A stretch of DNA of 64,000 bases, from assembly GCA_030427255.1 (NCBI GenBank), contig JAUHWY010000018.1, forward strand, positions 2,359 through 66,358. The letters are read 5' to 3'. The stretch is from Bacteroidia bacterium (GTDB lineage Bacteria > Bacteroidota > Bacteroidia > CAIKAF01). Of the stretch, positions 1 through 64,000 are shown piece by piece (positions within the stretch are counted from its first letter, which is position 1; every line of letters starts with the position of its first letter). A program made the translations under genes and the position numbers. The notes under the pieces were generated by a model. That model did not search any database and was not told the DNA's origin. It saw only the letters and a list, made by a program, of their open reading frames with translations.

Positions 1-26
1 GGAACCGGGGCCCAAAACCCCTTTTC

Positions 27-1448
27 TCAATAACCCAATATTTTGAGCATGGATTTGTAGCTCTGTTCTTTGCTGAACAGTTTGGTGGTGTAGTCTCCGT
101 CCTCGTCGCGGTCAATGATTACGTGCTTTGGCGAGGGTATGAGGCAGTGTTGTATGCCTCCAAATCCGCCTAGGCTTTCTTGATACGCGCCGGTGTGAAA
201 AAATCCCAGATAAAGCGGTTGTCCTTCCGGGATTTTGGGCAGAAACACCTGTCCGATGTGTGCTTCGCTGTTGTAATAGTCTAAGCTGTCGCAGGTGAGG
301 CCGCCGAGGTTGACGCGCTGGTATGGCTGGTCCCAATGGTTGATGGCCAGCAAAATGAATCGGTGCTTAAGGCCCCAGGTGTCGGGTAGGGTGGTGATGA
401 AGCTGGAGTCAATCATGTACCAAGACTCGGTATCGTTTTGCTTTTTCACGTCCAGAATAGAGAAGAGGCTGGCGCCGCTTTCGCCAACGGTGAATGAGCC
501 GAATTCGGTGAAGATATTGGGTTCCTCAACGCCGTTGTCGTTGCAGTACTGTTTGATTTGTGCAATGATTTCTTGAATGATGTATTCGTAGTCGAAATCA
601 AATCCCAAACTATTTTTTATGGGCAGTCCGCCGCCAATGTTGAGGCTGTTGAGGCTGGGACATTCCTTTTTTAAGGCCACATATACGCTTAGGCATTTGG
701 ACAGTTCTGACCAATAATACACGTTGTCCCTAATTCCGGTATTGATGAAAAAGTGAAGCATTTTAACCTCGAAGCGCTTGTCGCCTTTGAGGTGCTCGCG
801 GTAAAAGGGTACGATGTCTTTATAGCGGATCCCCAATCGGGAAGTATAGAACTCGAAATTAGGTTCTTCTTCAGAAGCGATGCGCAGGCCTAGCTTGAGG
901 GGTTTGGCGTCTTGAGGCAAATGCTTTTTGTAAAAATCCAATTCGCCCATGTTGTCTAAAACGGGCAAAAGGTTGCTAAACCCTTGGGCATGGAAATCTA
1001 AAATGTGCTCTTGGTAAGGTTGACGCTTAAAGCCATTGCAGACCAAAAAGCGGTTTTTGTCAAACAAGCCGCGGCTGTGCAGCTCCTTAACAATCTCCAT
1101 ATCGTAGGTAGAAGAAGTTTCGATATGCACATCGTTTTTTAAAACTTCCTCGAGTACAAAGGAGAAATGAGAGCTTTTGGTGCAATAGCAATAGGTGTAG
1201 CTTCCTTGGTAATCGGCTTTGGCCATAGCCACCTTAAAGAGTATCTTCGCTTTCTGAATTTGAGTGGAGATTTTTGGAAGGTAGGTAATTTTAAGTGGGG
1301 TGCCGTATTGCTTGATTACCTCCATAAGAGGAATGTCATGAAAATACAACTCTTCGTCTTCTACCCGAAATCCGTCTTGTGGGAAATCGAAGGTTTGGTG
1401 AATAAGGTCTTCGTATTTAATTTTCATAAACCACACGCTTTGGTTCAA
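27..1448 (-). CDS. speA: Arginine decarboxylase (PLP-dependent, fold-type III decarboxylase family, SpeA-like)
   Basis: 473-aa ORF. It has the N-terminal region typical of biosynthetic ADC, an Orn/Arg/DAP decarboxylase-like Lys region (YCTKSS) and Gly-rich NIGGGLP. An arginase-family gene lies next to it. Confidence 0.7.
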   Translation of the reverse strand: MNQSVWFMKIKYEDLIHQTFDFPQDGFRVEDEELYFHDIPLMEVIKQYGTPLKITYLPKISTQIQKAKILFKVAMAKADYQGSYTYCYCTKSSHFSFVLEEVLKNDVHIETSSTYDMEIVKELHSRGLFDKNRFLVCNGFKRQPYQEHILDFHAQGFSNLLPVLDNMGELDFYKKHLPQDAKPLKLGLRIASEEEPNFEFYTSRLGIRYKDIVPFYREHLKGDKRFEVKMLHFFINTGIRDNVYYWSELSKCLSVYVALKKECPSLNSLNIGGGLPIKNSLGFDFDYEYIIQEIIAQIKQYCNDNGVEEPNIFTEFGSFTVGESGASLFSILDVKKQNDTESWYMIDSSFITTLPDTWGLKHRFILLAINHWDQPYQRVNLGGLTCDSLDYYNSEAHIGQVFLPKIPEGQPLYLGFFHTGAYQESLGGFGGIQHCLIPSPKHVIIDRDEDGDYTTKLFSKEQSYKSMLKILGY

Positions 1449-1545
1449 AGATGAGAAAATAATGCATCTGTGGTACAGTTGACATGAAAAAATAAACCAA
1501 GTGCTTTACTTTATGTTGTAAAGTAGCATGTAATCGATTCGGATT

Positions 1546-2562
1546 ATGAAAGATATTTGCTTTGTAGAGGTTAAATCGGAACTAGGTGCGGGAACCCGCG
1601 GCGCCAGTTTGGGGGTAGATGCGCTCAAGATAGCCTCTTTGCATTACGGTGACTACCTGTTTGGAAAATACAAAAGCCACGAAATACGAGACAGCAGCCG
1701 CTTGCTTTACCGCAACCCGGTGCGTACCCACGCCAAGCGCATTCGAGGCATTGAAAAGATATTCGGGAAACTGGCCAACACGGTGCAAAAAAAGCTTCAG
1801 GCCAATACCCTGCCGGTTGTGGTTTCGGGCGACCATTCCAGCGCCGGTGGAACCATAGCCGGGGTAAAAATGGCTTACCCAAACAAAAGACTTGGGGTAA
1901 TTTGGATTGATGCACACGCCGATTTGCACTCTCCCTACACCACCCCAAGCGGCAACGTACATGGCATGCCTCTGGCCACGGCTTTGGCGGTAGACAATTT
2001 GGACAATCAACTCAACGACCTGACGGACGGTGATATACAGCTGCATTGGGAGCGTCTAAAGAATACAGGAGGCATTCGGCCTAAGATAGTTCCTGAAGAT
2101 TTGGTATTCGTAGGAATCCGAGATTTGGAAAGCCCCGAAATCAATTATATCCGCGACCATAAGGTGGCCGTGCATACCGTGCAGCAATTGAGGGAACAGT
2201 CCGTTAAGAAAAAGTGCCAAGAAATTTTAGCCTACTTGTCTGATTGCGAAGTGCTGTATATTAGCTTTGATATTGACAGCTTAGATGCCCGTTTGGTTCC
2301 GGGAACCGGAACTCCGGTAGATCAAGGATTGACCTTTAGAGAGGCGGAATTGCTGCTGCAACACCTCTTGACCGACCCGCGGGTGGTTTGCTTTGAAATG
2401 ACCGAAATTAATCCATTATTGGACGAGAAAAACCATACGGCCGAGCAGGTGTATCCCCTGTTTAAAAAGGCCGTGCGGACATTGGAAAAGCATGTGAAAA
2501 AAGGAAAGGCCAAGGCCAAGACAAAGGGATCGATGGAAGCGTCCGACCTAAGCTCTGACTAA
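1546..2562 (+). CDS. Arginase/agmatinase/formiminoglutamase (ureohydrolase) family protein, probably agmatinase given its ADC neighbour
   Basis: Ureohydrolase signature motifs are present: SGDHSSAGG, IWIDAHADLHSP and SFDIDSLDA (the Mn-binding DAHxD / SxDxD motifs). The C-terminus is Lys-rich and low-complexity. Confidence 0.75.
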   Translation: MKDICFVEVKSELGAGTRGASLGVDALKIASLHYGDYLFGKYKSHEIRDSSRLLYRNPVRTHAKRIRGIEKIFGKLANTVQKKLQANTLPVVVSGDHSSAGGTIAGVKMAYPNKRLGVIWIDAHADLHSPYTTPSGNVHGMPLATALAVDNLDNQLNDLTDGDIQLHWERLKNTGGIRPKIVPEDLVFVGIRDLESPEINYIRDHKVAVHTVQQLREQSVKKKCQEILAYLSDCEVLYISFDIDSLDARLVPGTGTPVDQGLTFREAELLLQHLLTDPRVVCFEMTEINPLLDEKNHTAEQVYPLFKKAVRTLEKHVKKGKAKAKTKGSMEASDLSSD

Positions 2563-3601
2563 GGTAAACACAGTTATTTCAGGCCTAACATTAAAGCGAA
2601 TCGGCCAACTGCAACCCAATGCGCGGTTAATGTATACCCGTTTTTTATCGTCCACCTCAATATCGCCGCAGCTGTATTTTTTATTTTTTACCGGCAATAT
2701 AGGTGCTTCTAAGAAGGGCGCTTTGCATTGCCCCCCGTGGGTGTGCCCGGCCAACACATATCCTCTGTACGCACCCCAACCCGGCAAATCGCAGGCATCC
2801 GGGTTGTGGCAAAGCACCACTCCCGGGCCATCAAAATCGTAGCGGCTAAAAGTTTTTTGAATGTCCCATTGCTTGGCCCACAAGTCATCTGCACCGGCAA
2901 TTTGTAAGCCATGAACCTCCACTTGCTCGTTGCGGAGCATCTGCACTCCTTGGTTTTCCAGGATATTTTTGATGTGCTGTGCAACAGACCCCTGCGCCCA
3001 ATTTTTACCATAATCGTGGTTTCCAAGGATGCCTAGGGTAGCCATAGAACCGAAAAGTCCATGGCGCATCACCTCTTGCAATTGGCTGAATTGTTCCTGG
3101 TTTTCATAACTGACAAAATCACCGGTATATTCTGAGGCCGTTGACGCGTTGTGTTTTCAAGGCGAATTAAGGCACGGTCAAATTGAAAGTCCGCAGTTTA
3201 CTGATTGTAAATGAGGAACTTGAGATTTGGCCGTAACGCAAAGTCGCCGCCAGAATAGCAACGCGTCAACGGTCTCATACTACTAGTTCCGGTGCATAAG
3301 CCCTAGCCTTTTGCATGGACTCCATCAAATAGGAGTAAGGAAAGCGGTTGCCCACGTGCATATCGCTGATTTGGATAAGGCGTTTACCTCCCAAGGCTTT
3401 GGGAAGACCATGAATGGGCAATGGGCGCTCTACAAATTCCAAACGGTAGGGCGCCACTTTCCATGCATAAATGCCCAGGCCCAAGCTCATGCCTCCGGCG
3501 GCCCACATGCTTTTTTTTAAGAAGGAACGTCGGTTCATGGCACATGAACGGAGGCTGGGGAGGAGTGGTATGCAAGAACTGTTAAGAATCCTTGAATACA
3601 T
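2548..3601 (-). pseudogene. Calcineurin-like metallophosphoesterase with Tat-type signal, interrupted by a 145-bp insertion element
   Basis: The N-terminal ORF 3275..3601 carries a Tat-type signal (RRSFLK) and ends ...ISDMHV...YAPELVV*. The C-terminal ORF 2548..3081 has GNHDYG and GHTHGGQ. The conserved D-L-V-V-x-T-G-D motif is split: ELVV ends at 3278 and TGDFVSY resumes at 3126. The in-frame sequence between them contains stops. Confidence 0.6.
3133..3277. mobile_element. MITE-like insertion, about 145 bp, with 15-16-bp terminal inverted repeats (GGCCGTTGACGCGTTG ... CAACGCGTCAACGGTC)
   Basis: Near-perfect terminal inverted repeats at 3136-3151 and 3260-3275. It lies exactly within the conserved phosphoesterase motif. 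A diverged partial copy sits at 47148-47222. Confidence 0.6.
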
Positions 3602-3742
3602 AAGTAAGAAATGACAGAAGCAAAGAGACTTACAGCGGTCTTTCGGAAATATTGAGCATATACACTGCTTGAAAGATTTATTGAAAGCTTGGTGCCTTTG
3701 CTCCGGGTAGATTCTCTAACTTGCTTCGCAAAGTTAAATCAC

Positions 3743-4990
3743 ATGCGCAACTTTATTTTCGCTATTCTTCTGGTTTGTATTGGCCTTAGCACCTCAGCTC
3801 AAGGGGTTTTGATTGGAGACACGGCCCAGCCGCCGCATCCTGATGCCCTGCTCGAACTGCGCGGTTCAAGAGCCCTTTTGATGCCTCGGCTCAACACCAC
3901 CCAACGAAACGCCCTGCAAAATCCGGTACCCGGCATGCAGATTTACCATATTGACGACCAATGCGTCGAAGTGTATTTTCCCAGTCAAGGCTGGAGCGAC
4001 GTGGCCTGCGACTGCCCCAATCCCCCCTCGGCCGGTTTTAGCTTTAGCCCCAGCAGCCCAAACCTGAATCAATCGGTGACTTTCACTCCCGCCTCCGGTG
4101 GACTTAATTACCAATGGACCTTTGCCTCAGGAACTCCGGCAAGTTCAAACGCATCAAGCCCTCAAGTGAGCTGGACTCAAGCCGGCAACTACAATGTGCA
4201 ATTGGTGGTTACCGACAACACCGGCTGCACCGACACCAGCAACCAAAGCGTAACTGTGAACGCCTGCAACCCACAATCCGGTAACCAGACCTTCAACTAT
4301 ACCGGCAGCATGCAAACCTTTACCGTACCTGCCTGCATTACCAATTTGCAGGTAACCTTGTATGGAGCGGAGGGCGGTCAGCGCAACAGCCAGCCCGGTG
4401 GCCAAGGCGGCATGGTGAGCGGCGATTTGGCCGTAAGCCCGGGGCAGTTGGTTTATGTATATGTGGGTGGCCGAGGTGCCAATCAGCAAACCGCCGGTTG
4501 GAACGGTGGCGGCATTGGCGATTTTCAAGCCGGTGGCGAAGCCGGCGGCGGCGGCGGTGCTTCTGACCTGCGGCTGAATGGAACCAACCTTTCCGACCGA
4601 GTAGCGGTGGCTGGCGGCGGTGGCGGTTCCGGTTGGAATCGCGCCGGAGGACAAGGCGGCGGATCTACCGGCGGCGCGGGCCAGGGTCCTTACCCCGGAC
4701 AGGGAGGAACCCAAAGCGCAGGCGGTGCCCAGGGAGTAGATTTGTGCAATAACCAAACTTCAGCCCCGGGCATATTGGGCCAAGGTGGCAATGGAGCCAG
4801 TGGCGGTTGTGGTTCCGGCGGCGGAGGCGGCGGTGGCGGTGGCTACTACGGCGGCGGCGGTGGGGGCACCAACAACCCGGACTTAGGCTCCGGCGGCGGT
4901 GGCGGCTCCAATTATACCGGTGGACTCACCAATGCCAGCGGCAGCAGTGGCGTGCGCAGCGGAGACGGACAGATTTTGATTTCTTGGTAA
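3743..4990 (+). CDS. Secreted PKD-domain protein with a long glycine-rich C-terminal region (paralog of 51531..52829)
   Basis: Signal peptide MRNFIFAILLVCIGLSTSAQG. Conserved N-terminal module (ALLELRGS..LMPRLNTTQRNAL..GMQIYHIDDQCVEVY). PKD-like segment (NYQWTFASGTP...VQLVVTDNTGCTD). The TFTVPAC...GAEGG block is followed by G-rich repeats including GGGGGGGGGYYGGGGGG. The C-terminus is GDGQILISW. The ORF listed from 3689 probably starts at the Met at 3743. Confidence 0.7.
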   Translation: MRNFIFAILLVCIGLSTSAQGVLIGDTAQPPHPDALLELRGSRALLMPRLNTTQRNALQNPVPGMQIYHIDDQCVEVYFPSQGWSDVACDCPNPPSAGFSFSPSSPNLNQSVTFTPASGGLNYQWTFASGTPASSNASSPQVSWTQAGNYNVQLVVTDNTGCTDTSNQSVTVNACNPQSGNQTFNYTGSMQTFTVPACITNLQVTLYGAEGGQRNSQPGGQGGMVSGDLAVSPGQLVYVYVGGRGANQQTAGWNGGGIGDFQAGGEAGGGGGASDLRLNGTNLSDRVAVAGGGGGSGWNRAGGQGGGSTGGAGQGPYPGQGGTQSAGGAQGVDLCNNQTSAPGILGQGGNGASGGCGSGGGGGGGGGYYGGGGGGTNNPDLGSGGGGGSNYTGGLTNASGSSGVRSGDGQILISW

Positions 4991-5180
4991 GATTTTTTGG
5001 GCGGCTCATCCCGCCCTCCCTGCAAGTCCTTGCCCCCAAGGCAGGTGCGGCTAGGTGGTACGTGGGCTCTCCCTGAACTAAGGGAAAGCCTCCGCCCACC
5101 AAGCCGCAGCCTGCCTTGGTTGCTCCGGGCTTTCCGTTCGGTCGGGGCCGCAGATCTCCTTCCAGAAGGGTAGGTTTGCC
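4991..5180. repeat. GC-rich long imperfect palindromic element (core-type repeat)
   Basis: TTTTTT-GGGCGG hairpin start. Long inverted repeat CCAAGGCAGGTGCGGCTAGGTGG ... CCACCAAGCCGCAGCCTGCCTTGG. It shares CTGCAAGTCCT and GCTCCGGGCTTTCCG...GGCCGCAGA blocks with the element at 38527. Confidence 0.6.
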
Positions 5181-5259
5181 TATTCTAAAAATGGAGTCGT
5201 GTTAACCTTAAGTGGTGCATTTCGAGATAAATTCCTATTTTTGAGAAACTTTAACCGCC

Positions 5260-5838
5260 ATGAGAATTCTGGAAATTGTACTGATTGCTTTAGGTATTTT
5301 GGCCTTTACCTTTAAGCTTACCGACATACCTGGTGGAAACGTTTTATTAAATTTTGCCCTGTCGAGCCTTGCAGTGCTGCACTTTGGACTTGGCTTTGCC
5401 TTGTTTTCGGGCGTCCGATTTCGAGAGCTGATTAAGAAGGGGAGAAAGTCAATCAAAGTAAGGCCTTATGTGGTCTTAATGCAATTTGGACTGGGAGTAT
5501 TGCATTTAGGCCTGCTTTTTACTTTAATGTTTTGGCCTAATGCGGGTTTTCAACTTAAAATGGGGTTGGTGTTATCTTTGGGTGCCTTGGTTTGGGTAGG
5601 CATTGTGTCCTTCAAGCAGTTCGACCGTACTGCCAAGCTAAACCTTGTTCGTTTGGTGTTTTTCTTAGCGTTAAGTATTCCCTTGGCTTTTACCTCCGAC
5701 GACCAATTGGTGGAAATGTATTATGGCCATGACCCGGAGTATGCAGAAATAATCAAAGCTCAAATAAAGGATTCCAACAATCCCATACATTTTGAGCGAA
5801 TGGATTCTTTGCGGAGGGCGAGAGGCATGCAGCCTTAA
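5260..5838 (+). CDS. Hypothetical multi-pass membrane protein
   Basis: 192-aa ORF with about four hydrophobic helices. No recognisable motif. Confidence 0.45.
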   Translation: MRILEIVLIALGILAFTFKLTDIPGGNVLLNFALSSLAVLHFGLGFALFSGVRFRELIKKGRKSIKVRPYVVLMQFGLGVLHLGLLFTLMFWPNAGFQLKMGLVLSLGALVWVGIVSFKQFDRTAKLNLVRLVFFLALSIPLAFTSDDQLVEMYYGHDPEYAEIIKAQIKDSNNPIHFERMDSLRRARGMQP

Positions 5839-5960
5839 ACGGATTCGCCACCCAAAGCAAGCCAATGGTAAAAGAAAGCCGCGGAAATAATGGTTTTAAC
5901 CCGTTGGTTTTTTAATTTCCCCCTTCAAAATAGGCTCCACAGGGTCTTAAAAAGTGTGTA

Positions 5961-7049
5961 ATGCGTACCCTCGTTTTATTGTTGATATTGATTCATGGGC
6001 TCATCCATGGCTTAGGTTTTGTTAAAGGCTTCGGCTTGGCCGAAATCAAAGCATTAAGTACGCCTATTTCAAAGCCCATGGCTCTTTTGTGGCTTTTGAC
6101 TTTGTTCCTTTTTTTAGGCTTCGTCTTTTTGTATTGGAAGTCCATGCCGCAGGCTTGGATGGTGGGATTGGCCGCATTGGTTTTGTCGCAGGTATTGGTG
6201 TTTTGGTTTTGGAAGGACGCTAAGTTTGGTTCCATTCCTAACCTGCTTGTGGCTTTTCTTTGTTTGGTGCAATGGGGACAACTTAGGTTTCACCGAATGG
6301 TGGAACAAGATCAAAATGCCCTCATTCAGGCCACCCATGCCTCCGAATTAGATCCTATTGAATATATCGATGTAGGAGAGCTTCCTCAAGCCGTGCAGTG
6401 TTGGTTAAACACCAGTGGGGCCATGCAGAAGCCTATGCCCAAACGCATTCGAATTCAACAAAAGGCCAGCATGCAAATGAAGCCGGGCCAAAAGCAATGG
6501 ATGGATGCCCGGGCCATTCAAATAAGCAGCTTGAATCCTCCAGGATTTGTTTGGTCGGTTAGGGCCTCTCTTTTTCCCGGAGTTTCTGTTTTGGGCAGAG
6601 ACCGGTTTACGCAAGGAAAGGGCGAAATGCTCATACAATTGAACGGCCTCTTTTCTGTGGTGAATGCGCGTGGTCCCAAACTGGATCAGGGAAGCCTGCA
6701 GCGGTATTTGGGTGAAATTGTATGGTATCCTAAAATGGCTTTGAGTCCTTATATCCGTTGGTATGAAGTTGACGAAAATAAAGCAGAGGCCGAGCTAAGT
6801 TTTGGTGGAACAACGGGCAAAGGAACCTTTCATTTTGGGGCAGACGGAGCGGTAGAAAAATTTGAAGCCATGCGGTATCAAGGCAATGCGGAGGATGCCC
6901 AATTGCTCCTTTGGGAAATAAAGGTATTGGAGCATAAAGAATTTGAAGGAGTTAGAATCCCATCCAAAATGGAGTCTACCTGGCATAACCCGGAGGGGCC
7001 TTGGACTTGGTTGAAGCTAGAAGTTGTAGACTTGCGTTACCAAGAATAG
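5961..7049 (+). CDS. Hypothetical membrane-anchored protein (N-terminal 4 TM, C-terminal soluble domain of unknown function)
   Basis: 362-aa ORF. The N-terminus is hydrophobic and the C-terminal roughly 230-aa domain is hydrophilic. No family recognised. Confidence 0.45.
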   Translation: MRTLVLLLILIHGLIHGLGFVKGFGLAEIKALSTPISKPMALLWLLTLFLFLGFVFLYWKSMPQAWMVGLAALVLSQVLVFWFWKDAKFGSIPNLLVAFLCLVQWGQLRFHRMVEQDQNALIQATHASELDPIEYIDVGELPQAVQCWLNTSGAMQKPMPKRIRIQQKASMQMKPGQKQWMDARAIQISSLNPPGFVWSVRASLFPGVSVLGRDRFTQGKGEMLIQLNGLFSVVNARGPKLDQGSLQRYLGEIVWYPKMALSPYIRWYEVDENKAEAELSFGGTTGKGTFHFGADGAVEKFEAMRYQGNAEDAQLLLWEIKVLEHKEFEGVRIPSKMESTWHNPEGPWTWLKLEVVDLRYQE

Positions 7050-7101
7050 CCGGAATGAAGTGAAATTTATTTGTTTACCAATGCCTAGTTTTCTTCCCCG
7101 G

Positions 7102-8130
7102 TTAATATTTGAGAATTTTCGCCACCCGAACCAAAAGAATAAGAGCAGGAACTTCTACCAAAGGGCCAACTACACCCACAAAAGCTTGGGGTGATTGGAT
7201 TCCAAACAAAGCGATGGAAACGGCTATGGCCAATTCGAAGTTGTTTCCCGATGCTGTAAAGGCTATGGCCGCATTTTGAGGATATTCGGCGTTTAGCCAT
7301 TTCCCAATGCCAAAGGCCAGGCCAAACATGAGTGAAAAGTACAAAAGCAAGGGTAGCGCAAGGCGCAACACATCCAACGGCAAATCAAATATCACCTCAC
7401 TTTTAAGGGAGAACATCAATACCACCGTAAGCAACAATGCCACTAAGGTAAAAGGCCCAATAAATGGAAGGTATTTTTGCTCAAACCATTCCGGACTTTT
7501 TAATCGACTCCAAAAGGGGCGGCTCAATGCACCCAGAACAAAAGGGATACCCAAGTAAATACCTACGTTTTGGGCCACAAGCTGAATGGGTACGGTTAGT
7601 TGCATGCTTTCGGCTCCCAGCAAAGGCGGAACTAAGGTCAAAAACACCCACGCGTATAGGCTGTAGGCAAATACCTGAAAAAGACTGTTGAGGGCTACCA
7701 AGCCTGCACCCCAGGCATTGCTTCCTCCGGCCAAGTCGTTCCATACCAATACCATGGCAATGCAGCGCGCCAATCCTATTAGCACCAGACCTGAAAAATA
7801 GGCCGGCTCGTTTCTAAAGAAAATCCATGCCAGACCAAACATGAGCAATGGACCTATAACCCAATTGAGCACTAAGGACAACAGCAACAAACGGGGCTGG
7901 TTCATGATTTTGGGCAAGGCCTCATAACGCACTTTGGCCAGCGGTGGATACATCATTATCAGCAGTCCAATGGCCAGTGGAATATTGGTGCCACCCACGC
8001 TCCATACATGAAAGCTTATAACCCATTGAGGAAAGAAGAAACCTAGACCCAAGCCAAACGCCATGGCCAAGAATATCCAAACACTAAGCCCTCGATTTAA
8101 AAGCGAAAGTTGGGGGCCGGAATGCCTCAT
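7102..8130 (-). CDS. acr3: Arsenite efflux transporter, ACR3 family
   Basis: LSLLNRGLSVWIFLAMAFGLGLGFFFP matches the ACR3 N-terminus. There are about 10 TM segments. It is the last gene of the ars operon. The start is probably the Met at 8130 rather than the ORF start at 8163. Confidence 0.8.
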   Translation of the reverse strand: MRHSGPQLSLLNRGLSVWIFLAMAFGLGLGFFFPQWVISFHVWSVGGTNIPLAIGLLIMMYPPLAKVRYEALPKIMNQPRLLLLSLVLNWVIGPLLMFGLAWIFFRNEPAYFSGLVLIGLARCIAMVLVWNDLAGGSNAWGAGLVALNSLFQVFAYSLYAWVFLTLVPPLLGAESMQLTVPIQLVAQNVGIYLGIPFVLGALSRPFWSRLKSPEWFEQKYLPFIGPFTLVALLLTVVLMFSLKSEVIFDLPLDVLRLALPLLLYFSLMFGLAFGIGKWLNAEYPQNAAIAFTASGNNFELAIAVSIALFGIQSPQAFVGVVGPLVEVPALILLVRVAKILKY

Positions 8131-8744
8131 GCAGCAATGATTTTTTGAAGCATCCATTGCCATTCCGTAATCATGGACCGGGCGGTGCTAAGGTAGGCTT
8201 CGAGGGCTTGGTATGTACCGTCTTTTTCTCCTGGGTCTGCATAGGAAAGAACACTTCTATGTGAAGCACCGGGAACAAAGGGACATTGGGCATCGGCTTG
8301 CTCGCAAACCATTACGGCCCAGAACGATTGACCGTTGCCGGATGCCTCTTTTAAAGTTTTGGAAAAAACTGGGATGGGCTCTTGATCCTCGGCAAAATAA
8401 ATAAGGTATTCTGCCGGCGGCGCCAAGGCTTTTTCGGTTCGGAAACCTAAGTGGTTTAAGGCCTTTGCCACCGTGGGGTGCACTTGGGTTTTATGGGTTC
8501 CTGCCGAAGAGGTGCTTATGTTCAGGCGATGAGTTTTGGCCAATGCGAAACAAATGATTTGGGAAAGCTGGCTTCGTCTGGCGTTGTGGGTACACACAAA
8601 TCGAAGGTGGAGCTGCCCCTCCTTTTGCAGCCCCATTTTTATGGCCATGGCTAAGGTATTCAGCAGCTCCAGCCGCTCCGGATTTGGACTTTGATTGCGT
8701 CCCTCCATGAGGGATGCGTTGAGCTTTGGGAAGAAAGGAGTCAT
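8127..8744 (-). CDS. arsC: Arsenate reductase, LMW protein-tyrosine-phosphatase family (thioredoxin-coupled ArsC)
   Basis: C-X5-R-S P-loop (CTHNARRS). Operon context. The start is probably MTPFF at 8744; the ORF as listed extends to 8849 and overlaps arsM. Confidence 0.7.
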   Translation of the reverse strand: MTPFFPKLNASLMEGRNQSPNPERLELLNTLAMAIKMGLQKEGQLHLRFVCTHNARRSQLSQIICFALAKTHRLNISTSSAGTHKTQVHPTVAKALNHLGFRTEKALAPPAEYLIYFAEDQEPIPVFSKTLKEASGNGQSFWAVMVCEQADAQCPFVPGASHRSVLSYADPGEKDGTYQALEAYLSTARSMITEWQWMLQKIIAA

Positions 8745-8748
8745 GGAA

Positions 8749-9663
8749 TCAACAACAAGAGCCTCCCGGCGTGCAGGCTGATTTTTGGGCTTGAAGTTCG
8801 GCCAAAGAAAGCTTGGGTTTGGGCATAGTATTCCCCGGTTTTTTGGCAAAAACAGTGATGGAAAATATTCCGGTGCCGCCTAACAAGAAAGCTTCTTTTG
8901 CTTCGGCATCCAAGTATTTATCCAAAATATCCTCCGGAATTTCGATGGGCTTTTGTTTTTGAATGACCGGGGCTTCAAATCCCGCATCTTTGATGTAGGA
9001 AAGGTAATCGTCCATTTGAATGGCTCCGGCAATGCAGCCGGCATACATTTCGGCGTCTTGACGCAAGGCTTGAGGGAGTTCGCCCTTGAGCACTACATCC
9101 GAAATGCTGAAATGCCCACCGGGCTTTAATACCCGAAACATTTCTTGAAATACAGGGGGCTTTTCGGGAACCAGGTTTAGTACACAATTGCTAACGATTA
9201 CATCAGCCACGGCATCGTTTACCGGCATATGCTCAATGTCTCCTTCACGGAATTCCACATTGTTGAGGCCCAATTTTTCGGCATGGCTTCGTGCTTGGCG
9301 AATCATTTCGGGAGTAAAATCAATACCAATTACCTTTCCTTCCGGTCCGGTTTCGTGGCGGGCCACAAAGCAATCGTTGCCTGCACCTGAGCCTAGGTCA
9401 ATAACTACATCGCCGGGTTTTATTTGGGCAAATTGGGTAGGCAAACCACAACCCAAACCCAAATCAGCATCGGCTACATAACCTTGGGTTTGGCTGTAGT
9501 CGTCCATCATTATGTTGTAGACCTTGTTGGAAGAAGTGGTGGCTCCACAACAAGAGGATGCATTTGTGGCTTTGTCTTGTTTGGCGATGGAAGCGTAGCG
9601 GTCTTGGACCAATTTTTTGAGGGAATCTTTTTGCGTATGCATAACGTTTGAAATTAAGAGCAA
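8749..9663 (-). CDS. arsM: Arsenite S-adenosylmethionine methyltransferase
   Basis: SAM-MTase motif VIDLGSGAGNDCF. Conserved As-binding cysteines, C-terminal CTPGGSCC. Strong ArsM-like layout. Confidence 0.8.
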   Translation of the reverse strand: MLLISNVMHTQKDSLKKLVQDRYASIAKQDKATNASSCCGATTSSNKVYNIMMDDYSQTQGYVADADLGLGCGLPTQFAQIKPGDVVIDLGSGAGNDCFVARHETGPEGKVIGIDFTPEMIRQARSHAEKLGLNNVEFREGDIEHMPVNDAVADVIVSNCVLNLVPEKPPVFQEMFRVLKPGGHFSISDVVLKGELPQALRQDAEMYAGCIAGAIQMDDYLSYIKDAGFEAPVIQKQKPIEIPEDILDKYLDAEAKEAFLLGGTGIFSITVFAKKPGNTMPKPKLSLAELQAQKSACTPGGSCC

Positions 9664-9992
9664 CAGAGGTTTTGGGTGTTTGGGAGCTCACGGTTGAAGA
9701 AGGTGTGGAGCATTTGTTGGAGTTTTTCCCAAGCTTGGGGATCGATGCAGTAGCACATGCGGTTGCCTTCAATTTGGCCTTGGATGATGCCGAGTTGTTT
9801 GAGTTCGCGCAAATGTTGGCTTACGGTAGCCTGGGCAAGCCCGAGTTCTTGCACCAGTTGGTTGTTGATGCAGGTTCCGGTGGCAAGGAGGTGTTCAATA
9901 ATGGCGATGCGTGCGGGATGGGCAAAGGCTTTAAAGGCCTCGGCCTGTTGGTTTTGTTCTTGAGTAAAGAGATCGGTTCTGCTGGTTCCCAA
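9654..9992 (-). CDS. arsR: ArsR/SmtB family transcriptional repressor
   Basis: Winged HTH (LVQELGLAQATVSQHLRELKQLGII). C-terminal Cys cluster. First gene of the ars operon. Confidence 0.8.
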   Translation of the reverse strand: MGTSRTDLFTQEQNQQAEAFKAFAHPARIAIIEHLLATGTCINNQLVQELGLAQATVSQHLRELKQLGIIQGQIEGNRMCYCIDPQAWEKLQQMLHTFFNRELPNTQNLCCS

Positions 9993-10022
9993 GTTAAAAT
10001 TCTATATTGCAATATTACGATA

Positions 10023-10040
10023 AATAAATGAATTCATTTA
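10023..10040. promoter_or_regulatory. Perfect 18-bp palindrome ATAAATGAATTCATTTAT upstream of arsR; putative ArsR operator
   Basis: Seen directly, about 30-50 bp upstream of the arsR start. ArsR/SmtB operators are inverted repeats of this size. Confidence 0.45.
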
Positions 10041-10099
10041 TAACATTGGGCGATTCTTTTTAAGAAATCTATGATAAGGTGGAAGGGCAATGGTGAATG

Positions 10100-10545
10100 A
10101 TGAATGATGAATGATAAATGATAAATGATGAATGATAAATGATGAGGTAAAGACGGGATGCCTCCCGTCTCTCCATGATGATGTAAAGACGGGACATTTC
10201 CCGTCTCCGAATGATGAGGTAAAGACGGGATATCTCCCGTCTCCGAATGATGATGTAAAGACGGGATGCCTCCCGTCTCTCAATGATAAGGTAAAGACGA
10301 GATATCTCCCGTCTCTCCATGATGAGGTAAAGACGGGACATTTCCCGTCTCCGAATGATGATGTAAAGACGGGATGCCTCCCGTCTCTCAATGATAAATG
10401 ATGAGGTAAAGACGGGATGCCTCCCGTCTCTCCATGATAAGGTAAAGACGGGACATTTCCCGTCTCTGAATGATAAGGTAAAGACGGGATGCCTCCCGTC
10501 TCTCAATGATGAGGTAAAGACGGGATGCCTCCCGTCTCTCAATGG
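10100..10545. repeat. AATGATG/AATGATA heptamer array followed by 11 tandem 37-bp hairpin units (AATGATGAGGTAAAGACGGGA-loop-TCCCGTCTCTC)
   Basis: Units read off directly. Each unit has an 8-bp stem AGACGGGA/TCCCGTCT with a variable 4-nt loop (TGCC, CATT, TATC). There are no unique spacers between units. Confidence 0.85.
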
Positions 10546-10639
10546 GCCTTTATGTACACTTTTCGGCGGTTAAGGTAGACCTAGTTTAAGATAAAGAGGA
10601 TTAAACTCCTGCCCTTAGTTTTTTGACCTTTCCACAGAT

Positions 10640-10855
10640 GTGATTCAACCTAGAGTGGAGGGTTTTCAAAGAATGGCCCCCCGGCCAAATGGAGGGCCGT
10701 CCGATGCCGGAAAGCTGCCATGGCGCAGGCGAGGAAGCGGTGCCGATACTTCGGGAAAGCTACCGGAGCCCCGCCATGGCGCTTTCCGGCGAGGAAGACC
10801 GGAGTTAGGGCCGGATAGAATATATGGACATACTACGAAGCAGGGGCCCCAAGGC
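10640..10855. repeat. GC-rich palindromic core element
   Basis: It shares CAAAGAATGGCCCCCCGGCC with 38735. Inverted repeat CCGGAAAGCTGCCATGGCG ... CGCCATGGCGCTTTCCGG. Confidence 0.6.
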
Positions 10856-10889
10856 AAAAAAAAAGCAGCTCAAGGAGCTGCTTTTGTGG
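10856..10889 (-). terminator. Bidirectional rho-independent terminator (A9-GCAGCTC-AAGG-AGCTGC-TTTTG)
   Basis: Stem-loop flanked by an A9 run on one side and TTTT on the other. It lies immediately downstream of the minus-strand gene ending at 10903. Confidence 0.6.
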
Positions 10890-10902
10890 TGAGGTGGATT
10901 GC

Positions 10903-11733
10903 CTATTTCTTTTTCCATTCTTCAATGGAGTCGGTGTTGAGGCGCACGTAGTCCTCGTTTCCGGCTTCTTTGGCTTGGGCAATGGATTTTTCTGCCGTGG
11001 CGATGGCGTTTTTGTAGTCGCCCATTTTGGCTTGAATGAGTGCTTTTTGACGCAGCACCCAAAAACGCTCTTCCATTTCGAGGCTTTTGTTGATCCATTC
11101 GAGGGCCTGATTGAGGTCGCGGTTGGTGTCGTAGTAGTAGCGTGCGGCTTGGAAATAGGAGGTGGCCGAAACGTTGAGTGCTTCGCGGATGTTGGCGAGC
11201 ACCTTATCGTCAACCGAGGTTTCCACCTTGAAGGAGACCTTGCTGGTTTCCCAGCTGATTTCTACAAAGGCCGAGTTTCGGGTAATGTAGTTGAAATCAA
11301 TGGTGAAGGTTTCGGTAAAGGGTACGATTTCCGGTTTGGTTTTAATGCGCACCACGTCCTTAGCTTCGTCGTAGCGTGAGGTTCCTCCTTGATTCCAAAC
11401 GCTGTTTAAGATGAGTGTCCACTCTTGCGCGCCCGGAATGCTGAAGAGGCTGTATTTTCCGGGTGCCAGGTTTTTACCGCTAATGGTTACGGAGTCAGAA
11501 AACTCAATAACGGTAGCCATGTTGGCGCCGGTTCTCCACAGTTTACCGAAGGGCACCAAGTCACCAAAAATTTTGCGGCCGCGTGCACTGGGACGGGAAT
11601 AAGTGATGGTAGCGTCCATTAAGCCAATGGCTTGTTTGAGTTCGGCTTTTGGGCTGGGTTGGGGCATTTCGATTTGTGCTTGCAAAGGAGCAAGGGCTCC
11701 CAACAAGATTCCTACACAAAGGGCTTTATACAT
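10903..11733 (-). CDS. Secreted hypothetical protein (DUF2911-like beta domain plus C-terminal TPR-like helices)
   Basis: Signal peptide MYKALCVGILLGALAPLQAQ. Domain assignment is from memory and not verified. Confidence 0.4.
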   Translation of the reverse strand: MYKALCVGILLGALAPLQAQIEMPQPSPKAELKQAIGLMDATITYSRPSARGRKIFGDLVPFGKLWRTGANMATVIEFSDSVTISGKNLAPGKYSLFSIPGAQEWTLILNSVWNQGGTSRYDEAKDVVRIKTKPEIVPFTETFTIDFNYITRNSAFVEISWETSKVSFKVETSVDDKVLANIREALNVSATSYFQAARYYYDTNRDLNQALEWINKSLEMEERFWVLRQKALIQAKMGDYKNAIATAEKSIAQAKEAGNEDYVRLNTDSIEEWKKK

Positions 11734-11914
11734 GAGCTAAATGTTTGATTGATATTTTAATACAGCAAATAAACCAAAGATTAGAAATTTGGTTCGCGTC
11801 AAAGATGCAAAAATTAAGTGAGCAGGAGCAAGAAGGATGCTGAAGCCCAAGGAATGGGGAAAAGGATAAAGAAAAGGAAGCCTTAAGCTAAGATGGGGTT
11901 GTTGGGTATGGCCT

Positions 11915-12913
11915 TTACTTTGGGTCGTAGGCCCAGCGCACCAAAACGGCTCCCCAGGTGAAGCCACCCCCAAAGGCCGAGAGCACGAGGTAATCGCCTT
12001 TTTTGAGCTGTTTTTCGTAGTCCCAAAGGCAGAGCGGTAGCGTTCCGGCGGTGGTATTTCCGTATTTATGGATGTTGAGCATTACCTTTTCCGGTCCGAG
12101 CCCCATGCGTTGAGCCGTGGCGTCAATGATGCGTTTGTTGGCCTGGTGGGGAACCAACCAAGCGATGTCTTCGGCATTTAGTCCGTTGCGCTCCATAACT
12201 TGCGCAGAAACTTCAGCCATGTTGTTTACGGCAAACTTAAAAACAGCTTGTCCCTCTTGGTATACAAAGTGTTCGCGTGCATCAACGGTGGCATGGCTGG
12301 CAGGTCTGCGGCTTCCTCCTGCTTTTTGATGCAGGAATTGCGCTCCTGAACCATCGGATTTTAGGATGCTGTCCATGATGCCGTATGGTTCGTCTGAAGC
12401 TTCGAGCAAGACCGCACCGGCACCGTCTCCAAAAATGATGCAGGTAGCTCGATCGGTATAATCGATGATGGAGCTCATTTTATCGCCGCCAATGACCACC
12501 ACTTTTTTGTAGGTACCTGCTTCAATGAATTTAGCTCCTGTAACCAGGGCATAAATAAATCCGGAACAAGCGGCATTGATGTCGTAGCTAAATGCATTAA
12601 CGGCTCCTACTGCATCGGATACGATGTTTGCGGTTGCCGGGAATTGCATATCCGGAGTTACGGTAGCGCAAATGATTAAGTCTATTTCTGCGGGGTCAAG
12701 GCCTCTTTTTTTGAGGAGTCCATTTACGGCTTCGATAGCCATAACGGATGTTCCTTTGTCTTTGCCTTTAAGAATGCGTCTTTCGGCGATACCTGTACGG
12801 GACATAATCCATTCGTCGTTGGTATCTACCATTTGTTCCAGCTCTTTGTTGGTAAGCTTATCGGGGGGAACATAGCCCTCCACAGCGGTTATGGCTGCGT
12901 AGGTATCAGGCAT
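11915..12913 (-). CDS. fabH: 3-oxoacyl-ACP synthase III (KAS III)
   Basis: Typical FabH N-terminus (ITAVEGYVPPDKLTNKELEQMVDTNDEWIMSRTGI), active-site Cys region and C-terminal GGGFTWGA. The start is probably MPDTY at 12913. Confidence 0.85.
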   Translation of the reverse strand: MPDTYAAITAVEGYVPPDKLTNKELEQMVDTNDEWIMSRTGIAERRILKGKDKGTSVMAIEAVNGLLKKRGLDPAEIDLIICATVTPDMQFPATANIVSDAVGAVNAFSYDINAACSGFIYALVTGAKFIEAGTYKKVVVIGGDKMSSIIDYTDRATCIIFGDGAGAVLLEASDEPYGIMDSILKSDGSGAQFLHQKAGGSRRPASHATVDAREHFVYQEGQAVFKFAVNNMAEVSAQVMERNGLNAEDIAWLVPHQANKRIIDATAQRMGLGPEKVMLNIHKYGNTTAGTLPLCLWDYEKQLKKGDYLVLSAFGGGFTWGAVLVRWAYDPK

Positions 12914-13871
12914 GGGCCAGGGATTGTTTAATTTGTTCGGGGAGGCCATTCCGAGCAATATCCCATGAAAGACGAATCATGTGTTGGATGGCAGTAGGGC
13001 TAGAGATTCCATGACCAACCACTACGGGTCGGTTTACGCCTAAAATAGGCGATCCTCCATAAATCTCGTAATTTAATCGATCAAAGAAGGGGTGGCTGTT
13101 TAAACCGGCTTCTTTGGCAAATTCGTAGAACGTTTCGGCCAATTTCACCACTACATTACCGGTAAAACCGCTGGTAACTACAACATCGGCTTTGTCGGTA
13201 AACACATCACGGCCTTCGATATTACCGATAAAATTAATGTCACGGCATTCGGCCAGAAGTTTATGTCCGGCTATGGTAATGGCGTTTCCTTTTTCGGGTT
13301 CTTCGCCAATGGAGAGGAGGCCGATTTTGGGGTTGGAAATTTTGAGGATTTCTCTTGCGTACACAGAGCCCAGGACAGCCAGGTCGACTAAGTTCTCGGC
13401 TTTGGTATCGGCAATGGCTCCAACGTCGAGCATAACTCCATCCTTTCCACCATGAATGCGTGGAAGTGTGCTTAGCAAACAGGGCCTAAGATCGTCTCTA
13501 ACCACACCGGTTTTGAGGACAGCACCTACCAGCATGGCTCCGGTGTTACCGGCGGAGCAAAAAGCATCGATTTTACCTTCGCTAAGGTAATTTAGCCCAA
13601 CGGCGATGCTGGAATCTTGTTTTTCTTGGAGTGCACGAACGGGGCTGCTACCCATTAGAATGACTTCTTCGCAGGGGACTAGGCTAAGATTAGCGGCTAA
13701 TTCCTTGTGGTCATTTACGAAGGCATTCAGAAGGTTTTCCTGACCAAATAGGGTAATATGGAACTGTCCGGCCCAAGCATTGAGCGCGAGCTTGACCCCT
13801 TCCAAGGTAGCATCGGGGGCAAAATCCCCACCCATGATATCGATGCCGATGTTCATGCTTTGCGTATGCAA
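12906..13871 (-). CDS. plsX: Phosphate acyltransferase PlsX
   Basis: MNIGIDIMGGDFAP N-terminus, characteristic of PlsX. It sits between rpmF and fabH. Confidence 0.85.
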   Translation of the reverse strand: MHTQSMNIGIDIMGGDFAPDATLEGVKLALNAWAGQFHITLFGQENLLNAFVNDHKELAANLSLVPCEEVILMGSSPVRALQEKQDSSIAVGLNYLSEGKIDAFCSAGNTGAMLVGAVLKTGVVRDDLRPCLLSTLPRIHGGKDGVMLDVGAIADTKAENLVDLAVLGSVYAREILKISNPKIGLLSIGEEPEKGNAITIAGHKLLAECRDINFIGNIEGRDVFTDKADVVVTSGFTGNVVVKLAETFYEFAKEAGLNSHPFFDRLNYEIYGGSPILGVNRPVVVGHGISSPTAIQHMIRLSWDIARNGLPEQIKQSLAHA

Positions 13872-13896
13872 AAGAAAATCCGTGAGGATTTTCCGG

Positions 13897-14088
13897 TTAT
13901 TCTGCTGAGGTGGCTTCTACCACCAATTTCCCTTTGTAATAGAGATTGCCATCTACCATGTAAGCACGGTGACGGCGGTGCACGGTACCGGTGTTTGCGC
14001 AAGTAGAGAGGGTAGGCAAAGAAGCCTTGTAATGCGTACGGCGCTTATCGCGGCGTGTTTTCGAGATTTTTCGTTTAGGATGTGCCAT
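13897..14088 (-). CDS. rpmF: 50S ribosomal protein L32
   Basis: [18 protein letters not shown]-terminus. 63 aa. Confidence 0.85.
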
Positions 14089-14093
14089 AATTT

Positions 14094-14639
14094 CTACGAG
14101 TTATGCTTCAATTTTTTAAGAGCGTCCCAACGGGGGTCGTTTTCAGGTTCTTTTTCTTCGGTTTTGGGCTGGTATTTAGCAATACGTTGGAGCATTTCCG
14201 GGTCGCACTGTTTTTCTCCACTCAAATCCTGACTGCATCTACGAGTCCAAGGGAGCGTTACTTGCATTAGGTCGTTGAGGTAAGGGGCGAGATCAAAAGC
14301 AATTTCATTGGGACCTAAGACCAAAAGATCTTCGTCTTCTGAAGGGTTTGCTTCGGTATCTCCATCGAGCCGCACCACCAAATGTTTATTTCCTTGTAGG
14401 CCTTGGTTGTAGGACTGCAAGCATCGGTCGCAAGACATAGACACCTTTCCCTCAAACTTGATGTGGAACACCAGCATCGAGTCGTCTTTTTGCATGTCCA
14501 CCATAGTTTCAATGTGGCTATGCTCAAAGTCTTCTCGTGTAAAACCATCAAAGAACGCGTCATCCAACACAAAATCATAGTGATGGAGCCCATCTTTCAG
14601 CCCAGTAAACTCAATGTTGTATGGATTGTATGCTTTCAA
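14094..14639 (-). CDS. yceD: YceD/DUF177 family protein (large-subunit rRNA accumulation protein)
   Basis: SCDRCLQ cysteine motif. It lies immediately upstream of rpmF-plsX-fabH, the conserved arrangement. Confidence 0.7.
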
Positions 14640-14714
14640 GGTGCTGAAAATCGGAGGGCAAAGATAAGTTATGGCGGTTAATTCAACAAATCAAAGTTTG
14701 GGTATACCAAGTGC

Positions 14715-15812
14715 TTAATCATCGCGTTCCCGATCTCTTCGTTTTGAGATTTTGAGTGGGTTAGCCGTAATTTCTACATGCATAGCTCTGCATTTGCGGA
14801 TGTCTAGGGCCTGATAAATGGCCTGCATAAAGGAAGCCGGGTTTGCCTTTCCCGTACCTGCCAAATCAAACGCAGGGCCATGGTCGGGGCTGACCCGAAC
14901 AATGGGTAAACCGGCGGTGAAATTAACGCCTTCAAATCCGGTAATGCTTTTAAACCCGGTGAGTCCTTGGTCATGATACATGGCCAATACACCATCAAAA
15001 TTTCGGTAGTTCCCCGAACCAAAAAATCCGTCGGCAGGGAAAGGGCCTGCTACAAGTAGGTTGTTTTGGCTCCTAAGTTCTTGAAGGGTTGGCAAAATTA
15101 CTTCTTGCTCTTGGTTTCCAAAGCGCCCTTGATCGCTTGCGTGTGGATTTAGGGCCAAAACAGCGATTTTAGGCTTGGTAATGGCAAAGTCTTGAATTAA
15201 GGTTTGGTTAAACCTTAGTATGTGGTCTTTAAGAAGCTTAGGACTAATGGCTTTAGGCACATCTTCCAAGGGCATATGGCCTGTAAGTAAGGCTACCCTT
15301 AAACTCTCGTGGCACATAATCATTTGTGCTTTGCCCGAGGCCTTGTGTTCTAAATATTCGGTGTGTCCCGGAAAGTTCATTCCGGCTTCTACCATAAACG
15401 ATTTGTCCAATGGGGCCGTAATCAAGACATCGGCTTTGCCATTCAATACAGCTTCGGTGGCGGCTTCCAAAGAGGCAAATGCGGCCTGTGCCCCTTCCGG
15501 CGTCCGTTCTCCGGGAGTTGCCAACAAATTGGGCATGTGCTCCTGGATTAGGTTTAATTTTCCTTCCTGGGCCTCTTCTATGGATTTTATTTGATGAAAA
15601 GAAAAGGCATCGAGCTGAAGCTTTTTCTTGTAAAAAGCCATGACTTTTCCACTGGCAAACACCACCGGGGTGCACATAGACAACATGCCCGGGGTTGCAA
15701 AGCACTGCCAAATAATCTCAGGCCCTACACCATTAATGTCACCAACAGAAATTGCAATTAGGGGCTTTTCTGTTGCCTCCGGATAGGTGATTTTGGGAAT
15801 CGGTTTATTCAT
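14715..15812 (-). CDS. pdxA: 4-hydroxythreonine-4-phosphate dehydrogenase
   Basis: PdxA family motifs: ISVGDINGVGPEI, HGPAFDLAG, NPHA. Confidence 0.8.
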   Translation of the reverse strand: MNKPIPKITYPEATEKPLIAISVGDINGVGPEIIWQCFATPGMLSMCTPVVFASGKVMAFYKKKLQLDAFSFHQIKSIEEAQEGKLNLIQEHMPNLLATPGERTPEGAQAAFASLEAATEAVLNGKADVLITAPLDKSFMVEAGMNFPGHTEYLEHKASGKAQMIMCHESLRVALLTGHMPLEDVPKAISPKLLKDHILRFNQTLIQDFAITKPKIAVLALNPHASDQGRFGNQEQEVILPTLQELRSQNNLLVAGPFPADGFFGSGNYRNFDGVLAMYHDQGLTGFKSITGFEGVNFTAGLPIVRVSPDHGPAFDLAGTGKANPASFMQAIYQALDIRKCRAMHVEITANPLKISKRRDRERDD

Positions 15813-17205
15813 GGGCTTTCCATTGGGAAATAAATTGGGCTAGAAGTCGAACGCCTGCACCGGTTGCTCCTGAAGTCCAATACGCTTTGGGTGAATTTCT
15901 AAAGGAATTAGCCAAATCCAAATGAATCCAGGGGTAATCGGTAAAGTGTTTTAAGAATATTCCGGCGGTAATGCATCCTGCATAGGGCCCACCGATATTC
16001 TTTAAATCGGCGACCTCCGAGTTAAGTGCATCTTCATAAGCCTGGAGCATGGGCAACTCCACCACTACCTCGCCAACCTTGTCACCGGCAAGTTTCAATT
16101 CGTTCATAAAGGTTTGGGCTTGATGGTGCATGCCTGCCATTGCTTCAAAGCCTAAGGTTCCAACCGCAGATCCGGTAAGGGTAGCTTGGTCAATGACCAA
16201 GGCCGGGTCGTATTTTTTGGCGTACAACAAGGCGTCTGCCAACACCAGTCGTCCTTCGGCATCTGTGTTTAGCACTTCTACGGTTGTGCCATTGCTGTAG
16301 CGAATTACATCTCCGGGTACCAAAGAATCCGGGGCCAATCGATTGTCGGTAAAAGGAATGAGGCCTACAAGATGCATGGGTTGTTTGGTTTTAGCCGCCC
16401 AAACCATAGTGGCAACTACATTGGCGCCACCACACATGTCGGCTTTCATTTCCTCCATTCCCTTAGGATTCTTGAGGCTACTACCACCTGTATCGAACAA
16501 AATCCCTTTGCCCACCAAAACCAAAGGTTTTTGATTTTTTGCTTGGCTACCACGGTATTCTATTACTGCAAAAAGGGGGGGCGTTGCGCTTCCTTTATTG
16601 ACCGACAAAAGACCTTGCATGTTGAGCGACTTTAATGCCGCAGGGCCTAAGCCTTCGTAGTGCAAATCCCATTCGGCCGCCAGTTGTTCCAAGCGCGCAT
16701 GCACTTCTTGAGCATGCAGGGTGTTGTACGGGTCGTTTCCCCAATCTCGGGCAAGCCAAACGCTTTGAATCAACGCTTCCGAATGCTCAAGACCCGCTAT
16801 GTTAGGGCCATGGACGTCAATTTGAAGTTTTTCTTTCCTTAAATAGCTGTAGTTCTTGAGGCCTAGGCCTTCTAAGGCCGGCAAAATATGTTCTGCCCGG
16901 TTGGGGTGCACCAATACCCTACCTTGGTCTTTTTTTAAGGCAGGTGCTGCGCTTCTTACCTCTTCAGCCTCTTTAGCTAATCTCCAAGCATACCAGGTAT
17001 CCTTTCCTTTTTGAACAGACCAAAGGCCTGGCTCCTCCTTGGGTAAGGCTTGCAACCATTCATTTATCCAGCCATCTTCGACTTGCAACCAATCCCGACT
17101 TGGTTCGGAAATGCAAATATGCTGTGCGTAAGCCTCCTTTGGCTCTTGAATGCAGCGTAGTTGTATGGAAGGTTTTTGCATAGCAGCAAAGGTAAGAAAA
17201 GGCAC
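15805..17205 (-). CDS. pepA: Leucyl aminopeptidase (M17 family)
   Basis: NTDAEGRLVLADAL signature. The start may be the internal Met MQKPSIQ at 17181. Confidence 0.8.
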   Translation of the reverse strand: MPFLTFAAMQKPSIQLRCIQEPKEAYAQHICISEPSRDWLQVEDGWINEWLQALPKEEPGLWSVQKGKDTWYAWRLAKEAEEVRSAAPALKKDQGRVLVHPNRAEHILPALEGLGLKNYSYLRKEKLQIDVHGPNIAGLEHSEALIQSVWLARDWGNDPYNTLHAQEVHARLEQLAAEWDLHYEGLGPAALKSLNMQGLLSVNKGSATPPLFAVIEYRGSQAKNQKPLVLVGKGILFDTGGSSLKNPKGMEEMKADMCGGANVVATMVWAAKTKQPMHLVGLIPFTDNRLAPDSLVPGDVIRYSNGTTVEVLNTDAEGRLVLADALLYAKKYDPALVIDQATLTGSAVGTLGFEAMAGMHHQAQTFMNELKLAGDKVGEVVVELPMLQAYEDALNSEVADLKNIGGPYAGCITAGIFLKHFTDYPWIHLDLANSFRNSPKAYWTSGATGAGVRLLAQFISQWKAHE

Positions 17206-17470
17206 TTAGCGAAGCGGCAATTCTTAATTGGCCATTAAAGATCTTTCCCGAAAGGCTTTTCCGGTGCACACTAGATTAATGCCAACCTGACCTTTTGGCC
17301 GTATCAAAGGAAAACCTATCAGTCCTTCGGTTGATAAGAAGGATACAGAGGCTGCAGTCGGCACAGAGGTTTAGCGAACAAAAGGCCATTTTTTTTGAAA
17401 AGGCAGCACTCGTGAAGGTTTTCGTCTTGGTTTTGGTAGTATTTGGGGAGGTATTGCAGCCAAATGCAGG

Positions 17471-18028
17471 ATGAAACTTACGTACTATTGCCGTCCGCAT
17501 AGGATATGTTACCTTTGCATCCCTTTTTTAATGAGGGTTCTTATGAAGAAATTATCCTTAACACTAAACCTTTGGCAACAGGAGGCGAGCTCTTTGCCCG
17601 ACGATGAAAAAGAGTTGTTGGAAAAAGCCCGCGCGCAAGCCTCAACAGCATATGCTCCCTACAGCGCTTTTGGTGTAGGTGCAGCCTTGCTTTTGGCCAA
17701 TGGTGAAATCGTCGCTGCATCCAATCAAGAAAACAGCGCATTCCCTTCCGGAATGTGCGCCGAGCGGGTAGCACTGCAATATGCCGGTGCCCGATACCCC
17801 GGAGTTCCTGTGAAAAAGTTGGTTATTGCTGTAAAATCGGAGCGTAAAACCGCCGATGCTGTTTACGCCCCTTGCGGTGGTTGCCGTCAAGTAATGTCTG
17901 AAACAGAGTACAGACAAAACCAAGAACCAATGGAAATAATTTTTGAAGGTCCCGGCGAAAATGTCACCCGTTGCACGGGAATTTCAGAACTTATGCCCTT
18001 TACTTTCAAGCTCAACAATAAAAGCTGA
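17471..18028 (+). CDS. cdd: Cytidine deaminase
   Basis: Zinc-binding CAERVAL and PCGGCRQ motifs. The start is probably MKKLSL at 17543. Confidence 0.75.
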   Translation: MKLTYYCRPHRICYLCIPFLMRVLMKKLSLTLNLWQQEASSLPDDEKELLEKARAQASTAYAPYSAFGVGAALLLANGEIVAASNQENSAFPSGMCAERVALQYAGARYPGVPVKKLVIAVKSERKTADAVYAPCGGCRQVMSETEYRQNQEPMEIIFEGPGENVTRCTGISELMPFTFKLNNKS

Positions 18029-18101
18029 GGCATTATAGGCGTTTAGCCTTATGCTTCCACGCTTATTTATCTAACTTTGCACCATCAGATAGATTTGCAT
18101 T

Positions 18102-19121
18102 ATGGCAAAAAGACAAGCCGGTGCCGCAAAAAAAGGCACCCACAGCAAAGAAACTTGGCTAAAATGGTATGAGGAAATGCTCTTGTGGCGCCGCCTCGAA
18201 GAAAAAGCCGGACAAATGTATACCATGGGCAAAATCCGCGGGTTTTGCCACCTTTATATCGGTCAAGAGGCTTTGGTGGCCGGAGCTTGCTCAGCCATTC
18301 GACCCGACGATAACATGATTACTGCCTACAGAAATCACGTGCACCCCCTTGGAAAAGGTATGGAACCCAAGTTTATGATGGCAGAACTTTATGGAAAAGC
18401 CACCGGCTGTTCCGGTGGAAATGGCGGCTCCATGCATATGTTCTCTAAAGAACTACGCTTCTTTGGCGGTCATGGCATTGTGGGCGGACAAATTCCTCTT
18501 GGTGCAGGACTCGGATTTGCCGACGCATATAAAGGTGAAGACCGGGTAACGCTTTGTTATATGGGCGACGGCGCCGTTAGACAAGGCTCTTTCCACGAAA
18601 CCCTTAACTTGGCCATGTTGTGGAAAATTCCCACCATTTTTATCATTGAAAACAACATGTACGCCATGGGTACTTCGGTAGAACGTAGTTCCAACGTTAC
18701 CGATTTGTATAAGTTGGGCTTGGCTTACGATATGCCTTCGGAGCAGGTAGACGGCATGAAGGTAGATGAGTTTCATAAATGCATCGAAAAGGCCGCAGAA
18801 CGCGCCAGAAAAGGCGAAGGACCAACCCTCATTGAAGCAAGGACCTACCGCTACAAAGGACACTCCATGAGTGATCCTCAAAAATACCGTACCAAAGACG
18901 AAGTGGAACAGTACAAGGCTCAAGACCCCATTCTGTACGCTTTGGCCCACCTCCAAAAAAACAATTGGATAACCGACGAAGAACGGGAAACCATCGACGA
19001 TAGGGTAAAGAAACAAGTGCAAGAAGCTGTTGACTTCGCTGAGGAATCACCATTCCCCAGCCCGGAAACCCTTTGGGAAAATGTGTATTCCGACAAATCC
19101 TATCCTTTCATTAAAGACTGA
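18102..19121 (+). CDS. pdhA: Pyruvate dehydrogenase E1 component, alpha subunit
   Basis: TPP-binding region. YRYKGHSMSDP motif. Confidence 0.85.
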   Translation: MAKRQAGAAKKGTHSKETWLKWYEEMLLWRRLEEKAGQMYTMGKIRGFCHLYIGQEALVAGACSAIRPDDNMITAYRNHVHPLGKGMEPKFMMAELYGKATGCSGGNGGSMHMFSKELRFFGGHGIVGGQIPLGAGLGFADAYKGEDRVTLCYMGDGAVRQGSFHETLNLAMLWKIPTIFIIENNMYAMGTSVERSSNVTDLYKLGLAYDMPSEQVDGMKVDEFHKCIEKAAERARKGEGPTLIEARTYRYKGHSMSDPQKYRTKDEVEQYKAQDPILYALAHLQKNNWITDEERETIDDRVKKQVQEAVDFAEESPFPSPETLWENVYSDKSYPFIKD

Positions 19122-19143
19122 ACCTTTTTATTCTTAAGCAAAC

Positions 19144-20433
19144 ATGGCGGAAATTGTGCGTATGCCGAAACTTAGCGATACCATGACCGAAGGTGTGGTG
19201 GCTGCTTGGCATAAAAATGTGGGCGATAAAGTGCAAGCAGGAGATCTGTTGGCTGAAATTGAAACTGACAAAGCCACCATGGAATTCGAAAGTTTCCAGG
19301 AAGGGGTGCTTTTGCACGTTGGGGTCGAAACCGGCGGGACAGCTCCGGTCGATTCTATTCTTGCCGTATTGGGCAAAGAAGGCGAGGATATTTCTGAGCT
19401 TCTCGCTCAAGAAAAAGAAGCTCCTAAAAAGGAAAGCACCGAAGAAGCACCCAAGCAAGAGTCTGAGCCTACCCAAAAAGAAGCTCCCGCTCCTGCCGCT
19501 AAAGAAAGTACGCCAACGCCTACTCCTCAGGCTTCGGAGTCCGCTTCTCAAACATCACATGGCTTCTCGGACGATCACGGCCGAATTAAAGCTAGCCCTC
19601 TCGCCCGCAGTATGGCCAGAGATAGAGGCATTGACCTCAGAAATGTAAAAGGCTCCGGTGATCAAGGTAGAATTGTCCGAAGAGATATCGAAGACTTTAA
19701 GGGGGCTCCTCTCCCTAGCCTTAACCATTTTTCCGCTGCGCCCGCCGGGGTGGAATCTTCCAGAGATGAAAAGGTGAGCCAAATGCGCAAAACCATTGCG
19801 CGCCGACTTGCAGAAAGCAAGTTTACCGCACCCCACTTTTACCTCACCATGGATATGGACATGGATGAAGTGGTAAAGGCACGCAAAGCCATCAACGAGC
19901 GCTTAGATACCAAGGTGTCTTTCAACGATATCGTAATCAAAGCCGTTGCTCTTGCCCTTAAAAAACACCCGGAAGTCAACGCTTCTTGGTTGGGAGATAC
20001 CATTCGCTACCACGAACATGTACACATGGGAGTTGCCGTAGCAGTTCCCGACGGATTGGTGGTGCCTGTGATTCGACATGCCGACCAAAAAAGCTTGGTA
20101 CACATAGCCTCCGAAGTGCGTGATTTTGCCGGCCGTGCCCGCGAAAAGAAAATACAACCCGACGAAATGCAAGGAAATACCTTCTCCATTTCAAACTTGG
20201 GAATGTACGGTATTGAGGAGTTTACGGCCATCATCAACCCACCCGACGCTTGCATTTTGGCCGTTGGTGCCATACGTCAAGAGCCGGTAGTGAAGGATGG
20301 GCAAATTATGGTAGGCAACCGCATGAAAGTTACCCTTTCCTGCGACCACCGTGTAGTAGACGGAGCCAAAGGCTCCGAGTTTTTGCGCAGCCTTAAAGGT
20401 ATGTTGGAGCAACCTCTCATGATGCTGGCCTAA
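19144..20433 (+). CDS. Dihydrolipoamide acetyltransferase (E2) of the pyruvate dehydrogenase complex
   Basis: Lipoyl domain (ETDKATMEFES), Ala/Pro-rich linker, E3-binding domain and catalytic DHRVVDGA. Confidence 0.85.
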   Translation: MAEIVRMPKLSDTMTEGVVAAWHKNVGDKVQAGDLLAEIETDKATMEFESFQEGVLLHVGVETGGTAPVDSILAVLGKEGEDISELLAQEKEAPKKESTEEAPKQESEPTQKEAPAPAAKESTPTPTPQASESASQTSHGFSDDHGRIKASPLARSMARDRGIDLRNVKGSGDQGRIVRRDIEDFKGAPLPSLNHFSAAPAGVESSRDEKVSQMRKTIARRLAESKFTAPHFYLTMDMDMDEVVKARKAINERLDTKVSFNDIVIKAVALALKKHPEVNASWLGDTIRYHEHVHMGVAVAVPDGLVVPVIRHADQKSLVHIASEVRDFAGRAREKKIQPDEMQGNTFSISNLGMYGIEEFTAIINPPDACILAVGAIRQEPVVKDGQIMVGNRMKVTLSCDHRVVDGAKGSEFLRSLKGMLEQPLMMLA

Positions 20434-20810
20434 TGGCTTTTCTATTGCTTTTCGACGTCTCAGGCGGCGAATTCCTGCTCATTGTTTTGGTAATCATTAT
20501 CTTTTTTGGTTCCAAAGGCATACCGGATATCGCACGAGGCTTGGGCAAAGGCATTCGTGAAGTAAAAGACGCTACCGACAGCATCAAAAGAGAAATTACC
20601 GATACCGCACGCAAGGCCGAAAGAGATGCCAGAAACGAACTGGACCAAACCCTCGATCAAGCCTTTTCCGACGAGGACTACATCAAACCTCCTAAGCCCA
20701 ACCCTTACGACAGCGACTTCTCTACACCGGAAAGTTCGGAAGACGATGCTCCCCCAAAGGATGAGGACAAACCGCCGACCGAAGGATCCGACCCATCAAA
20801 AACAGAGTGA
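20433..20810 (+). CDS. tatA: Twin-arginine translocase TatA/TatB family protein
   Basis: TM helix followed by FGSKGIPDIARGLGKGIREVKDA amphipathic motif. Acidic C-terminal tail. Confidence 0.65.
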   Translation: MAFLLLFDVSGGEFLLIVLVIIIFFGSKGIPDIARGLGKGIREVKDATDSIKREITDTARKAERDARNELDQTLDQAFSDEDYIKPPKPNPYDSDFSTPESSEDDAPPKDEDKPPTEGSDPSKTE

Positions 20811-20817
20811 CATGCCC

Positions 20818-21474
20818 TCAATGACCTTGCGCAATGGCCAAATAGGCGCTTAAAAAGCAGAATCCCAACAGAATAAAAGTCCAATAGTAGGCCCAAGGCC
20901 CATAGCTGAGCCGTACGCTTTCTTTTTGACTTTGTAACCAAAAGCTGCCCAGCAATCCTAGCATTGCCGAGGGGGTAAAAAAGGGAAATCCATACCACCA
21001 CGCAAGGAAAGGACTGCTAATAGCCAATAAGCTCACCATGGGCAAAACCATGCGCTCAACTCCCGAAAACGCTTGCGCTTTTTTGCCATCTGCCACCTCC
21101 TTGGCCACCACTTCCGCCGGAATTTCCAAGCCACGCTCTGCCAATACCAAACGAGCTAATGCTAAGTTTTCCTCGCCCCATTCTTCCGATTTCCTGAAAA
21201 TTCCAATGAGCTCCAAATCCTTCATGGACCAAAAGGGATGATTTTTTGGAGGCGTTCCCAGCAGTTCCGGCAAACGTTCCCTCAATACAGCAATTTCTTC
21301 TGCCAAAACATACAGCCATAGCACCGGCGGAAAAGGTCCCCGGCCCGTAATGGCGTCAAAAGGCCTGTTTTCTATCCGGACTCTTACTGAAAACCCTTCA
21401 TCCTCAAGCAGTTCTTTCAGCGAATCGGCATTTTCTTTTACCTCATACCTACCGACCAAATGCCAATGTGCCAT
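20818..21474 (-). CDS. Hypothetical protein with C-terminal transmembrane segments
   Basis: 218-aa ORF. No motif recognised. Preceded upstream by a C6A8 homopolymer tract. Confidence 0.4.
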   Translation of the reverse strand: MAHWHLVGRYEVKENADSLKELLEDEGFSVRVRIENRPFDAITGRGPFPPVLWLYVLAEEIAVLRERLPELLGTPPKNHPFWSMKDLELIGIFRKSEEWGEENLALARLVLAERGLEIPAEVVAKEVADGKKAQAFSGVERMVLPMVSLLAISSPFLAWWYGFPFFTPSAMLGLLGSFWLQSQKESVRLSYGPWAYYWTFILLGFCFLSAYLAIAQGH

Positions 21475-21477
21475 TGC

Positions 21478-21665
21478 CTTGATTTTTTTTGGGGGGCAAA
21501 CGGGCTGTCAGCTATACGCGCCTGCGGCAACAAGGGGTGGCAGCAACCCAAAGTCGGGGCTTGCTGCGCGCCGCCGCGCCTTTGGGGCTGCCACTCCCTG
21601 TTGCCGCAGCCGGGTGCCGCTTCCATCCCTGCCCCAAAGATTATGCGCTGAAAACTCAATGCCTG
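21478..21665. repeat. GC-rich long imperfect palindromic element
   Basis: T8G6 tract, then inverted repeat CCTGCGGCAACAAGGGGTGGCAGC ... GGGGCTGCCACTCCCTGTTGCCGCAGCC. Confidence 0.6.
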
Positions 21666-21671
21666 CCAAGA

Positions 21672-23531
21672 TTACATTTGCTCAGGAGCCTCAATACACA
21701 ACAGGCTCAAGGTCTTTGCCAAATGGTCTGCTACAACCTTGGTTAAGGCCAATCGGTAATCCCGTGCTTCGGTATCTTCTGCTCTTAGAATCGGATGGTC
21801 GTGATAAAAACTACTGTAGGCCGAGGCCAACTGGTAGGCGTAGTTGGCCATTTCCGAGGGACTATAGTTCCGCGCTGCTGCGGACAATATTTCTGGAAAA
21901 CGACTCAATAAACGCACCAATTTCCATTCGGCAGCATCCGGGGAGTAGTGTCCCGACAAAGAGCTGTTTAAAAACTCCAAACCGGAAGTGGAGGCATTCC
22001 GTAAAACCGAACAACAACGGGCATGCATGTATTGAATGAATGGACCGGTATTTCCTTGGAAATCAATGCTTTCTTTAGGATTAAACACCATGCGCTTTTT
22101 AGGATCCACCCTCAAAATAAAATAGCGGAGTGCGCCTAAGCCAATAGCACTCCATATTTGCTGTTGCTCCACCTCATTCAACTGGTTGAGTCGTCCTTGT
22201 ACAGAAGCTTTTTCGCGGGCAATATCCGTTACGGTTTCTATTAAATCGTCGGCATCTACCACGGTGCCTTCCCGGCTTTTCATTTTTCCGGTCGGAAGTT
22301 CTACCATTCCGTAAGACAAATGGAACAGCTGGTCGGAGGCTTTAAGACCCAAACGCTTTAAAATTTCAAAGAGCACCTTAAAATGGTAGTCTTGTTCGTT
22401 TCCCACCACATATATGGCACGTTCAAAATCAAAATCTTGCTGCTTTTGATAAGCCAGGGCTATATCTTGGGTCATGTACACCGTGGTTCCATTGCTGCGT
22501 AAAACCAACTTTTCATCCAGACCAATGTCGGTTAGGTCTATCCAAACCGAACCATCTTCTTTTTCAAAAAATACCCCTTTTTTGAGGCCTTCCTGTACGG
22601 TTTCTCGCCCTAAATTATAGACGTCGGATTCGAAGTATACTTTGTCAAACTTTAGGTCAAGGGCTTCAAAGGTTTGGTTGACTCCCTGGTAAAACCAGTC
22701 GTTCATTTTTTGCCAAAGAGACCGAACTTCGGAGTCACCCTTTTCCCAGGCAATGGTTAATTCGTCTACTTTTTGAGCAATAGGCGCCTGCTTTTGAGCT
22801 TCTTCTTTGCTTAGTCCTTTAGCCATTAGGGCTTCGGTTTCCTCCTTCCATTGGCGGTTGTACTCCACGTAGTATGCGCCAACAAGCGCATCTCCCTTAA
22901 TATTTGCTTCCTGTGGACTGAGTTTTTCTTTGCTCTCCAAATAGGCTGCCATAGACTTGGAGATGTTGGTGCCCCGGTCGTTGAATAAATTGGTACGCAC
23001 CACGGTATGTCCTTTGGCTTCTAATATTGAGGCTAAAGAACTTCCCAGAAAGATGTTGCGTAAATGCCCTAAATGCAGTGGTTTATTGGTGTTTGGCGAA
23101 GGATATTCCATAAGCACCGTGGAACGACTACCGGGAGCTTCAAATCCGGCTTTGGGATGTTTAAGCAACCATTCGAGTGCCTCGTTCCAGTATGCTGCAC
23201 TTAGCTTAAGATTCAAAAAACCGCGCACGGTTTGGTAGCTTTCAATGGCGGGTAGGCTAGTCTTGAGTTGTTCTCCTAAAACTTGGCCCAGGTCTTCGGG
23301 GGACATACCCAAAGGCTTTATGTACGGAAACAATACCACCGCAAAGTCCTCATCCATTTCGTTGGGTGGCAATTGCACCTGTGGCTGTTTGAGTTTTTCG
23401 GGAATCTGCCACGACTTTTCTTGCGCCAAGGAGGCTATGTTTTTTTCCGCTTCAAGGGCAATACGCTCCACAATTCTTTCCATGCGGTAAAGATACAGGC
23501 CTAATGCATTTAAGGTTCCAATTTTTAGCAA
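21672..23531 (-). CDS. argS: Arginine--tRNA ligase
   Basis: Class-I HLGH motif (PLHLGHLRN), KMKS motif and DALR-type C-terminus. The start is probably the Met at 23483. Confidence 0.85.
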   Translation of the reverse strand: MLKIGTLNALGLYLYRMERIVERIALEAEKNIASLAQEKSWQIPEKLKQPQVQLPPNEMDEDFAVVLFPYIKPLGMSPEDLGQVLGEQLKTSLPAIESYQTVRGFLNLKLSAAYWNEALEWLLKHPKAGFEAPGSRSTVLMEYPSPNTNKPLHLGHLRNIFLGSSLASILEAKGHTVVRTNLFNDRGTNISKSMAAYLESKEKLSPQEANIKGDALVGAYYVEYNRQWKEETEALMAKGLSKEEAQKQAPIAQKVDELTIAWEKGDSEVRSLWQKMNDWFYQGVNQTFEALDLKFDKVYFESDVYNLGRETVQEGLKKGVFFEKEDGSVWIDLTDIGLDEKLVLRSNGTTVYMTQDIALAYQKQQDFDFERAIYVVGNEQDYHFKVLFEILKRLGLKASDQLFHLSYGMVELPTGKMKSREGTVVDADDLIETVTDIAREKASVQGRLNQLNEVEQQQIWSAIGLGALRYFILRVDPKKRMVFNPKESIDFQGNTGPFIQYMHARCCSVLRNASTSGLEFLNSSLSGHYSPDAAEWKLVRLLSRFPEILSAAARNYSPSEMANYAYQLASAYSSFYHDHPILRAEDTEARDYRLALTKVVADHLAKTLSLLCIEAPEQM

Positions 23532-23556
23532 ATTTTAGCCGCAAGTTTTACCTCTA

Positions 23557-24171
23557 TTGACAGGCTTTTATGAAATTCGTAGCATGAAATTTAATCTCAC
23601 CGACGTTACCCGTCTAATCCGAACTCGACGAAGCATTCGTCCGGAGCAGTTGCGCAACCGGAAGGTACACCGCGATCAGTTGGAGTTGATGTTTGAGGCT
23701 GCCAATTGGGCCCCAAATCATGGAAAAACCGAACCTTGGCGCTTTAAGGTATTTCAAGGAGAAGCATTGCAAGCGCTGCAGCAACAGATGGCGGATGTAT
23801 ACAAAGAGGTGAGTGCCCCCGATGCTTTTTTACAGTCCAAATACGAACAAATTCAGGCTAGAGCGCAAAAGGCTTCTGTGGCTATTGTAGTGTGGATGAA
23901 ACGCCAGGAAAGCGGCCGAATTCCTGAAGAAGAAGAGATGATGGCAGTGGCTTGTGCCGTTCAGAACATGAGTCTGGTAGCCACGGCTTATGGCATGGGG
24001 CTGTTTTGGTCTTCCGGAAAAGTGGCCTATGCGCCCTCCTTTGCCAAGTATCTGGGTATTGAATCTCCTGATCGGGTGTTGGGGGTGCTGTATCCGGGCT
24101 ATCCGGAAGAGGAGTGGCCCGAAGGCAAGCGCAACATTTGGATGAATAAGGTGGAGTGGAACGGGTTTTAA
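23557..24171 (+). CDS. Nitroreductase family protein
   Basis: RRSIRPEQL FMN-binding motif. Nitroreductase fold length. Confidence 0.7.
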   Translation: MTGFYEIRSMKFNLTDVTRLIRTRRSIRPEQLRNRKVHRDQLELMFEAANWAPNHGKTEPWRFKVFQGEALQALQQQMADVYKEVSAPDAFLQSKYEQIQARAQKASVAIVVWMKRQESGRIPEEEEMMAVACAVQNMSLVATAYGMGLFWSSGKVAYAPSFAKYLGIESPDRVLGVLYPGYPEEEWPEGKRNIWMNKVEWNGF

Positions 24172-24329
24172 CAAAAAGCTCCCATAACTTCCTTTTTTTT
24201 GCGTTTTTCTTGGGGTATGGAGCCAGCCGGGGCTCCTTTTAGCTTTTATGCCGGATGTAGAGATTTTCAAAATGTTAATTATTTGAAAATGAGATACTTA
24301 ACATTTTTTATGTAGAGATTTTTTATGGG

Positions 24330-24525
24330 GAGAGGCATTGCCCTACGGAGCTTAAAGCGCCCCGATGGAGTCGGAAAGCCCGGAAGTTGGAGGCCCGGCT
24401 CGGCTTAGCGGGTGGAGGCTGATTCCATTGGTTTGGAGAAGCCCCCGCACCGCTTAGCCGGCCGTGGCCTCCAGCTGAGGACTTGGAGACGGAAGCGGAA
24501 AAGGCGCCCAAAACTTTAAAATGCA
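24330..24525. repeat. GC-rich long imperfect palindromic element
   Basis: Inverted repeat GGAGGCCCGGCTCGGCTTAGCGGGTGG ... CCGCACCGCTTAGCCGGCCGTGGCCTCC. Confidence 0.55.
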
Positions 24526-24575
24526 ATAACCTAAAAATTGGAGCTCTTTAAAGCTTCCTTTTTTCAAATGTGGGT

Positions 24576-25157
24576 TTAGCCGAAATATTCCGGGGCGTTG
24601 CCGGGCTTCCATTTGATGTTGCAGCCCATGCTTGGTTTTTGGTCTGTGGGGATTTTATTTCCCTGCAACAGCTGTTCTACCGCTGCGGCAAGGTCAGCTC
24701 CGGTGACGGCTGCATCATTCTTTGGGCGGGCATCATCGAATTGGCCGCGGTAAACGCAGGCAAGTGCATCGTCAAACAGCATGAAATCGGGAGTGCAGGC
24801 CGCAAAATAGGCTTTGGCGGTTTCTTGCGACGCGTCGAATAAATAGGGCCAATCAAATCCATATTCTGTGGCAAGATCCTTCATTTTTTCGGGGCTGTCT
24901 TGCGGGTATTTCTCTACATCGTTGCTGGAAATAAAGGCAATTCCCAAGCCCATATCTTGCCATTCCGTGCATAAATCTACCAATTTGGGCAGGATATGAA
25001 TTACGTAGGGGCAGTGGTTGCAAATGAACACCACCAATAGACCTTTTGGACCTACCAGGTCTTCCGGGCTCCATGCTAAGGATCCAATGGTATCGGGCAA
25101 TTCAAAGTCAGGTGCTCTAAATCCCAAAGGAATTTGGTGTGTAGGTGTAGCAGCCAT
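24576..25157 (-). CDS. Thioredoxin-fold protein (AhpC/TSA or thioredoxin-family peroxiredoxin-like)
   Basis: CNHCP (CxxC) active site embedded in a thioredoxin-fold context. Confidence 0.7.
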   Translation of the reverse strand: MAATPTHQIPLGFRAPDFELPDTIGSLAWSPEDLVGPKGLLVVFICNHCPYVIHILPKLVDLCTEWQDMGLGIAFISSNDVEKYPQDSPEKMKDLATEYGFDWPYLFDASQETAKAYFAACTPDFMLFDDALACVYRGQFDDARPKNDAAVTGADLAAAVEQLLQGNKIPTDQKPSMGCNIKWKPGNAPEYFG

Positions 25158-25169
25158 ATATTGATGTTT

Positions 25170-25787
25170 TCAGCTAAGGTACGACCATTGCTTAAGACGG
25201 GCATCATGTGCTTCTTGGCAAAAGTGGCATAGCCAGTTCTGCAGCATTTGGAATCCTCCGGGCGTCATTACCGATTCGGGGTGAAACTGCAGCACGGTCC
25301 ACGGCTTGCTTTGATGCACAGCGGCCATGCAGGCTCCATCTGAGGTGTGGGCCAGGACCTGCCATTGCAGCGGATGCATTTGTTTAAAGGCCCAACTATG
25401 GTAACGGCCTACTTGGATGGGAGCCTTAATGCCTTGAAAAAGCCAATGGTTTTCTTGAGAAAGTTGCAAGTGGTCTTCTTGGCCATGGGCCACCACCGGT
25501 AGTTGCTCCAAGTGTTCTCCGGTTAATTGCCCCAGCGCTTGCATACCTAAGCAAATGCCGAGTACGGGCAAATCAGCTGGCAGTTGCCCGAGGATTTCCA
25601 TTAAGCGGCCCGAAGTGTTAGGCAATCCCGGTCCGGGAGAGAGTATAAGGGCATCGGCCTTAAAAACCTGATCAAAAGAGGGGGCGTCGTTTTGCCAAAG
25701 GTTTAGGGAGTTGTCGCTCAAAACCTCCAGGTAGTGTACCAGGTTTCCGGTAAAGGAATCGTAATTATCGATGAGGTGCAACTGCAT
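25170..25787 (-). CDS. pabA: Aminodeoxychorismate/anthranilate synthase component II (class I glutamine amidotransferase)
   Basis: MQLHLIDNYDSFT start. GICLGMQ catalytic Cys motif. C-terminal His/Glu region. Confidence 0.8.
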   Translation of the reverse strand: MQLHLIDNYDSFTGNLVHYLEVLSDNSLNLWQNDAPSFDQVFKADALILSPGPGLPNTSGRLMEILGQLPADLPVLGICLGMQALGQLTGEHLEQLPVVAHGQEDHLQLSQENHWLFQGIKAPIQVGRYHSWAFKQMHPLQWQVLAHTSDGACMAAVHQSKPWTVLQFHPESVMTPGGFQMLQNWLCHFCQEAHDARLKQWSYLS

Positions 25788-26199
25788 GCTTGTAGTGCAA
25801 ATAGAGCCAGAGGGGGCCAAAGGCATTGGCGGCCATTAAAAAGGCCAACAGGGTAGGGGCGAAGGCTCCACTTTCCATGGCGGGCAACACGCGGGTTAAG
25901 TGTTCGCTCATTAAAGGCCAGAGGTAAAGCCATGCGATGATTTCCAATCCTTTTCCCAATAGAAAAAAACGCCACCATTTTTGTTGTGGGTTTCGCCAAT
26001 ACAGCCACAAAAAGACCAATGTTGCCAGGCTAACCAAAAAAAGTAGGGCAATGGGCAGCCGCACATCGGCAAGGCCAATACCTAAATAAAAGTCCAGGTT
26101 CACTTGCATGAACCTATAAAAGTAAAGGTAAAGCCCCAGCATTGGGACTTTACCTAAAGCTAAAAGGATTGCGGAAACAGGCCGCCCTTTGAATGGCAT
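25765..26199 (-). CDS. Hypothetical membrane protein
   Basis: Hydrophobic 144-aa ORF. It overlaps the pabA start, so the true start is uncertain. Confidence 0.35.
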   Translation of the reverse strand: MPFKGRPVSAILLALGKVPMLGLYLYFYRFMQVNLDFYLGIGLADVRLPIALLFLVSLATLVFLWLYWRNPQQKWWRFFLLGKGLEIIAWLYLWPLMSEHLTRVLPAMESGAFAPTLLAFLMAANAFGPLWLYLHYKHAVAPHR

Positions 26200-26200
26200 G

Positions 26201-26665
26201 TTAGTTCACGAACTTTTTGCGGTTGGCCAAATAAATAATGGGGAAAAGAGATTTTCCTAAGAGGGCAATAAAAATTCCGGCAATCATTACACCTTCGGTG
26301 GCTGAAGCCATAGACCGGCTAAATTGAGCCATGGACAATTTCATCATGCTCACCTGAAAATCAAAGGTGATAATGGAGCTCAAAATGGTTAAAAGAATAA
26401 CAACGGCCTTGCTGATCATATACAGCTTAAACCCTTTTTGTTTGAGTTTAATCATTTGAATTGCTGCAATAAGCATAACGACATTCAAAACCGGACTGAT
26501 TACCGAGACGATTTTGGAAAAGGTAGGAATCATTGGGTTGGCCAAATTTGCCCAGCCAATTAATCCAAAAAGTGCGCCTAAGCTTTGAAAAATAATGGTC
26601 ATCACAATCAATGCCATTAGTCCTCCGGAGGCCTTTTCTTGTTCTTGTAAATCTATTTGTTCCAT
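26201..26665 (-). CDS. Hypothetical membrane protein
   Basis: Four predicted TM helices. No motif. Confidence 0.4.
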   Translation of the reverse strand: MEQIDLQEQEKASGGLMALIVMTIIFQSLGALFGLIGWANLANPMIPTFSKIVSVISPVLNVVMLIAAIQMIKLKQKGFKLYMISKAVVILLTILSSIITFDFQVSMMKLSMAQFSRSMASATEGVMIAGIFIALLGKSLFPIIYLANRKKFVN

Positions 26666-26699
26666 AGCTTTTAATTTTAAACGAATTTAGGAGAATAAT

Positions 26700-27104
26700 T
26701 CATGGTATTTTGGTTCGTTTTTGTGCTTTTAACCAACAAAGTGCCAACAGGCATGGCCAAAGTGCCCACAGACCTAGAGCCAGCAGAATGGAAGTGGCAT
26801 CCATTTTTGGAAGCTGATCCGGAGCAAAGGCCCACTGCAGAACAAAGCCCATCAGAATAAAAACCTTTCCGGCAAGGTACCATTTGAGGCAAGTTTTCCT
26901 TTGAATTGCTAGTCCATAACGCATAGCCCACAAGGCCAGTAGTGCCCCAACAATTCTAATTCCAAAATCTAGCGGGTGAACCCCACTTGTCCAAAAGGAG
27001 GCCGGTTCCATGGCATTTACCCAGCTGTTCATCAAACGCCAACATAGGCCTGGAATGGCGGCAAGGCATAACCCAAGCCATAGAAATTTAATTGGACTGC
27101 TCAT
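26700..27104 (-). CDS. Hypothetical membrane protein
   Basis: Hydrophobic 134-aa ORF. Trp/Leu-rich helices. Confidence 0.4.
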   Translation of the reverse strand: MSSPIKFLWLGLCLAAIPGLCWRLMNSWVNAMEPASFWTSGVHPLDFGIRIVGALLALWAMRYGLAIQRKTCLKWYLAGKVFILMGFVLQWAFAPDQLPKMDATSILLALGLWALWPCLLALCWLKAQKRTKIP

Positions 27105-28803
27105 GGATTCCTAACCAAAGCTTACGCAAGGACATTTGGCCGGCACTTAGCTTTTTCATGGATTCGAATTCAGGTACCGCAAAATATTTGGATGCATCGG
27201 CCTCCATTTCTACCTCAAAAGGAATTCCCAAACGCTTAAAGCCATACCTTGCTTTGCCCGGCATGAGTTCGGGTTGCCCTGTTTCCCACACATCTCCAAA
27301 GCGCAAACCGGCAAGGGCTGCAGGGCTATCCGGGGCTACCTCCACAATTTTGTTTCTTGTGCTATCGAATCTTATGCCTAAATTATGTTCCCAAACACCC
27401 CAGGGGAAAGAGTAGCTTAAGGAATAACCCAGTGCTTCCAAAGATCTTTCAAGCAATTCGTCTAAACCCTTTCTTTGCTTGAGTACTTCATTCAAATACC
27501 ATGACGAATCCTTTCCCGATAGTCGCTCAATTTCAGCAAGGTAATCGGCTAGGGTATAGCCATTTTTTCGAAGGGTTGGATTGGCGTATAAGTGCTTCAT
27601 TAGCCCTTGTATTCCTCCGGACTTGGGATTGTCTGTCAACAACCGAAGGTCAAGGATAAACGAGGCCAAAGCTCCATCGCTGTAGATGGACATTCTTCGG
27701 CCTCTCGCTCCATTTCCGTATCCGTCAATCCAAGTACTGTTGCCGGCTTCCAATAAATCCATTGCCAATCTCCCGGGGTTGAACTTATGTCTTTGCCACC
27801 AGGTGCTTAGGTCTTTTAGTGCTTTTGACTCGTCGAAAAGTCCACATCTTACTAAAGCCATCTCACCCATATAAGTGGTTACTCCCTCGGCGATGAGTGA
27901 CAAGGGCTCGGGAGCTTCTCGGTGCAAGGGATAAGGCATCCAAGAAGCCGGCCTCAATCGTTTTACGTTCCAAGCATGGTAAAACTCATGGGAGAATAAG
28001 GACAAAAGCTCTTCATAGCCTTCTTCACCTAAGCTTTTGTCGGGGCCAAGTACACATAGATTATTGGTTTCGTGTTCCACCCCATGGTGTGCTTTTAGCC
28101 TTGTGGTTTGCAGCAAAAAGCGGTAGGATTCCACATCCAATCCTCCAAAAGCATTCCATTGCCAATGACAACATAATCCAAGATCCTTGGCAATTCGATT
28201 TTTGTCTATCGGGAAATTTCCGATAACCAATAAAGATATGGCGCTTGGTGTGCCTGGGATATCTATGGAAAGCACATTTGGACCGGCCAAAAAGGGCTCG
28301 TCAACCAGTCGGTCAAAGGTACAGGCTTCAAGAACCACGGTATTTTCCTTCCGGTGCGCCTCAAGCCCTGTAGTAAAGGACCATCCCTCCGGAATCTCGA
28401 CTTCAAGACTGCAAGGAATTTGTGGCTCAGAGACGGACATTATGCACGCTTGTATGGGGTTTATTTGCAAGCGTCCTTCCATAGTTCGGGGGTCTGCATA
28501 ACAGCTGCCGGCATTTAACTCGCCTGCCCAGATTTCGTAGCGGATGCACAGTTCGGATTCCTTCCACACAAAATGCTTTTGGTCTAAGGTTTCCGGCATG
28601 ATAGGCTTGCCCTTAGGTGTAAAGGCCTGCAGGCCTCGAATCAGTTTTTCAAAATTTCCGGCTTCGTATCGGCCTGGTCGCCAAAAAGGAAACCTAAAGG
28701 TTCTTGGCTTTTCCTCTTCAAATAAAAAATGAGCTTCTACCAGCAAGAAGTCGCTGTTTTGTCCCTCTTGCATGCCTATTTTATAGACTACACCTTCCTT
28801 CAT
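27088..28803 (-). CDS. M61 family glycyl aminopeptidase with C-terminal PDZ domain
   Basis: HEFYHAWN zinc motif typical of peptidase M61. PDZ-like C-terminal region. Confidence 0.75.
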   Translation of the reverse strand: MKEGVVYKIGMQEGQNSDFLLVEAHFLFEEEKPRTFRFPFWRPGRYEAGNFEKLIRGLQAFTPKGKPIMPETLDQKHFVWKESELCIRYEIWAGELNAGSCYADPRTMEGRLQINPIQACIMSVSEPQIPCSLEVEIPEGWSFTTGLEAHRKENTVVLEACTFDRLVDEPFLAGPNVLSIDIPGTPSAISLLVIGNFPIDKNRIAKDLGLCCHWQWNAFGGLDVESYRFLLQTTRLKAHHGVEHETNNLCVLGPDKSLGEEGYEELLSLFSHEFYHAWNVKRLRPASWMPYPLHREAPEPLSLIAEGVTTYMGEMALVRCGLFDESKALKDLSTWWQRHKFNPGRLAMDLLEAGNSTWIDGYGNGARGRRMSIYSDGALASFILDLRLLTDNPKSGGIQGLMKHLYANPTLRKNGYTLADYLAEIERLSGKDSSWYLNEVLKQRKGLDELLERSLEALGYSLSYSFPWGVWEHNLGIRFDSTRNKIVEVAPDSPAALAGLRFGDVWETGQPELMPGKARYGFKRLGIPFEVEMEADASKYFAVPEFESMKKLSAGQMSLRKLWLGIHEQSN

Positions 28804-28925
28804 ACATCGAATGTACCTATTTCTTACCTTTTGCTGACAGAAACAAGGCTTTCACAAGCTCCAAACCATTGGAAGGGAACTGGGTTAAAATGTGTATTTT
28901 CGTGCCAGCTTAAAAAAATGAAGGC

Positions 28926-30314
28926 ATGCAATTTGATGTACTAGTTATAGGAAGTGGTCCCGGAGGTTATGTGGCAGCCATTCGCGCAGCCCAATTAGGA
29001 CTCAAAACCGCGGTTGTTGAGCGCGAAAGCTTAGGAGGTATTTGCCTCAACTGGGGGTGTATCCCAACCAAAGCGCTATTGAAAAGTGCTCAGGTATACG
29101 ATTATATTAAGCATGCCGGCGATTATGGAATCAAAGTAAAGGAGGCCGAAGTTGCCTTTGATGACATGATTAAGCGCTCGCGTGAGGTTGCCGGAGGCAT
29201 GAGCAAAGGCGTACAATTCCTCATGCGCAAAAACAAGATTGAGGTCCTTATGGGGCAAGGTAAGGTTGCCGGTCCCAATAAAGTGGAGGTTACCGATGCG
29301 GACAATAAAAAGACCGTGTATCAGGCCAAGCATATTATTCTGGCCACCGGAGCTCGTTCCAGAACCCTCCCCAACATTCCTCAAGACGGTAAAAAAATCA
29401 TTGGTTACCGAGAAGCCATGACACTAACCGAGCAACCCAAACGCATGGTGGTTGTAGGAAGTGGAGCCATTGGTTCTGAGTTTTCCTATTTCTATAACGC
29501 TATTGGTACTGAGGTTACTCTAGTTGAATATTTGCCGCGCATTTTGCCCGCCGAAGACGAAGAAAGCTCCAAAACCATGGAGAAGATATTTAAAAAGCAA
29601 GGCATTGAGGTGCGTACAGGCACTACGGTAGAAAAGGCAGAAATTAAAGGCAAAGAGGTGGAAGTCCACCTAGACAAAGGAGGTAAGAAAGAGGTAATCA
29701 AAGCCGATGTGGTATTGTCTGCTGTTGGCGTAGTCGCTAATATCGAAGATTTAGGTTTGGAGCAATTGGGCATTAAAACCGAGCATGGCAAAGTGCCTGT
29801 AGATGCTTTTTACCAAACCAATATTCCAGGAGTTTATGCCATTGGAGATATGATTCCAGGGCCTGCATTAGCGCACTTAGCCTCGCATGAAGCCATTGTT
29901 TGTGTCGAAAAAATTGCCGGCAAAAACCCGCAAGCTATAGATTACAACAACATCCCGGGTTGCACCTACACCTATCCTGAGGTTGCCTCTGTCGGATACA
30001 CCGAGCAGTCCGCCAAAGAAGCAGGCTATTCCATTAAGGTTGGTAAGTTTCCTTTTAGTGCTTCGGGTAAGGCAAGTGCTGCAGGTGCAAAAGACGGTTT
30101 CGTAAAATTGATTTTTGACGAAAAGTATGGAGAGCTGCTAGGAGCGCACATGGTTGGAGCTAATGTAACCGAAATGATTGCAGAAATTGTGGCAGCTAGG
30201 AAGCTAGAAACTACCGGGCACGAAATTATTACGGCAGTTCACCCGCACCCCACCATGTCGGAGGCCGTTATGGAAGCTGCGGCTGCTGCCTATGGTGAAG
30301 TAATTCACCTTTGA
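28926..30314 (+). CDS. lpdA: Dihydrolipoyl dehydrogenase (E3)
   Basis: FAD motif GSGPGGY. Redox-active GGICLNWGCIPTK. C-terminal dimerisation HPHPT. Confidence 0.9.
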   Translation: MQFDVLVIGSGPGGYVAAIRAAQLGLKTAVVERESLGGICLNWGCIPTKALLKSAQVYDYIKHAGDYGIKVKEAEVAFDDMIKRSREVAGGMSKGVQFLMRKNKIEVLMGQGKVAGPNKVEVTDADNKKTVYQAKHIILATGARSRTLPNIPQDGKKIIGYREAMTLTEQPKRMVVVGSGAIGSEFSYFYNAIGTEVTLVEYLPRILPAEDEESSKTMEKIFKKQGIEVRTGTTVEKAEIKGKEVEVHLDKGGKKEVIKADVVLSAVGVVANIEDLGLEQLGIKTEHGKVPVDAFYQTNIPGVYAIGDMIPGPALAHLASHEAIVCVEKIAGKNPQAIDYNNIPGCTYTYPEVASVGYTEQSAKEAGYSIKVGKFPFSASGKASAAGAKDGFVKLIFDEKYGELLGAHMVGANVTEMIAEIVAARKLETTGHEIITAVHPHPTMSEAVMEAAAAAYGEVIHL

Positions 30315-30325
30315 CCTAAGGGCTT

Positions 30326-32212
30326 GTGTGCGGAATTAGTGGGGCATGTTTTTTTGAGGGGCCAAAGCGAGAGCTTATGGAGGCCTCTCTTAAAAAACTA
30401 GCCCAAAGAGGGCCGGATTTTTCAAAACAGGTAGAGGTTGGCCCCTGGCTCTTTGGGCACGCTCGCCTTTCCATTATAGATACATCTACCGCTGCTCACC
30501 AACCTATTTCCGATGAGTCCGGAAGATACTGGTTGGTGTTTAATGGAGAAATTTACAATTTCAAGGAACTAAGGGATAAGCTTAGAGCAAAGGGATTTAG
30601 TTTTTCATCTAGCGGCGATACGGAAGTATTGCTTAAAGGCTTAATAGCTTGGGGTGAGGATTTGCTTCCTCAGCTGAATGGCTTTTTTGCCTTTGCATTT
30701 TACGATGCTCAAACGGAGGAGCTACTGTTGGTCCGCGACCGGATGGGTATTAAGCCTCTTTGGTATACCCAAAATACCCGGGGCTTTTTCTTTGCTTCAG
30801 AGCAAAAAGCACTGTATCCATTTGGAGTAACTAAAGAATTAAACCCTTTGTCCCTTAGGATGTACTTCCGAATGGGCTATATACCCGGGGCGGATGGCGT
30901 TTTTAAAGAAGTGCATCAATTGCTTCCGGGACATTTGATGCGTTTTCGAAATGGAAAGCCTAGCCAACCAAGTGCATGGTATAGCTTGCCCGAAACTCGA
31001 ACAGGTTTTTTATTTCAGCCTAATTCATGGAACGAGGCTTGTCATCAGGTGAGAGAGCTGACCGAAGCTGCTGTTCGCGACCGCTTAGTTTCGGACGTGC
31101 CTTTGGGAAGTTTTTTAAGCGGTGGAATAGACTCTTCGGTGGTGGTGGCTGCTGCAAGCCAATACACCAACAAGCTCCACACCTTTTCCATCGGTTTTAG
31201 AGACCAACCTTATTTTGATGAAACCCGCTACGCCGAAGAGGTTGCCCAAAAATTCAATACCAACCACAGGGTCTTTAGTTTAACCAGCGATGATTTATTG
31301 GCCGAAGTAGACCATATGTTGGATTACTTAGATATGCCCTTTGGTGACAGCTCGGCTTTGCCTGTGTATATTTTGAGTAAGGAAACTTCCAAGCATGTTA
31401 CGGTGGCTTTATCCGGAGACGGAGGCGATGAACTATTTAGCGGTTACCATAAGCATCGCGGGGAATGGCTGGCAAGAAAGCATAAAAGCAAAATATCCGC
31501 CTTGCAGTGGATGTTGCCCATATTGAACCTTTTGCCTGCTTCTCGACAGAGCACTTTAGGAAATAAAGTCAGGCAAATTAAGAAGCTCTTGAGGGCGGGT
31601 ACGCTTTCGCCTTTTGAACGTTACCGCTTGTTGGCCGGGGTAGAGTCCGACCAGTGGCCCGAAGAACTTTTACGTGCCCCTGCGGCCTTAGAAGAAGAGC
31701 GAAGCTTTCTTCTGGATTTGCTCGGAGACTTTCCAAACCCGGGAAGCCTTAACGATGTATTGCGTGCCGACCTATCTATGGTTTTGCCCTACGATATGCT
31801 TACCAAAGTAGACTTAATGAGTATGGCGCATAGTTTGGAAGTGCGTGTACCTTTGTTGGACTACCGCTTGGTGAACTTTGTTCATGGCTTACCTCAAGCA
31901 TTTAAAATGGACGGGCGCCAAAAGAAAAAGTTATTGATTGCCGCCTTTTTTGACCTCCTGCCCGAGGCGGTATACAATAGACCAAAAAAGGGCTTTGAAG
32001 TCCCTCTTTTGGAATGGTTTAGAGGCCCTATGGAGCAAAAGCTCAGGTCTACCCTGGATTTGGATAAAATTGAAGCCCAAGGTGTGCTAAATCCTAAATC
32101 TGTGGCTCATTTGCTTGACCGCTTGCATGCTCCAAACCCCGGAGAGCTTCATTTTAAACTTTGGACCTTGATAGTTTGGCAAAGTTTTTATGATCAGCAT
32201 TTTACAGATTGA
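30326..32212 (+). CDS. asnB: Asparagine synthase (glutamine-hydrolysing)
   Basis: N-terminal MCGI nucleophile. SGGIDSS PP-loop. Confidence 0.85.
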   Translation: MCGISGACFFEGPKRELMEASLKKLAQRGPDFSKQVEVGPWLFGHARLSIIDTSTAAHQPISDESGRYWLVFNGEIYNFKELRDKLRAKGFSFSSSGDTEVLLKGLIAWGEDLLPQLNGFFAFAFYDAQTEELLLVRDRMGIKPLWYTQNTRGFFFASEQKALYPFGVTKELNPLSLRMYFRMGYIPGADGVFKEVHQLLPGHLMRFRNGKPSQPSAWYSLPETRTGFLFQPNSWNEACHQVRELTEAAVRDRLVSDVPLGSFLSGGIDSSVVVAAASQYTNKLHTFSIGFRDQPYFDETRYAEEVAQKFNTNHRVFSLTSDDLLAEVDHMLDYLDMPFGDSSALPVYILSKETSKHVTVALSGDGGDELFSGYHKHRGEWLARKHKSKISALQWMLPILNLLPASRQSTLGNKVRQIKKLLRAGTLSPFERYRLLAGVESDQWPEELLRAPAALEEERSFLLDLLGDFPNPGSLNDVLRADLSMVLPYDMLTKVDLMSMAHSLEVRVPLLDYRLVNFVHGLPQAFKMDGRQKKKLLIAAFFDLLPEAVYNRPKKGFEVPLLEWFRGPMEQKLRSTLDLDKIEAQGVLNPKSVAHLLDRLHAPNPGELHFKLWTLIVWQSFYDQHFTD

Positions 32213-32263
32213 CTTTCGCTTTTTTAGAGGAATAATAGGTTAACTCCATTTTTTGGAATAGTT

Positions 32264-33502
32264 TTGTTGAAAACTAATCCTACTATGCCTAAAGTTCTCC
32301 GAATCATAAATCGGTTTAATTTAGGTGGGCCCACGTACAATGCGGCTTATCTAACCAAACACCTGGGAGAGGAATACAGAACGGTATTGATTGGTGGAGA
32401 TAAGGAAGAAAACGAAGACTCTTCAGATTTTATTTTAAAACAAATTGGGGTTAAACCCATTTTAATCCCCGAAATGCGTCGCTCTATTAGTTACAACAGC
32501 GACATCCGGGCATACTATAAAATTAAACACATCATAGATCGGTTCAAACCCGATATTGTGCATACCCACGCAAGTAAAGCAGGAAGCTTAGGGCGCATGG
32601 CTGCTCGGAATGCAGGAGTCCCCGTAATTGTCCATACCTTTCATGGACATGTGTTCCACTCTTATTTTGGCAAAACCAAAACCACTATTTATAAGCAGAT
32701 TGAGCGCAGACTGGCCAAGGCCTCTACACGAATAATCGCTCTCTCAGAAAAGCAAAAATTTGAGTTGTCTCAAGAACACCGCATTTGTTCTCCGGAAAAA
32801 ATCTCTGTAATTCCTCTTGGGTTTGATTTGCAAAGGTTTCAAGAAAACAAAGAGGAAAAACGCAAAGCTTTTAGAGCTAAGTATCATGTTGCCGACGATG
32901 AGGTAGCTATTGGCATTGTGGGAAGGTTGGTGCCGGTAAAAAACCATGATTTCTTTCTAATGGCCATTAAAAAGGTGCTCGATCATAAACCCGGAAAGGT
33001 AAAAGCCTTTATTGTAGGTGATGGAGAACGCAAAGAGGATTTGTTGATGTTGGCCGGCCAACTCGATATTCCCTTTGCCGTGGGGCCTGAAAATGCAGCC
33101 GGAAAGCCCTTGGTTTTTACAAGTTGGGAAAAGCAAGTGGATATGGTAAACGCAGGCTTGGATATTGTATGCCTTACTTCACTCAATGAGGGTACGCCCG
33201 TGAGTCTAATTGAAGCCCAAGCATCCGGAAAGCCGGTGGTTTCTACCCAAGTAGGCGGTATAGAAAATGTGGTGTTGGCCGACCAAACAGCGCTTTTGTC
33301 CCCAAAAGACGATTTAGACCTGTTCTCCAGAAACCTTTTGCAACTCATCGTTTCTCCTGAACAACGCGAACTCATGGGGCAACAAGGTTGGGATTGGGTT
33401 TCCGACCGCTTCCATTACACCCGATTGGTGAGGGATATGCGCAACCTTTATGAGGAACTGCTCATGAAGCAAAGCCCCAGCCTTCATCATAAGGTATTGT
33501 AA
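32264..33502 (+). CDS. Glycosyltransferase family 4
   Basis: GT-B fold. EGTPVSLIEAQASGKPVV E-x7-E motif. The start is probably MPKVLRI at 32285. Confidence 0.75.
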   Translation: MLKTNPTMPKVLRIINRFNLGGPTYNAAYLTKHLGEEYRTVLIGGDKEENEDSSDFILKQIGVKPILIPEMRRSISYNSDIRAYYKIKHIIDRFKPDIVHTHASKAGSLGRMAARNAGVPVIVHTFHGHVFHSYFGKTKTTIYKQIERRLAKASTRIIALSEKQKFELSQEHRICSPEKISVIPLGFDLQRFQENKEEKRKAFRAKYHVADDEVAIGIVGRLVPVKNHDFFLMAIKKVLDHKPGKVKAFIVGDGERKEDLLMLAGQLDIPFAVGPENAAGKPLVFTSWEKQVDMVNAGLDIVCLTSLNEGTPVSLIEAQASGKPVVSTQVGGIENVVLADQTALLSPKDDLDLFSRNLLQLIVSPEQRELMGQQGWDWVSDRFHYTRLVRDMRNLYEELLMKQSPSLHHKVL

Positions 33503-33514
33503 TTTGCTGTTTAC

Positions 33515-34327
33515 TTGGGCTTCAGCCGCTGTTTTTACTACCTTTGCCCGAAACACATCGAGGTGAGATTTCCGTATATATTTTTAGGAGGCTTGGCCAT
33601 GTTGCTTTTCGCTTGCAAAGCCATGAACCCAAGTATTATGCTTAGAACTCCTAAGGATTTTCAATACGATGCCTTTCCACAACAACCCGATTCCTCTTAC
33701 CGAATTGCCCCCAACGACAGACTATCCATGCAAATTCTTGGAGATGGTGGAGAACTCTACCTCAACCTAAGACGCGGCGGGCAAACCATGAATTTTAATC
33801 AGCTTGAGGTTTTGGTAGAATACGACGGTATGGCCAAACTTCCGGTACTTGGTCGCATTCCACTGGAAGGGCTCACCAAACGCGAAGCCGAAATCTATGT
33901 TGAAGACCTGTTTGAACAAACAGAAATCAACCGACCCTACGTTACCATTAATGTAACGAACCGACAAGTAATTGTTTTTCCCGGAACGGGAAGCAATGCA
34001 CAGGTTGTGCCCTTTGCACGCGAAAATATGAACCTCTTTGAGGCATTGGCTCAAGTTGGAGGAATCAATACCTTGGGCCGTGCCGACAAAATAAAACTAA
34101 TTCGAGGGGATTTTAAAAATCCACAAGTTTATCTTATTGACCTTTCCACTATTGACGGCATGAAACACGCCGACCTGTCCTTGCAAGCCAACGATGTAAT
34201 TTATGTGGAGCCTAGAAGACGACCCGTAGAACTCTTCCTTCAAAGCATTCAACCTTATTTGGCAACACTTACCGCTCTCATGAGCGTAGCAACTACCATT
34301 ATTGTAGTTCAAACGCTAAGCAATTGA
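33515..34327 (+). CDS. wza: Polysaccharide export protein (Wza-like, Poly_export plus SLBB domain)
   Basis: YRIAPNDRLSMQILG export motif. SLBB-like VFPGTGSN...VGGI. Confidence 0.7.
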   Translation: MGFSRCFYYLCPKHIEVRFPYIFLGGLAMLLFACKAMNPSIMLRTPKDFQYDAFPQQPDSSYRIAPNDRLSMQILGDGGELYLNLRRGGQTMNFNQLEVLVEYDGMAKLPVLGRIPLEGLTKREAEIYVEDLFEQTEINRPYVTINVTNRQVIVFPGTGSNAQVVPFARENMNLFEALAQVGGINTLGRADKIKLIRGDFKNPQVYLIDLSTIDGMKHADLSLQANDVIYVEPRRRPVELFLQSIQPYLATLTALMSVATTIIVVQTLSN

Positions 34328-34328
34328 T

Positions 34329-36875
34329 ATGGAAAAAAGACCGGTATCTTCCATAAATCAAGACTTGGATGTAGGCCTACTGCTTATGATGGTCCGGAAA
34401 TCCTTCTGGATTATTGTTCTATTGCTAACGCTCTCTGCGCTTTCGGTGTATGTGTACCTTAGGTATTCTGACCCCTTGTACGATGCGGAAACCATCATTC
34501 AGCTCACCGAAGACTCCAACGAAAGACCAAATTTCTTTAAAGGCGAAACCCTTTACGATGTGGATTTGGCCCGCGAAATCGAATTGCTCCGCTCTCCGGT
34601 ATTTCTAGATAGAGTGCTGGACTCCCTCGATTTACGCATTACCTACTACAGAAAAGGGGCGCTTAGGTCCACCGACTACTACAACCAAGCTCCTTACCAA
34701 GTGCAGGTGGTGTTTATGGACCCTATTTTGTACGGAACTCCCTTTACCATTGCCTCAGGTCAGGAAACCCTGTCTTTAACCTACGCAATCAACGAAGAAG
34801 AGGTGGTTTTGCCTATTTCCAGAACCGGTGTAGTAGAAGGACCTCAATTTAAGTTCAACATTCTTTTGCCCAAAGACAATGTGTTTGAACAGACCAACGA
34901 CCCTTATCTTTTTGTGGTAAACGATCCAAACAAGCTTAGAGCCACCTTTTTGCCTAACCTTAGGGTCGAACTTCACAGCGAATCAGCCAAAACCATAAAA
35001 ATCAGCACGCGTGACGTGAACGCTTCTCGTGCCGCAGATTTGGTAAACGGAATCGCCATAGCCTACGAATCCTTTTATTTGGAAAATAAGCAGGAAAGCG
35101 CCAATAAAATGCTGCGCTACATCGACGAAACTCTGGGCTTGCTGCGCGATCGTTTGGCCGAATCCGACTCCTCTCTCACCATTTTTAAAAAGCGGAATAA
35201 TTTGCTCGAAGACAAAAACAGTCCCTTCGACCAAAATTATTTTGCTTTGCTCCAATCCCTGAAAGAAAAGCAGCTAAACGACCAAGTAAACCTCAGGGTT
35301 ACTCGAAATACCTTTAGAATTCTGAGCGAAGGCAACCCCACCAATCAGGAAATTATTAGTTATACAGCCCAAATAGAAGGAGCTCCCACCATAGGTTCTC
35401 TTGCCGAGGAAATTCGCACCAAAGAAATTGAGAAGGAAGAGGCCTTGTTTACCTACAAAAAATCAAGTGCCGAAATTGAGCGCCTCAACTATACCATTAA
35501 AATTTATAGAGAACAGCTCATGGAAGCCATTGCTTCCTTTATTCGAACTCTGGAATTTAAAATTTCCGACAATCAACAACGTATTGCTGCTCTTGAAACC
35601 CAATTGTACCAAGAGCAAGGAATTGCAGATTATGTGGAGCTCTCCAGACTTCAACGCACCTTCGAAGTCAACGAGAAATACTACAATCAGCTTATTGAAC
35701 AAAAAGCAGAATACAGCTTAGCAAGAGAAGGTTATTCGCCTCCTTATCGCGTGCTAAGTTACAGCCCGGTGCCCCAAAGTCCGGTATCGCCTAACCAACC
35801 TTTGGTTATTGGCGGAGGCATTGGTGCCTGGTTCATTATTTCTGCCATGATTGTAATCTTGCGCTACCTTTTCTTCAACCAAATTTTAGGTACCGAAGAT
35901 ATCCGCAAGCATTCCCAGGCGCCCGGCCTAGGCGGCGTGCAACAAGTAAAGGGCGATTTCCCAATTTCTCAGTTGGTGGTGGACAAACGACCTAAATCTG
36001 CCATTGCCGAGGCCTTTCGAAACATCCGATCCAACCTAGATTTCCTCGACCCTTCTCCAAGCTCAAAACTGGTTGCAGTAACTTCTACCATTTCAGGGGA
36101 AGGAAAAACTTTTGTGGCCATTAACCTTGCCGGTATTTTAAACTTGGCAGGAAAAAAAGTGGTGGTTATCGATGGCGATATGCGAAAGCCTAAAATTCAC
36201 CTTGGATTTAATTCGCCCAACGAAAAAGGCCTAAGCACCTTGTTGATTGGCCGAAATACCCTGGATGAGTGCATTAGGCATTCCGAACTTCCGGGCCTGG
36301 ATTACATTACTGCCGGACCTATTCCTCCAAACCCGAGCGAACTCATCCTATCTAAAAAAATGGACGAGTTCTTTGATGAACTCCTCCGCCGGTACGATAT
36401 GGTTATTATGGATAACCCACCCATAGGTATTGTAACCGACGGTATTCCTACCCTGCGAAGAGCCGATTTCCCTATTTATGTATTCCGTGCCGGATATTCT
36501 CGTAAGTTCTTTATAAACAACCTAAACCACCTCATTGCCGAAAGCAACATTAAGGGAATGTCCTACATTGTAAACGGTCTAAAACCCGGTGGAAGAGGCA
36601 ATAAATCTTATGGTTACGGCTATGGATATGGTTATGGCTACGGCTACGGCTATGGCTATGGCTACACCAACGAAGAGGAAACCAACGACTATACACAATA
36701 TTCAGAAGCTCCTAAAAATCAGGCAACTGAAAACGATAACGACTTTGAAGCAGAACTCATGGTGGGTGCTTCTTCCAAGACCTCCAATCAACATGCACAG
36801 CATTCTTCTACATTTGATAGTTTTGACGATGAGCCATTCCTTAAAAAATTGCTCAAAAAAATCTTTAAACGATAG
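34329..36875 (+). CDS. wzc: Polysaccharide co-polymerase/tyrosine autokinase (Wzc-like) with C-terminal (GY)9 tyrosine cluster
   Basis: Two TM segments flank a periplasmic domain. Walker A SGEGKTFVAINLA. Walker B VIMDNPP. C-terminal tail SYGYGYGYGYGYGYGYGYT. Confidence 0.85.
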   Translation: MEKRPVSSINQDLDVGLLLMMVRKSFWIIVLLLTLSALSVYVYLRYSDPLYDAETIIQLTEDSNERPNFFKGETLYDVDLAREIELLRSPVFLDRVLDSLDLRITYYRKGALRSTDYYNQAPYQVQVVFMDPILYGTPFTIASGQETLSLTYAINEEEVVLPISRTGVVEGPQFKFNILLPKDNVFEQTNDPYLFVVNDPNKLRATFLPNLRVELHSESAKTIKISTRDVNASRAADLVNGIAIAYESFYLENKQESANKMLRYIDETLGLLRDRLAESDSSLTIFKKRNNLLEDKNSPFDQNYFALLQSLKEKQLNDQVNLRVTRNTFRILSEGNPTNQEIISYTAQIEGAPTIGSLAEEIRTKEIEKEEALFTYKKSSAEIERLNYTIKIYREQLMEAIASFIRTLEFKISDNQQRIAALETQLYQEQGIADYVELSRLQRTFEVNEKYYNQLIEQKAEYSLAREGYSPPYRVLSYSPVPQSPVSPNQPLVIGGGIGAWFIISAMIVILRYLFFNQILGTEDIRKHSQAPGLGGVQQVKGDFPISQLVVDKRPKSAIAEAFRNIRSNLDFLDPSPSSKLVAVTSTISGEGKTFVAINLAGILNLAGKKVVVIDGDMRKPKIHLGFNSPNEKGLSTLLIGRNTLDECIRHSELPGLDYITAGPIPPNPSELILSKKMDEFFDELLRRYDMVIMDNPPIGIVTDGIPTLRRADFPIYVFRAGYSRKFFINNLNHLIAESNIKGMSYIVNGLKPGGRGNKSYGYGYGYGYGYGYGYGYGYTNEEETNDYTQYSEAPKNQATENDNDFEAELMVGASSKTSNQHAQHSSTFDSFDDEPFLKKLLKKIFKR

Positions 36876-36883
36876 TTTGTTTC

Positions 36884-37429
36884 ATGGAGCTTATCGATAA
36901 TCAACTCAATGGATTGATGCTCTTCCGTCCTCCTTGTTTTCAGGACGATAGGGGATATTTCATGGAAACCTTTCACATGGAAAAGCTCCATGCTTTAGGC
37001 CTCAATGAATCCTTCGTTCAAGACAATGAGTCAATGTCCGACAAAGGCGTGTTGCGTGGTTTGCATTTTCAGGCGCCTCCCTACGCGCAAGGAAAGCTAA
37101 TTCGGGTAATCCAAGGAGCGGTATTGGATGTGGCTTTGGATATTCGCTCAAGCTCACCCACCTACGGCCAATTCAGAACCTTTGAACTTTCGGCCGAAAA
37201 CAAACATATGCTCTTTTTGCCTCCGGGCTTTGCCCATGGCTTTTTGTCCCTGCAAGACCAAACCATTTTTTCCTATAAGTGCACCAACGTTTACCATAAG
37301 CCCTCCGAGGGAGCTATTTTATGGAACGACCCCGACCTAGACATCCCATGGAATATTGATCAGGCCATTGTTTCGGCCAAAGACCAAGCAGCCCAGCCAT
37401 TCCGCGATTTTGTTTCGCCATTTCCTTGA
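36884..37429 (+). CDS. rmlC: dTDP-4-dehydrorhamnose 3,5-epimerase
   Basis: FQDDRGYFMETF and LRGLHFQ cupin motifs. Confidence 0.85.
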   Translation: MELIDNQLNGLMLFRPPCFQDDRGYFMETFHMEKLHALGLNESFVQDNESMSDKGVLRGLHFQAPPYAQGKLIRVIQGAVLDVALDIRSSSPTYGQFRTFELSAENKHMLFLPPGFAHGFLSLQDQTIFSYKCTNVYHKPSEGAILWNDPDLDIPWNIDQAIVSAKDQAAQPFRDFVSPFP

Positions 37430-38529
37430 TCTTTTCTACTATGATTCAATCTACGCTGCTTGTCCTTTTGTTGTTTGCTCTTATTAGTGCGGGTGTATCG
37501 CTTTTTATTAATGCATTATTGCTTAAGTTTTCTACCAATTTGGGCACCCGAAACACCGCAGGCTTGGTGCGTTGGTCAAGTCAGGTAAAGCCTTCTGTAG
37601 GTGGAATTTCCTTTTTTATTATTTTCCTCATGTCGCTGGTCTTTGGGCTTATTTATACCCCGGACCTTCAGTCAAACCTGCCTTTGCTGGGATTTTCCGC
37701 AGCCGTAGGCCTTGGTTTTCTCATTGGCCTGGCCGACGATGCCTACAATACCAAACCTCTCCTAAAATTCTCCGGCCAAGTGGCCTGTGGAATTATTCTC
37801 ATTGCCTCAGGCATTACCATTGACCTTTTCCCCCAAAAGGGCTTCGATGAGGCACTAACTTTGTTGTGGACAGTCGGCATTATGAACTCCGTAAATATGC
37901 TCGACAATATGGATGGAATTACCGCCTCCACCTCGCTTTCCATCACCGGAGGACTCACCCTAATGCATTTGGTGCAACCGGAGGCTCCAATGAGTGTGTT
38001 TTTTGTGCTGCTTCTAGGGGTTTCAGCCGGTTTGGCAGGCTTTTTGTACTACAATTGGAACCCAAGCCGAATGTTCATGGGCGACACCGGCAGCCAATTT
38101 CTGGGCGTGTTCCTGGCGGGAATGTCCGTTATTTACCTTTGGAACGGACAGTGGGTGCCGGGAGCCAATGGTGCATTCACTCAAGAACCGTTGCGTGCCT
38201 TTCTTTTGGTGTGGCTGTTTTTCTTAGTCCCCATTGCCGACACCACCACCGTGTCCATCAACCGCTTAATGAAAGGCAAGTCGCCCTTTGTTGGCGGACG
38301 CGACCACACCACCCATCATTTGGTTTACCTTGGACTAAAAGATAGACACGTGGCTTCTTTATTGCTGCTTATTTCCCTCGCCGGAGCTATGCTTGCTATT
38401 TGGTTTATTTTACCTGCTCCACAGCTCAATTTGTGGCACTTAATTATTGGATTTGGCCTTTGTTTGCTAAGTCTCATTGGCCTGTACAGCACCACTTGGC
38501 TGGCTAAGGCTCCCGAGCCGAAAAAATGA
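37426..38529 (+). CDS. Undecaprenyl-phosphate sugar-1-phosphate transferase (MraY/WecA family)
   Basis: DDxxN (LADDAYN) and NxxNxxDGIDGL-like (NSVNMLDNMDGI) motifs. Ten or more TM segments. Confidence 0.8.
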   Translation: MIFSTMIQSTLLVLLLFALISAGVSLFINALLLKFSTNLGTRNTAGLVRWSSQVKPSVGGISFFIIFLMSLVFGLIYTPDLQSNLPLLGFSAAVGLGFLIGLADDAYNTKPLLKFSGQVACGIILIASGITIDLFPQKGFDEALTLLWTVGIMNSVNMLDNMDGITASTSLSITGGLTLMHLVQPEAPMSVFFVLLLGVSAGLAGFLYYNWNPSRMFMGDTGSQFLGVFLAGMSVIYLWNGQWVPGANGAFTQEPLRAFLLVWLFFLVPIADTTTVSINRLMKGKSPFVGGRDHTTHHLVYLGLKDRHVASLLLLISLAGAMLAIWFILPAPQLNLWHLIIGFGLCLLSLIGLYSTTWLAKAPEPKK

Positions 38530-38890
38530 TGTTTTTTTTGGGCGCCTTTTGGGGCCCTCGCTGCAAGTCCTCGGCTTGGGCGCACGGAGCGCTAAGGCTT
38601 GCGGGGGCTCCGCAAAGCTCCGCCTCCACAGCCCAAGCGCTCCGGCGCCCAAGCCTCCGGGCTTTCCGCATCGGTCCCCGGCGCAGAATCTCTATACTTT
38701 GGTAGACCATCTAAACCTTAGGGTTTAGTACATTCCAAAGAATGGCCCCCCGGCCCGGGTGGACGCCCACGCTGCGGCAGGCCTTAGGTTCGGCCCGGCC
38801 TTACTAGTGGAGCTTTGCGGAACTCAGTAAGGCCGGATTGCCGACCTTAGGCCTGCCGCAGTGAGGCTGGAACCAGGGGCCGATAGATGC
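38527..38890. repeat. Two tandem GC-rich palindromic core elements
   Basis: T8-GGGCGCC start. Inverted repeat GGCTTGGGCGCACGGAGCGCT ... AGCGCTCCGGCGCCCAAGCC. Second module begins CAAAGAATGGCCCCCCGGCC, as at 10667. GTGGAGCTTTGCGGAAC is shared with 52830 and 58290. Confidence 0.6.
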
Positions 38891-38994
38891 AAAAAATGCG
38901 CTTATGGAATAGGGCCCAAAAAACCGCTTTTCGTGTAAGAGCAGCAGCCATTTCAGTCTAAAAATTAGCTTATTTCCCCTAACTTCGTGCGGCT

Positions 38995-41883
38995 TTGGCC
39001 TATCCTAAACAAAGAGGCCTCTATAGCGGTTATCGACGCATGAGCAGCAAACAAAGCTATATCGAAATTCAGGGAGCACGCGAGAACAACCTCCGCGACC
39101 TGGATTTAAACATTCCCAGAGGGGCATTGGTCGTTATTACCGGGCTTTCGGGTAGTGGTAAATCTTCGCTCGCGTTCGATACCATCTATGCCGAAGGCCA
39201 ACGCCGGTACATCGAAAGTTTTTCGGCTTATGCCCGGCAGTTTTTGGGAGGCATGGAACGCCCCGATGTAGACAGCATTCGTGGCTTAAGTCCTGTAGTT
39301 AGCATTGAGCAAAAAACCACCAATAAAAATCCGCGGTCTACCGTGGGCACCATCACCGAAATCTATGATTTTCTGCGGCTTTTGTATGCCCGGGCAGGGG
39401 AGGCTTTTTCTTACGTTACCGGGGAGCCAATGGTTCGTTATTCCGACGACCAAATCATAGATACCCTGCTCCGCGATTACCAAGGCCTGGACTTGCATCT
39501 GTTGGCGCCGCTGGTAAAAGGCCGCAAAGGCCACTACCGTGAGCTGTTTGAGCGCACGGCCAAAAACGGTTACCTTAAAGTTCGTGTCGACGGCGAAATC
39601 CGTGAAATTACCCACGGCATGAAGTTGGACCGTTATAAGGTACACGATATTGAGGTTTTGGTAGATACCATAAGCATGCGCGAAGGTCAGTTAGACCGCC
39701 TTCGTCGTTCTGCAGCAACCGCCCTTAAAATGGGTAAAGGAAGTTTGTTGGTGCAGGCCCGCGGAGCAGAGGAAGCCCGGCATTTTAGCCGCCACCTTAT
39801 GTGTCCCACCTCCGGCATTTCCTACGAAGAGCCGGCCCCCAATTTATTCTCTTTCAATAGTCCTTACGGCGCATGCCCCAACTGCAATGGCTTGGGCACC
39901 GTATTGGAAATTGATCGGGAAAAAATATTTCCTGACCCCTCCTTATCCATTAAAAAGGGAGGCGTGGCTCCTTTGGGCACCTTTAAGAACAATTGGATTT
40001 TTAGGCAATTGGAACTGTTGGGCAAGGCCATGGGCTTTGATTTAACTACTCCTGTTGGCGAGCTGGACGAGGAAGTGATTTCGGCCTTACTGCAAGGCAC
40101 TTCGGAATCCATATCCTTTAGAACCAAAGAGTCGGGCGTGTTGCAAACCGTAGATTTTGAAGGAATCGGCGTGTTTATTCAGCAACAAGCAGAAGAAGCC
40201 CAAAGCAAGCGGCTTAACCGCTGGGCTCAAGGCTTTATGCAGCGCAAAGCCTGTCCCGAATGCGAAGGGAGTCGCCTTAAGAAAGAGGCCATGTATTTTA
40301 GGATGGAGGGCTACAACATCGCAGAATTGGCTGCTCTAGACCTAAAGACCTTGCAACAGCTCTTGGAGGGCATGGAAGACCGCTTACCGCCCATGCGCAA
40401 AGCAGTGGCTACCGAGGTGCTTAAAGAAGTGCGGAAGCGTTTGGGCTTTTTGTTGGATGTGGGCTTGGCTTATTTGAGCCTGGACAGGCCTGCGCGAAGT
40501 TTGTCCGGAGGCGAAGCGCAGCGTATCCGTTTGGCTACTCAAATTGGAGCTCAACTGGTAGGGGTCTTGTATATTTTAGATGAGCCTTCTATTGGTCTGC
40601 ACCAAAGGGACAACGACCGTTTGATTGAAGCCCTGAAAAAGCTCCGTGATGGCGGAAACTCGGTGTTGGTTGTGGAGCATGACAAGGACATGATGTTGGC
40701 TTCCGACTATTTGATAGACATTGGACCCGGAGCCGGGCAGCATGGGGGCCGTGTTATGGCCGAGGGTACGGTAGAGGCTTTTCTTCAGCAGCAGAGCCAA
40801 ACCGCCAAGTACCTTTCGGGTGCTTTAGAAATTGCGGTGCCTAAAAGCCGCCGCAAGGGCAATGGAAAGTATTTGGAGTTGTTGGGAGCCACTGGTCATA
40901 ACCTTAAGTCCGTTGACCTTAAACTTCCTTTGGGCATGTTGGTATGCGTTACCGGAGTCTCGGGCAGTGGTAAGTCTTCTTTAATTAACGAGACATTATA
41001 TCCTTTACTGGCGGGAGAGCTGCACCGTGCGGAGCTGGTTCCCCTGCCTTATACCAAGCTCAAGGGCACTAAGTCCATAGATAAGGTTATTCGTATAGAT
41101 CAAAGTCCAATTGGCCGCACACCAAGATCGAATCCGGCTACGTATACCGGAGTATTTTCGGACATACGCAACCTGTTTGCCCTTTTGCCTGAAGCAAAGA
41201 TTCGGGGCTATAAACCCGGGCGTTTCTCATTTAATGTAAAAGGAGGGCGATGCGAAACTTGCGGCGGTGCAGGTTTGCGGGTAATTGAGATGAACTTTCT
41301 GCCCGATGTGGAGGTGACTTGCGAAACTTGCTTAGGTAAACGCTACAACAGAGAAACCTTAGAAGTGCGCTACAAAGGCCACAGCATTGCTGATGTTTTG
41401 AACCTTACCATTGAGCAGGCCGTAGATTTCTTTTCTTCCATTCCGGTAATCACCCGAAAAATTGGAGTGCTCAATGAAATTGGACTGGGCTATTTAACCT
41501 TAGGGCAAAGTTCCACCACCTTATCCGGTGGAGAGGCTCAGCGGGTTAAGTTGGCTTCAGAGCTCAACCGAACCGATACCGGAAAAACCCTTTATATTTT
41601 GGATGAGCCCACCACCGGTTTGCATTTTGAAGACATCCGAATGTTGTTGGATGTACTCAACAAACTGGTAGATAAAGGGAATACCGTGTTGGTTATTGAG
41701 CACAATATGGATGTAATTAAATCTGCCGACCACCTGATAGACTTAGGTCCAGAGGGCGGCAAAGAGGGAGGACAAATTTTGTTTTCAGGACTTCCCGAAG
41801 CATTGGCAAAAATCCCTGAAAACCATACCGGCCGCTTTTTGGCCAAAGAATTAATCATGCACAAAAACGTAGAACAAGTATGA
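38995..41883 (+). CDS. uvrA: Excinuclease ABC subunit A
   Basis: Two ABC ATPase modules (GLSGSGKSSLAFDT and GVSGSGKSSLINET). Zinc-finger cysteines. The start is probably MSSKQSY at 39042. Confidence 0.9.
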   Translation: MAYPKQRGLYSGYRRMSSKQSYIEIQGARENNLRDLDLNIPRGALVVITGLSGSGKSSLAFDTIYAEGQRRYIESFSAYARQFLGGMERPDVDSIRGLSPVVSIEQKTTNKNPRSTVGTITEIYDFLRLLYARAGEAFSYVTGEPMVRYSDDQIIDTLLRDYQGLDLHLLAPLVKGRKGHYRELFERTAKNGYLKVRVDGEIREITHGMKLDRYKVHDIEVLVDTISMREGQLDRLRRSAATALKMGKGSLLVQARGAEEARHFSRHLMCPTSGISYEEPAPNLFSFNSPYGACPNCNGLGTVLEIDREKIFPDPSLSIKKGGVAPLGTFKNNWIFRQLELLGKAMGFDLTTPVGELDEEVISALLQGTSESISFRTKESGVLQTVDFEGIGVFIQQQAEEAQSKRLNRWAQGFMQRKACPECEGSRLKKEAMYFRMEGYNIAELAALDLKTLQQLLEGMEDRLPPMRKAVATEVLKEVRKRLGFLLDVGLAYLSLDRPARSLSGGEAQRIRLATQIGAQLVGVLYILDEPSIGLHQRDNDRLIEALKKLRDGGNSVLVVEHDKDMMLASDYLIDIGPGAGQHGGRVMAEGTVEAFLQQQSQTAKYLSGALEIAVPKSRRKGNGKYLELLGATGHNLKSVDLKLPLGMLVCVTGVSGSGKSSLINETLYPLLAGELHRAELVPLPYTKLKGTKSIDKVIRIDQSPIGRTPRSNPATYTGVFSDIRNLFALLPEAKIRGYKPGRFSFNVKGGRCETCGGAGLRVIEMNFLPDVEVTCETCLGKRYNRETLEVRYKGHSIADVLNLTIEQAVDFFSSIPVITRKIGVLNEIGLGYLTLGQSSTTLSGGEAQRVKLASELNRTDTGKTLYILDEPTTGLHFEDIRMLLDVLNKLVDKGNTVLVIEHNMDVIKSADHLIDLGPEGGKEGGQILFSGLPEALAKIPENHTGRFLAKELIMHKNVEQV

Positions 41884-42614
41884 GTCAAGACATGGAACAG
41901 TACGCCAAATCCGGCGAAGAAAAAATCAAAGAAGCCTTTAAAGAAAAAGACTGGGTAGAAATCAGAACCAATGACTCTTGGGCCCTGTTTAAAATTATGG
42001 GCGAGTTTGTAGAGGGCTACGAAAAAATGAGCCGTATTGGCCCTTGCGTAAGTATTTTTGGTTCGGCACGTACCAAGCCCGACAACCCCTACTACCAACT
42101 TGGGGTAGATGTGGCCTACAAGCTTACCCAACAAGGTTTTGGAATCATTACAGGTGGCGGACCGGGCATTATGGAAGCTGGAAATAAGGGCGCCAAAGCC
42201 GGCGGAGGAAAGTCGGTAGGACTGAATATTGAACTTCCTTTTGAACAAGAACCTAACCCCTTTATTGATCCGGACAAGAATTTGGATTTTGATTACTTTT
42301 TTGTTCGAAAAGTAATGTTTGTTAAGTACTCTCAAGGCTTTGTGGTTTTGCCCGGTGGCTTTGGTACCCTCGATGAACTTTTTGAGTCGCTTACCTTAAT
42401 CCAAACCTATAAGATTGGGAAGTTTCCCATTGTTTTGGTGGGTTCATCTTACTGGTCCGGTTTGGTAGATTGGATGAAAGATGCCGTTTTGGCTCAGGAG
42501 AAAAACATCAATCCTCAAGACTTAGATTTGTTTAAAGTGGTAGATACCGCCGACGATGCGGTAAAAATCATTGTGGATTTCTATAGTCAGTATTCGCTTA
42601 AGCCAAACTTCTAA
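41880..42614 (+). CDS. LOG family protein (TIGR00730 Rossmann-fold nucleotide-binding; cytokinin riboside 5-prime-monophosphate phosphoribohydrolase-like)
   Basis: GGGPGIMEA and PGGFGTLDELFE motifs. Confidence 0.75.
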   Translation: MSQDMEQYAKSGEEKIKEAFKEKDWVEIRTNDSWALFKIMGEFVEGYEKMSRIGPCVSIFGSARTKPDNPYYQLGVDVAYKLTQQGFGIITGGGPGIMEAGNKGAKAGGGKSVGLNIELPFEQEPNPFIDPDKNLDFDYFFVRKVMFVKYSQGFVVLPGGFGTLDELFESLTLIQTYKIGKFPIVLVGSSYWSGLVDWMKDAVLAQEKNINPQDLDLFKVVDTADDAVKIIVDFYSQYSLKPNF

Positions 42615-42633
42615 ACAATGTATTGGGGTTTAA

Positions 42634-42670
42634 GGGGTTAAAACAAGTTTTTAACCCCTTTTTCTTTTTG
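42634..42670 (+). terminator. Rho-independent terminator (GGGGTTAAAACAAGTTTTTAACCCC followed by a T-run)
   Basis: Perfect 9-bp stem followed by TTTTTCTTTTT, just downstream of the LOG gene. Confidence 0.6.
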
Positions 42671-42726
42671 AGGTGTTTCCTTTTGTGCATTTTTCGTAAA
42701 TTAGATGTACTCAAAATGGATAACTT

Positions 42727-43443
42727 ATGGAAACATGGATTGCCCCTGGCATAAAGTCATGGGCAGAAGATGAGCGCCCCCGCGAAAAGTTATTGAGTAA
42801 AGGCAAACAACAATTAAGCAATGCCGAGCTGTTGGCAATTTTAATCGGTTCGGGAAAAAAAGGTAGAACGGCTTTGGATGTGGCTCGCGATGTGTTGCAA
42901 TTGGCCGGTCACAATTTGCATGAGTTGGCACGAATGGATGGACACCAATTAAGTAAGGTGCCAGGAATAGGTCCTGCCCGTGCCGTTGCTTTGATGGCCG
43001 CCTTAGAGTTGAGCAACCGTAGAATCCATGAAGCCACTCCAAAGCCTAAAAAAATAGGTTCGAGTAGGGATGCTTCGGAAGTCTTAGCTCCCTTGCTACG
43101 CGACTTGCCTCATGAAGAGTTTTGGGTGCTATTTCTCTCCCAAGCCAACAAAGTGAGAACCGTGCAGCGCATTAGCCAAGGAGGCATTGCAGGTACTCTT
43201 GCCGACCTGCGGTTGATTTTTAGATTGGCCATAGAACATTTTGCCACCGGTATTATTTTGTGCCATAACCACCCCAGCGGAAATTTAAAACCCAGTCAAG
43301 CCGACCTTAGGCTAACCCGAAAAATTGTACAAGCGGGCCAGCTTATGGATGTGGCGGTTTTAGACCATTTGATTATTGCCGGAGATGCGTATTTCTCTTT
43401 CGCCGACGAAGGGCGCATGCCAAGTGTTGGGGTAGTGCCCTAA
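42727..43443 (+). CDS. radC: RadC-family JAB-domain protein
   Basis: HhH N-terminal region. JAMM-like HNHPSGNLKPSQADLRLT. Confidence 0.8.
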   Translation: METWIAPGIKSWAEDERPREKLLSKGKQQLSNAELLAILIGSGKKGRTALDVARDVLQLAGHNLHELARMDGHQLSKVPGIGPARAVALMAALELSNRRIHEATPKPKKIGSSRDASEVLAPLLRDLPHEEFWVLFLSQANKVRTVQRISQGGIAGTLADLRLIFRLAIEHFATGIILCHNHPSGNLKPSQADLRLTRKIVQAGQLMDVAVLDHLIIAGDAYFSFADEGRMPSVGVVP

Positions 43444-43565
43444 CCTTTTGGCAAAGCTGTGGTGCCTACTTTTGGCTTGCAGGGCCTTTTTTTCTGTTTT
43501 GGCCGGCTCAGTTTCTATTGTGCTTCTTTAAAGCATAGCTTTAGGGAATTGGCTAATATTGCACC

Positions 43566-44699
43566 ATGGCTTCTGTACCCTCTATTGTAGTTTTTGCCGG
43601 AACCAGACCGCAGCTCATTAAAAGTGCCGCCCTGTTTCATGCCTGGCAAGATGGTTTTCAAGACCTCTGTCGTCTTGCATGGGTACATACCGGCCAACAT
43701 TACGACGCCAATATGTCTGAGGTGTTTTTGGAGGAGTTGGAATTGCCTAAACCTTTGGCTCATTTTGACTTAGATAAGTCTCTCGATGCCTTAGGACAAA
43801 TGGCGCAAATGATGCAATCTGCTAAGGCTTGGCTAAGTGCCCACAAGCCTTCGGTTGTGCTCGTCTTTGGCGATACCAACAGCACCTTGGCAGCCGCATT
43901 GGCGGCGGTACGAGAAAAAATACCTGTGGCCCATGTAGAAGCAGGTTTGCGTTCAGGGGATTTTGCCATGCCTGAGGAGCAAAACAGAATTATCACCGAC
44001 CGGCTTAGTCGGTGGTTGTTTGTAAGCTCGGAGCAGGAAATGCAGCAGCTAAACCGGGAGGGAGTACCTCAAGAAAGCGGCAATTTGCAACCCGAAATTC
44101 ATGTGACCGGCGACATTATGGCCGATTTGTGCCTTGCTTGGCAAAAAAAGGAAGATCAGCGCCAAGCCGTTTTGGAAGGGTATGGTCTCCGGGAAGGAGA
44201 ATACTTGCTGGCTACCCTGCATCGTGATTTCAATACCGCAGCTAAGGATTCCATTTTGAGTCATTTTCAATCGCTCCAGGCCTTAGCAGAACGTATGCAC
44301 CTACGCATGCTTGTGTTTGTTCACCCGCGTGTGGCCAAGCTTTTGCCCCTAGACGATGAGGCCTTACAAGGCTTTTCTTTTTTGAGTTTTTGTTCTCCTG
44401 CATCCTATGGAACCATGCAACATTTATTGGCAGGTTGCAGGGCTTTGTGTACCGATTCGGGCGGTTTGCAAAAGGAAGGAGCCTGGCATCAAAAGCCCGT
44501 AATTGTTTTACGGCCTTCTACGGAGTGGAAAGCCTTAGTAGAACATTCGTTTTGTTGGGTCAACGGCCCCGGCATATTACGCCTTGAGCCTGCCTTAGAC
44601 TTTATTCACAATTACCGTTCGGTAGGTTTTCCTACCTTTTATGGAGAAGGACAATCTGCAGCGCGAATATTACATTACCTTTTGCATCCTAAAACGTAG
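43566..44699 (+). CDS. wecB: UDP-N-acetylglucosamine 2-epimerase (non-hydrolysing)
   Basis: VFAGTRPQLIKSAAL N-terminus. HVEAGLRSGD motif. Confidence 0.8.
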   Translation: MASVPSIVVFAGTRPQLIKSAALFHAWQDGFQDLCRLAWVHTGQHYDANMSEVFLEELELPKPLAHFDLDKSLDALGQMAQMMQSAKAWLSAHKPSVVLVFGDTNSTLAAALAAVREKIPVAHVEAGLRSGDFAMPEEQNRIITDRLSRWLFVSSEQEMQQLNREGVPQESGNLQPEIHVTGDIMADLCLAWQKKEDQRQAVLEGYGLREGEYLLATLHRDFNTAAKDSILSHFQSLQALAERMHLRMLVFVHPRVAKLLPLDDEALQGFSFLSFCSPASYGTMQHLLAGCRALCTDSGGLQKEGAWHQKPVIVLRPSTEWKALVEHSFCWVNGPGILRLEPALDFIHNYRSVGFPTFYGEGQSAARILHYLLHPKT

Positions 44700-44705
44700 A
44701 CCTGT

Positions 44706-44993
44706 ATGGAATTGAAGGAAATAGAAGCACTATTAGAAAAGGTTCAGGGAGAAGTAGCAGACCTTATGGAGGGAGCGTCCTATCAGGATTGGGATAAAGA
44801 CGAAAAATGGCAGTTCATGCTGCAATTGGAAGAGCAGTTAGGCGATATGCCCTGGGCAATTGAGCTGCCTTTTGAACCCGGATTTAGCGAAAAGGGTTTT
44901 CCCGAGTACATAAAAACTACCAAAGACATGGCCAGTCATTTGCTAAACATGCTTCAGGAGAGCAAGCGCAAGGCTAAAAGGGCAGAGGACTAA
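44706..44993 (+). CDS. Hypothetical protein
   Basis: 95-aa acidic ORF. No motif. Convergent with the Hpt gene. Confidence 0.35.
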   Translation: MELKEIEALLEKVQGEVADLMEGASYQDWDKDEKWQFMLQLEEQLGDMPWAIELPFEPGFSEKGFPEYIKTTKDMASHLLNMLQESKRKAKRAED

Positions 44994-45391
44994 AGCGTGT
45001 CTTGGTTAAGCTTTTCGGTGAGCTTGGTTTTACCGGCTTCCAAGCCGTCAATGAATTTTTGGAGTTCTTGGCTAGGAAAATGCCCGGACCTCAGAGCGCT
45101 TTCCAAAAAAATACACAATTCCCTTTCCTCTTTCATATCCATATAGTTTAAAGAGGATTTGAGCCGGTGGCATGTTTTTGCTAAGGTGTCGCTATCCTTT
45201 GCTTCAAAGGCAGCTTTAAATTCCGGCAAGTCGTTATTCAGTTGCCGAATAAAACTATCGATCATGCGGCGCATAAACACTTGGTCGCCGTTACTTACCT
45301 CCCGTAGTAATTGAAATGTTGAAGCTTGGTCCATAATGCTATCACGAGCAAAAGTAACAACGGAAGGCAAGACTGGTTCAGTTTTGGGCAT
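44990..45391 (-). CDS. Hpt (histidine phosphotransfer) domain protein
   Basis: Four-helix Hpt-like sequence with phospho-His motif HRLKSS. It lies directly downstream of the response regulator on the same strand. Confidence 0.65.
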   Translation of the reverse strand: MPKTEPVLPSVVTFARDSIMDQASTFQLLREVSNGDQVFMRRMIDSFIRQLNNDLPEFKAAFEAKDSDTLAKTCHRLKSSLNYMDMKEERELCIFLESALRSGHFPSQELQKFIDGLEAGKTKLTEKLNQDTL

Positions 45392-45409
45392 TCAAAGCTG
45401 CTTTTCGCC

Positions 45410-46774
45410 TTATTTGGCTTTTTTCCTGTCGTTTTTGAGCATGTTATAGATGGTGCTCTTAGATATCCCTAGCTTGTCGGCTACCAACAATACCTTTTGG
45501 TCGTACTTGTCCAAATAGAAATTTATGATGTCTCGCGTGTAGTCTTCCAAACGTTTTTCTTCTTGCAAAAATCCGGTTTGGTTTTTTTGCACTTTATGGA
45601 TAATAATATCCTTGTCCGAAATCACCTCGGAATTGCTTACCACGCAGGCCAGTTCAATCATTGCCTTTAGTTCGCGCACGTTACCCGGAAAGCTGTATTT
45701 TTTAAGCTTCACCATGGCCTCATCGCTGAGGGTTTTTACCGGCCGGTTGTTTTGGGTGGCATATTGCTTTAAGAAAAAGCCGGTTAGAATGGGCAAATCC
45801 TCTAAACGGTCCCTTAGCGCAGGTAAGGCAATAATTAGCCCAAGCATGGAATAATATAAATCTTCCCTAAAGATTCCTTCTTTAACCAGTTCCTCAAGGT
45901 TTTTGGTAGTGGAAAAAAGAAAGCGTAAATCAATGGGGATGGTTTTGGTTCCCCCCACCCGCGTTAAGGTTTTGTTTTGAATGGCTTGCAAAAGGCGTCC
46001 TTGAACAGCCAAGGGTAAATCGCAAATTTCATCAAGAAGCAAGGTGCCTCCCTGCGCCTGTTCCAAAAGCCCCGGCCTAGAGACGGGCGACTTAGGATCA
46101 GGCCCCGGTTTTTCGGAACCAAACAAGGTTTCTTCAATGTCTTTTTCGGGAACACCGGTAATGTTTACCTGAACAAAGGGTTGCGCTTTTCTGGACGATC
46201 TAAAATGAATGGCTCTAGCCACCAGTTCTTTACCTGTGCCTGTCTCTCCGGTTATGGTAACATGGATTTGTGTGTCTGCGGCTTTTTGAACCAAATTGGC
46301 CACTTCTTGCATGGCAGCTCCTTGGCCAACCAAGCTTTTGGAAGGGTTCAATTGCTCGCCAAGCTGCTTACGTAAATCTCGGTTCTCTTTTTCCAAGGCA
46401 GTTGCTTTGGAAATGTTATTTACAACCTTCCAAAGTCTTTCTTTGGTGTCGTCGTCTTTTACAATATAATCGTAGGCACCTTCTTTGAGCAGCGTTACTG
46501 CCGTTTTAATGTCTTCTTGTCCCGATATTATAATGACCTTTTGCTCCGGATTGTAGGCTAAAATTTTTTCTAAGGCCAAACTACCCGGCATGTCCGGTAA
46601 TCGATAATCCAGCGTAATTAGGTCCGGATTCAGGTGCAAATAATCCAAGCACTCTCCTGCCGATTGGAATTTAGTAATAGAGTTTGCGGGAGACATTCCT
46701 AAATAGTACTCCAAAAACTCTCCATACCAAGGATCGTCCTCAACTATAAATATGGTTAATCCTCCTTGTACCAT
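45410..46774 (-). CDS. Sigma-54-dependent response regulator (NtrC family: REC, AAA+, Fis-type HTH)
   Basis: REC domain with the conserved Asp (IFIVEDD...D). Walker A GETGTGKE. ESELFGH-like and GAFTGA-region AAA+ motifs. C-terminal HTH. Confidence 0.85.
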   Translation of the reverse strand: MVQGGLTIFIVEDDPWYGEFLEYYLGMSPANSITKFQSAGECLDYLHLNPDLITLDYRLPDMPGSLALEKILAYNPEQKVIIISGQEDIKTAVTLLKEGAYDYIVKDDDTKERLWKVVNNISKATALEKENRDLRKQLGEQLNPSKSLVGQGAAMQEVANLVQKAADTQIHVTITGETGTGKELVARAIHFRSSRKAQPFVQVNITGVPEKDIEETLFGSEKPGPDPKSPVSRPGLLEQAQGGTLLLDEICDLPLAVQGRLLQAIQNKTLTRVGGTKTIPIDLRFLFSTTKNLEELVKEGIFREDLYYSMLGLIIALPALRDRLEDLPILTGFFLKQYATQNNRPVKTLSDEAMVKLKKYSFPGNVRELKAMIELACVVSNSEVISDKDIIIHKVQKNQTGFLQEEKRLEDYTRDIINFYLDKYDQKVLLVADKLGISKSTIYNMLKNDRKKAK

Positions 46775-47147
46775 AAATCAAAAGTGCCTAATAGCGTATG
46801 TATTGTTTAGAGGACAAATACCAAACTTAGTAAACCGAGCCCATCCAAAATGCTGCATTACACCCATGTTGTCTTAAGTTTGACTTTCACTCCATGTCTC
46901 AAAAATACACTACCCGTTAGGATTTCCAAAATTTAGAAATTATTAAACTTTGTCCTCCCTTTTGTTTTACTTTTGGCTGTGGTCATAATCATCAGAAAAT
47001 CAATATGCTATTTTTTTAGTCTTGGTTTTTTGTGGCATTATTTAATTTTATTTATTGATAAATTGCTCCAATTTATGGAAAATGGGATGCCTAGTCTATC
47101 GGCTTATCCCGTGTCCGTCATTTTTTGATTTTTTTGACTTTGAGCCC

Positions 47148-47222
47148 CTTGATGCCTTGTGTTTTTAAGCCAAGCATCCTAGCCCAAACCTAAAGATAGA
47201 ATCGCCACCAGAATAGCAGCGA
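47148..47222. repeat. Diverged or deleted copy of the MITE found at 3133-3277
   Basis: CTTGATGCCTTGTGTTTTTAAGCC matches the left end GTTGACGCGTTGTGTTTTCAAGG. CGCCACCAGAATAGCAGCGAGCCAAC matches the right end CGCCGCCAGAATAGCAACGCGTCAAC. Confidence 0.5.
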
Positions 47223-47257
47223 GCCAACATTCTCCTTTTGGTGCAGATTCCAGGGCT

Positions 47258-47854
47258 TTGTATTTTTGCTGTATGTTGCGATTGGCTTTACCTACTGACC
47301 CCCGTTGGGCCCATGCCGCTCAAATGGATATTTCCGAGATATTGACCGACCATGCTTGGTGTGAGCAAAAGGCAGCCAGCTCTGCCATATCCCTCATGGT
47401 TCAATACCCGGAATTCCCGGACTTGGTGCGTCAAATGGCCGAACTCGCACGGGAAGAAATGGAACATTTTCAGCGGGTACATCAGCGCATTCAAGACCGA
47501 GGACTTAGCCTTGGAAGAGAGCGGAAAGACCCCTACGTACATGCCTTAATTTCTTTCCAAATCAAACAGGGCACTAAAGAGCAAAGGTTAAGAGACAAAC
47601 TTTTAATGGCTGCCCTAATTGAAGCCCGCAGTTGCGAAAGGTTTAGGTTGCTGAGCGAAGAAATAGCAGACCCTTCTTTAGCCGATTTTTACAGAGAATT
47701 AATGGAAAGCGAAGCTGCTCATTACACCTTATTCATAACCTTGGCCAGAGATTTAACCGGGAGAGAAGCCACCGATGTACGGTGGAGTGAATGGCTAAAC
47801 TACGAAGCCGAACAAATTCAAAAATTCCAGAGCGGAAAAGGCATACATGTTTAA
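47258..47854 (+). CDS. miaE: tRNA-(ms2io6A37) hydroxylase MiaE (ferritin-like di-iron)
   Basis: ILTDHAWCEQKAASSAISLM matches the MiaE signature region. ExxH di-iron motifs (EEMEHF, ESEAAHY). The start is probably the Met at 47324. Confidence 0.7.
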   Translation: MYFCCMLRLALPTDPRWAHAAQMDISEILTDHAWCEQKAASSAISLMVQYPEFPDLVRQMAELAREEMEHFQRVHQRIQDRGLSLGRERKDPYVHALISFQIKQGTKEQRLRDKLLMAALIEARSCERFRLLSEEIADPSLADFYRELMESEAAHYTLFITLARDLTGREATDVRWSEWLNYEAEQIQKFQSGKGIHV

Positions 47855-49440
47855 GGTCTCTCCCTATAAATGTCCATCGGACTTTTGGGTCGATCTGCCG
47901 CTTGCCAACTAAAACCCTCCAAACGGTAGGCCTTGGGATCTACATCTTCCCATGGAAACATGGTGCCGTAGGGCTCTTCCAAAAACACAATCTTCACCAC
48001 TTGGTTTTCTTCAATGTAAATATGCATGTTGCGGCTGAACACTTCGTTTAGCCCGGTTAGGCTGCTGTCCTCTTCCCTAGGGTGATAAATGCTCCTTCCT
48101 TGTTCAAACACATCCAAGCGGTACATGGTATTCTCTCGAAAATAACCATGCATGCGTTCTCCCGCCACCTGATTAAACCGAATGCTGTCGTCTCGACTTA
48201 TCATTAAGGCCAAACTGTCTAAATCCAAGCCCAAAATTTCGCCTTCGGCCATGGTAATGTTTATGCGCTTTGCCGTCATTTGACTTGAGTCGCTCCACAT
48301 CACCGGCCTACCTCTCAGGCGCATCAAAGAGTCGTTTTCGCTGTAAAAAAGACTATCGCTGGCGCCTTGCAAATCAGACTTGTAAAACTTTACGTGCGCA
48401 TAAGCTCGGATGGAATGCAAATCCATGCTGTCTCTTTTGCCAAATAGGGTGTCCCCGGTTACAAAAAGGGTGTCTTGGTCAAATACCTGGGTCATAAGCA
48501 CCGAGTCGGTTACATAATACCTCCTCAAATCTTCCCAAGTTTCAGAAAACTGACCGGAAACGGTGACTTTTTCTACGGTATCTACCAGCAATACATTTCC
48601 AATGCCCTTGCCGTAGCCCGACCTTCGTTCGTAATATAAACTGTCGCCGGTAAGCACCCGCGTATCGGAGGTGACTTTGGCATCTTTATTAAACTGCGCT
48701 CTGTCTTGCTTTTTGTCGTACCAACCGTTTCTGCATTCAATAATGCTGCCCTCACTGTAAATGGTGCTTGGCCCCCTAAAATAGGCAATGTCGCTGCGGG
48801 TGTCGTAATGAAGGGTGTCTGAGTAAAGCTGGTATTCGGGATTGGTAATGACCACATCGTCCTTAAAGGTAAAGCTCCGTGTTCGGGTATCGTAAACACC
48901 GGTTTTAGAGGATATGTCGTCTTGCCCGTTACGTATCTCGGCCGCTTGAGGATACCATACTTTCCCGGTATTTCGGTCATATTCCATTCGGGTGGTTTCC
49001 AAACTCACTTGCGGATCAAGCATGCGCACCCTGCTCCAAATTTCTGCCTTGCGGGTGTTGCCATCGTAGTGCAAGCTGTCGCCGTAAAGGCTTAGGGTGT
49101 CTCCCTGCCGAATGTGAATGTGCCCAAAAGCATCCATGGAGTTGGTCGACTCATAGATTAATGCAGAGTCGGCATACATAAAGGCACCTTCATGAAACAA
49201 TACCACCCTGCCACGCAGGGTTTGTATGCTTTGCCCTTCTTCTCTGCTGCCCAACAGCAAGTCGGCATTTCGTATTTCAATAACTTTGCTCGTGTCGCTG
49301 CCCGGCTGTTGTGACCAAAGGGTGGAAACAAAAGAGCAAAAGAAAAAGATAAGAAGGAACCTGGAGGCTGTGTGCATTACCGCATTAAGGTTTCGGTGCG
49401 ACCAGGGCCAATGGACACCAAACGTACCGGAACCCCGCAA
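47851..49440 (-). CDS. OstA-like (LptD N-terminal/OstA_2 family) secreted protein
   Basis: Signal peptide. Repeated beta-rich segments typical of OstA-like proteins. Family assigned from overall pattern only. Confidence 0.5.
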   Translation of the reverse strand: MRGSGTFGVHWPWSHRNLNAVMHTASRFLLIFFFCSFVSTLWSQQPGSDTSKVIEIRNADLLLGSREEGQSIQTLRGRVVLFHEGAFMYADSALIYESTNSMDAFGHIHIRQGDTLSLYGDSLHYDGNTRKAEIWSRVRMLDPQVSLETTRMEYDRNTGKVWYPQAAEIRNGQDDISSKTGVYDTRTRSFTFKDDVVITNPEYQLYSDTLHYDTRSDIAYFRGPSTIYSEGSIIECRNGWYDKKQDRAQFNKDAKVTSDTRVLTGDSLYYERRSGYGKGIGNVLLVDTVEKVTVSGQFSETWEDLRRYYVTDSVLMTQVFDQDTLFVTGDTLFGKRDSMDLHSIRAYAHVKFYKSDLQGASDSLFYSENDSLMRLRGRPVMWSDSSQMTAKRINITMAEGEILGLDLDSLALMISRDDSIRFNQVAGERMHGYFRENTMYRLDVFEQGRSIYHPREEDSSLTGLNEVFSRNMHIYIEENQVVKIVFLEEPYGTMFPWEDVDPKAYRLEGFSWQAADRPKSPMDIYRERP

Positions 49441-50663
49441 CTTTGTTCTATGCGTTCAATATACTTCTGCAAACCTTTCGGCATTTCGGTTTTTCCCGGG
49501 TTAGCTAAATCTCCCTCAAGCAATTCGGCGGGATCAAAGTCCCAGCCTTCCATGGTTTCGTAGATGGGAGTGGCTGTGCTTAGGTCAAAGGGCATTTGAC
49601 TGCTTTCTTTTCCATCAACACGGTATGCGGTACAAAGCTTAACTTCCTTCATGCCGCAAAGCACATCGGCTTTCATCATAGCCAATTCGGTAACTCCATT
49701 AATCATTACCGCATATTGCAAGGCAGTTAAATCTAACCAACCGCAACGTCTGGGGCGACCTGTGGTGGATCCGAATTCATGGCCCTTTGTGCGAATGAAA
49801 TCGCCGGCATCATCAAACAGTTCAGTTGGGAAGGGGCCACTACCAACTCGGGTGCAATAGGCTTTAAAAATACCGGTAATGTTGCCCAGCTGAGAAGGCG
49901 CCAACCCCAAGCCGGAACAGGCCCCCGAAGCCAGAGTGTTGGAAGAGGTCACGTAGGGGTAACTCCCAAATTCCAAATCGAGCAGGGTGCCTTGAGCCCC
50001 CTCTGCTAGTACCTTTTGATCTTGTTTCAGGGCCTCCTGAATCAAGTATTCGGTATTGTCGGTCTTGAGTTGCCTCAATTTATCTACCGCCTCTAAAAAG
50101 GCAGCTTCATCGGGTATTTCATCCGGGGTTTCCCAATCCATGGCTGCTAAAAGCCGTTGGTGTTTGGCCTTTAACTTGCCGTACCGTTGGTCAAAGTCCG
50201 CCGCAAGTAAATCACCCATGCGCAATCCGTTTCTACCGGTTCTGTCCATATAGGCAGGACCTATGCCCCGCAAGGTGCTTCCAATTTTTTCTTTACCCTT
50301 GGCTTGCTCTGAGGCCGCATCCAACAACCGATGGGTGGGCAAAATCAAATGAGCGCGACGGCTAATGACCAATTGCTTTTCCGGAGAAAAGCCTGCGGCT
50401 CGCAAGCCTTCCAATTCCCTCATAAAGCCAATGGGGTCTAAAACCACTCCATTGCCGACAATATTGAGGCATCCTTCGGTAAAAATACCGGAGGGAACCG
50501 TGTGCAAAACAAACTTTTTGCCCTCAAAGGAAATGGTATGCCCGGCATTGGGGCCACCCTGAAACCTAGCCACCAATTGATACTTTGAGGCTTTTACGTC
50601 AACAACTTTTCCTTTGCCTTCGTCGCCCCACTGGAGCCCTAACAAAACATCCGCTTTGGTCAT
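49377..50663 (-). CDS. purA: Adenylosuccinate synthetase
   Basis: QWGDEGKGK P-loop. GTTGRGIGP-like motif. The start is the Met at 50663 (MTKADVLLG). Confidence 0.9.
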   Translation of the reverse strand: MTKADVLLGLQWGDEGKGKVVDVKASKYQLVARFQGGPNAGHTISFEGKKFVLHTVPSGIFTEGCLNIVGNGVVLDPIGFMRELEGLRAAGFSPEKQLVISRRAHLILPTHRLLDAASEQAKGKEKIGSTLRGIGPAYMDRTGRNGLRMGDLLAADFDQRYGKLKAKHQRLLAAMDWETPDEIPDEAAFLEAVDKLRQLKTDNTEYLIQEALKQDQKVLAEGAQGTLLDLEFGSYPYVTSSNTLASGACSGLGLAPSQLGNITGIFKAYCTRVGSGPFPTELFDDAGDFIRTKGHEFGSTTGRPRRCGWLDLTALQYAVMINGVTELAMMKADVLCGMKEVKLCTAYRVDGKESSQMPFDLSTATPIYETMEGWDFDPAELLEGDLANPGKTEMPKGLQKYIERIEQSCGVPVRLVSIGPGRTETLMR

Positions 50664-51052
50664 GCGTCTTCTTTGCGTTTGCTGTTTGGGGCTTGTATTT
50701 CTTGAAATGCTTCTTCCGGCCCCGAAACCGTAGCAAAAATATGATGAATTTTGGTGAGGATAAAAAGTTCGTTTAAGGAATCGTTGCTTCCGCCAATCCA
50801 TGCCTCACCTCCGCTGTTTCGACTCATGGTGAGCAGTTTCAGCAATACGTTCAATCCTTCCGAATTGATGTATTCCAAGCCTTTTAAATCCAAATACAAA
50901 TACAAGGGTTTTTCTTCCCCCAATTGCTCTTGAACGGTTCTTAAAAAGCGTTGGGCATCGTAGGCCGACAAAAGCTTGCCTTCCAGCACCAAAACGTGTA
51001 AGGGTGCCTGCGTGCTATCTATTTGGTAGGAAAAGGGGTTTTCTAAGTCCAT
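50660..51052 (-). CDS. STAS-domain protein (anti-sigma factor antagonist-like)
   Basis: SpoIIAA-like fold length. Sequence pattern LVLEGKL...LDLKGLEYINSEGLNVLL. 4-bp overlap with the purA start. Confidence 0.55.
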   Translation of the reverse strand: MDLENPFSYQIDSTQAPLHVLVLEGKLLSAYDAQRFLRTVQEQLGEEKPLYLYLDLKGLEYINSEGLNVLLKLLTMSRNSGGEAWIGGSNDSLNELFILTKIHHIFATVSGPEEAFQEIQAPNSKRKEDA

Positions 51053-51074
51053 GGGGCAAGGTAAGGAAATATAC

Positions 51075-51480
51075 GAATGATTAATGATTAATGATGAGTG
51101 ATGCAGTAAAGACGCAACATCTTGCGTCTCATGCGTCTCATGCGTCTCAAGCGTCTCATGCCTCCCCTGCGTCTCAAACCGCAGTAAAGACGCAACATCT
51201 TGCGCCTCATTTTTTTGGCCGCCTTATCCTGCTGTCTGCGGTAGTGCCCCGTCTCCGGCCCACGGTCTGCGGCCGCTCCGGGGTCTTCGTTCCTCAGCCT
51301 CCTCGCTTGGCCGCATACCGGGGCCGGAGCCGCGTCAGCTACCTGCTTCCATCAGGGGCGGAGGATTACTAAAACTTTAAGAGAGGGGTGAGGTAAAGAC
51401 GCAATATCTTGCGTCTCAAACCGCAGAAAAGACGCAGTATCTTGCATCTCAAAAGTCTCAACTTGTTTTCAACACCCCAC
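51075..51480. repeat. Composite repeat: heptamer array, GGTAAAGACGCAA-loop-TTGCGTCTCA hairpin units, GC-rich palindromic core, then more hairpin units
   Basis: Read off directly. TGCGTCTCA nonamer repeats. The core has inverted repeat CTCCGGCCCACGGTCTGCGGCC ... GGCCGCATACCGGGGCCGGAG. Confidence 0.8.
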
Positions 51481-51530
51481 GCCCAACCGCTCTTTTGTCC
51501 TTACCTTTATCTTTCAACTTATTTTTCTTT

Positions 51531-52829
51531 ATGAAGTTCCTTTATTTCTTGCTTAGCCTTCTTTGGTCCGCCGGACTTTATGCGCAATCCGTTCGCATTG
51601 CTTCGTCTCCCGGACAGGCCGACCCCAGCGCCGGTTTGGATGTGGATTTTAACGACCGGGGCCTGCTTTTGCCCAGGTTAACCACCACCCAACGCAATGC
51701 CATCGCCAGTCCTGCCGATGGGCTTCAAATATTCAATACCACCAGCCAATGCATGGAAGTCTTTATTTCCAACAGTTGGTTTGCAGTGGCTTGCCCTTGC
51801 CAATATTTTCCCAACGCTCAGTTTTCGTTCTCTCCTTCCAATCCGGGAGCAGGAAATGCGGTGAGTTTTAGTCCCCAGCAATCAGGACTGCAATACCAAT
51901 GGTTGTTTGCCTCCGGTACACCGGCCTCTTCTTCCCAAGCCAACCCTTCCGTTACTTGGGCCAATGCAGGTACTTATTCGGTGGTGCTTCAGGTGACCGA
52001 CAACCAAGGATGCACCGCATCCGATACCCAAAATGTGGTGGTGAGCAGCTGCCCTCCCGGTTCTCAAACCTTTACCGCCAACGGCACGCTAGCCTCGGGT
52101 AGCATTCAAAGTTTTACGGTGCCGGCCTGTGCAACCTCAGTTACGGTAGAAGCCTGGGGCGCACAAGGCGGAAGTACCTCCAACACCAACGGTGGTTTGG
52201 GCGCCTACATCAAAGGCACTTTCTCGGTGTCGGGCGGTGAAGTACTGCGCGTCTTGGTGGGTCAACAAGGCGAAGCCGGCTCTTCTGGTCACGGCAACTG
52301 CGGTGGCGGCGGTGGCGGCTCTTTTGTGACCCGCAGCAACAACCAGCCCATGGTGGTGGCCGGTGGAGGCGGCGGTGCAGGAACCGCTTCCAACATCAGC
52401 ATTCGTACGCCCGATCCGGGACAAACTGGAAACAGCGGAACGGCAGGAAAAGGAAATGGAATGCCCGGCGGCACCGGAGGAAATGGTGCTCCGGGAGTTT
52501 GTTCAAGTTGTGGCGCAACCAATGGAGCCGGTTTGCAGAGCAACAGCCAAGCCTATGGCAGCTCTTATGGAACCTCAGCCATTGCTTTTACCAATGGTGG
52601 AGGAGGGGCTACCTCCAGTAGTGGATACGACGGTGGATTTGGGGGTGGCGGAGCAGGAGCTTTTGGTGCCGGCGGCGGCGGAGGTTATTCCGGTGGAGGT
52701 TCAGGAAACTATTCCGGTACCACGGACAACAGCGGCGGCGGCGGTGGCGGCTCTTTTAATGGAGGCACCAATCCGAGCAATCAAGCCGGAGTGAGGAGTG
52801 GGAATGGGCAAGTAATCATTAGTTGGTAA
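51531..52829 (+). CDS. Secreted PKD-domain/glycine-rich protein (paralog of 3743..4990)
   Basis: Signal peptide MKFLYFLLSLLWSAGLYAQ. Same N-terminal module (GLLLPRLTTTQRNAI...GLQIFNTTSQCMEVF). PKD-like segment. SFTVPACATSVTVEAWGAQGG. G-rich tail ending GNGQVIISW. Confidence 0.7.
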   Translation: MKFLYFLLSLLWSAGLYAQSVRIASSPGQADPSAGLDVDFNDRGLLLPRLTTTQRNAIASPADGLQIFNTTSQCMEVFISNSWFAVACPCQYFPNAQFSFSPSNPGAGNAVSFSPQQSGLQYQWLFASGTPASSSQANPSVTWANAGTYSVVLQVTDNQGCTASDTQNVVVSSCPPGSQTFTANGTLASGSIQSFTVPACATSVTVEAWGAQGGSTSNTNGGLGAYIKGTFSVSGGEVLRVLVGQQGEAGSSGHGNCGGGGGGSFVTRSNNQPMVVAGGGGGAGTASNISIRTPDPGQTGNSGTAGKGNGMPGGTGGNGAPGVCSSCGATNGAGLQSNSQAYGSSYGTSAIAFTNGGGGATSSSGYDGGFGGGGAGAFGAGGGGGYSGGGSGNYSGTTDNSGGGGGGSFNGGTNPSNQAGVRSGNGQVIISW

Positions 52830-52985
52830 GACCGGCCAGGGACCGGCACGGAAAGCCCGGATGACGCCGGCGGATGCCAAGGCAGGCCTGCCGCGGTGGA
52901 GCTTTGCGGAACCCCGGCAGAACTAGCCTTGGCTCCGCTGGCGTCACCGGACTTGGAGGGAGGGCCCGGCAGGCCGCCCAATGAA
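52830..52985. repeat. GC-rich palindromic core element
   Basis: Inverted repeat GACGCCGGCGGATGCCAAGGC ... GCCTTGGCTCCGCTGGCGTC. GTGGAGCTTTGCGGAAC is shared with 38800. Confidence 0.6.
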
Positions 52986-53021
52986 ACCTACAAATCCCTA
53001 TTTGCGTATCTTTGACTTTGC

Positions 53022-55280
53022 ATGGAAAGCCACAAAATCGATGACTATTTGGCCGAAGAACAGGCCGAAATCAAAAAGCAATACCGCGCCCTGTTGCGGG
53101 CTGCCGGCAAAAATGTGGACAAGCCGGAGGACAAAAAGCGCATTCGTAGGGCCTTTGATTTGGCCGTAGATGCCCACAAAGAAATGCGCCGAAAGTCAGG
53201 AGAACCCTACATTTATCACCCCATTGCCGTGGCGCGCATTGTGTCGGAGGAGATGGGGCTGGGGGCCACCAGCATCATTTGTGCTTTGCTGCACGATACG
53301 GTAGAAGATACCGAAATTACCCTCGAAGATATTGAGCAGTTTTTTGGCCCAAAAGAGTCCAAAATCATCGATGGGCTCACCAAAATGGAAGGGGTATTTG
53401 ACCATACGCAATCCATTCAGGCCGAGAATTTTCGGAAGATTGTACTTACCCTCGCCGAGGACATTCGGGTAATTCTTATAAAAATCGCCGATCGCCTGCA
53501 CAACATGCGCACGCTCACCCACATGCGGCGCGATAAGCAACTTAAAATCGCCTCTGAAACGCTCTATTTGTATGCGCCTTTGGCCCATCGCCTTGGCCTG
53601 TACAACATCAAAACGGAGCTGGAAGACTTGAGCCTCTGCTATTTGGAACCCGAAGCTTTTGCCGATATTGAAGCCAAGCTCGAAAAAAGCAAAGAAGTAC
53701 GCGATCGCTTCGTTACCCATTTTGTGTATCCAATCCGCAAGGCCCTAAAGGCTCAAGAAATTGATTTTGAAATAAAAGGAAGAACCAAGTCCATTTATTC
53801 CATTTACAATAAGATTCGTAAGAAGGGTGTTCCTTTTGAGGAGATTTACGACATTTTTGCCATCCGAATCATTTTGGATGTGCCGCCCGAACGCGAAAAG
53901 GCTGAAATTTGGCGCACCTATTCTCTGGTCACCGATGTGTATCAACCCAAGCCGGACCGCCTGCGCGATTGGATTAGCTTTCCCCGGGCCAACGGCTACG
54001 AAAGTTTGCACGTTACGGTGATGAGTCCCACCGGCAAATGGGTGGAAGTACAAATCCGCAGCCGGCGCATGGACGACATGGCCGAAAAGGGCTATGCCGC
54101 CCATTGGAAGTACAAAGAGAATCAAGCCGAATCGGCCATTGACGAGTGGATTACCCGCGTGCGCGAAATGCTCGAAAGCCATCAGGAAGGGGAAGCCCTC
54201 GATTTTATGGACTCCTTTAAGTTGAACTTGTACAACGAGGAGATTTATACCTTTACACCTAAGGGAGAGCTGCGCACCATGCCTTCGGGTGCCACGGCCC
54301 TGGATTTTGCCTACGATATCCATTCCGAACTGGGCGACCACTGCCTTGGCGCCAAGGTCAACAACAAACTGGTGCCGCTAAGCTATGTGCTCAAAAGCGG
54401 CGACCAAATCGAAATTCTAAGCTCCAAAAAGCAAAAGCCCAAGGAAGATTGGCTCAGCTTTGTGGTAACCGGCAAAGCCCGCAGCCGCATCAAAGCTGCC
54501 CTCAAAGACGAAAAACGCCGCATTGCTGCCGAAGGAAAAGAAGTATTGGAACGCAAACTGCGCCGCCTTAAAATTCATTTTACCGAGGACGACCTGCCCA
54601 AAATGCTTAAATACTTCTCGGTGGACGATCCCTTGGAATTTTATTTTCAGGTGGGTACTGCGGCCATCAGCTCCCAACAAATTCGCGATTTTTATCGGGC
54701 AGAGAGCAACCGCAGCTGGTACCGCTACCTCACCACCAAGTTTAAGCGCAGCCAAATCAACGAAAAGGCCGAGGACAAAGACCAGCAGCTGCTCAAAAAG
54801 CTCAAGCAAGAAGAGAATCAACTACTGATTGGCGACAATTTAGAGAAGTTGGACTATAGCTTGGCCCCCTGTTGCAACCCCATTCCCGGCGACGAGGTAT
54901 TTGGCTTTGTTACCGTGGGCGACGGCATTAAAATCCACAAAACCAATTGCCCCAACGCCGTACAACTGCTCTCCAACTACGCCTATAGAGTGGTGAAAGC
55001 CAAGTGGACCAGTTCCGACGAACCTGCCTTTTTGGTGGGCATTCGCGTAACGGGCGTAGACGATGTGGGCATAGTGAATAAAATTACCCGCCTCATTTCC
55101 AATCAAATGAAGGTGAATATACGCTCTTTGAGTTTCGACTCAAATGATGGTATCTTTGAAGGCAGAATGACCCTGTTTGTGCAACATACCCTGCATTTGA
55201 ACGAACTCATCGGCAAATTGCGCGATTTGGAGGGGGTTATTGATGTGGAACGCATTACCCCTGAGCACCCAACGGCATGA
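53022..55280 (+). CDS. Bifunctional (p)ppGpp synthetase/hydrolase, RelA/SpoT family
   Basis: HD hydrolase motif (ALLHDTVEDT). Synthetase domain. TGS and C-terminal ACT regions. Confidence 0.9.
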   Translation: MESHKIDDYLAEEQAEIKKQYRALLRAAGKNVDKPEDKKRIRRAFDLAVDAHKEMRRKSGEPYIYHPIAVARIVSEEMGLGATSIICALLHDTVEDTEITLEDIEQFFGPKESKIIDGLTKMEGVFDHTQSIQAENFRKIVLTLAEDIRVILIKIADRLHNMRTLTHMRRDKQLKIASETLYLYAPLAHRLGLYNIKTELEDLSLCYLEPEAFADIEAKLEKSKEVRDRFVTHFVYPIRKALKAQEIDFEIKGRTKSIYSIYNKIRKKGVPFEEIYDIFAIRIILDVPPEREKAEIWRTYSLVTDVYQPKPDRLRDWISFPRANGYESLHVTVMSPTGKWVEVQIRSRRMDDMAEKGYAAHWKYKENQAESAIDEWITRVREMLESHQEGEALDFMDSFKLNLYNEEIYTFTPKGELRTMPSGATALDFAYDIHSELGDHCLGAKVNNKLVPLSYVLKSGDQIEILSSKKQKPKEDWLSFVVTGKARSRIKAALKDEKRRIAAEGKEVLERKLRRLKIHFTEDDLPKMLKYFSVDDPLEFYFQVGTAAISSQQIRDFYRAESNRSWYRYLTTKFKRSQINEKAEDKDQQLLKKLKQEENQLLIGDNLEKLDYSLAPCCNPIPGDEVFGFVTVGDGIKIHKTNCPNAVQLLSNYAYRVVKAKWTSSDEPAFLVGIRVTGVDDVGIVNKITRLISNQMKVNIRSLSFDSNDGIFEGRMTLFVQHTLHLNELIGKLRDLEGVIDVERITPEHPTA

Positions 55281-55741
55281 ATCAGAACCAGATGGAAGAA
55301 GTGCGCGACATTTTTAGTCGTTATTTGGAGGCCAATGGCCACCGCAAAACCCCGGAACGTTTTGCCATCCTCGAAGAAATTTACAGCCGCAACCACCATT
55401 TTGACGTTGAGGAGCTCTTTAAATCCATGAAAGAGCGCAACTATAGGGTGAGCCGGGCCACCGTGTACAATACCTTGGACCTTTTGCTCAATTGCCATTT
55501 GGTGCGCAAACACCAGTTCACCGGCAATTTGGCCCAATACGAAAAAAGCCACGGCTACAGCCAGCACGACCACCTCATTTGCAACCAATGCCACAAGGTT
55601 ACCGAGTTTTGTGATCCGCGCCTACACCACATCCAAACCGGCGTGGGCGATTTGCTCGGTTTTCAAATCAAACATCATTCCTTTATTCTGTACGGGGATT
55701 GCAACCAATCCGACTGCCCGGATCGACCGGATGCGCCGTAA
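55277..55741 (+). CDS. fur: Fur family transcriptional regulator
   Basis: Winged-helix N-terminus. HHDHLIC...C and C-terminal Cys/His metal-site motifs. Confidence 0.8.
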   Translation: MNQNQMEEVRDIFSRYLEANGHRKTPERFAILEEIYSRNHHFDVEELFKSMKERNYRVSRATVYNTLDLLLNCHLVRKHQFTGNLAQYEKSHGYSQHDHLICNQCHKVTEFCDPRLHHIQTGVGDLLGFQIKHHSFILYGDCNQSDCPDRPDAP

Positions 55742-55805
55742 CCACGGGATATGTTGCGTCTCTGCATGCCAATTATTCCGCGCTGAAGCCTTTGCGCCTC
55801 TAAGA

Positions 55806-55953
55806 CATCGGCATCCGCGCCTGCGCCGTCCAATCCAGCGACCCCTTGGCCCCGCTCCGATATTTCATTAGCCCCGCCATGGCAATCATGGCCGCATTGT
55901 CGGTGCAATAAGCCAATTTGGGGATGTGCAATTCCCAGCCTTTTTGGGTGCAG
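55806..55953. repeat. 147-bp direct repeat copy A: displaced duplicate of the tsaD 3-prime end (putative attL)
   Basis: 143/147 identity with 57112-57262. Read on the minus strand it encodes a TsaD-like C-terminus ending ...QARMPMS* with no upstream coding continuation. Confidence 0.75.
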
Positions 55954-56107
55954 GAATTTTTTAGAAATCTGTATTCAACATGGGTAGCGGTAATTTTATA
56001 ATGTAGAAAACTCTTAGAGAAAGCACAAATGCTATTTAAAACTATAGTTTTGAAACAATTTTAATTTTTTTTCGTATAACCTTTTGTTTTATAAAAAATA
56101 TTAGCGA

Positions 56108-57067
56108 ATGAGAACTGTAAAAGATTACATGTTAAATCCAGAATTATTTGATAATGATAATTTTAATGAAATCGAGGCGTACCATTTTTTCTCAAAAACC
56201 TTAAATAGAGTAAGGCTACCTATTATAAATGTTACTGTAGCAAATAATTTTATTGATAGGCTTAGAAGGTTAGAAGGTGATAAACTTCATACTAGTTTGG
56301 CAGACTATCTTCCGGTGTCTTCAACAAATTATGAGGTTTTAGAAAAAATTTCTGGAGGTAGAGCTAACTTGCCCAGACAATCCGTTTTTTATGGTAGTTT
56401 AAGAACAGAGGAAAATCCTTACAGCCGTATTACTGCTTTAACAGAGGTTTCTGCGAATCATAGGCGTCCAGCAATTAATAAAGTGCAGTTAAAAGACTTA
56501 ACAAGATTTCAAGAAAATGAAGAGAGTAGTAACTTAAAGGATTTTTTTTATTCTTTTTCACGGTGGGAAATTAGGAAGCCATTAGAGCTTGCAGTTGTAA
56601 TGCCTTTTGGGAGTTATGCAAATTCAATGAATAGGCAAATAATGGAGCAGTGTCAGCAAAAATTTAATTCACTTTCCACAAGAGATAAAGAGTTAATAAG
56701 ACTTCTTTCTGACTCATTCTTAAATAATAAAAGTACTCGTTGGAAGTACTATTTTTCTGCATATTACGCAAACTGTTTATATAGGGAATTTGATGGAATT
56801 CTTTACCCGAGTATGCAATCAAACCAAGAAGGGCAAAATATTGTTTTAAGGAGTGATGTAGTTCTAAATAAGTTAAGCTTAGATAAAATAGCTCTTTTAG
56901 AAGAAAGAGTTATAAATGACAATAAAAGCCCTCACACAGTGGTAGATATAATTGGTGTTGGAGATTTTTCGAATGATGATATTTTTTTCTATACATTAAA
57001 GAATGGAGTAATTAGTTCCACAAGAAAATGTTATTGTAAAGACCAATTGAAACAAATGGCGAAATAG
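56108..57067 (+). CDS. Orphan extended RES-domain-like protein on an AT-rich islet (putative NAD+-targeting toxin or defence effector)
   Basis: Arg motif SGGRANLP (GGRxN-like). VFYGSL...ALTEV (Y-x-S...A-L-E). DGILYPSMQSNQEGQNIVL (Ser motif plus N-[IL]-V-L). GC is about 30% against a 50% background. Confidence 0.5.
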   Translation: MRTVKDYMLNPELFDNDNFNEIEAYHFFSKTLNRVRLPIINVTVANNFIDRLRRLEGDKLHTSLADYLPVSSTNYEVLEKISGGRANLPRQSVFYGSLRTEENPYSRITALTEVSANHRRPAINKVQLKDLTRFQENEESSNLKDFFYSFSRWEIRKPLELAVVMPFGSYANSMNRQIMEQCQQKFNSLSTRDKELIRLLSDSFLNNKSTRWKYYFSAYYANCLYREFDGILYPSMQSNQEGQNIVLRSDVVLNKLSLDKIALLEERVINDNKSPHTVVDIIGVGDFSNDDIFFYTLKNGVISSTRKCYCKDQLKQMAK

Positions 57068-57087
57068 GCGAGTAGAAATAGTTGATT

Positions 57088-58125
57088 TTAAGAAACCTTA
57101 TTGGGGTGTATCATCGGCATCCGCGCCTGCGCCGTCCAATCCAGCGACCCCTTAGCCCCGCTCCGATATTTCATTAGCCCCGCCATGGCAATCATAGCCG
57201 CATTGTCGGTGCAATAAGCCAATTTGGGGATGTGCAATTCCCAGCCTTTTTCGGTGCAAGCCTCCAGCAAAAAGCCCCGAAGCCCTTTATTGGCCGATAC
57301 CCCGCCTGCCAGCACCACCCGATGCACGCCCGTGGCCTCAACCGCCTCTTGCAGTCCCTTCCACAAAGTGGCAATAATCGCATCCTGATAATCGCGCGCC
57401 AAATCGGCCAAAGCTTGTCCCTCAGGAACCGCTTCCTGCTTTTGCAAGTACTGATACAAACTGGTTTTTAGTCCCGAAAAACTAAAATGCAGCGGTCCGG
57501 CCTTAGGCACAGGGAAGCGATGATTTCCGGGGCGACCTTGCGCGGCCAAGCGATCGATTTCCGGTCCTCCGGGATAGGGCAGCCCCAGCAATTTGGCGGC
57601 CTTGTCAAAGGCTTCGCCGGCGGCGTCGTCCAGGGTTTGACCGAGCAGTTCCAGACGGGTAGGGGAGTGCACCAGCACCAATTGCGTATGCCCCCCCGAC
57701 ACCGTAAGGCTCAGAAAAGGAAAATCGGGAGGATTTTTGCCGCTGATTTCCGCATCCTCAATAAAATGCGCCAGCACATGCGCTTCCATGTGGTGCACAT
57801 CAATAAGCGGAAGATTCAGCGCCAAGCTAAGTCCCTTGGCAAAGGAGCTGCCCACCAGCAGCGAACCCAGCAAACCGGGACCACGGGTGCAGGCAATCAG
57901 TTCCAAATCCTCCAGACGGCATTGCGCTTGCGCCAGGGCCTGATGCACCACCGGCAGAATGTGGCTCATATGGGCACGGGAGGCCAATTCGGGCACCACG
58001 CCACCGTATTGTCGGTGCACCTCCTGATTGGCGGTGACGTTGGCCAGAACGCGCGAGCCACTAAGCACGGCCGCGGAAGTATCGTCGCAGGAGCTTTCGA
58101 TGCCAAGAATAAGCGGTGGGCGCAT
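57088..58125 (-). CDS. tsaD: tRNA N6-adenosine threonylcarbamoyltransferase TsaD
   Basis: ILGIESSCDDTSAAV N-terminus. Conserved His pair and Kae1/TsaD fold length. The last roughly 150 bp are the copy B repeat, and the final 7 codons lie on the islet side. Confidence 0.85.
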   Translation of the reverse strand: MRPPLILGIESSCDDTSAAVLSGSRVLANVTANQEVHRQYGGVVPELASRAHMSHILPVVHQALAQAQCRLEDLELIACTRGPGLLGSLLVGSSFAKGLSLALNLPLIDVHHMEAHVLAHFIEDAEISGKNPPDFPFLSLTVSGGHTQLVLVHSPTRLELLGQTLDDAAGEAFDKAAKLLGLPYPGGPEIDRLAAQGRPGNHRFPVPKAGPLHFSFSGLKTSLYQYLQKQEAVPEGQALADLARDYQDAIIATLWKGLQEAVEATGVHRVVLAGGVSANKGLRGFLLEACTEKGWELHIPKLAYCTDNAAMIAMAGLMKYRSGAKGSLDWTAQARMPMIHPNKVS

Positions 58126-58146
58126 GGCGCAAAGGTAGGATATCTT

Positions 58147-58640
58147 GGAATGATGAATGATGGATGATGAATGATGAGTGATGAATGATGAGGTAAAGAC
58201 GCAACATCTTGCGTCTCATGCGTCTCATGCGTCTCCACCCCCCAGTAACGACGCAACATCTTACGTCTTATGCGTCTCATGCGTCCCAAACGGCGCTTCT
58301 TGGGCCTTCCTTCCATAGGAAACCTAAGTTCCATATCCGCCCCTTTTCATCGGTCAGGCCCCGCCCCAAGCAAGCCGATCTAGGGCTCCGGTGGTTCCGC
58401 AAAGCTACACCTCCTCGCCCAAGTTCGGCTAGCCTGGGTCAGGGCGGCTTACAGCCCTGACCCTAGCGTCAGGGGCCCTCTGTGGGGGGCGGGAGGCGCA
58501 ACAAAAGGGCGTAGTGACGCATTGCCATGCGTCTACAGCAAGAGGGTAGCGACGCAAAATGTTGCATAATGGTGTTGTGGTTTATGGAGACGCAAAGTAT
58601 TGCGTCTTTACATCATTCATCATTAACCATTCATGATTAA
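58147..58640. mobile_element. MITE-like composite element with inverted termini (heptamer array plus GACGCAA hairpin units at both ends, in opposite orientation, flanking a GC-rich palindromic core)
   Basis: Left end 58147-58285 is GAATGATG array then GGTAAAGACGCAACATCTTGCGTCTCA. Right end 58587-58640 is GAGACGCAAAGTATTGCGTCTTTACATCATTCATCATT, the reverse complement of the same module. The core 58286-58560 contains GCTCCGGTGGTTCCGCAAAGCT, the inverted form of a block shared with other cores. Confidence 0.6.
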
Positions 58641-58687
58641 CCATTCCCTATACGTACTTTTGTTCCTTATTCTGCGTTGGGCACCTA

Positions 58688-61600
58688 ATGACATCGACCG
58701 AAGCTCCGAATCCTACTCCTGCTGCGGCTCCAAAAAAGGGCCGGTTCTTTCGGCGTGTCGGTCGCATTTTTCTCGGTTTTTTTCTCTTTTTGCTTAGCCT
58801 GCTTGTGGCGCTGCAACTGCCTTTTGTGCAATCTTGGTTGGGTAGCTTGGCTGCCGATTGGCTCAGCAATAAAACGGGACACGAGGTGCGGGTAGAAGCA
58901 CTTCATATCGATTTCTTGGACTTGGCGGTCGATTTAAAGGGCCTGTATTTGGGGGATTTGCATGGCGATACGCTGATCTTTGCAGAGAATCTACATGCGG
59001 TTTTGGGAGAGGTGCAACAGGAACGCCGCGCTATTGTCATTGACGAAGTGGCGCTCGAAAACGGGGGGATTTTTTTGGTGAAGTATCCCGGGGAATCCGG
59101 AATGAACCTCGATACTTTTTTGGCAAGGCTTAAACCTGAGCAGCCCGATACCCTTTCCACCGCCGAGCCTTGGATTATAGAGTTTGACAAGGTGCGCTTG
59201 GATCGCGCCTCTTTTCGCCTTCAAAATCCGGAAATTACCGGTACCGAGGCCGCGTTTCAGCCCTCCGATATCGGCCTGAGCGATATTTCGGTGACGGTGC
59301 ATAGTTTTCATGTGCGGCAGGATACGGTCATGATGCATGTGGATTCACTGGTGGCTCGAGATAAGGGGGGCGCTCAACTCCGGGCACTAAGTGGAGATTT
59401 CTTGTATTGCAAGCATCAATTGAGTTTGGAGGATTTTTCCCTCAGTACGGGACGAAGCACCATCCGTGGCTTTATGTCCATGAGTTTTGAGGACCCCAGC
59501 GCCTTTCAACATTTTGAAGAAAAGGTGGATTTGCATGCTCAACTGGCCCTTTCCAATGTGCACATGGGCGATATTGCTTGGTTTGCGCCGGGATTGCGGG
59601 GCTTGGAAAGCAGCTTTAGAATCCGCGGGAAAATCAAAGGCCAACTCAACAATTTAAGGGCCGAGGGTTTGCGGATTTTGTTTGGTTCGGTAACCCAGCT
59701 CGATGGACGTTTGCACCTAAAGGGCCTGCCGGATATCCAAAATACGCACATGGATATCGATTTGGACCGCATGGTGACCAATGGCTACGATTTGGAGCGG
59801 ATTCCCTTGCCTCCATTTCCTGAACAACGCTATGTGCAGGTGCCTGCCGAGCTCAAACGCTTGGGCGTACTTAAGTTTAATGGTCATTTTGATGGCTATT
59901 TGCGCGATTTCAATGCTTTTGGGCAGCTGCAAACCGGTTTGGGCAGTGCTTCGCTCGATGTGCATATGGTGCAACCTGCCAAGGGGCTTCCTTATTATGA
60001 GGGTTTTGTGGACTTAAAAAAGTTTCAGGCCGGAGCATTGGCCGGAAAGCAATTGGGTTTGGGTATGGTAAGCGCCTCCGGCGAAATTCGCGGCGAAGGT
60101 TTTTCCGGCGAAGACTTTTTTGCCGCTTTTGATGGGGGAGTAAGTCTTTTGGAAATTAACGGATATACCTATCAAGGCTTGGTGGTTAATGCCGATGTGG
60201 GGCCGGGGGTGTTTACCGGAAGGGTTTTGGTGGACGATCCCAACGCCAAACTGGACTTTAACGGCCGCATCGATTTCAGTCAAGAAAAACCCTCCTTTGA
60301 CTTTATTGCCCGGCTTAGCGAAGTGGATTTGGGTCGTTTGAACGTAATTGCTTTGGACAGCAGCAGCAGCTTGTCTACCAATATATACATAAACGCCAGC
60401 GGAGACGAACCCGACAACATCATGGGAAGTTTAAGGGTAGACAACACCCGCTTTTCCTTAGGCAGCCGGGAGTACCAAATGGATGAGCTTACCCTCAGTT
60501 CCGAGTTGCTTCCGGAGGGAAAAACCTTGTCCTTGCATTCCGACTTTATCGATGCTGATGTTGATGGACAGTACCGCTTTGTGCCCTTGTTTCAACATTT
60601 AGGCAATCAGTTGGCCGCCATAAATCCGTCTTCTGGTTTAGAAAAGGTTGAGATATTGGACAGTTTGCCGCAGAATTTTACTTTTTCGGTGCACTTAAAA
60701 GAGACTGCTGCGCTTACCGATTTGTTTGTGCCAGGCTTGTCCATTCATCCCAATTCCATAGCCTACGGCCAATACAACAGCGCAGCGCGCGACATACGCC
60801 TAAACCTGCGCAGCGGCAAAGTGCAATGGAAGCAATGGGAACTGGACAGCTGGACACTTAGGGCCGATACCCGCAACGATTCCCTTACCGTTCAAACACG
60901 GGTGGCGCATGTGCGCATGAACGATAGTTTGCAGTTGGACCGTTTTATGGGTAGGGTGCAGTGGTTGCGCGATACCTTAGTATTTGATTTAGGCTTCAGC
61001 AACGAAACCGCCAAGCTCAATGCCTTGAGTTTGCATGGTACCACGCGTCTTGGCGACAGCCTGGGCTTGCCTGTGGAGCTAAGCAATAGTTACGGCTATT
61101 ATCAAGACGGTTTATGGCGGCTGCAAGATGGGGCTTTTGTGTTGTTGGGCGCCGACCGCCTAGCCTTTAGAGATTTTAAGGTGGAATCAGAGCAGCATAA
61201 GCTACCACTGCTCAGTATTTCCGGAGCCGCAGGGTTAAACGAGAAGGAAAAGCTGGACATTTCCTTTGCCGATTTCCCGGTGGCCTTGTTGGGAGAATTT
61301 ATTCCGGGCGGAGGATTGGAGCCTTCCGGGAATTTATCGGGAACGCTCTCGCTATATCGGCTGTTCTCCGAAGAAATGCCCCTAATGACTTCCAACCTAA
61401 AGATTGATGATTTAAGCATGAATGGTCTTGCCCTAGGAAAGCTTAGCGTGGACAGCCGCTTTGGAGCCGAGGGCAAAGTATTGGAAATTGGCGCACTTCT
61501 GCAAAAAGATGGTGTGGATTTGCTTAAAATTTCCAACAGCAAGGTGCGGCCTTTTGAGCCGGAGCAGCTTTTAGATATTGAAGCCAATATAGAGGGCTTG

Positions 61601-63448
61601 CCTTTGGAAACCATAAAGCCCTTTGCCGGTGATTTATTCAAAAGCCTTTCCGGAAAAGCCTCCGGGCGCTTGTTGGTGAAGGGCAGCGGCGACAATCCCC
61701 AAATCAATGGTGCCCTGTATTTGACCAAGCCTCAAATGAACTTGGCCTTTTTAAACAGCCCCATGAAGCTGGATTTAAAAGGCGAGCCTATTTTGTTTAC
61801 CAGCCATTCCATCATTTTGCCGGACATCCGTATTACCGACAGCAAAGAAGGTTCCGCTCACTTGATTGGTGTATTGTTTCATAGAAACTTCGCCGATTTA
61901 GAAATGCGCCTGAACTTGGACCGGATTAAGAATTTCCAAGCCATGGCCACCACGGTGAAAGACAACGAACAGTTTTACGGCAAGGCCGTGGTAACCAGTC
62001 AAGATCTGGTCCCCAAAGGCAATGGTAGAGCAGTGGAAATCAGCGGTCCTCTCAACGATTTGTACATCAAAGCCAATTTGGAGGTGGGGGCAGGTACGTC
62101 CATCAATCTACCCATATCGGGCGGGGCAACGGCCCAGGAAAACAACTTTGTACGCTTTGTAGACCGCGACAGCATGCAAATCAAAGGCAAGCTTGGCGGA
62201 AATCAAGCCAATGGGGCGGAGGCCGATGAAGGAAACCTTACCATTGAGCTGCATTTGCGCACGACCGCAGATGCGGAATACCGCGTAATTTTTGATGAAA
62301 CCGTGGGCGACGTACTCACCGCAAGAGGCACTTCCGACCATTTGGCCATTACCTTAGACATGAAGGACCGTTTTGAAATGGACGGTACCTTTACCATTGC
62401 CAAGGGCGATTATCTGTTTACCCTTTCCAACCTGGTCAATAAGCCGTTTATCATTAAACCCGGCAGTTTTGTTACCTGGAGCGGAGACCCGCTTGAGGCC
62501 CAAATCAATGCCACGGCCATTCATCCGGCGCGGGCTTCTTTGTATCCTTTGGTATCGCCTTTTACCAGCGATCCTGCTCAAGCCGAACGCTACCGCAGAG
62601 CCAGCAGGATATTTTGCGAACTTAATTTGACCGACCGATTGATTGACCCGCGCATTGGTTTTGGTCTTTCCCTTCCCGACGAGGACGAGAGCACCCGTGC
62701 GTTGGTGCGTTCGGTCATGAATTCGGAAGAAGAGGTCAATCGCCAGGTGTTTTCGCTATTGATCATCAATTCGTTTTTGCCACCGGAGTCCATTGGTTCC
62801 GGAGGTTTGGGCGGTGGTGCCTTGGCGGCCTCAGGTTTGGGAAGCAACTCTTTGAGCTTGTTGAGTGGTCAACTGAACAATTGGTTGGGAAAATTCACCA
62901 AGGATGTGAACATCAATTTGGATTACCAGGCAGGCGAACAAAACCGTGCCGAGCGGGTGATGGTAGGTTTGCAAACTCAGCTGTTCGACAACCGGGTAAT
63001 CATCGATACCGACCTTGGCGTGGGTGGGGGCGATCAAAGTCAAGCCGACAATACCAATACGGTAGTTGGAAACGTAAATGTGGAGGTAAAAGCCACCGAG
63101 GACGGACGTTTGAGGATTCGGGCCTTTAATCGAAGCAACGAATACAACCTGCTTAAAAACAGTGTGCCTTATACCCAAGGGGTGGGCTTGAGTTATCAGC
63201 GAGAGTTTGATGCATGGTCCGATTTGTTTAGGCCATCCAAAACCAAGGACAGCCTAAAGGTTAGACCGCCGGATGGCACCGAAAAGCAAGAAACAGAGCA
63301 ACAACCCGAACTCATCAACGATTCGGATCCGGAATATTTGCAGCAGCAGAAAGGAGCCTTTGATGGAGATGGGAATGCGCCAACGCCGCCTCCAAATCCG
63401 CCGCCATCTAAGGGTATTTTGGTTCCGGATCCTACGGATATGGACTAG
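58688..63448 (+). CDS. tamB: Translocation and assembly module protein TamB (AsmA-like, DUF490 C-terminus)
   Basis: 1586 aa. N-terminal signal-anchor. Long beta-rich repetitive body. Conserved TamB C-terminal domain. Confidence 0.8.
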   Translation: MTSTEAPNPTPAAAPKKGRFFRRVGRIFLGFFLFLLSLLVALQLPFVQSWLGSLAADWLSNKTGHEVRVEALHIDFLDLAVDLKGLYLGDLHGDTLIFAENLHAVLGEVQQERRAIVIDEVALENGGIFLVKYPGESGMNLDTFLARLKPEQPDTLSTAEPWIIEFDKVRLDRASFRLQNPEITGTEAAFQPSDIGLSDISVTVHSFHVRQDTVMMHVDSLVARDKGGAQLRALSGDFLYCKHQLSLEDFSLSTGRSTIRGFMSMSFEDPSAFQHFEEKVDLHAQLALSNVHMGDIAWFAPGLRGLESSFRIRGKIKGQLNNLRAEGLRILFGSVTQLDGRLHLKGLPDIQNTHMDIDLDRMVTNGYDLERIPLPPFPEQRYVQVPAELKRLGVLKFNGHFDGYLRDFNAFGQLQTGLGSASLDVHMVQPAKGLPYYEGFVDLKKFQAGALAGKQLGLGMVSASGEIRGEGFSGEDFFAAFDGGVSLLEINGYTYQGLVVNADVGPGVFTGRVLVDDPNAKLDFNGRIDFSQEKPSFDFIARLSEVDLGRLNVIALDSSSSLSTNIYINASGDEPDNIMGSLRVDNTRFSLGSREYQMDELTLSSELLPEGKTLSLHSDFIDADVDGQYRFVPLFQHLGNQLAAINPSSGLEKVEILDSLPQNFTFSVHLKETAALTDLFVPGLSIHPNSIAYGQYNSAARDIRLNLRSGKVQWKQWELDSWTLRADTRNDSLTVQTRVAHVRMNDSLQLDRFMGRVQWLRDTLVFDLGFSNETAKLNALSLHGTTRLGDSLGLPVELSNSYGYYQDGLWRLQDGAFVLLGADRLAFRDFKVESEQHKLPLLSISGAAGLNEKEKLDISFADFPVALLGEFIPGGGLEPSGNLSGTLSLYRLFSEEMPLMTSNLKIDDLSMNGLALGKLSVDSRFGAEGKVLEIGALLQKDGVDLLKISNSKVRPFEPEQLLDIEANIEGLPLETIKPFAGDLFKSLSGKASGRLLVKGSGDNPQINGALYLTKPQMNLAFLNSPMKLDLKGEPILFTSHSIILPDIRITDSKEGSAHLIGVLFHRNFADLEMRLNLDRIKNFQAMATTVKDNEQFYGKAVVTSQDLVPKGNGRAVEISGPLNDLYIKANLEVGAGTSINLPISGGATAQENNFVRFVDRDSMQIKGKLGGNQANGAEADEGNLTIELHLRTTADAEYRVIFDETVGDVLTARGTSDHLAITLDMKDRFEMDGTFTIAKGDYLFTLSNLVNKPFIIKPGSFVTWSGDPLEAQINATAIHPARASLYPLVSPFTSDPAQAERYRRASRIFCELNLTDRLIDPRIGFGLSLPDEDESTRALVRSVMNSEEEVNRQVFSLLIINSFLPPESIGSGGLGGGALAASGLGSNSLSLLSGQLNNWLGKFTKDVNINLDYQAGEQNRAERVMVGLQTQLFDNRVIIDTDLGVGGGDQSQADNTNTVVGNVNVEVKATEDGRLRIRAFNRSNEYNLLKNSVPYTQGVGLSYQREFDAWSDLFRPSKTKDSLKVRPPDGTEKQETEQQPELINDSDPEYLQQQKGAFDGDGNAPTPPPNPPPSKGILVPDPTDMD

Positions 63449-63840
63449 GGTGAATGATGAATGGTGAATGATGAATGGTGAATGATGAATGATGAATGGT
63501 GAATGATGAATGGTGAATGATGAATGGTGAATGGTGAATGATGAATGGTGAATGATGAATGGTGAATGATGAATGGTGAATGATGAATGGTGAATGATGA
63601 ATGGTGAATGATGAATGATGAATGGTGAATGATGAATGATGAATGATGAATGATTAGGGGTGAGGTAAAGACGCAACATCTTGCGTCTCATTAGGGGTGA
63701 GGTAAAGACGGGGTGCCTCGCGTCTCATTAGGGGTGAGGTAATGACGGGATGCCTCGCGTCTCTTAATGATGAATGGTGTATGGTGAATGATGAATGATT
63801 AGGGATGAGGTAAATACGGGATGCCTCCCGTCTCTTAATG
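63449..63840. repeat. (GAATGATGAATGGT)n 14-bp array of about 15 copies, then mixed GACGCAA-type and GACGGGA-type hairpin units each preceded by TTAGGGGTGAGG
   Basis: Starts on the base after the tamB stop. Both hairpin families occur in one array. Confidence 0.85.
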
Positions 63841-64000
63841 ATGAATGGACTCTGCGTGCCCTTACACCGCGACAGCGGTTTCACGCAAAGTCGCCAAGCC
63901 GCAAAGGGGCGTTTGACGGCGCTATCTATTTCACAAATAGTTCCTTCCGCGCTAAAGCCTTTGCGCCTTCGCGTTTCTGCATGCCAATGCTTCCGCGCTA
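63841..64000. repeat. GC-rich core element, truncated by the window end
   Basis: Shares TTCCGCGCTAAAGCCTTTGCGCC and TCTGCATGCCAAT blocks with 55758-55800. Confidence 0.5.

Follow-up and report, generated by a model that had tools for sequence, protein, structure and literature searches.

A MITE copy very probably turned a metallophosphoesterase gene into a recent pseudogene in an uncultured Flavobacteriales lineage

Prokaryotic MITEs are elements of less than 500 bp with TIRs of about 4-30 bp, flanked in young copies by direct repeats, which show a preference for A+T-rich intergenic DNA and give rise to transcripts with stable stem-loops (PMC10969869). One described family is Chunjie, from Geobacter uraniireducens: it has length variants and dozens of intergenic copies, and a phosphate-uptake operon is disrupted by a further copy (PMC10969869). 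In bacteria about 90% of MITEs lie between genes and about 10% within them, and these elements are abundant in Bacteroidota (PMC11602168). The TIMEs, which derive from Tn3, generate 5- or 6-bp duplications in AT-rich DNA (PMC4133298); their 38-bp IRs are homologous to the IRs of the Tn3 family, they measure about 262 bp and they are mostly found as one copy per genome (PMC4133298).

The feature described here lies near one end of a 64-kb stretch of DNA, the whole of which we call the window. It is very probably a MITE copy that inserted in a metallophosphoesterase gene and left it a recent pseudogene. The parts of the gene and of the element are as follows (window coordinates).

2548-3538, (-) strand: metallophosphoesterase gene, Metallophos (PF00149), split by the 143-nt element at 3134-3276
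3275-3538, (-) strand: N-terminal gene fragment of 87 aa, ending ...APELVV + TGA, with RRSFLK leader and D-x-H motif
2548-3128, (-) strand: C-terminal gene fragment, YTGDFVSY to stop, with GD, GNHD, H and GHTH motifs
3134-3276, (-) strand: MITE copy of the 143-nt length class, non-coding, boundaries from the family alignment and the TSD positions
3259-3276, (-) strand: TIR at the gene-strand 5' end, GAGACCGTTGACGCGTTG, same as the family consensus
3134-3151, (+) strand: TIR at the gene-strand 3' end, GAGGCCGTTGACGCGTTG, 17/18 identical to the consensus
3277-3281, (-) strand: upstream TSD copy, AGTAT on the gene strand (ATACT on the + strand)
3129-3133, (-) strand: downstream TSD copy, AGAAT on the gene strand (ATTCT on the + strand)

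The N-terminal ORF spans 3275-3601 on the (-) strand, with its likely start, MNRRSFLKK, at 3538 and a twin-arginine-like sequence, RRSFLK, in the leader. It is closed after ...APELVV by a premature TGA (3277..3275) which is made up of the last T of the upstream TSD copy and the GA of the TIR. The two halves of the gene are offset by one frame, and excision of any length that is 1 mod 3 rejoins them; this holds for 148 nt, an insertion that leaves the C-terminal part out of frame with the N-terminal part. Excising the element plus one TSD restores APELVVYTGDFVSYE and the exact reading frame, and the uninterrupted sequence across the junction, as an excised allele would read, is GTAGTATATACC. 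The restored protein matches PF00149 with E = 5e-10, above the curated cut-off, and carries the full set of D-x-H, GD, GNH(D/E), H and GHxH motifs of a calcineurin-like metallophosphoesterase, with D59, H61, G91, D92, G124-D127, H196 and G216-H219 invariant in an alignment of 14 sequences. The insertion point is two codons 5' of the invariant G91-D92, in the second metal-binding motif, and the target AGTAT overlaps the Val-Val-Tyr codons of the gene.

A search with the repaired protein returned thousands of Metallophos proteins of 280 aa. The closest orthologue (P0001, locus L002) is 88% identical and the next closest about 58%. In 13/13 aligned orthologues VV-YTGD is uninterrupted, with no residue between the two parts, and the DNA of the L002 locus aligns with both sides of the insert in the window, leaving one clean gap consistent with 148 nt; the site is thus filled in the window and empty in L002. 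Because neither the 13 orthologues nor the aligned L002 DNA is interrupted, the reconstructed ancestral sequence is ...GAA CTA GTA GTA TAT ACC..., into which 148 nt were inserted. A sequence-only reading that preceded this work had put the split in this same motif, between VV and YTGD, and had proposed the alignment of orthologues as a check; both the Pfam match and the orthologues agree with it, and the segment of 145 bp that it had delimited is not coding sequence in relatives. Its account of the junction was right on one side, where the N-terminal ORF ends in ...APELVV and a stop, and wrong on the other, where it had the C-terminal frame resume at 'EYTGD': the Glu codon there is part of the duplicated copy of the target and was absent from the ancestral gene. 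For the same reason we prefer 148 nt to an excision of 145 nt, which also gives a continuous frame, but with an additional Glu that 13/13 orthologues lack. The in-frame stops that it had seen within the insert are present in all three gene-strand frames (3, 2 and 1 stops).

The gene had also been called a fresh pseudogene, a reading that the sequence supports. Apart from the insertion it has no lesion, and it keeps 89/89 of the residues that are invariant among the 13 orthologues. Against L002, dN/dS is 0.09 at a dS of 0.70 (N-terminal part 0.12, C-terminal part 0.08), a measure in which a short neutral period would leave no visible trace. The element itself differs from the consensus of its length class at four positions and has a single private substitution. 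Since there are no other lesions, 89/89 residues are kept, dN/dS is 0.09 and there is only one private substitution, the insertion appears recent relative to the divergence from L002, and these comparisons support the view of the gene as a recently formed pseudogene. At most, an N-terminal stub of 87 aa would be made, with the leader and the D-x-H motif only. An ORF scan gave no start for the C-terminal part upstream of residue ~103 (TTG at 3081), and any product of that part would be leaderless and would not contain the D-x-H motif, so that the function of the metallophosphoesterase has presumably been lost. No polar effect on the neighbours is expected, because the gene is monocistronic, converging on an arginase-family gene and diverging from a gene for a PKD/glycine-rich protein. 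For annotation, the ORF fragments at 2548-3128 and 3275-3538 are to be treated as one pseudogene. The locus provides a clean, dated case of the probable inactivation by a MITE of a conserved metallophosphoesterase of periplasmic type; as an instance of apparent gene loss through a transposon it is clear but ordinary, and leaves current understanding unchallenged.

The inverted repeat of the window copy has a perfect core of 14 nt, CCGTTGACGCGTTG, which at up to two mismatches has just two matches in the 64 kb, namely the two arms; since the core has no other match, the inverted repeat is well beyond chance. A repeat search extends the arms to 24 nt with 88% complementarity. We rejected this extension, as the outer 6 nt are the imperfect TSD plus flank and lie outside the TIR. 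A 2-bp TSD, 'TA' or 'AT', had been guessed from the single copy and was replaced by the 5-bp TSD found family-wide.

Copies elsewhere were sought by scanning one genome per GTDB species with a query consisting of the TIR core and six degenerate inward bases, which yielded 60 loci. At least 24 of them (about 25) are in Flavobacteriales bacterium M30B58 (JAGYKD01) and at least 27 (about 28) in a MAG labelled Candidatus Competibacteraceae (CAZJFM01). The remaining loci, singletons in unrelated high-GC taxa, were set aside as chance matches within coding sequence. BLAST of the element against these loci gave many copies that were 94-97% identical over 143-146 nt, and also longer and shorter variants with only the termini in common; among the copies at 94-97% identity to that of the window are those in L026, L019, L025 and L015. 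By pairing TIR cores we assembled 41 non-redundant paired copies from the two congeneric MAGs and the window.

The alignment of the 41 copies defines the ends of the element. The consensus terminus, conserved across all of them, is an 18-bp TIR, GAGACCGTTGACGCGTTG. The TIR of the window copy matches it at 17/18 positions, and the G variant at its 3' end, GAGGCCGTTGACGCGTTG, is found in copies L042 and L049 as well. In 19/41 copies a perfect direct repeat of 5 bp lies exactly at the TIR edge, against an expectation of about 0.7 of 41 with shuffled flank partners; with the boundaries shifted by 1-3 nt, perfect 5-bp repeats occur in 0-1 copies. One copy, L019, has a 6-bp direct repeat. The 5-bp duplications have no fixed sequence; their A+T content is 73%, compared with 52% for the window. 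The TSD of the window copy is imperfect (AGTAT and AGAAT, 4/5 identical), and the 143 nt of the element plus 5 bp of TSD add up to the 148 nt of the gap that the orthologues define. The small non-autonomous element with TIRs that had been proposed from sequence is therefore real and has, in addition, a 5-bp TSD, but its dimensions had to be revised: the family alignment and the TSDs give an element of 143 nt and a net insertion of 148 nt in place of 145 bp, and TIRs of 18 bp (GAGACCGTTGACGCGTTG / GAGGCCGTTGACGCGTTG, one mismatch) in place of 16 bp. Counting the copies and defining the TSD had been suggested as well, and with 41 paired copies the family is plainly multi-copy.

Family members range from 93 to 276 nt and have their termini in common. 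They fall into length classes of 93, 120, 134, 143, 147, 167-171, 194 and 221-276 nt, and the 143-nt class holds ten copies with a mean pairwise identity of 93%. Conservation reaches ~34 nt into the element on one side and ~30 nt on the other, and beyond position 18 these conserved ends are not inverted copies of each other, save for a short GGCGA block. The short forms hold one to three small CCTGAC...GTCAGG hairpin modules.

The window is ~90% identical to M30B58 over 6.8 kb, and M30B58 is 88% identical to the CAZJFM01 MAG over 5.9 kb; given these identities, and since both MAGs are ~48% GC, the three genomes are congeners, and for these contigs the label Competibacteraceae seems to be mistaken. 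The window's own copy is in none of the loci of the scanned collection, and its genome is therefore outside that collection. When metagenomes were scanned with the exact 18-mer, true members came only from JGI sample Ga0129345 (8 contigs) and from one GOS contig, and two matches to the 18-mer in viral contigs were dismissed as chance. The family sequence had no matches in plasmid or phage records by BLAST, nor in Rfam. The family is thus restricted to a genus-level group of uncultured Flavobacteriales and is apparently undescribed before; it looks to have been active recently, in small (~2.9 Mb) genomes of uncultured aquatic members of that order. It could help to mark strains or lineages, and could offer a way into the search for the transposase. 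Many of the CAZJFM contigs end at MITE copies.

Mobility is also seen at a second site, where the window holds the empty allele.

38712-38716: empty target site TAAAC in the window, filled in M30B58 locus L010

M30B58 L010 reads CCATC-TAAGC-[120-nt family copy]-TAAGC-CTTAGC and the window, at the orthologous site, CCATC-TAAAC-CTTAGG. The alignment of the two (89.6%) breaks exactly at L010 6763-6882, so that the two genomes show the filled and the empty version of one site, with the target duplicated over 5 bp. The claim of a dispersed family, as opposed to a one-off palindrome, is accordingly well founded, with dozens of copies in two MAGs and two metagenome sources besides this pair.

Placement of the copies relative to genes was assessed after in-silico excision, a long ORF being one with at least 60 codons on both sides of the excised copy. 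Only 3/41 copies lie within a long ORF, compared with 63% of random positions in the same loci, a scarcity that reflects selection against genic copies and is in line with the ~90% of bacterial MITEs that are intergenic (PMC11602168). Among the genic cases that of the window stands out most clearly, with 145 and 195 codons on its two sides. The copy in L015 interrupts an AbiEii toxin gene, whose restored ORF matches PF08843 across the junction with E = 6e-19, so the family has struck at least two genes. For the third copy, in L049, the restored ORF matches no family and probably does not represent a gene.

With these data the family can be set beside the described systems. It is small and non-coding (143 nt here, 93-276 nt overall), has TIRs and a TSD, and shows dispersed copies and insertion polymorphism, as a MITE does. 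Like Chunjie and other prokaryotic MITEs it comprises dozens of copies that vary in length but keep their ends, are mostly intergenic and occasionally disrupt a gene, and a transcript of the element would likewise adopt a stable stem-loop; it differs in that its sequence is unrelated to that of any family compared and its host belongs to an uncultured Flavobacteriales lineage. The Correia/NEMIS elements of Neisseria (~100-155 bp) resemble our family in their TIRs, high copy number, length variants with internal deletions and mostly intergenic placement. They differ from it in their TIRs of 26 bp and their duplication of TA, where the present family duplicates 5 bp of variable sequence, and the sequences are unrelated. 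Rickettsia palindromic elements (RPEs) are also palindromic repeats, similar in size, that occur within protein-coding genes. RPEs, however, insert in frame and are translated within the host protein. The 148 nt inserted here are not divisible by 3, contain stops in each frame and cut the protein short. With TIMEs the family shares an A+T-rich target duplication of 5 bp (19 copies) or 6 bp (L019). It departs from them in its 18-bp perfect TIR beginning GAGA and its length of 93-276 nt, where a 38-40-bp IR of Tn3 type is typical of TIMEs, and in having at least 24 copies per genome, TIMEs being low-copy elements, a property attributed to transposition immunity. A comparison by hand with the Tn3 IR gave only 11/38 identity, which we treat as a lead and not as the result of a tool. 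No Tn3-type transposase was found in the searched loci and records.

Other explanations for the insert are conceivable, and two of them start from its structure. Over its full length the window element folds into a single long, imperfect hairpin (-32.2 kcal/mol, z = -5.9 as DNA; -56 kcal/mol, z = -7.1 as RNA). A fold that covers the whole length of the element, together with the high copy number and mostly intergenic placement, would suit a palindromic repeat of the REP/BIME or RPE type, kept for its hairpin (for mRNA stability, for termination or as a tolerated domain insertion) and not mobilised by a transposase. We think this very improbable, because the TIRs, the fixed 5-bp TSD at the exact edge and the filled/empty pair indicate cut-or-copy-and-paste transposition. 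Selection on the hairpin through compensatory TIR changes is also unsupported: across the copies 60 changes are confined to a single arm and 2 are matched (permutation P = 0.08), counts that are biased in that the search required one arm to be exact. Such uncompensated decay fits double-stranded ends recognised by a transposase, not a selected hairpin. In-frame insertion in the manner of RPEs is impossible here, the length of the insert and its stops in all frames precluding it, and a terminator role is opposed by the lack of a T-run after the hairpin of the window element and by terminator-like sites that stay at shuffled expectation. Scans for sigma-70 promoters and intrinsic terminators around the element gave nothing above that expectation, Bacteroidota promoters being outside the promoter model. 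The stability of the hairpin (RNA z = -7.1), which joins the ends of the element, and the exact restoration of the frame on taking out 148 nt also speak for an intervening sequence acting at the RNA level, that is, a small self-spliced or host-spliced intron or a translational bypass, by which the full-length enzyme would still be made. We give this hardly any credence. Rfam returned no match across the whole window at the gathering threshold, and for the region 3050-3360 at E <= 10, intron and ribozyme models included, it gave one chance match (E = 4.8) and none otherwise, so the element does not correspond to a self-splicing intron or a known structured RNA of that collection. At 143 nt it is smaller than any known group I or group II intron. 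The 5-bp duplications at 19/41 copies are a signature of DNA transposition and not an intron feature, and 38/41 copies lie outside long ORFs, where neither splicing nor bypass would have a role. A bypass, moreover, would find no matching take-off and landing codons, as GTA precedes the stop and there is no GTA at the 3' junction.

Two alternatives remain. The element is not spanned by the one independent assembly of the strain (Logan, ERR3428543), whose contigs end at window positions 3162, inside the element, and 3400, 124 nt past its other end. Contig L001 of that assembly reproduces the downstream junction (the TSD plus 33 nt of the element) at 100% identity, and the upstream junction is seen in the window only. 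The interrupted allele was otherwise found only in Logan contigs of the same sample, and the N-terminal fragment is not recorded as a called gene. A multi-copy repeat could have been mis-joined into the gene during metagenome assembly, and an independent assembly that stops within the element is compatible with this, yet the reproduction of the downstream junction in L001 makes such an artefact barely plausible, and a chimeric join would give neither a near-perfect 5-bp target duplication nor an exactly restorable frame. It may also be asked whether the element acts as a reversible switch, with the element precisely excised from the DNA of a fraction of the cells, making the metallophosphoesterase phase-variable. 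In favour are a gene that has no other damage, a young element from a family that was apparently active recently (94-97% identical copies), and the break in the Logan assembly, which could reflect heterogeneity as well as repeat-induced breakage. We nevertheless rate a switch as very unlikely: no allele of this strain with an empty site was found, precise excision by recombination between TSDs is made less likely by the imperfect TSD (4/5), intactness is equally expected of any recent insertion, and repeat-induced breakage suffices to explain the break because CAZJFM contigs commonly end at MITE copies. The repeat, of ~143 nt, accounts for the points at which contigs end when this lineage is assembled from short reads.

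If the feature is a MITE copy inserted by transposition, as it very probably is, a transposase supplied in trans would recognise the 18-bp TIRs, probably along with ~30 nt of conserved sequence at each end, and would make a staggered cut in an A+T-rich target of 5 bp, repair of the stagger leaving the 5-bp direct duplication. One copy entered AGTAT in the metallophosphoesterase gene, the junction creating a TGA and the 148 added nt shifting the frame. Mobilisation in trans is putative, as no autonomous element and no transposase with matching TIRs was found in ~480 kb of loci, in the window or in plasmid and phage records, and 116 loci contained neither TIR pairs more than ~330 nt apart nor a transposase adjoining an unpaired TIR. 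Several candidates for the parent element were discarded. The unpaired TIRs proved to be degenerate copies or chance 18-mers in high-GC coding sequence (L028, L043, L059); multi-copy segments of 3 kb beside some copies (L005, L051, L027) encode giant secreted adhesin-like paralogues and not transposases; and the metagenome and viral scans with the 18-mer gave only short MITE-bearing contigs and chance matches. A Tn3-like enzyme is possible because the duplications are of 5 or 6 bp in A+T-rich sequence. That this high-copy MITE is moved by a kind of transposase not yet tied to MITEs in Flavobacteriales, either an immunity-escaping Tn3-like enzyme or an unrecognised one, is a speculative idea that we consider unlikely.

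A further copy of the family is found in the window itself.

47142-47234, (-) strand: second family member, a decayed 93-nt short form with degenerate TIRs, from profile searches

A shorter, diverged relative had been noted at 47148-47222 from sequence inspection, and its existence is confirmed, with an extension of its span. The profile of the 143-nt class (nhmmer) matches both termini collinearly on the (-) strand, at 47199-47234 with E = 0.006 and at 47142-47172 with E = 0.03, and the profile of the short form matches 47142-47234 end to end with E = 2.5e-9. No clear TSD was seen at the edges of this copy, and its TIRs carry mismatches at 5/18 and ~4/20 positions. It is intergenic, lying between a gene for a sigma-54 response regulator (45410-46774, - strand) and miaE (47258-47854, + strand).

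A second gene broken by this MITE family is found in the Flavobacteriales MAG M30B58, where another 143-nt copy (positions 7175-7317 of locus L015) splits a gene for AbiEii, a type IV toxin-antitoxin or abortive-infection toxin. When the ORF is restored, a match to PF08843 spans the junction (E = 6e-19).

The interior of many MITE variants, both short and long, consists of a small hairpin module (…GTCCTGACGCTGCGGTCAGGA…) that occurs one to three times, as in loci L009, L010, L018, L032 and L050. Since the interiors are built in this way, the length variation of the family looks modular, with sub-hairpins gained or lost, and not the result of simple deletions.

Three further MITE copies lie on contig 2 of M30B58, each a few hundred bases past the start of one of three very large genes. 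The encoded proteins are secreted and combine a signal at the N terminus with PKD repeats and a glycine-rich domain of the ALK/LTK type, and the genes, which share 65-93% DNA identity, form one family of adhesin-like paralogues. The window has a gene of matching glycine-rich/PKD composition adjoining the disrupted phosphoesterase gene. The genes are:

L005, 1-3372, adhesin-like paralogue
L051, 2-3793, adhesin-like paralogue
L027, 2-3334, adhesin-like paralogue
window, 3743-4990, glycine-rich/PKD gene

At least 27 copies of the Flavobacteriales MITE family are present in the CAZJFM01 MAG, whose deposited name is 'uncultured Candidatus Competibacteraceae bacterium binchicken_co208_42'. Its fetched loci have a GC content of 47.6%, and it aligns with M30B58 at 88% identity over 5.9 kb (e.g. 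L062 2-5912 versus L045 1-5879). To judge from these sequences, the Competibacteraceae label looks wrong, at minimum for the contigs among our scanned loci (L003-L062).

The exact 18-mer GAGACCGTTGACGCGTTG of the TIR is also present in eight unrelated metagenome contigs of high GC content, 61-66% (L063, L071, L074, L077, L081, L095, L103 and L112). In all eight, the same strand bears a second copy with four mismatches at a distance of 224 nt. They probably represent an internally repetitive conserved gene whose likeness to the TIR is due to chance.

Two Logan contigs of the public run ERR3428543 (L001 and L120) are 100% identical to window positions 1-3162 and 3400 onward, an identity from which we infer that the strain of the window is also in that run. 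Elsewhere in the window, positions 10089-10544 give several overlapping, staggered matches to L029 (5-371) and L031, at 69-87% identity, suggesting a tandemly repetitive coding segment common to these genomes.

Follow-up and report, generated by a model that had tools for sequence, protein, structure and literature searches.

A tandem hairpin array occupies an intergenic interval of the window, by which we mean the whole 64-kb stretch of DNA that was analysed. On the left of the array lies a minus-strand row of genes identified by their Pfam matches as arsR (HTH_5), an arsenite-methyltransferase-like gene (Methyltransf_31), a gene for an LMWP-type phosphatase and an ACR3 transporter gene (ACR3/SBF). 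On the right, beyond an intrinsic terminator, lie a DUF2911 gene and then fabH, plsX and rpmF. The array is placed between the terminator of the DUF2911 gene on one side and the start of the minus-strand ars row on the other. The features of this interval are:

10024–10041, no strand assigned: perfect 18-nt palindrome ATAAATGAATTCATTTAT, upstream of arsR and outside the repeat (read from the sequence)
10089–10145, plus strand: heptamer run of AATGATG/AATGATA/AATGGTG, about 8 copies, leading into the first hairpin (TRF and pattern search)
10138–10544, plus strand: 11 head-to-tail hairpin units (TRF, pattern search, DNA folds and the covariance model R1 described below)
10146, 10182, 10218, 10254, 10290 and 10326, plus strand: hairpin starts of units 1 to 6
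10362, 10405, 10441, 10477 and 10513, plus strand: hairpin starts of units 7 to 11
10660–10850, no strand assigned: GC-rich, long imperfect hairpin adjoining the array (folding and blastn)
10861–10885, minus strand: intrinsic terminator of the DUF2911 gene

The palindrome, from which the array begins at a distance of 48 nt, is by its sequence a plausible candidate for the ArsR operator. The GC-rich hairpin on the other side of the array folds at about -92 kcal/mol (z about -5) and is conserved at the orthologous site of a sister genome (L067, see below), where the letters of the stem differ and their complementarity is kept; that it is part of the same element as the array is uncertain. Pfam searches with 17 ORFs of the window, every neighbour of an array among them, gave housekeeping or ars genes only, in agreement with the precomputed Pfam matches for a Logan contig of the same sequence (L118). 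Neither these Pfam searches nor tblastn with RAYT queries revealed a cas, transposase or HUH gene in the window. The whole 64-kb window likewise gave no match to Rfam 15 at the gathering score, and a scan of 10000–10900 at a lax E value returned plant miRNA and snoRNA matches only, all far below threshold and spurious. GC skew over the window is weakly positive, which fits the plus strand, the one bearing 22 of the 23 hairpin copies described below, being the lagging-strand template; the signal is too weak for use.

Architecture of the array

TRF describes 10089–10145 as 8.1 copies of AATGATG (period 7, 90% matches), and the run preceding the hairpin units can be written (AATGATR)x8. For 10138–10544 it gives a 36-nt unit in 11.1 copies (82% matches) and, with the better score, a 108-nt unit in 3.7 copies (88% matches). 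TRF, the sequence itself and a table of the units all bear out the 11 head-to-tail hairpin units that the initial annotation had placed after a heptamer array. The period of 37 bp given there has to be corrected: TRF and the unit table give 36 bp, with a single unit of 43 bp caused by an extra AATGATA at 10390–10396. Written out, the unit is AATGATGA-GGTAAAGACGGGA-NNNN-TCCCGTCTC-YN, in other words one heptamer-derived linker joined to a REP-type hairpin, the latter made up of a GTAA foot, an 8-bp stem (AGACGGGA/TCCCGTCT) and a 4-nt loop. The 10 nt separating one hairpin from the next are heptamer-repeat sequence, and the array ends on its 3' side with a truncated heptamer, AATG.

The perfect 8-bp stem at first ascribed to each unit is present in 10 of the 11; unit 5 (10290) reads GACGAGA, a G-to-A change that puts an A.C mismatch into its helix. 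The loop does vary, as had been described (TGCC in six units, CATT in three and TATC in two). Variation is not confined to the loop and one or two flanking bases, since the linker varies too, with C- or A-ATGAT-G/A-A, GG or TG, and TC, CG or TG among its variants. Folded as DNA, single units reach -8.2 to -9.3 kcal/mol, with z values of -3.6 to -5.4 against shuffled sequences. REPs are short stem-loop palindromes of 20–40 bp, and the array hairpin is a palindrome of this kind.

The hairpin is dispersed in the window. The motif GGTAAAGACG-N10-CGTCTC, with up to 3 mismatches allowed, occurs 23 times in the 64 kb against an expectation of 0.17, and these copies are spread over six loci, namely the array and five further ones. 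The possibility, named in the initial annotation as one that would refute its reading, that the array is unique to this locus and has no relatives elsewhere is thus contradicted within the window itself, which favours a dispersed repeat. The copies outside the array are:

51105, 51183, 51392, 51425, 55737 and 58192, plus strand: hairpin copies (pattern search)
58244, 58587 (minus strand), 63664, 63701, 63738 and 63809, plus strand unless marked: further hairpin copies (pattern search)
51076–51212, plus strand: second locus, with heptamers, the hairpin AGTAAAGACGCAACATCTTGCGTCTC, (ATGCGTCTC)x6 and a second hairpin (TRF, pattern search, R1)
51392–51454, plus strand: two more hairpins past a GC-rich element (pattern search; R1 at 37.7 and 14 bits)
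58148–58285, plus strand: third locus, with heptamers and two hairpins, each followed by (ATGCGTCTC)n (TRF, pattern search, R1)
58583–58646, minus strand: the sole minus-strand copy (pattern search; best match of R1, 42.3 bits)
63449–63850, plus strand: fourth locus (TRF, pattern search, R1)
55737–55762, plus strand: fifth further locus, with the degenerate hairpin CGTAACCACGGGATATGTTGCGTCTC, at 3 mismatches to the motif (pattern search)

All copies except one (22 of 23) lie wholly between the listed ORFs of at least 100 aa; the degenerate copy at 55737–55762 overlaps the last 5 bases of an ORF with a Fur match (55277–55741). Again 22 of the 23 are on the plus strand, and the hairpin and heptamers of the exception (58583–58646) are inverted relative to those of 58148–58285, with a GC-rich core between the two. 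The repeat is therefore extragenic, multicopy and dispersed in the manner of REPs, and further copies were found in the sister MAG and in metagenome contigs. At 63449–63850 the order is (AATGGTGAATGATG)x14.7, three 37-bp hairpin units, further heptamers and one last hairpin. AATGRTG heptamers directly precede the foot of the hairpin at every locus except 55737, where there is no 5' heptamer run and R1 gives no match at E ≤ 1, and after several hairpins the 3' arm is repeated as (ATGCGTCTC)n. Consequently, the repeated entity is a composite of heptamer run, hairpin and, in some cases, 3'-arm 9-mers.

The hairpin family and RAYT genes in other genomes

We scanned a collection of species-representative genomes with GGTAAAGACGSRRNNNNYYSCGTCTC, a pattern taken from the window, and obtained at least 117 loci. 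The taxa among the matches listed include Nostoc and other cyanobacteria, many Bacteroidota, Acidobacteriota, Chloroflexota and Ignavibacteria, as well as lineages of the candidate phyla radiation, Omnitrophota and others. Across phyla the family motif is GTA[AG]-AGACG-stem-loop-stem-CGTCT. Outside the lineage of the window, 89 of the 113 copies among the matches listed go on with TAC, forming a 3' CTAC foot; such copies read GTAG-AGACG... on the opposite strand and make up a nearly perfect 13-bp palindrome. In 107 of these 113 listed cross-phylum copies the three inner pairs are Watson-Crick, compared with 12.5% from the pattern alone, and six different complementary inner stems occur among them. 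Within the lineage of the window, the four loop-proximal pairs, taken here as the inner stem, read GGGA/TCCC, GGAA/TTCC, GGAG/CTCC or GCAA/TTGC. Because the inner pairs are so consistently complementary while the stems themselves differ, the hairpin stem is, to judge from these alignments, maintained by compensatory change.

The GGTAAAGACG...CGTCTC hairpin is abundant in Nostoc genomes among the matches listed, where, instead of forming regular arrays, it is part of a conserved element some 100 nt long. Heptamer runs accompanied the hairpin at 7 loci across phyla against 3.3 expected (P about 0.05); a general link between the two is too weak to claim, since Nostoc loci are full of heptamer runs anyway. 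A metagenome scan with a lineage-specific pattern yielded two short contigs only, both without a RAYT.

All ORFs of about 109 fetched eight-kilobase loci were translated and clustered. Once generic recurrent families (response regulators, ABC ATPases and kinases) had been set aside, one non-generic neighbour recurred, an HUH/Y1 protein of 170–224 aa (trimmed) present at 7 of the approximately 109 loci and in 7 taxa: two Prolixibacteraceae, a Peribacteria MAG, Mucilaginibacter, Ignavibacteriales, Neomarinimicrobiota and Maribacter. These proteins match NCBIfam NF047646, 'REP-associated tyrosine transposase', at E values of 1e-11 to 1e-16, below the 80-bit cut-off of that model, and their best PDB match is 4er8, TnpArep; they gave no Pfam match at E 1e-3. 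The motifs MP[ND]HxH, WQP and YIxxNP are invariant in their alignment. A profile search returned at least 8000 homologues, some of which are named 'REP element-mobilizing transposase RayT' in the source databases. Hairpins flank the RAYT gene at all 7 loci, and at 6 of the 7 they also lie in frame inside the RAYT ORF, where they encode peptides such as VETQNFASL; for the seventh, that of Maribacter (L112), the peptide GGTQNFASL points to an in-frame hairpin.

These properties are those of one described group. Quentin et al. 2018 (PMC6006769) described a TnpA_REP subclass 2.4, equivalent to group 4 of the RAYT classification of Bertels, with the motifs NH[IFV]H, WQ and YIxNNP. Its REPs have a 'double foot', 5' GT[AG]G and 3' C[TC]AC, and REP insertions inside tnpA_REP without a break in the frame are a trait unique to this subclass (PMC6006769). 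Its members come from Cyanobacteria, Bacteroidetes and a scatter of phyla (PMC6006769). The 170–224-aa proteins encoded next to the hairpin elsewhere share both its motifs and its in-frame hairpins. Since about 5% of species carry subclass 2.4, with about 1.5 copies in each genome (Quentin et al. 2018, PMC6006769), 7 RAYT genes in about 109 eight-kilobase loci are far above chance, in an association that is partly conditioned on the window-derived pattern with which the loci were retrieved.

To compare the array with RAYT-linked hairpins on other terms, we used a covariance model, R1, built from 14 such hairpins, none of which matches the search pattern, and searched the window with filters off; circularity is therefore reduced. 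R1 matched 11 of the 11 array units on the plus strand, at 22.3–29.9 bits and E values of 2.5e-7 to 8e-5, and it matched other copies in the window at up to 42.3 bits, with E down to 2e-11. None of the window matches below E = 0.1 was at an unrelated site; the sole other site, at 33746, had an E of 0.68. By this model the array units resemble REPs flanking RAYT genes in sequence and in structure. A further point of contact came from looking for this lineage's own RAYT among the best 120 of the at least 8000 RAYT homologues, where P0084 was the sole find with REP-derived peptides. The gene of this RAYT, on an unrelated AT-rich Logan contig, contains an in-frame GAGACGCAAGATGTTGCGTCTC, which is exactly the second hairpin subfamily of the window (GACGCAACATCTTGCGTC) in reverse complement.

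The foot of the window copies counts against their being REPs of this subclass. They have a GTAA foot (also as TGTAA or AGTAA) and not the canonical GT[AG]G, so that the strict rule does not describe them; R1 sets the GTAA of the array against the GTAG foot, from which it differs in the fourth base, and a 3' CTAC foot is present in 0 of the 23 copies. The GTAA variant is nevertheless not foreign to the RAYT-linked family, because GTAA-footed copies occur inside and beside the RAYT genes of three of the loci (L102, L089 and L031). It also counts against this reading that tblastn detected no RAYT in either the window or the 24 kb of sister sequence covered (L037, L067 and L090).

Array turnover and origin

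The lineage that carries the array is a member of the Bacteroidota and a relative of the MAG 'Flavobacteriales bacterium M30B58', two contigs of which can be compared with the window directly. L067 is about 90% identical to window 10320–15725, and its orthologous site consists of (AATGGTG)x8, 8–9 units of 43 bp, the GC-rich element and the DUF2911 gene. Each of its 43-bp units is made of two heptamers and the same hairpin as in the window array, and on its left the array borders on a different ORF (396 aa) instead of an ars operon. In L090, which shows synteny to the window's tamB region, there is an array of 13 nearly identical 36-bp units with the GGAG/CTCC stem (12 stems are identical). Each array is thus homogenised to a variant of its own locus, and arrays turn over between sister species.

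The window array itself has a higher-order periodicity. Identity is 93% when units are compared three apart and 86% when they are compared one apart; there is no difference among units 1, 8 and 11, nor between units 4 and 7; and each unit with a CATT loop also carries the C-ATGAT linker and a CG or TG tail. Since units agree best three apart, recur unchanged and keep their loop and linker variants together, this pattern is probably the signature of block duplication through slippage or unequal exchange. REPs reiterated in tandem together with their flanking DNA have been described (Di Nocera et al. 2013, PMC3733652). Head-to-tail arrangement of REPs is otherwise rare according to the same study (PMC3733652), which speaks against the array being a REP cluster.

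With these points weighed, we think it probable that the array is a cluster of REPs of the RAYT/TnpA_REP subclass 2.4 type which started within a heptamer run and grew by tandem duplication, and which has no specific link to the ars operon. A hairpin would have become embedded in a heptamer run, most likely through the action of a RAYT, presumably in the source genome, on single-stranded DNA. Slippage during replication, or else unequal recombination, would then have multiplied the unit of heptamer plus hairpin, in part as blocks of about three units. It would be seated in dispensable intergenic DNA without a specific tie to the ars operon, and any physiological role it may have would be of the generic REP kind, such as protection of mRNA 3' ends, insulation of transcription or protein binding. 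Of the possibilities listed in the initial annotation, that of a substrate for a Y1 or RAYT-like transposase is supported, as the hairpin belongs to a REP family that flanks and invades RAYT genes in other phyla.

A RAYT or another Y1-type enzyme might instead have placed one 29-nt cassette after each heptamer (…ATGATGA^) of a pre-existing run, with no tandem amplification at all. The Y1 transposases of IS200/IS605 elements integrate on the 3' side of a short, specific target, and several features of the window agree with such behaviour: when the phase is taken as ATGATRA, each cassette falls between complete heptamers; one 'empty' heptamer is left between units 7 and 8; the proportions of ATGATGA and ATGATAA are similar in the pure run and between the cassettes; heptamers lie immediately 5' of the foot at all loci but the degenerate one at 55737; and long empty heptamer runs exist, for example at 63449–63654. 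Independent insertions would not be expected to leave an identity peak at the three-unit offset (93% versus 86%), sets of identical units (1/8/11 and 4/7), loop variants linked to linker variants, or homogenised arrays elsewhere such as the 12 identical GGAG/CTCC stems of L090. Because block duplication fits all of these better, we regard cassette-by-cassette insertion as unlikely. A related and bolder proposal, which we rate as improbable, treats the composite modules of heptamer run, GTAA-footed hairpin and 3'-arm 9-mers as footprints of RAYT catalysis, in which the heptamers would be arrays of insertion targets and the 36-nt arrays or 9-mer runs would be products of successive rounds of cleavage and rejoining, or of a tiny ssDNA circle copied in rolling-circle fashion. 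If it were true, the lineage would keep a natural record of the copying and insertion of REPs by RAYTs.

The array could also be a functional element acting in cis or as RNA: an insulator or 3'-end stabiliser for the DUF2911 mRNA, a spacer for the ars promoter, or a small-RNA precursor. Its location in the gap that separates a terminator from the following promoter of the same strand, the stability of the hairpins as folded and the retention of an array at the orthologous site of the sister species speak for such a function, and REPs of other bacteria have been proposed as RNA elements. On the other hand, no ars operon adjoins the sister array; the two species differ in unit length, copy number and loops; the orientation of the copies relative to the flanking genes is inconsistent from locus to locus; and the hairpins have no U-tract and no Rfam match at the gathering score. 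We accordingly give a dedicated function of this sort little chance. The tie to the ars promoter suggested by the initial annotation is rejected as incidental, the orthologous array of L067 having a different left neighbour and no adjoining ars genes.

Least probable by far, in our estimate, is a degenerate or novel CRISPR-like array or a repeat within a coding sequence. Hairpin repeats at regular spacing do recall the former, and the 36-bp period, which leaves several frames open (ORFs of 157, 117, 89 and 60 aa), might suggest the latter. The label 'CRISPR-like' that the array first received has been dropped: TRF resolves the whole stretch into one 36-nt tandem repeat, the 10 nt between hairpins are heptamer sequence and not unique spacers, no cas, transposase or HUH gene is present among the window ORFs tested, and the unit is dispersed at five further loci. 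A true CRISPR, with unique spacers and a cas locus, had been named as the finding that would overturn the hairpin-array description, and neither component was found. The coding alternative is rejected on the period of the orthologous array, which at 43 bp leaves no conserved reading frame.

Likeness to known repeats

The closest known counterparts of the window hairpin are the REPs of TnpA_REP subclass 2.4/RAYT group 4 (Quentin et al., PMC6006769; Bertels et al. 2017, PMC5581495), which have the same AGACG-stem-loop-stem-CGTCT core and a GTA[AG] foot directly 5' of the stem. Their distribution over Bacteroidota and Cyanobacteria agrees with that of the window-type hairpin, which in other genomes flanks RAYT genes and enters them in frame. 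Unlike these 'double foot' REPs, the window copies have a single GTAA foot without the 3' CTAC, stand within heptamer runs, are stacked head to tail, and have no cognate RAYT in the window or in the 24 kb of sister sequence. The REPs of the GTAG-tagged superfamily and their BIMEs (Di Nocera et al. 2013, PMC3733652) are likewise small extragenic palindromes with a tetranucleotide tag at one end, lie between unidirectional genes and form clusters reiterated together with flanking DNA. Most REP families, however, are inverted dimers (head-to-head or tail-to-tail), whereas 22 of the 23 window copies share one orientation and the arrays are purely head-to-tail; moreover, the tag GTAA falls outside the degenerate GTAG forms listed (Di Nocera et al. 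2013, PMC3733652).

CRISPR arrays and the window array are both made of regular, partly palindromic direct repeats of about 30 bp; the latter differs in having no spacers, cas genes or leader, and its repeat is dispersed over many loci. The small dispersed repeats (SDRs) of cyanobacteria reportedly are embedded in runs of tandem heptamers (STRRs). They and the window repeat would both be very small hairpin repeats within tandem heptamers, a likeness to SDRs as generally described.

The array stays within the REP/RAYT framework, and what is unusual about it is the head-to-tail, heptamer-embedded form in a member of the Bacteroidota. The analysis assigns a striking repeat to the known REPs of the RAYT subclass 2.4 type and removes a false lead, the array being neither a CRISPR-like system nor a regulatory device of the ars operon. 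An arrangement that is purely head-to-tail, embedded in heptamers and quick to turn over between sister species is also documented in one uncultured lineage of the Bacteroidota. Hairpins at fixed positions in a heptamer lattice could, speculatively, make this lineage a convenient test system for the way in which RAYTs move REPs. On the practical side, arrays of this kind break short-read assemblies and can be miscalled as CRISPRs or as ORFs. The Logan contig L118 (ERR3428543) is a case in point: it is 100% identical to the window and ends inside the array, so that it is silent on copy number; this is the expected fate of such repeats in short-read assembly.

GC-rich palindromes and short tandem runs beside the hairpin arrays

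Adjoining the REP hairpin arrays are long, GC-rich imperfect hairpins of one class (165-200 nt), present both in the window and in two contigs of the sister MAG 'Flavobacteriales bacterium M30B58' (L067, orthologous to the window array region, and L090, syntenic with the window tamB region):

Window 10660-10850, GC-rich long imperfect hairpin
Window 38733-38885, GC-rich long imperfect hairpin
Window 51216-51376, GC-rich long imperfect hairpin
Window 58300-58510, GC-rich long imperfect hairpin
L067 2940-3120, GC-rich long imperfect hairpin
L090 832-992, GC-rich long imperfect hairpin

Their ends are conserved (CAAAGAATGGCCCCCCGGCC ... GGGGCC); the inner stems vary from copy to copy and between window and orthologue, with self-complementarity kept. 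On either strand the hairpins fold at about -92 kcal/mol (z about -5); a search of Rfam gave no match. The copies at window 51216-51376 and L090 832-992 are 96% identical and lie at different loci. Either a structured RNA or a second mobile palindromic element could account for these hairpins.

Between tsaD and tamB (window 58148-58646), heptamer-plus-hairpin modules of inverted orientation flank a GC-rich core; the resulting composite, about 500 bp long and with inverted ends, resembles a REPIN or MITE.

Three window sites carry tandem 9-mers that reiterate the 3' arm of the neighbouring hairpin:

Window 51123-51176, (ATGCGTCTC)n
Window 58210-58235, (ATGCGTCTC)n
Window 58264-58285, (ATGCGTCTC)n

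In unrelated genomes too (L002, L045, L100, L105, L108 and L112), hairpins are followed by comparable duplications of the 3' arm. The heptamers also form a very regular run of alternating units after tamB, starting no more than 1 base from the stop codon and followed by three 37-bp hairpin units:

Window 63449-63654, 14-mer AATGGTGAATGATG, 14.7 copies, 96% matches

A direct repeat and two paralogous ORFs in the window

The window also contains a direct repeat and a pair of paralogous ORFs:

Window 55806-55952 and 57112-57258, 147-nt direct repeat, 98% identical
Window 3689-4990 and 51495-52829, paralogous secreted-type ORFs with PKD domains

The second copy of the direct repeat overlaps the 3' end of tsaD, and the two copies enclose about 1.2 kb of AT-rich DNA with a 319-aa ORF that weakly matches the RES domain; the whole looks like an insertion with duplication of the gene end. 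The paralogous ORFs have glycine-rich regions made of GGC/GGT repeats, and one of the two matches the ALK/LTK glycine-rich domain of Pfam.

Related hairpins in other genomes

RAYT genes with in-frame REP hairpin insertions occur in L031, L032, L044, L056, L089, L102 and the Logan contig L121. The L102 gene contains five in-frame copies, and the L121 protein, P0084, carries insertions at two different sites. An ABC-ATPase ORF (L068 4074-4910) has one hairpin in an upstream in-frame extension, where it encodes the peptide DAINRVST.

In Nostoc (L001, L005-L010 and about 60 other loci), the hairpin of the window arrays is part of a longer conserved element (about 100 nt), TATACCAATTCAATTAATGATTGCAACACATCCTTG-hairpin-TACAAATGGTCTATTTGTCGCATTC, which appears to be a MITE-like repeat with many copies per genome.

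AATGATG heptamers and the hairpin GGGA-TGCC-TCCC are also present in L059 and L081, two contigs of a MAG labelled Candidatus Competibacteraceae; a short match between L081 7698-7773 and window 3165-3240 is 89% identical. These contigs may have been wrongly binned and derive from a bacterium related to the window's Bacteroidota lineage.

Follow-up and report, generated by a model that had tools for sequence, protein, structure and literature searches.

The 64,000-nt stretch of Bacteroidia DNA analysed here (the window) contains six blocks, at 4990, 21482, 24346, 38531, 51208 and 52823, that belong to one family of structured palindromic elements of about 165 nt. Judged by homology, the six very probably represent a GC-rich, long-stemmed subfamily of Flavo-1, a dispersed repeat found throughout the Bacteroidota. 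As the best overall explanation of the family we favour, with reasonable confidence, a REP/BIME-like structured repeat that is mobilised in trans and probably forms a hairpin in the 3'-UTR of flanking genes.

The preliminary description of this DNA had assigned nine GC-rich loci to a single family of long imperfect hairpins. The blocks are real, with a GC content of 0.62-0.72 against a background of about 0.48 in the window, and the stems and common short blocks quoted from them are present in the sequence. Eight blocks fold into long hairpins with minimum free energy (MFE) z-scores of -4.2 to -8.4 relative to dinucleotide shuffles. However, a covariance model used to sort the window loci (R1) detects six of the nine as one family, and the rest are of a second type (type B), carry a single module or lack support. 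The six copies are given below with their scores under R1 and under R2, a model built from 29 AT-rich Flavobacterium copies only.

4990-5161, + strand: copy A1 (R1 111.5 bits; R2 69.2 bits)
21482-21645, + strand: divergent copy (R1 39.5 bits, E 3e-9; R2 33.9 bits, E 6e-7; fold z -5.6)
24346-24519, - strand: copy A3 (R1 111.8 bits; R2 56.5 bits)
38531-38694, + strand (T-run-first orientation): A2, the focal copy, a complete Flavo-1-type element (R1 128.8 bits, E 9e-34; R2 64.8 bits)
51208-51371, + strand: divergent copy (R1 34 bits, E 1e-7; R2 only 14.7 bits, E 0.06; fold z -4.2)
52823-52988, - strand: copy A4 (R1 66.8 bits; R2 35.9 bits)

The pattern CAAGTCC-N75-105-TCCGGGCTTTCCG occurs four times in the window and not once in 100 shuffles, and A2 folds with an MFE of -95 kcal/mol (z -6.7). 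The window copies are only 65-69% alike and must therefore be old. A scan of the window for tRNA and tmRNA genes returned none. Two further blocks constitute the second hairpin family, type B, and a third shares only the upper hairpin with the elements listed above.

10667-10819, + strand: B1, with a 23-nt block in common with B2
38735-38887, + strand: B2, the second half of what had been described as a double block, CCAAAGAATGGCCCCCCGGCC ... GGCTGGAACCAGGGGCCGATAGA (MFE -99 kcal/mol, z -8.4; R1 8.4 bits)
58363-58440, + strand: upper-hairpin module only and not a family member, CTAGG ... GGTTCCGCAAAGCTACACC ... CCAAG on a different base

Type B blocks score about 8 bits under R1 (E ~1). B2, which carries the same tip module as the Flavo-1-type elements, aligns with B1 and with a type B copy at L031:5836-6015 in M30B58; B1 is 82.8% identical to this last copy, which lies at a different locus. 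The module at 58363-58440 is 80% identical to A2 over 46 nt and scores 8.2 bits under R1, over model positions 46-123 only. The block at 63841-64000, which folds weakly (z -1.9 and -2.9) and is cut by the end of the window, is not supported as a member.

Read from the outside inwards, the element starts with a T-run and a closing helix of 5 bp, followed by a bulge of 4-5 nt, a second short helix and then a conserved base, and finishes with a variable stem and a tip. In A2 these parts are placed as follows.

38532-38539, + strand: T8 run at the 5' edge, read from the sequence
38542-38570, + strand: 5' half of the base, with GCGCC (38542-46), a TTTT bulge, GGGG (38551-54) and the core CCCTCGCTGCAAGTCC, pairing with 38656-38684
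38571-38655, + strand: variable long hairpin, with CTAAG/CCAAG in mid-stem and the tip GGGGCTCCGCAAAGCTCCGCC, as placed by the fold
38656-38684, + strand: 3' half of the base, with the invariant TCCGGGCTTTCCG, CATCGGT, CCCC (38676-79) and GGCGC (38680-84)

Both halves of the A2 base are supported by covariation in helices 1-3 and by the pairs that RNAalifold predicts, and the tip motif recurs at 38809-38822 (-), 52898-52911 (-) and 58395-58408. Across the family the core reads CTnCAAGTCC ... TCCGGGCTTTCCG. The conserved base opposes two similar boxes (GCTTTCCGCTnCAA in Flavobacterium) in a near two-fold-symmetric duplex with 3-nt internal loops, and the variable stem features a symmetric CTAAG/CYAAG mismatch site and a semi-conserved tip. 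The similarity of the boxes averages 0.62 in register versus 0.18-0.41 out of register; it is weak in the window copies, where the 5' box matches the 3' box at 3-7 of 14 positions, compared to 13 of 14 in Flavobacterium. A near-symmetric base duplex of this kind would suit a dimeric protein, and probably serves as the binding site for one. Of 81 family copies, 53 have a run of at least four T before the closing helix and 12 have one after it. The preliminary description had read this end as a T6-8 run followed by a GGGCG(G) hairpin, of which the first part holds, as the T-run stands before GGGCGSC in four of the six window copies, but the second does not: GGGCG(G) is better read as the 5' strand of the closing helix, which pairs with GSCGC at the 3' end (GCGGC/GCCGC, GCGCC/GGCGC and CGGCC/GGCCG; 66% paired).

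Covariation supports the existence of a dispersed family of structured palindromes in which both arms of each stem change together. In an alignment of 76 copies, 84% of the cells pair, versus 64.5% in shuffles and 48-57% with slid partners, and the covariation score is 0.51 versus 0.17. The arms are 75% complementary within copies and 49% between copies (for A2, 0.81 within the copy versus 0.50-0.62 to other copies). Pairing reaches 87% in helix 2 (columns 22-28 with 171-177), all six pairs of which show two-sided changes, and 82% in the hairpin base, where 11 of 11 pairs do. Since the copies were fetched with a 20-nt pattern derived from the window, 20 positions of this alignment are invariant by construction. 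Individual comparisons point the same way: between A1 and its M30B58 orthologue the stem has undergone four double and four wobble-type changes with pairing kept, one base pair of B2 is C-G in the window, A.G in L042 and A-T in L065 and L111, and B1 differs from the type B copy in L031 by two adjacent double compensations. The pairing is under selection. Gene conversion between copies, and not selection, could account for the conserved core, and repair of one arm templated by the other could produce changes that look compensatory.

The Flavo-1 RNA motif (Rfam RF01705; Weinberg et al. 2010, PMC2864571) is filed in Rfam under type Gene, as an sRNA without an assigned function. Searches with Rfam gave no Flavo-1 match in the window at the gathering threshold (42 bits) and none at E<=10 in 38450-38950, 51150-53050 and 24280-24580; permissive matches in the window were to miRNA hairpins only and were dismissed as spurious. 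Because the Rfam model misses every window copy tested, even at E<=10, membership of Flavo-1 rests on transitive homology, and it is understandable that the preliminary description did not recognise the blocks as a described Bacteroidota repeat, a statement that nevertheless has to be revised. A search with the core pattern retrieved at least 104 loci, with about 75 true copies among the matches listed, from Flavobacterium species and from MAGs of Flavobacteriales, Bacteroidales and other Bacteroidota. Three Flavobacterium members of the alignment reach the Rfam gathering score for Flavo-1 (L074, 42.7 bits; L008:6083-6225, 42.9 bits; L034, 42.1 bits), and a canonical short copy at L008:488-595 scores 59.6 bits. 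R2, trained on the 29 Flavobacterium copies that include these three, detects five window copies (69.2, 64.8, 56.5, 35.9 and 33.9 bits; E 3e-16 to 6e-7), and its match to 21482-21645 is free of ascertainment, as this copy lacks the fetch pattern.

The likeness to Flavo-1 extends to the architecture: a hairpin of variable length is enclosed by two similar boxes (UUGnAGCGGAAAGC, Rfam strand) that pair with each other around 3-nt internal loops, a short outer helix closes the structure, an A/T-run lies at one end, and both are multi-copy in the same phylum. Unlike the Flavo-1 model, the window copies are GC-rich and carry a hairpin of 85-95 nt rather than about 23 nt, together with a degenerate 5' box and an extended closing helix. 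The Flavo-1 family thus appears to reach well beyond its Rfam model, the missed forms being GC-rich, long-stemmed and present at about one per 10 kb. Another motif of Weinberg and colleagues, the GUCCY-hairpin, was considered for CAAGUCCUC and is a different element, a short hairpin between GUC and CY. A phage origin was likewise discarded: six pattern matches in viral contigs are chance matches that lack the family flanks or hairpin and are negative with R1.

All six window copies are intergenic, consistent with the position at gene ends noted earlier. A1 begins 2 nt past the TAA of a PKD/Gly-rich gene (3689-4990) and A2 begins 2 nt past the TGA (38527-38529) of a GT4 glycosyltransferase gene (37426-38529). 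A4 ends 6 nt past the TAA of 51495-52829 with its non-T-run end, its T-run end lying 34 nt before the relA/spoT start (53022); its orientation is opposite to that of A1, although both adjoin the ends of paralogous genes that terminate in ...TTGGTAAGA. A3 lies between the convergent genes 23557-24171 (+, nitroreductase) and 24576-25157 (-, AhpC/TSA). The copy at 21482-21645 is situated between argS (21672-23531, -) and an ORF at 20818-21474 (-) in an apparent argS operon, and its T-run, on the other strand, ends 8 nt from the start codon of that ORF. The copy at 51208-51371 occupies a divergent region, amid other repeats, upstream of the PKD/Gly-rich gene 51495-52829, which is bracketed by inverted family copies. 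Most of the flanking genes are housekeeping genes (argS, uvrA, relA, metG).

The T-run end of the element is biased towards stop codons. Among 54 family copies with ORFs on both sides, this end faces a gene end in 34, half of which (17) place it within 6 nt of the stop codon, whereas just four of the 54 have a stop within 7 nt of the other end. Several of these context counts include orthologous copies; with obvious orthologues removed by eye, stop-proximal T-run ends still outnumber stop-proximal opposite ends by about 16 to 4. Sixteen of the 54 copies lie between convergent genes, an enrichment, and 11 in divergent promoter regions. In co-directional gene pairs the orientation is biased about 2:1 and is not fixed, and since orientation to genes is only biased, a strand-specific RNA role cannot hold for all copies.

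The elements are dispersed, arranged in mosaics, conserved at orthologous sites and recently copied in a relative. Identity to orthologues is 96.6% and 95.2% for A2, 96.1% for A3 (orthologue in L024) and 95-96% for B2, and the flanking DNA of orthologous copies, at 87-91%, falls below the 95-97% of the elements. In the M30B58 orthologue of A1 the base halves are unchanged save for the 4-nt bulge, and the stem has diverged about as much as neighbouring intergenic DNA. The copy in L007 and the second copy in L060 have unrelated flanks, yet over exactly the 153 nt of the element they are 99.3% identical. The window lacks a copy at the locus corresponding to the type B copy of M30B58, and a metagenome comparison through the GT4 protein found the element downstream of this gene only in a relative of 90% identity and at none of 79 GT4-homologous loci of <=55% identity. 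Mosaics include the A2 and B2 doublet, between which M30B58 harbours an inserted true MITE, and the different combinations of modules in L007 and L060. In M30B58 two direct copies (269 nt, 95%) lie on either side of a hipBA toxin-antitoxin pair that neighbours hsdM. We recognised no target-site duplication at the L007/L060 junctions, and the one empty site was too diverged to align. The possibility, considered earlier, that the elements are fragments of one known mobile element is not supported, and no autonomous element came to light; neither the 30 window ORFs scanned nor the stretches between the paired copies examined include a gene for a transposase, RAYT or GIY-YIG protein. A REPtron-like layout, with a mobilising gene between inverted copies, was rejected, given that the genes enclosed by paired copies have nothing in common: they encode an amino-acid kinase homologue and a small membrane protein, form a metabolic/transport cluster of three genes or specify the PKD protein.

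To rationalise these features, we favour the REP/BIME-like structured repeat introduced above. The functional analogy with REP/BIME sequences, already drawn in the preliminary description, holds in that the elements are multi-copy, intergenic and mosaic with other repeats. A putative enzyme recognising the folded base would spread the copies in trans, and these would persist as the host uses or tolerates them. Transcription of a flanking gene would place a very stable hairpin at or just past the stop codon, and this hairpin may shield the 3' end of the mRNA or direct its processing, or may influence what happens when translation terminates. We infer transcription through the element, an effect at the mRNA level, a protein partner and a mobilising enzyme alike. 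REPs stabilise upstream mRNA, and Liang, Rudd and Deutscher are said to have found in 2015 that translation falls when a REP lies within about 15 nt of a stop codon. A REP-like mechanism is quite conceivable for the present family, if short of probable. Overall, the element behaves as a selectively maintained dispersed hairpin repeat with a preference for stop codons, and not like a collection of sRNA genes.

Viable, if on balance unlikely, is the alternative that the family consists of selfish, non-autonomous MITE-like palindromes, whose hairpin and base have no host function and exist only to meet the needs of a transposase or recombinase with folded single-stranded DNA as its substrate. Near-identical copies in unrelated flanks, presence or absence between relatives, absence from the same gene junction in distant taxa, mixed orientation and mosaics with other repeats, including the true MITE of M30B58, would all be expected of such DNA. 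However, inert insertions should decay evenly, whereas here the core is invariant while the stem drifts and orthologous copies are better conserved than their flanking genes. The window copies are old yet still fold, and our searches revealed neither a target-site duplication nor distinct terminal inverted repeats nor a candidate for the enzyme.

A more specific proposal, which we regard as quite unlikely, is that Flavo-1-type elements are folded single-strand recognition sites of a dedicated, putative dimeric protein. In one version it would be a recombinase or transposase that inserts the element directly behind ORFs, at their 3' edge, and is able to carry or delimit small gene cassettes such as hipBA; in the other it would be an RNA-binding factor linking the end of translation to the fate of the mRNA. 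If true, a motif classed as an orphan 'sRNA' these past 15 years would turn out to be the Bacteroidota-specific equivalent of attC or REP sequences, with an enzyme of its own.

Independent trans-acting small RNA genes, as implied by the Rfam type of Flavo-1, are decidedly unlikely. The strong covariation fits an RNA gene, as do three features of the Rfam strand: internal loops with a conserved purine-rich sequence (GGA/GNA), the lower MFE of this strand in 69 of 76 copies and its 129 G.U pairs versus 75. The G.U evidence, however, is contradictory, the excess lying on one strand in the closing helices and tip and on the opposite strand in the lower stem, and assigning a functional strand from G.U versus A.C counts was abandoned since helices disagree and conserved positions dominate. 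There is no conserved flanking promoter or terminator, the Rfam strand ends in an A-run, three window copies, if transcribed from this strand, would continue antisense into the last part of the ORF upstream, and six copies in 64 kb is unlike the density of sRNA genes. In Flavobacterium psychrophilum, Flavo-1 matches occur in sense or antisense orientation relative to transcribed regions, and many show no transcription (PMC9723704); this lack of consistent transcription argues against a dedicated sRNA gene.

It is very improbable that the elements are folded single-strand recombination sites delimiting gene cassettes in the manner of integron attC sites. Several features recall attC: paired, conserved ends that include unpaired bases, a central hairpin of variable length (23-100 nt), conserved mismatches and a position directly after ORFs with biased orientation. 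In addition, direct copies flank the hipBA pair and inverted copies the PKD gene. Against this, the attC cores (RYYYAAC/GTTRRRY) are absent from the alignment consensus, neither arrays nor an integrase were found, most flanking genes are housekeeping genes, the genes within other paired copies are mutually unrelated, and the cassette-like case is a single example.

Intrinsic, possibly bidirectional, terminators or insulators, suggested by very stable GC-rich hairpins at gene ends, the enrichment between convergent genes and the lack of another terminator-like site near element-followed genes, are extremely improbable: the T-run lies on the wrong side, 5' of the structure, so that on either strand no U-tract or an A-run follows the hairpin, a terminator-like site scan found none at A2/B2 and two weak ones at A1, within chance (1.0 expected per region), one copy sits 8 nt upstream of a start codon in the apparent argS operon, 11 of 54 copies occupy divergent promoter regions, and termination does not need conserved internal loops or a conserved tip. 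Annotators should treat such blocks as repeats, neither as genes nor as terminators.

Among known systems, the suggested analogy with Rickettsia palindromic elements fails, as all six copies lie between ORFs with no in-frame insertion. The elements share with attC sites an imperfect palindrome with a variable centre subject to compensatory change, a location just downstream of ORFs and a preferred orientation, and differ in being dispersed singly, mostly among housekeeping neighbours, with no attC core sequence, array or integrase. Like Correia elements and MITEs, they measure 100-200 nt, fold end to end, lie at gene ends and vary in presence between relatives; unlike them, they show no TA or other target duplication at the L007/L060 junctions and no terminal inverted repeats separate from the stem, and their orthologous copies show purifying selection. 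REPs are 20-40 nt long, with simple stems and a GTAG or CGTC tag (PMC3733652), and are linked to RAYT transposases; a separate repeat in the window (GTAAAGACGGG...CCCGTCTC) fits this short tagged description better. The elements, at about 165 nt, differ from REPs in their structured conserved base and tip, in lacking the tag and in having no RAYT nearby in the window or between the paired copies examined. As with the REP/BIME sequences of Enterobacteria and Pseudomonas, they are dispersed, intergenic, multi-copy palindromes that form mosaics with other motifs, often lie near stop codons in either orientation and are kept at orthologous sites.

Comparison of the window with itself reveals four plainly related copies of a GC-rich hairpin element (A1-A4; pairwise identity 65-69%), all of which retain (T-run)GGGCGSC, CTsCAAGTCC and TCCGGGCTTTCCG unchanged. 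The pattern CAAGTCC-N75-105-TCCGGGCTTTCCG is matched four times in the window and never in 100 shuffles. Searching the window without filters with R1, a covariance model trained on these four copies and 72 copies from other genomes, yielded six copies, listed here with two copies of a second family (type B).

A1: 4993-5158, plus strand (self-comparison); 4990-5161, plus strand, 111.5 bits (R1)
A2: 38534-38692, plus strand (self-comparison); 38531-38694, plus strand, 128.8 bits (R1)
A3: 24513-24359, minus strand (self-comparison); 24346-24519, minus strand, 111.8 bits (R1)
A4: 52981-52835, minus strand (self-comparison); 52823-52988, minus strand, 66.8 bits (R1)
Copy 21482: 21482-21645, plus strand, 39.5 bits (R1)
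Copy 51208: 51208-51371, plus strand, 34.0 bits (R1)
B1: 10667-10819, type B copy
B2: 38735-38887, type B copy

The type B copies reach only about 8 bits with R1 (E of about 1) and have distinct ends (CCAAAGAATGGCCCCCCGGCC ... GGGSCSGATAGA) and a distinct architecture. The preliminary description had treated nine palindromic loci as one family; six of these belong together by R1, and 10667, the 38735 half, 58363 and 63841 do not. Because R1 splits the families, the "double" locus at 38527-38890 resolves into one element of the A1-A4 type and one type B copy about 40 nt apart. The stems and blocks quoted in that description occur in the window exactly as written, with a GC content in the flagged blocks of 0.62-0.72 against a window average of about 48%. 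Eight of ten tested blocks fold far beyond dinucleotide shuffles on both strands (forward-strand z -4.2 to -8.4); the 58283 block does so on a single strand (z -4.2), and the 63841 block, truncated by the window end, folds without strong excess over the same shuffles (z -1.9, -2.9). The block at 58363-58440 has in common with A2 only the upper hairpin (mid-stem CTAGG/CCAAG, tip GGTTCCGCAAAGCT), and this tip recurs in A4 and, in inverted form, in B2, which makes it a module common to different bases.

A scan with one core pattern over one genome per species returned at least 104 loci. At least about 75 of those listed are true copies: many Flavobacterium species contribute ones with AT-rich stems, and the rest belong to Flavobacteriales, Bacteroidales, Cryomorphaceae, Salinivirgaceae and Pedobacter records. 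Some 28 others are chance matches in high-GC genomes, near the number of about 34 that 20 fixed bases predict for the same amount of sequence. One Flavobacterium copy matches the Rfam motif Flavo-1 (RF01705) at 42.7 bits (threshold 42), on the strand opposite to the T-run-first orientation used here. In a batch of 18 loci, the threshold is passed by two more long copies, at 42.9 and 42.1 bits, and, at 59.6 bits, by a canonical short copy. The Flavo-1 model itself finds none of the window copies, even at E<=10, so that formal Rfam membership does not extend to them. An independent model, R2, built from 29 AT-rich Flavobacterium copies only, nevertheless finds five window copies (A1 69, A2 65, A3 56.5, A4 36 and 21482 34 bits), the last of which lacks the retrieval pattern. 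The preliminary description did not recognise a described Bacteroidota repeat here; the window family is very probably a subfamily of Flavo-1 that has diverged and is set apart by GC-rich, long stems. On the function of Flavo-1, published work offers almost nothing. The motif was reported with 239 representatives and taxonomy as the sole remark (Weinberg et al., PMC2864571), a review ranks it among the most abundant sRNA families and gives no function (PMC9029176), and in the F. psychrophilum transcriptome its matches lie sense or antisense to transcribed regions, with many outside them (PMC9723704). In Pedobacter sp. Leaf216 (L029:3022-3688), Flavo-1-type units are miniature (about 90 nt) and have lost nearly all of the central hairpin (…CTCCAAGTCCTCACTCATTCTTCGCTCCGGGCTTTCCG…); they form two tandem pairs separated by about 480 nt, and each pair lies within a larger duplicated segment.

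Read T-run first, A1 comprises T4-8, a GCGGC closing strand, a 4-5-nt bulge, CCCG, the core CCCTCCCTGCAAGTCC and a long hairpin, followed in the 3' half by TCCGGGCTTTCCG, TTCGGT, CGGG and GCCGC. Within the window copies, both the outer closing helix (GCGGC/GCCGC, GCGCC/GGCGC, CGGCC/GGCCG) and the next helix (CCCG/CGGG versus GGGG/CCCC) co-vary. Across a 76-copy alignment, the 33 pairs that we specified are paired in 84% of cases, compared to 64.5% in column shuffles and 48-57% with slid partners; the covariation score is 0.51 against 0.17-0.21 in these nulls, and 26 of the 33 pairs have changes on both sides. Retrieval of copies by that pattern is the sole reason for the invariance of the six AAGTCC/GGGCTT pairs. 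As the upper stem is not alignable, its arms were compared directly: complementarity of the 5' arm to the 3' arm is 75% within a copy and 49% between copies, bearing out, together with the pairing excess, the joint variation of stem arms noted initially. Features other than Watson-Crick pairs are also kept, namely 3-nt internal loops in the base (GGA/GNA, Rfam strand), a mid-stem CTAAG opposite CYAAG and an internal loop beneath the tip. Pairing and conserved mismatches together indicate that the form that counts is a single strand (RNA or DNA) in its folded state. Over the whole stem, the Rfam strand is favoured (129 versus 75 G.U pairs; lower MFE in 69 of 76 copies), as it is by the lower stem, whereas closing helices and tip favour the other strand; the helices thus disagree over the functional strand. 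In Flavobacterium copies the base halves are direct repeats (GCTTTCCGCTnCAA, 13 of 14 identical) that pair mutually into a near two-fold-symmetric duplex, a symmetry that has decayed in the window copies.

Three related sequences are available for comparison: the relative "Flavobacteriales bacterium M30B58" (JAGYKD01), syntenic with the window at 84-90% identity, and the MAG CAZJFM01 and a metagenome contig, both 91% identical. CAZJFM01, with many copies (eight loci), is labelled "Candidatus Competibacteraceae" (Gammaproteobacteria); it is syntenic with the Bacteroidota-like window over 6.6 kb at that identity, so label or binning looks wrong. In the comparison of orthologous sites proposed earlier, every copy in overlapping regions is shared by the relatives; M30B58 has a type B copy between two convergent genes where the window has a 52-nt spacer. 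Orthologue identities of A2 (96.6%, 95.2%), A3 (96.1%) and B2 (95-96%) exceed those of the mostly coding flanks, and intergenic DNA beside the elements is far less conserved. A1 departs from this pattern in an instructive way: its base halves are the same as in its orthologue except for the 4-nt bulge, and its stem has diverged about as much as neutral intergenic DNA. In that stem, four pairs differ on both sides and four have moved to or from wobble, pairing being kept in all eight, while seven pairs are broken. At one B2 pair, the window has C-G, M30B58 has A.G and a third lineage has A-T. Gene conversion among copies or arm-templated repair could possibly contribute to this apparent selection.

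The elements lie among ordinary chromosomal genes (argS, uvrA, relA/spoT, a GT4 glycosyltransferase, a nitroreductase, an AhpC/TSA protein and two paralogous PKD and glycine-rich proteins), and the 30 ORFs scanned in the window include no transposase-like gene. The T-run adjoins the stop codon of a co-directional gene at A1, A2 and A3 and a gene start on the opposite strand at A4, 21482 and 51208; A1 and A4 are oppositely oriented though both lie 3' of paralogous genes ending ...TTGGTAAGA. These paralogues (3689-4990, 51495-52829) encode secreted-type proteins that combine PKD domains with long GGC-repeat, glycine-rich, ALK_LTK_GRD-like regions, and a Flavo-1-type copy lies directly 3' of each; the latter gene is bracketed by inverted copies (51208-51371, plus; 52823-52988, minus). 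Among 54 copies with a mechanically called ORF of at least 150 codons on either side, 34 have the T-run end towards a gene end. In 17 of these no more than 6 nt separate it from the stop codon, which is often part of the T-run region (...TTTTAATTTTTTGGGCC, ...CATTAGGAGC); the opposite end comes within 7 nt of a stop codon in only 4 of 54, a contrast of about 16 versus 4 once obvious orthologues are dropped by eye. The suggestion that the elements are terminators fails, since 53 of 81 copies have a T-run of at least 4 ahead of the structure and 12 have one behind it, A2 and B2 lack a hairpin with U-tract and the A1 candidates are at chance level, so that intrinsic termination is excluded on anatomy.

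There are several signs of mobility. Two M30B58 copies in unrelated flanks share 99.3% identity that spans precisely the element (TTTT-GGGCGGCC...GCTGCCGC-A), and three copies there have flanking modules in common in differing combinations. At GT4 homologue loci, the element is present in only 1 of 80 metagenomic loci, the 90%-identical one. In a single cassette-like case (L060:4900-7431, JAGYKD010000002.1), two direct repeats (269 nt, 95%), each a Flavo-1-type copy plus a common 105-nt module, enclose a hipB-like HTH gene and a hipA kinase gene; this pair is next to hsdM, a type I restriction-modification methylase. Genes lying between other paired copies show no common feature. An unrelated 125-nt MITE with terminal inverted repeats GAGACTGTTGACGCGTTG ... 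CAACGCGTCAACGGTCTC separates the A2 and B2 orthologues in M30B58 (L042:6761-6880) and is absent there from the window, where 3244-3276 and 47202-47234 match its ends. An 835-bp window segment (2712-3547) is missing from M30B58.

Two further repeat families, which occur in company with each other, adjoin several GC blocks (10095-10545, 51062-51210, 51381-51473, 58149-58292, 58587-58651, 63400-63850): GAATGAT/GAATGGT heptamer arrays, with up to about 35 units at 63449-63650, and 36-nt hairpin units GAGGTAAAGACGGGATGCCTCCCGTCTC, with a tandem run of 11 at 10135-10545, or a variant form, GTAAAGACGCAACATCTTGCGTCTC, after which come ATGCGTCTC 9-mers. They resemble REP-type "CGTC-tagged" palindromes (cf. 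PMC3733652), and a related array in M30B58 (L014:1717-2396) is about 80% identical. Separately, an AT-rich island (55953-57111, GC 0.24-0.35) encoding a RES-domain protein (56108-57067) is bounded by 98% identical 147-nt direct repeats (55806-55952, 57112-57258), the second being the 3' end of tsaD (57088-58125, minus strand); 55806-57258 resembles an integrated element by which the end of the target gene was duplicated. About 50 nt are common to 63841-64000, where the window ends, and 55750-55800, just before the first repeat (90-96% identity), and may be another small repeat.

We tentatively favour a REP-like reading, possible rather than probable, in which the element would be mobilised in trans by an enzyme, its copies would then be maintained by the host, and it would form a hairpin in the 3'-UTR close to the stop codon, with a putative effect at the mRNA level; the symmetric base would probably bind a dimeric protein. 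What leads us to commit to this REP-like reading is the resemblance to known systems: in mixed orientation, high density, mosaicism, conservation at orthologous sites and stop proximity, the elements resemble REP/BIME sequences more than an sRNA gene, a terminator or an inert MITE.

Follow-up and report, generated by a model that had tools for sequence, protein, structure and literature searches.

Stem-variant hairpins arrayed in an uncultured Bacteroidota lineage are probably REPs of the subclass 2.4 TnpA-REP (RAYT) class

The hairpins that recur in arrays at four loci of the window, by which we mean the whole 64-kb stretch of DNA analysed here, are probably REPs cognate to TnpA-REP (RAYT) proteins of subclass 2.4 (Bertels group 4). 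On the same reading the arrays grew in place, the GC-rich cores that accompany them are independent elements, and each locus is a mosaic. The layout and stem of the hairpin agree with published REPs of this subclass, and the same hairpin type is physically associated with RAYT genes in other genomes.

The window is ordinary Bacteroidota chromosome. Its flanking genes encode an arsR-type regulator, DUF2911, STAS and PKD-domain proteins and include tsaD, tamB, relA and fur; in a Pfam scan the neighbours of all four loci were likewise ordinary chromosomal genes (arsR-like, DUF2911, STAS, PKD, tsaD and tamB), and no tRNA or tmRNA gene was found in the window. To place it among other genomes, one genome per species was scanned with the pattern GAGGTAAAGACG-N10-CGTCTC, which returned 60 loci, referred to below by labels of the type L001. 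Two assemblies combine many copies with close kinship to the window: JAGYKD01 ("Flavobacteriales bacterium M30B58"), whose shared genes are 87-92% identical to those of the window, and CAZJFM01, which is labelled Competibacteraceae and clearly belongs to the same lineage as the window (93-95% identical). The Por secretion tail is encoded in a relative. With these assemblies and the window, an uncultured Bacteroidota lineage is now placed among the REP-bearing genomes.

Tandem Repeats Finder delimited arrays at 10089-10544, 51076-51176, 58148-58235 and 63449-63799, and within them a 36-nt unit repeated 11 times (10138-10544) and a 9-mer, TGCGTCTCA, at 51123-51176 and 58210-58235. The heptamer runs have the form (GAATGAT)n, and the heptamer dimer GAATGATGAATGAT, allowing up to 2 mismatches, occurs 50 times in the window against 0.48 expected, with 49 of the 50 occurrences inside the four loci. 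The features of loci A to D are as follows, the hairpin units being called REPs in line with the reading given above.

10089..10145, forward strand: heptamer run of locus A, 8 copies
10145..10540, forward strand: 11 REP units of locus A, head-to-tail, period 36 nt with one 43-nt step; stems GGA/TCC, loops TGCC, CATT or TATC
10655..10818, forward strand: A-core, GC-rich long hairpin, -93 kcal/mol
51075..51102, forward strand: heptamer run of locus B, GAATGAT TAATGAT TAATGAT GAGTGAT
51104..51132, forward strand: REP B1, foot GTAA at 51106-51109, loop CATC, 37.3 bits; stem AGACGCAA (51110-51117) pairing with TTGCGTCT (51122-51129)
51123..51176, forward strand: six tandem 9-mers TGCGTCTCA of locus B, copies of the 3' stem half of the REP
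51182..51210, forward strand: REP B2, one mismatch in the 3' arm (TTGCGCCT), 32.9 bits
51216..51377, forward strand: B-core, GC-rich long hairpin, 162 nt
51391..51419, forward strand: REP B3, CAA/TTG stem, loop TATC, 41.6 bits
51424..51452, forward strand: degenerate REP B4, foot GAAA, stem AGACGCAG/TTGCATCT, 16.7 bits
58148..58191, forward strand: heptamer run of locus C, 6 copies, beginning 22 nt from the start codon of tsaD on the opposite strand
58191..58271, forward strand: two REPs of locus C (58191-58219 and 58243-58271), with TGCGTCTCA half-sites between and after them
58285..58505, forward strand: C-core, GC-rich hairpin region
58509..58646, both strands: right part of locus C, comprising a degenerate REP at 58509-58537 (forward), an inverted REP at 58585-58613 (reverse) and inverted heptamers at 58612-58646
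63449..63654, forward strand: heptamer array of locus D, 14.7 copies of a 14-mer (~29 heptamers), directly after the tamB stop codon
63663..63836, forward strand: four REPs of locus D, with stems CAA/TTG, GGG/TCG and GGA/TCG, then 5 heptamers, then GGA/TCC
63845..64000, forward strand: D-core, cut by the end of the window, part of a repeat of ~117-130 nt

The right part of locus C forms a 58-nt inverted repeat with 58160-58217.

Each unit spans 28 nt and consists of a foot, GTAA (rarely GTAG), an 8-bp stem of the form AGACG-xyz/x'y'z'-CGTCT and a 4-nt loop; in its single-stranded form it is exemplified in this lineage by the hairpin GTAA-AGACGGGA-TGCC-TCCCGTCT. By shuffling, the pattern AGACG-N10-CGTCT would be expected 0.01 times; the window contains it 17 times. 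Distinct units were used to build a covariance model, a check proposed in the first-pass annotation, and this model recovered 23 units in the window, none of them outside the four loci cited there and 22 of them on the forward strand; units score 27-45 bits on the correct strand and 10-25 bits on the opposite one. The relatives hold 137 units in 196 kb, spread over many loci, compared with 23 in the 64 kb of the window. A literature search with the exact sequence GTAGAGACG returned unrelated primer matches only. The GTAA foot, present in most units of the lineage, has A at position 4 and thereby lies outside the published GT[AG]G consensus. GTAG feet form a minority (e.g., L038 1214-1242, and L019) and are also seen in other phyla and in L064, L063 and L065, and the hairpins of L061 and L006 read GTAG on one strand and GTAA on the other.

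The same annotation had noticed two stem variants with identical flanks, and both are borne out: the window contains 11 GGA/TCC and 6 CAA/TTG stems. They also adjoin at locus D (63663-63836), as had been stated, where they are accompanied by two chimeric units (GGG/TCG and GGA/TCG). Across genomes we find at least nine complementary stem types (GGA/TCC, CAA/TTG, GAG/CTC, GAA/TTC, CAT/ATG, CAC/GTG, CCC/GGG, TTG/CAA and TTT/AAA), indicating that it is pairing that matters and not the sequence of the inner stem. Distant Bacteroidota MAGs (L022, a Saprospiraceae, L031 and L002) keep the foot and the outer stem and differ in their inner stems. The units are thus dispersed extragenically, in high copy number and with complementary stem sub-families, as is characteristic of REPs; most REP families comprise sub-families that differ in their stem residues and keep them complementary (Di Nocera et al. 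2013, PMC3733652).

Covariation was scored against the 8-bp stem in 55 distinct units drawn from the window, the two relatives and other genomes. Paired cells make up 94.8% of these units, compared with 80.6% in shuffles, and there are 60 double-change cells compared with 15.6; none of 500 shuffles reached 60, and controls in which the stem was slid gave 2-21. All double changes fall in the three inner pairs; the outer five vary little or not at all. Mispairs in 151 oriented units are balanced (13 G:T and 9 A:C), so that a strand-specific signal of selection on RNA is absent and the test is uninformative. The earlier suggestion of structure rather than sequence is correct in that pairing is what is conserved, the stem changing with its geometry kept, but REP biology already explains this. 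Its alternative, propagation by a structure-templated mechanism, is unneeded, since in-place duplication and recombination suffice to account for the chimeric units and for the copy-number differences between orthologous loci.

TnpA-REP binds the folded single-stranded REP in a strand-specific manner and needs the foot for cleavage; it tolerates complementary stem swaps, and a mismatch in the stem impairs cleavage (PMC8266576). In the system of S. maltophilia a change at position 4 of the foot (GTAC) abolished cleavage (PMC8266576). The covariation pattern described above fits the biochemistry of these other TnpA-REP enzymes. If their enzymology is carried over to this lineage, the REP would be recognised as a folded single strand, with sequence-specific reading of the foot and outer stem and shape-based reading of the inner stem. 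Such recognition would explain why sub-families with compensated inner stems exist.

The class of the hairpin can be narrowed by comparison with published REPs. Table S1 of Quentin et al. (2018, PMC6006769) includes among the REPs of subclass 2.4 GTAGAGACGCACGGCCGTGCGTCTCTAC, from Chloroflexus aggregans, and GTAGAGACAAGGCATGCCTTGTCTCTAC. Both have the same 4+8+4+8 layout as the units here, and GTAGAGACGCACGGCCGTGCGTCTCTAC shares the AGACG/CGTCT stem, so that the units have the geometry and the stem sequence of this subclass. A REP-encoded peptide between the HuH and WQ motifs of the protein is a trait unique to subclass 2.4 (PMC6006769). For the hairpin type seen here, REPs that flank tnpA-REP genes or lie in frame within them were found in other genomes, at L061, L006 and L064, the former two being singleton loci of the genome scan. 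L061 carries a RAYT-type ORF (4279-4776) matching NF047646, the NCBIfam model of the REP-associated tyrosine transposase, with E=3e-10, which is below the curated cut-off. It reads MPNHIHGII...VETLHATSL...AWQ, and GTAGAGACGTTGCATGCAACGTCTTTAC, in frame between the HuH and WQ motifs, encodes the peptide VETLHATSL. Either this peptide or RDVACNVST, again a translation of the hairpin, lies between HuH and WQ in the majority of the 120 top homologues of the protein from L061, and several homologues of this ORF, from Bacteroidota, are named RayT by their sources. The RAYT-type ORF of L006 (2360-2878; DHLH...WQ...YIDENP) belongs to Y1_Tnp, matches NF047646 with E=3e-16, also below the curated cut-off, and terminates in GGTAAAGACGCCCTATAGGGCGTCTCTAC; after this REP come four TACGGGCGTCTC half-site repeats that resemble the ones at 51123-51176. 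In L064, a Bacteroidia MAG, a RAYT gene has pairs of AGACG...CGTCT hairpins upstream, inside and downstream of it, with GTAG feet; the stem variants TTT/AAA and TTG/CAA occur in this one locus, and inverted pairs are present. Taken together, the match in geometry and stem and the association with RAYT genes elsewhere argue that the hairpin type is the REP of subclass 2.4 RAYTs. A match to a known IS terminal sequence, which the first-pass annotation had named as counting against its proposal, is in spirit what we find, in the form of the REP class of subclass 2.4 TnpA-REP. The TnpA-REP proteins are relatives of the IS200/IS605 transposases.

A TnpA-REP gene was not found by tblastn in the 64-kb window and ~190 kb (24 loci) of the two relatives, ~260 kb in total, using as queries E. 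coli RayT and the RAYT-type ORFs of L006 and L061. The single weak match, L013 207-323, is a translated REP array. A designed 86-aa probe, which combined the RAYT core with the REP-encoded peptides of this lineage, retrieved RAYTs, none of them with those peptides. In addition, the units are nearly all head-to-tail as opposed to the inverted doublets of REPIN theory, so that transposition may have had no part in making most copies. The missing gene, the GTAA foot and the head-to-tail order lower our confidence in current mobilisation; the classification of the hairpin is not weakened by them.

The arrays themselves record how they grew. The period of 36 nt equals one heptamer plus one 29-nt REP with its flanks, and occasional steps of 43 nt include one extra heptamer, which indicates that the heptamer serves as the array spacer and, at the 5' edge, has undergone an expansion of its own. 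At locus A the 11 units of the window compare with 7 at the orthologous site in L017 and likewise 7 in L007, and at locus D the window's ~29 heptamers and 4 REPs compare with ~3 heptamers and 2 parental units at the orthologous site in L045; because metagenome assemblies can collapse repeats, the exact copy numbers are provisional. The extra units of locus D (63700-63728 and 63737-63765) combine a GGA-type left arm and loop with a hybrid right arm, TCG, and behind the first of them comes the flank that lies downstream of the CAA-type unit; such chimeras are what unequal exchange between adjacent units would yield. Locus A of M30B58 is interrupted by an additional ~9 kb, flanked by an array on either side and coding for a protein of 1617 aa and a T9SS-tailed one, which is consistent with a deletion or insertion via recombination between arrays. 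Amplification in place is shown here by the periods, the chimeras and the copy-number differences; the REPs would in this way have been multiplied into head-to-tail arrays with a 7-nt microsatellite-like spacer, presumably by slippage or unequal recombination. Such arrays, with their spacer and chimeras, illustrate REP expansion without transposition, and they mark indels such as the 9-kb segment of M30B58. For annotation it should be noted that they give spurious ORFs and may collapse in assemblies.

The GC-rich palindromic core had been described as one module of the family, but the cores of the four loci show no detectable similarity to each other. The A-core matches its orthologues only and has a 5' motif, CAAAGAATGGCCCCCCGGCC, in common with the element at 38735-38885; for the C-core, the likeness to other elements is limited to a short loop motif, CCGCAAAGCT. 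The D-core repeat (~117-130 nt) is found in tandem in L045 (1310-1956), with a short related copy at 55750-55800. A dispersed element in its own right, the B-core (51216-51377) has sharply defined ends; copies of it occur at the non-orthologous sites L008 832-992 (96% identical) and L042 5949-6113 (94% identical), the L008 copy in the orientation opposite to that of the adjacent array. GC-rich hairpins are also present away from REPs, at 4998-5163, 24345-24510, 38539-38695, 38735-38885 and 52822-52980.

This bears on the proposal of a modular composite family, in which heptamers, hairpins and GC-rich core would propagate as one unit, possibly by a structure-templated route, and which we regard as highly improbable. 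The order of heptamers, hairpins and GC-rich hairpin does recur, at the four loci and in many arrays, indeed the majority, of the two relatives, and B-type cores adjoin hairpin arrays in all three high-identity copies; even so, the claim of an identical order is only partly correct, as loci B and C carry further hairpins past the core and one of those at C is inverted (58585-58613). Unrelated cores, the sharp boundaries of the B-core and its inversion relative to the array in L008 all speak against joint propagation, as do arrays lacking a GC element (L033, L036 and L023), the many GC elements lacking units, and the hairpins of L022 (Saprospiraceae), which lie in a 49-nt tandem unit with neither heptamers nor GC core. 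Rough counts of the co-occurrence of arrays and GC elements are weakly significant and confounded by intergenic length; the crude ORF caller, moreover, set spurious ORFs within the repeats. Both REP arrays and GC hairpins tend to follow stop codons in sense orientation, and this alone would give a collinear order. Each module is a repeat family in its own right, found at intergenic sites that the others occupy too; given the independent distributions, boundaries and orientations of their components, the loci are best read as mosaics of co-resident repeats. The GC-rich cores would then be long-hairpin repeat families of their own, occupying the same intergenic niches, mostly at gene 3' ends, and with the cores independent the whole is a mosaic comparable to BIMEs and NIMEs and not one composite mobile element. 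REP biology already explains the stem-variant hairpins, and the idea of a composite family is unsupported.

Among the GC-rich hairpins we distinguish a type-1 family of ~160 nt, with members in the window at 4998-5163, 24345-24510, 38539-38695 and 52822-52980 and seven more in the relatives. Its base is conserved, TTTGGGCGCC...CAAGTCC being paired with CCGGGCTTTCCG...GGGGCGC, and the apical part is semi-conserved. A stem segment of ~17 bp is wholly different among the copies and still complementary, and 11 aligned copies show compensatory double changes in 29 of 37 predicted pairs. By crude ORF calls, 13 of 14 type-1 hairpins lie just downstream of the stop of a same-strand ORF, in sense orientation. 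An orthologous copy in L071 is, by eye, ~95% identical to 38539-38695, compared with 82.7% for the whole locus. A metagenome scan found the family in close relatives only, apart from one probable chance match, and none of the type-1 hairpins matched Rfam. It is conceivable, although doubtful, that they form a class of structured elements not described before, of high copy number and confined to this lineage. Such a class might consist of 3'-end RNA elements of a new type or of new non-autonomous mobile elements recognised by shape, and the REP arrays may simply share their niche. This family of 3'-end hairpins is the one item here that could repay further work.

The position of many repeats behind genes raises the alternative that arrays and GC hairpins are mainly host-selected 3'-UTR RNA elements (stabilisers or terminators), with the stem covariation reflecting selection on RNA folding. 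We consider this unlikely. Many arrays in the relatives start ~1-50 nt past the stop codon of a same-strand ORF, although these distances depend on crude ORF calls; locus D directly follows tamB, the type-1 hairpins are placed as just described, REPs in general lie mostly downstream of coding regions (PMC3733652), and the predicted folds at locus B are very stable (z-scores of -4.7 and -5.9). Loci B and C, however, sit between divergently transcribed genes and array A is antisense to both neighbour genes; no U-tract follows the hairpins, and the mispairs carry no strand signal. Rfam 15 gave no match at gathering thresholds across the whole window, and under relaxed settings only generic hairpins far below their gathering scores. 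A role as RNA element can coexist with a REP origin.

It is very unlikely that the units are orphan palindromes that lack a dedicated transposase, like the CGTC-tagged REPs, and are kept and expanded by recombination and slippage only. The absence of a RAYT gene from the ~260 kb searched would agree with this, as would the presence of CGTC in every unit and the confinement of nearly all copies to tandem arrays, which recombination alone can make; yet the hairpin type is identical to REPs physically tied to RAYT genes, dispersal over many loci in at least three genomes requires some means, and the CGTC family has an unpaired tag, stems starting with A/T and a CCA tail (PMC3733652), whereas CGTC is paired here and the tails of the units are CTC, CCG or CAT. 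We give still less weight to the heptamer tracts as contingency (phase-variation) loci that alter promoter spacing of tsaD, tamB and the PKD-domain gene, a reading that is extremely improbable. Heptamer copy number differs strongly between close relatives, and the tracts at B and C lie in divergent promoter regions, at C only 22 nt from the tsaD start codon, but the largest tract, at locus D, follows a stop codon and is not in a promoter, and the tracts always accompany REPs, even as the array spacer, which points to a by-product of array slippage.

Several named repeat classes were considered for the units and rejected. The CGTC-tagged REP was the first candidate, on account of the CGTC motif, and was discarded since this motif pairs with GACG inside the stem (columns 10-11 and 22-23). 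A CRISPR array is incompatible with the repeated 7-nt spacer and the 36-nt period, unique spacers being absent. The ends of IS200/IS605 elements were dismissed, as a Y1 transposase signal is absent from the window and ordinary genes flank the four loci. The units also do not form REPINs, given that 22 of the 23 in the window share one orientation and the sole inverted pair is 369 nt apart.

Among known systems, the BIMEs of E. coli and the NIMEs of Neisseria are mosaics of intergenic DNA that intersperse REP-type palindromes with other short repeat families in recurrent order, BIMEs having alternating REP orientation and defined linker motifs. The loci described here are comparable mosaics, with linker and companions (heptamers and GC-rich long hairpins) that are specific to the lineage. 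The STRR of heterocystous cyanobacteria are intergenic 7-nt tandem arrays, and RAYTs of subclass 2.4 are found in the same phylum. The STRR sequence differs from the GAATGAT found here, and the heptamer here is the spacer of a REP array. The subterminal hairpins of IS200/IS605 are likewise short, and they are recognised in folded single-stranded form by a Y1 HuH enzyme related to TnpA-REP; in contrast to these elements, no tnpA or tnpB lies between the hairpins here, and copy number and arrangement are REP-like.

Di Nocera et al. (PMC3733652), who also mention the mosaic intergenic regions of Neisseria, define GTAG- and CGTC-tagged REPs. The CGTC-tagged ones resemble our units in the 8-bp stem, the 4-nt loop, the CGTC itself, the lack of a transposase found nearby and their occurrence in Bacteroidetes; their tag is unpaired, whereas CGTC here pairs with GACG and a GTAA foot is present. 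The REPINs of Pseudomonas fluorescens (Bertels and Rainey 2011, PMC3116915) are, like the units here, short extragenic palindromes with compensatory changes in the hairpin, and occasional tandem arrays of evenly spaced REPs in the same orientation, as seen here, occur in that species (PMC3116915). They differ in being inverted REP doublets, where we find one inverted pair (58191 and 58585), and the RAYT group is a different one and the sequence unrelated.

The closest likeness is to the REPs of subclass 2.4 (PMC6006769), whose TnpA-REP occurs in Cyanobacteria, Bacteroidetes and other phyla. The units here depart from these in having mostly GTAA feet in place of the published GT[AG]G, in lacking the second 3' foot (CTAC) of the "double foot" type, and in forming long head-to-tail arrays spaced by heptamers where single REPs or inverted pairs are found there. 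They agree in the 4-base foot, the perfect 8-bp stem with AGACG/CGTCT as its outer part and the 4-nt loop, and also in the compensated inner stems, the high intergenic copy number and the hairpins at RAYT genes. The subclass 2.4 REP hairpin, with a fixed foot and outer stem and an inner stem that is free in sequence but paired, is thus common to several phyla.

Apart from the REPs (a GTAA or GTAG foot, an 8-bp stem and a 4-nt loop), the window carries a family of long GC-rich hairpins, here called type 1, which also occurs at loci in other genomes recovered by the scan for the hairpin pattern (numbered with the prefix L).

Type-1 GC-rich hairpins in the window and at other loci
4998-5163, + strand, window
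24345-24510, - strand, window
38539-38695, + strand, window
52822-52980, - strand, window
L005 4632-4793, other locus
L015 7197-7352, other locus
L019 4145-4300, other locus
L020 4050-4208, other locus
L026 3455-3614, other locus
L038 4159-4294, other locus
L041 4095-4258, other locus

These hairpins are ~160 nt long with a GC content of about 0.61-0.69, and share a conserved base in which TTTGGGCGCC..CAAGTCC pairs with CCGGGCTTTCCG..GGGGCGC. Stem sequence is hypervariable among copies, and compensatory changes occur at 29 of 37 predicted pairs. Based on crude ORF calls, 13 of 14 copies are located directly after the stop codon of an ORF on their own strand. No Rfam family matched these hairpins, which, among the sequences searched, are restricted to the lineage of the window. 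Two further very stable GC-rich palindromes, at 21490-21640 and 38735-38885 (about -95 and -99 kcal/mol, respectively), fall outside the type-1 family; the 5' motif of the latter is common to the GC-rich hairpin at locus A (10655-10818).

The GC-rich core of locus B is a discrete 162-nt hairpin element with sharp ends, found at the following positions.

51216-51377, window
L008 832-992, other locus
L042 5949-6113, other locus
L041 2010-2166, other locus, weaker copy

Its copies are 94-96% identical at nonorthologous sites, whereas the genes of the same genomes are only ~87-92% identical; this sequence comparison suggests that the element was recently mobile or converted. A REP array adjoins it, in either orientation, in all three high-identity copies.

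In the window and in the unrelated genome of L006, a complete REP is followed by a tandem array built solely from the 3' half of its stem (window 51123-51176 and 58210-58235; L006 2887-2940). The repeated sequence is TGCGTCTCA in the window and TACGGGCGTCTC in L006, where a gene of the RAYT (TnpA-REP transposase) type directly adjoins the array. Such half-site repeats could have been left by slippage, or by the hairpin being cleaved and joined repeatedly.

Comparison with two close relatives revealed differences in gene content. In Flavobacteriales bacterium M30B58, ~9 kb between two REP arrays (L033 1585-8000 and L007 1-2520, contig 3) is missing from the window (compared at 10544/10320); this difference is an indel bordered by the arrays. 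Two proteins are encoded there, one of 1617 aa and one bearing a T9SS sorting tail. The ~4.6 kb at 2518-7102, which holds a PKD-domain gene (3689-4990; GC-rich and glycine-rich) as well as the type-1 hairpin at 4998-5163, is replaced by ~0.5 kb in the relative CAZJFM (L017 2855-3364). A paralogous glycine-rich PKD-domain gene (51495-52829) adjoins locus B.

Around tsaD, two direct repeats of 147 nt (55806-55952 and 57112-57258, 98% identical), the second located at the 3' end of the gene, flank a segment (55953-57111) that is low in GC (0.31 over 56001-57000) and codes for a protein of 319 aa, which weakly matches the RES domain. The segment looks like an insertion beside tsaD that duplicated the end of the gene. 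In M30B58, tsaD adjoins an RNase P RNA gene (RF00010, 279.5 bits; L038 798-1146), after which come two paired REPs whose feet are GTAA and GTAG. The corresponding position in the window is occupied by the mosaic of heptamers (GAATGAT) and REPs of locus C (58147-58646), and RNase P RNA is absent throughout the 64 kb.

A further family, with units of ~117-130 nt containing CTGCATGCCAAT..TTCCGCGCT.AAGCCTTTGCGCC, occurs at 63845-64000 and 55750-55800 and, arranged in tandem, at L045 1310-1956. In the window, the family sits after the fur stop codon, and its copy at locus D is truncated by the window end.

The heptamer and REP arrays are also a hazard for annotation: their reverse strand lacks stop codons (10038-10542 and 63254-63691, both - strand) and therefore yields spurious ORFs of 117-157 aa. 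A weak RAYT match in L013 was false, its source being such a translated array.
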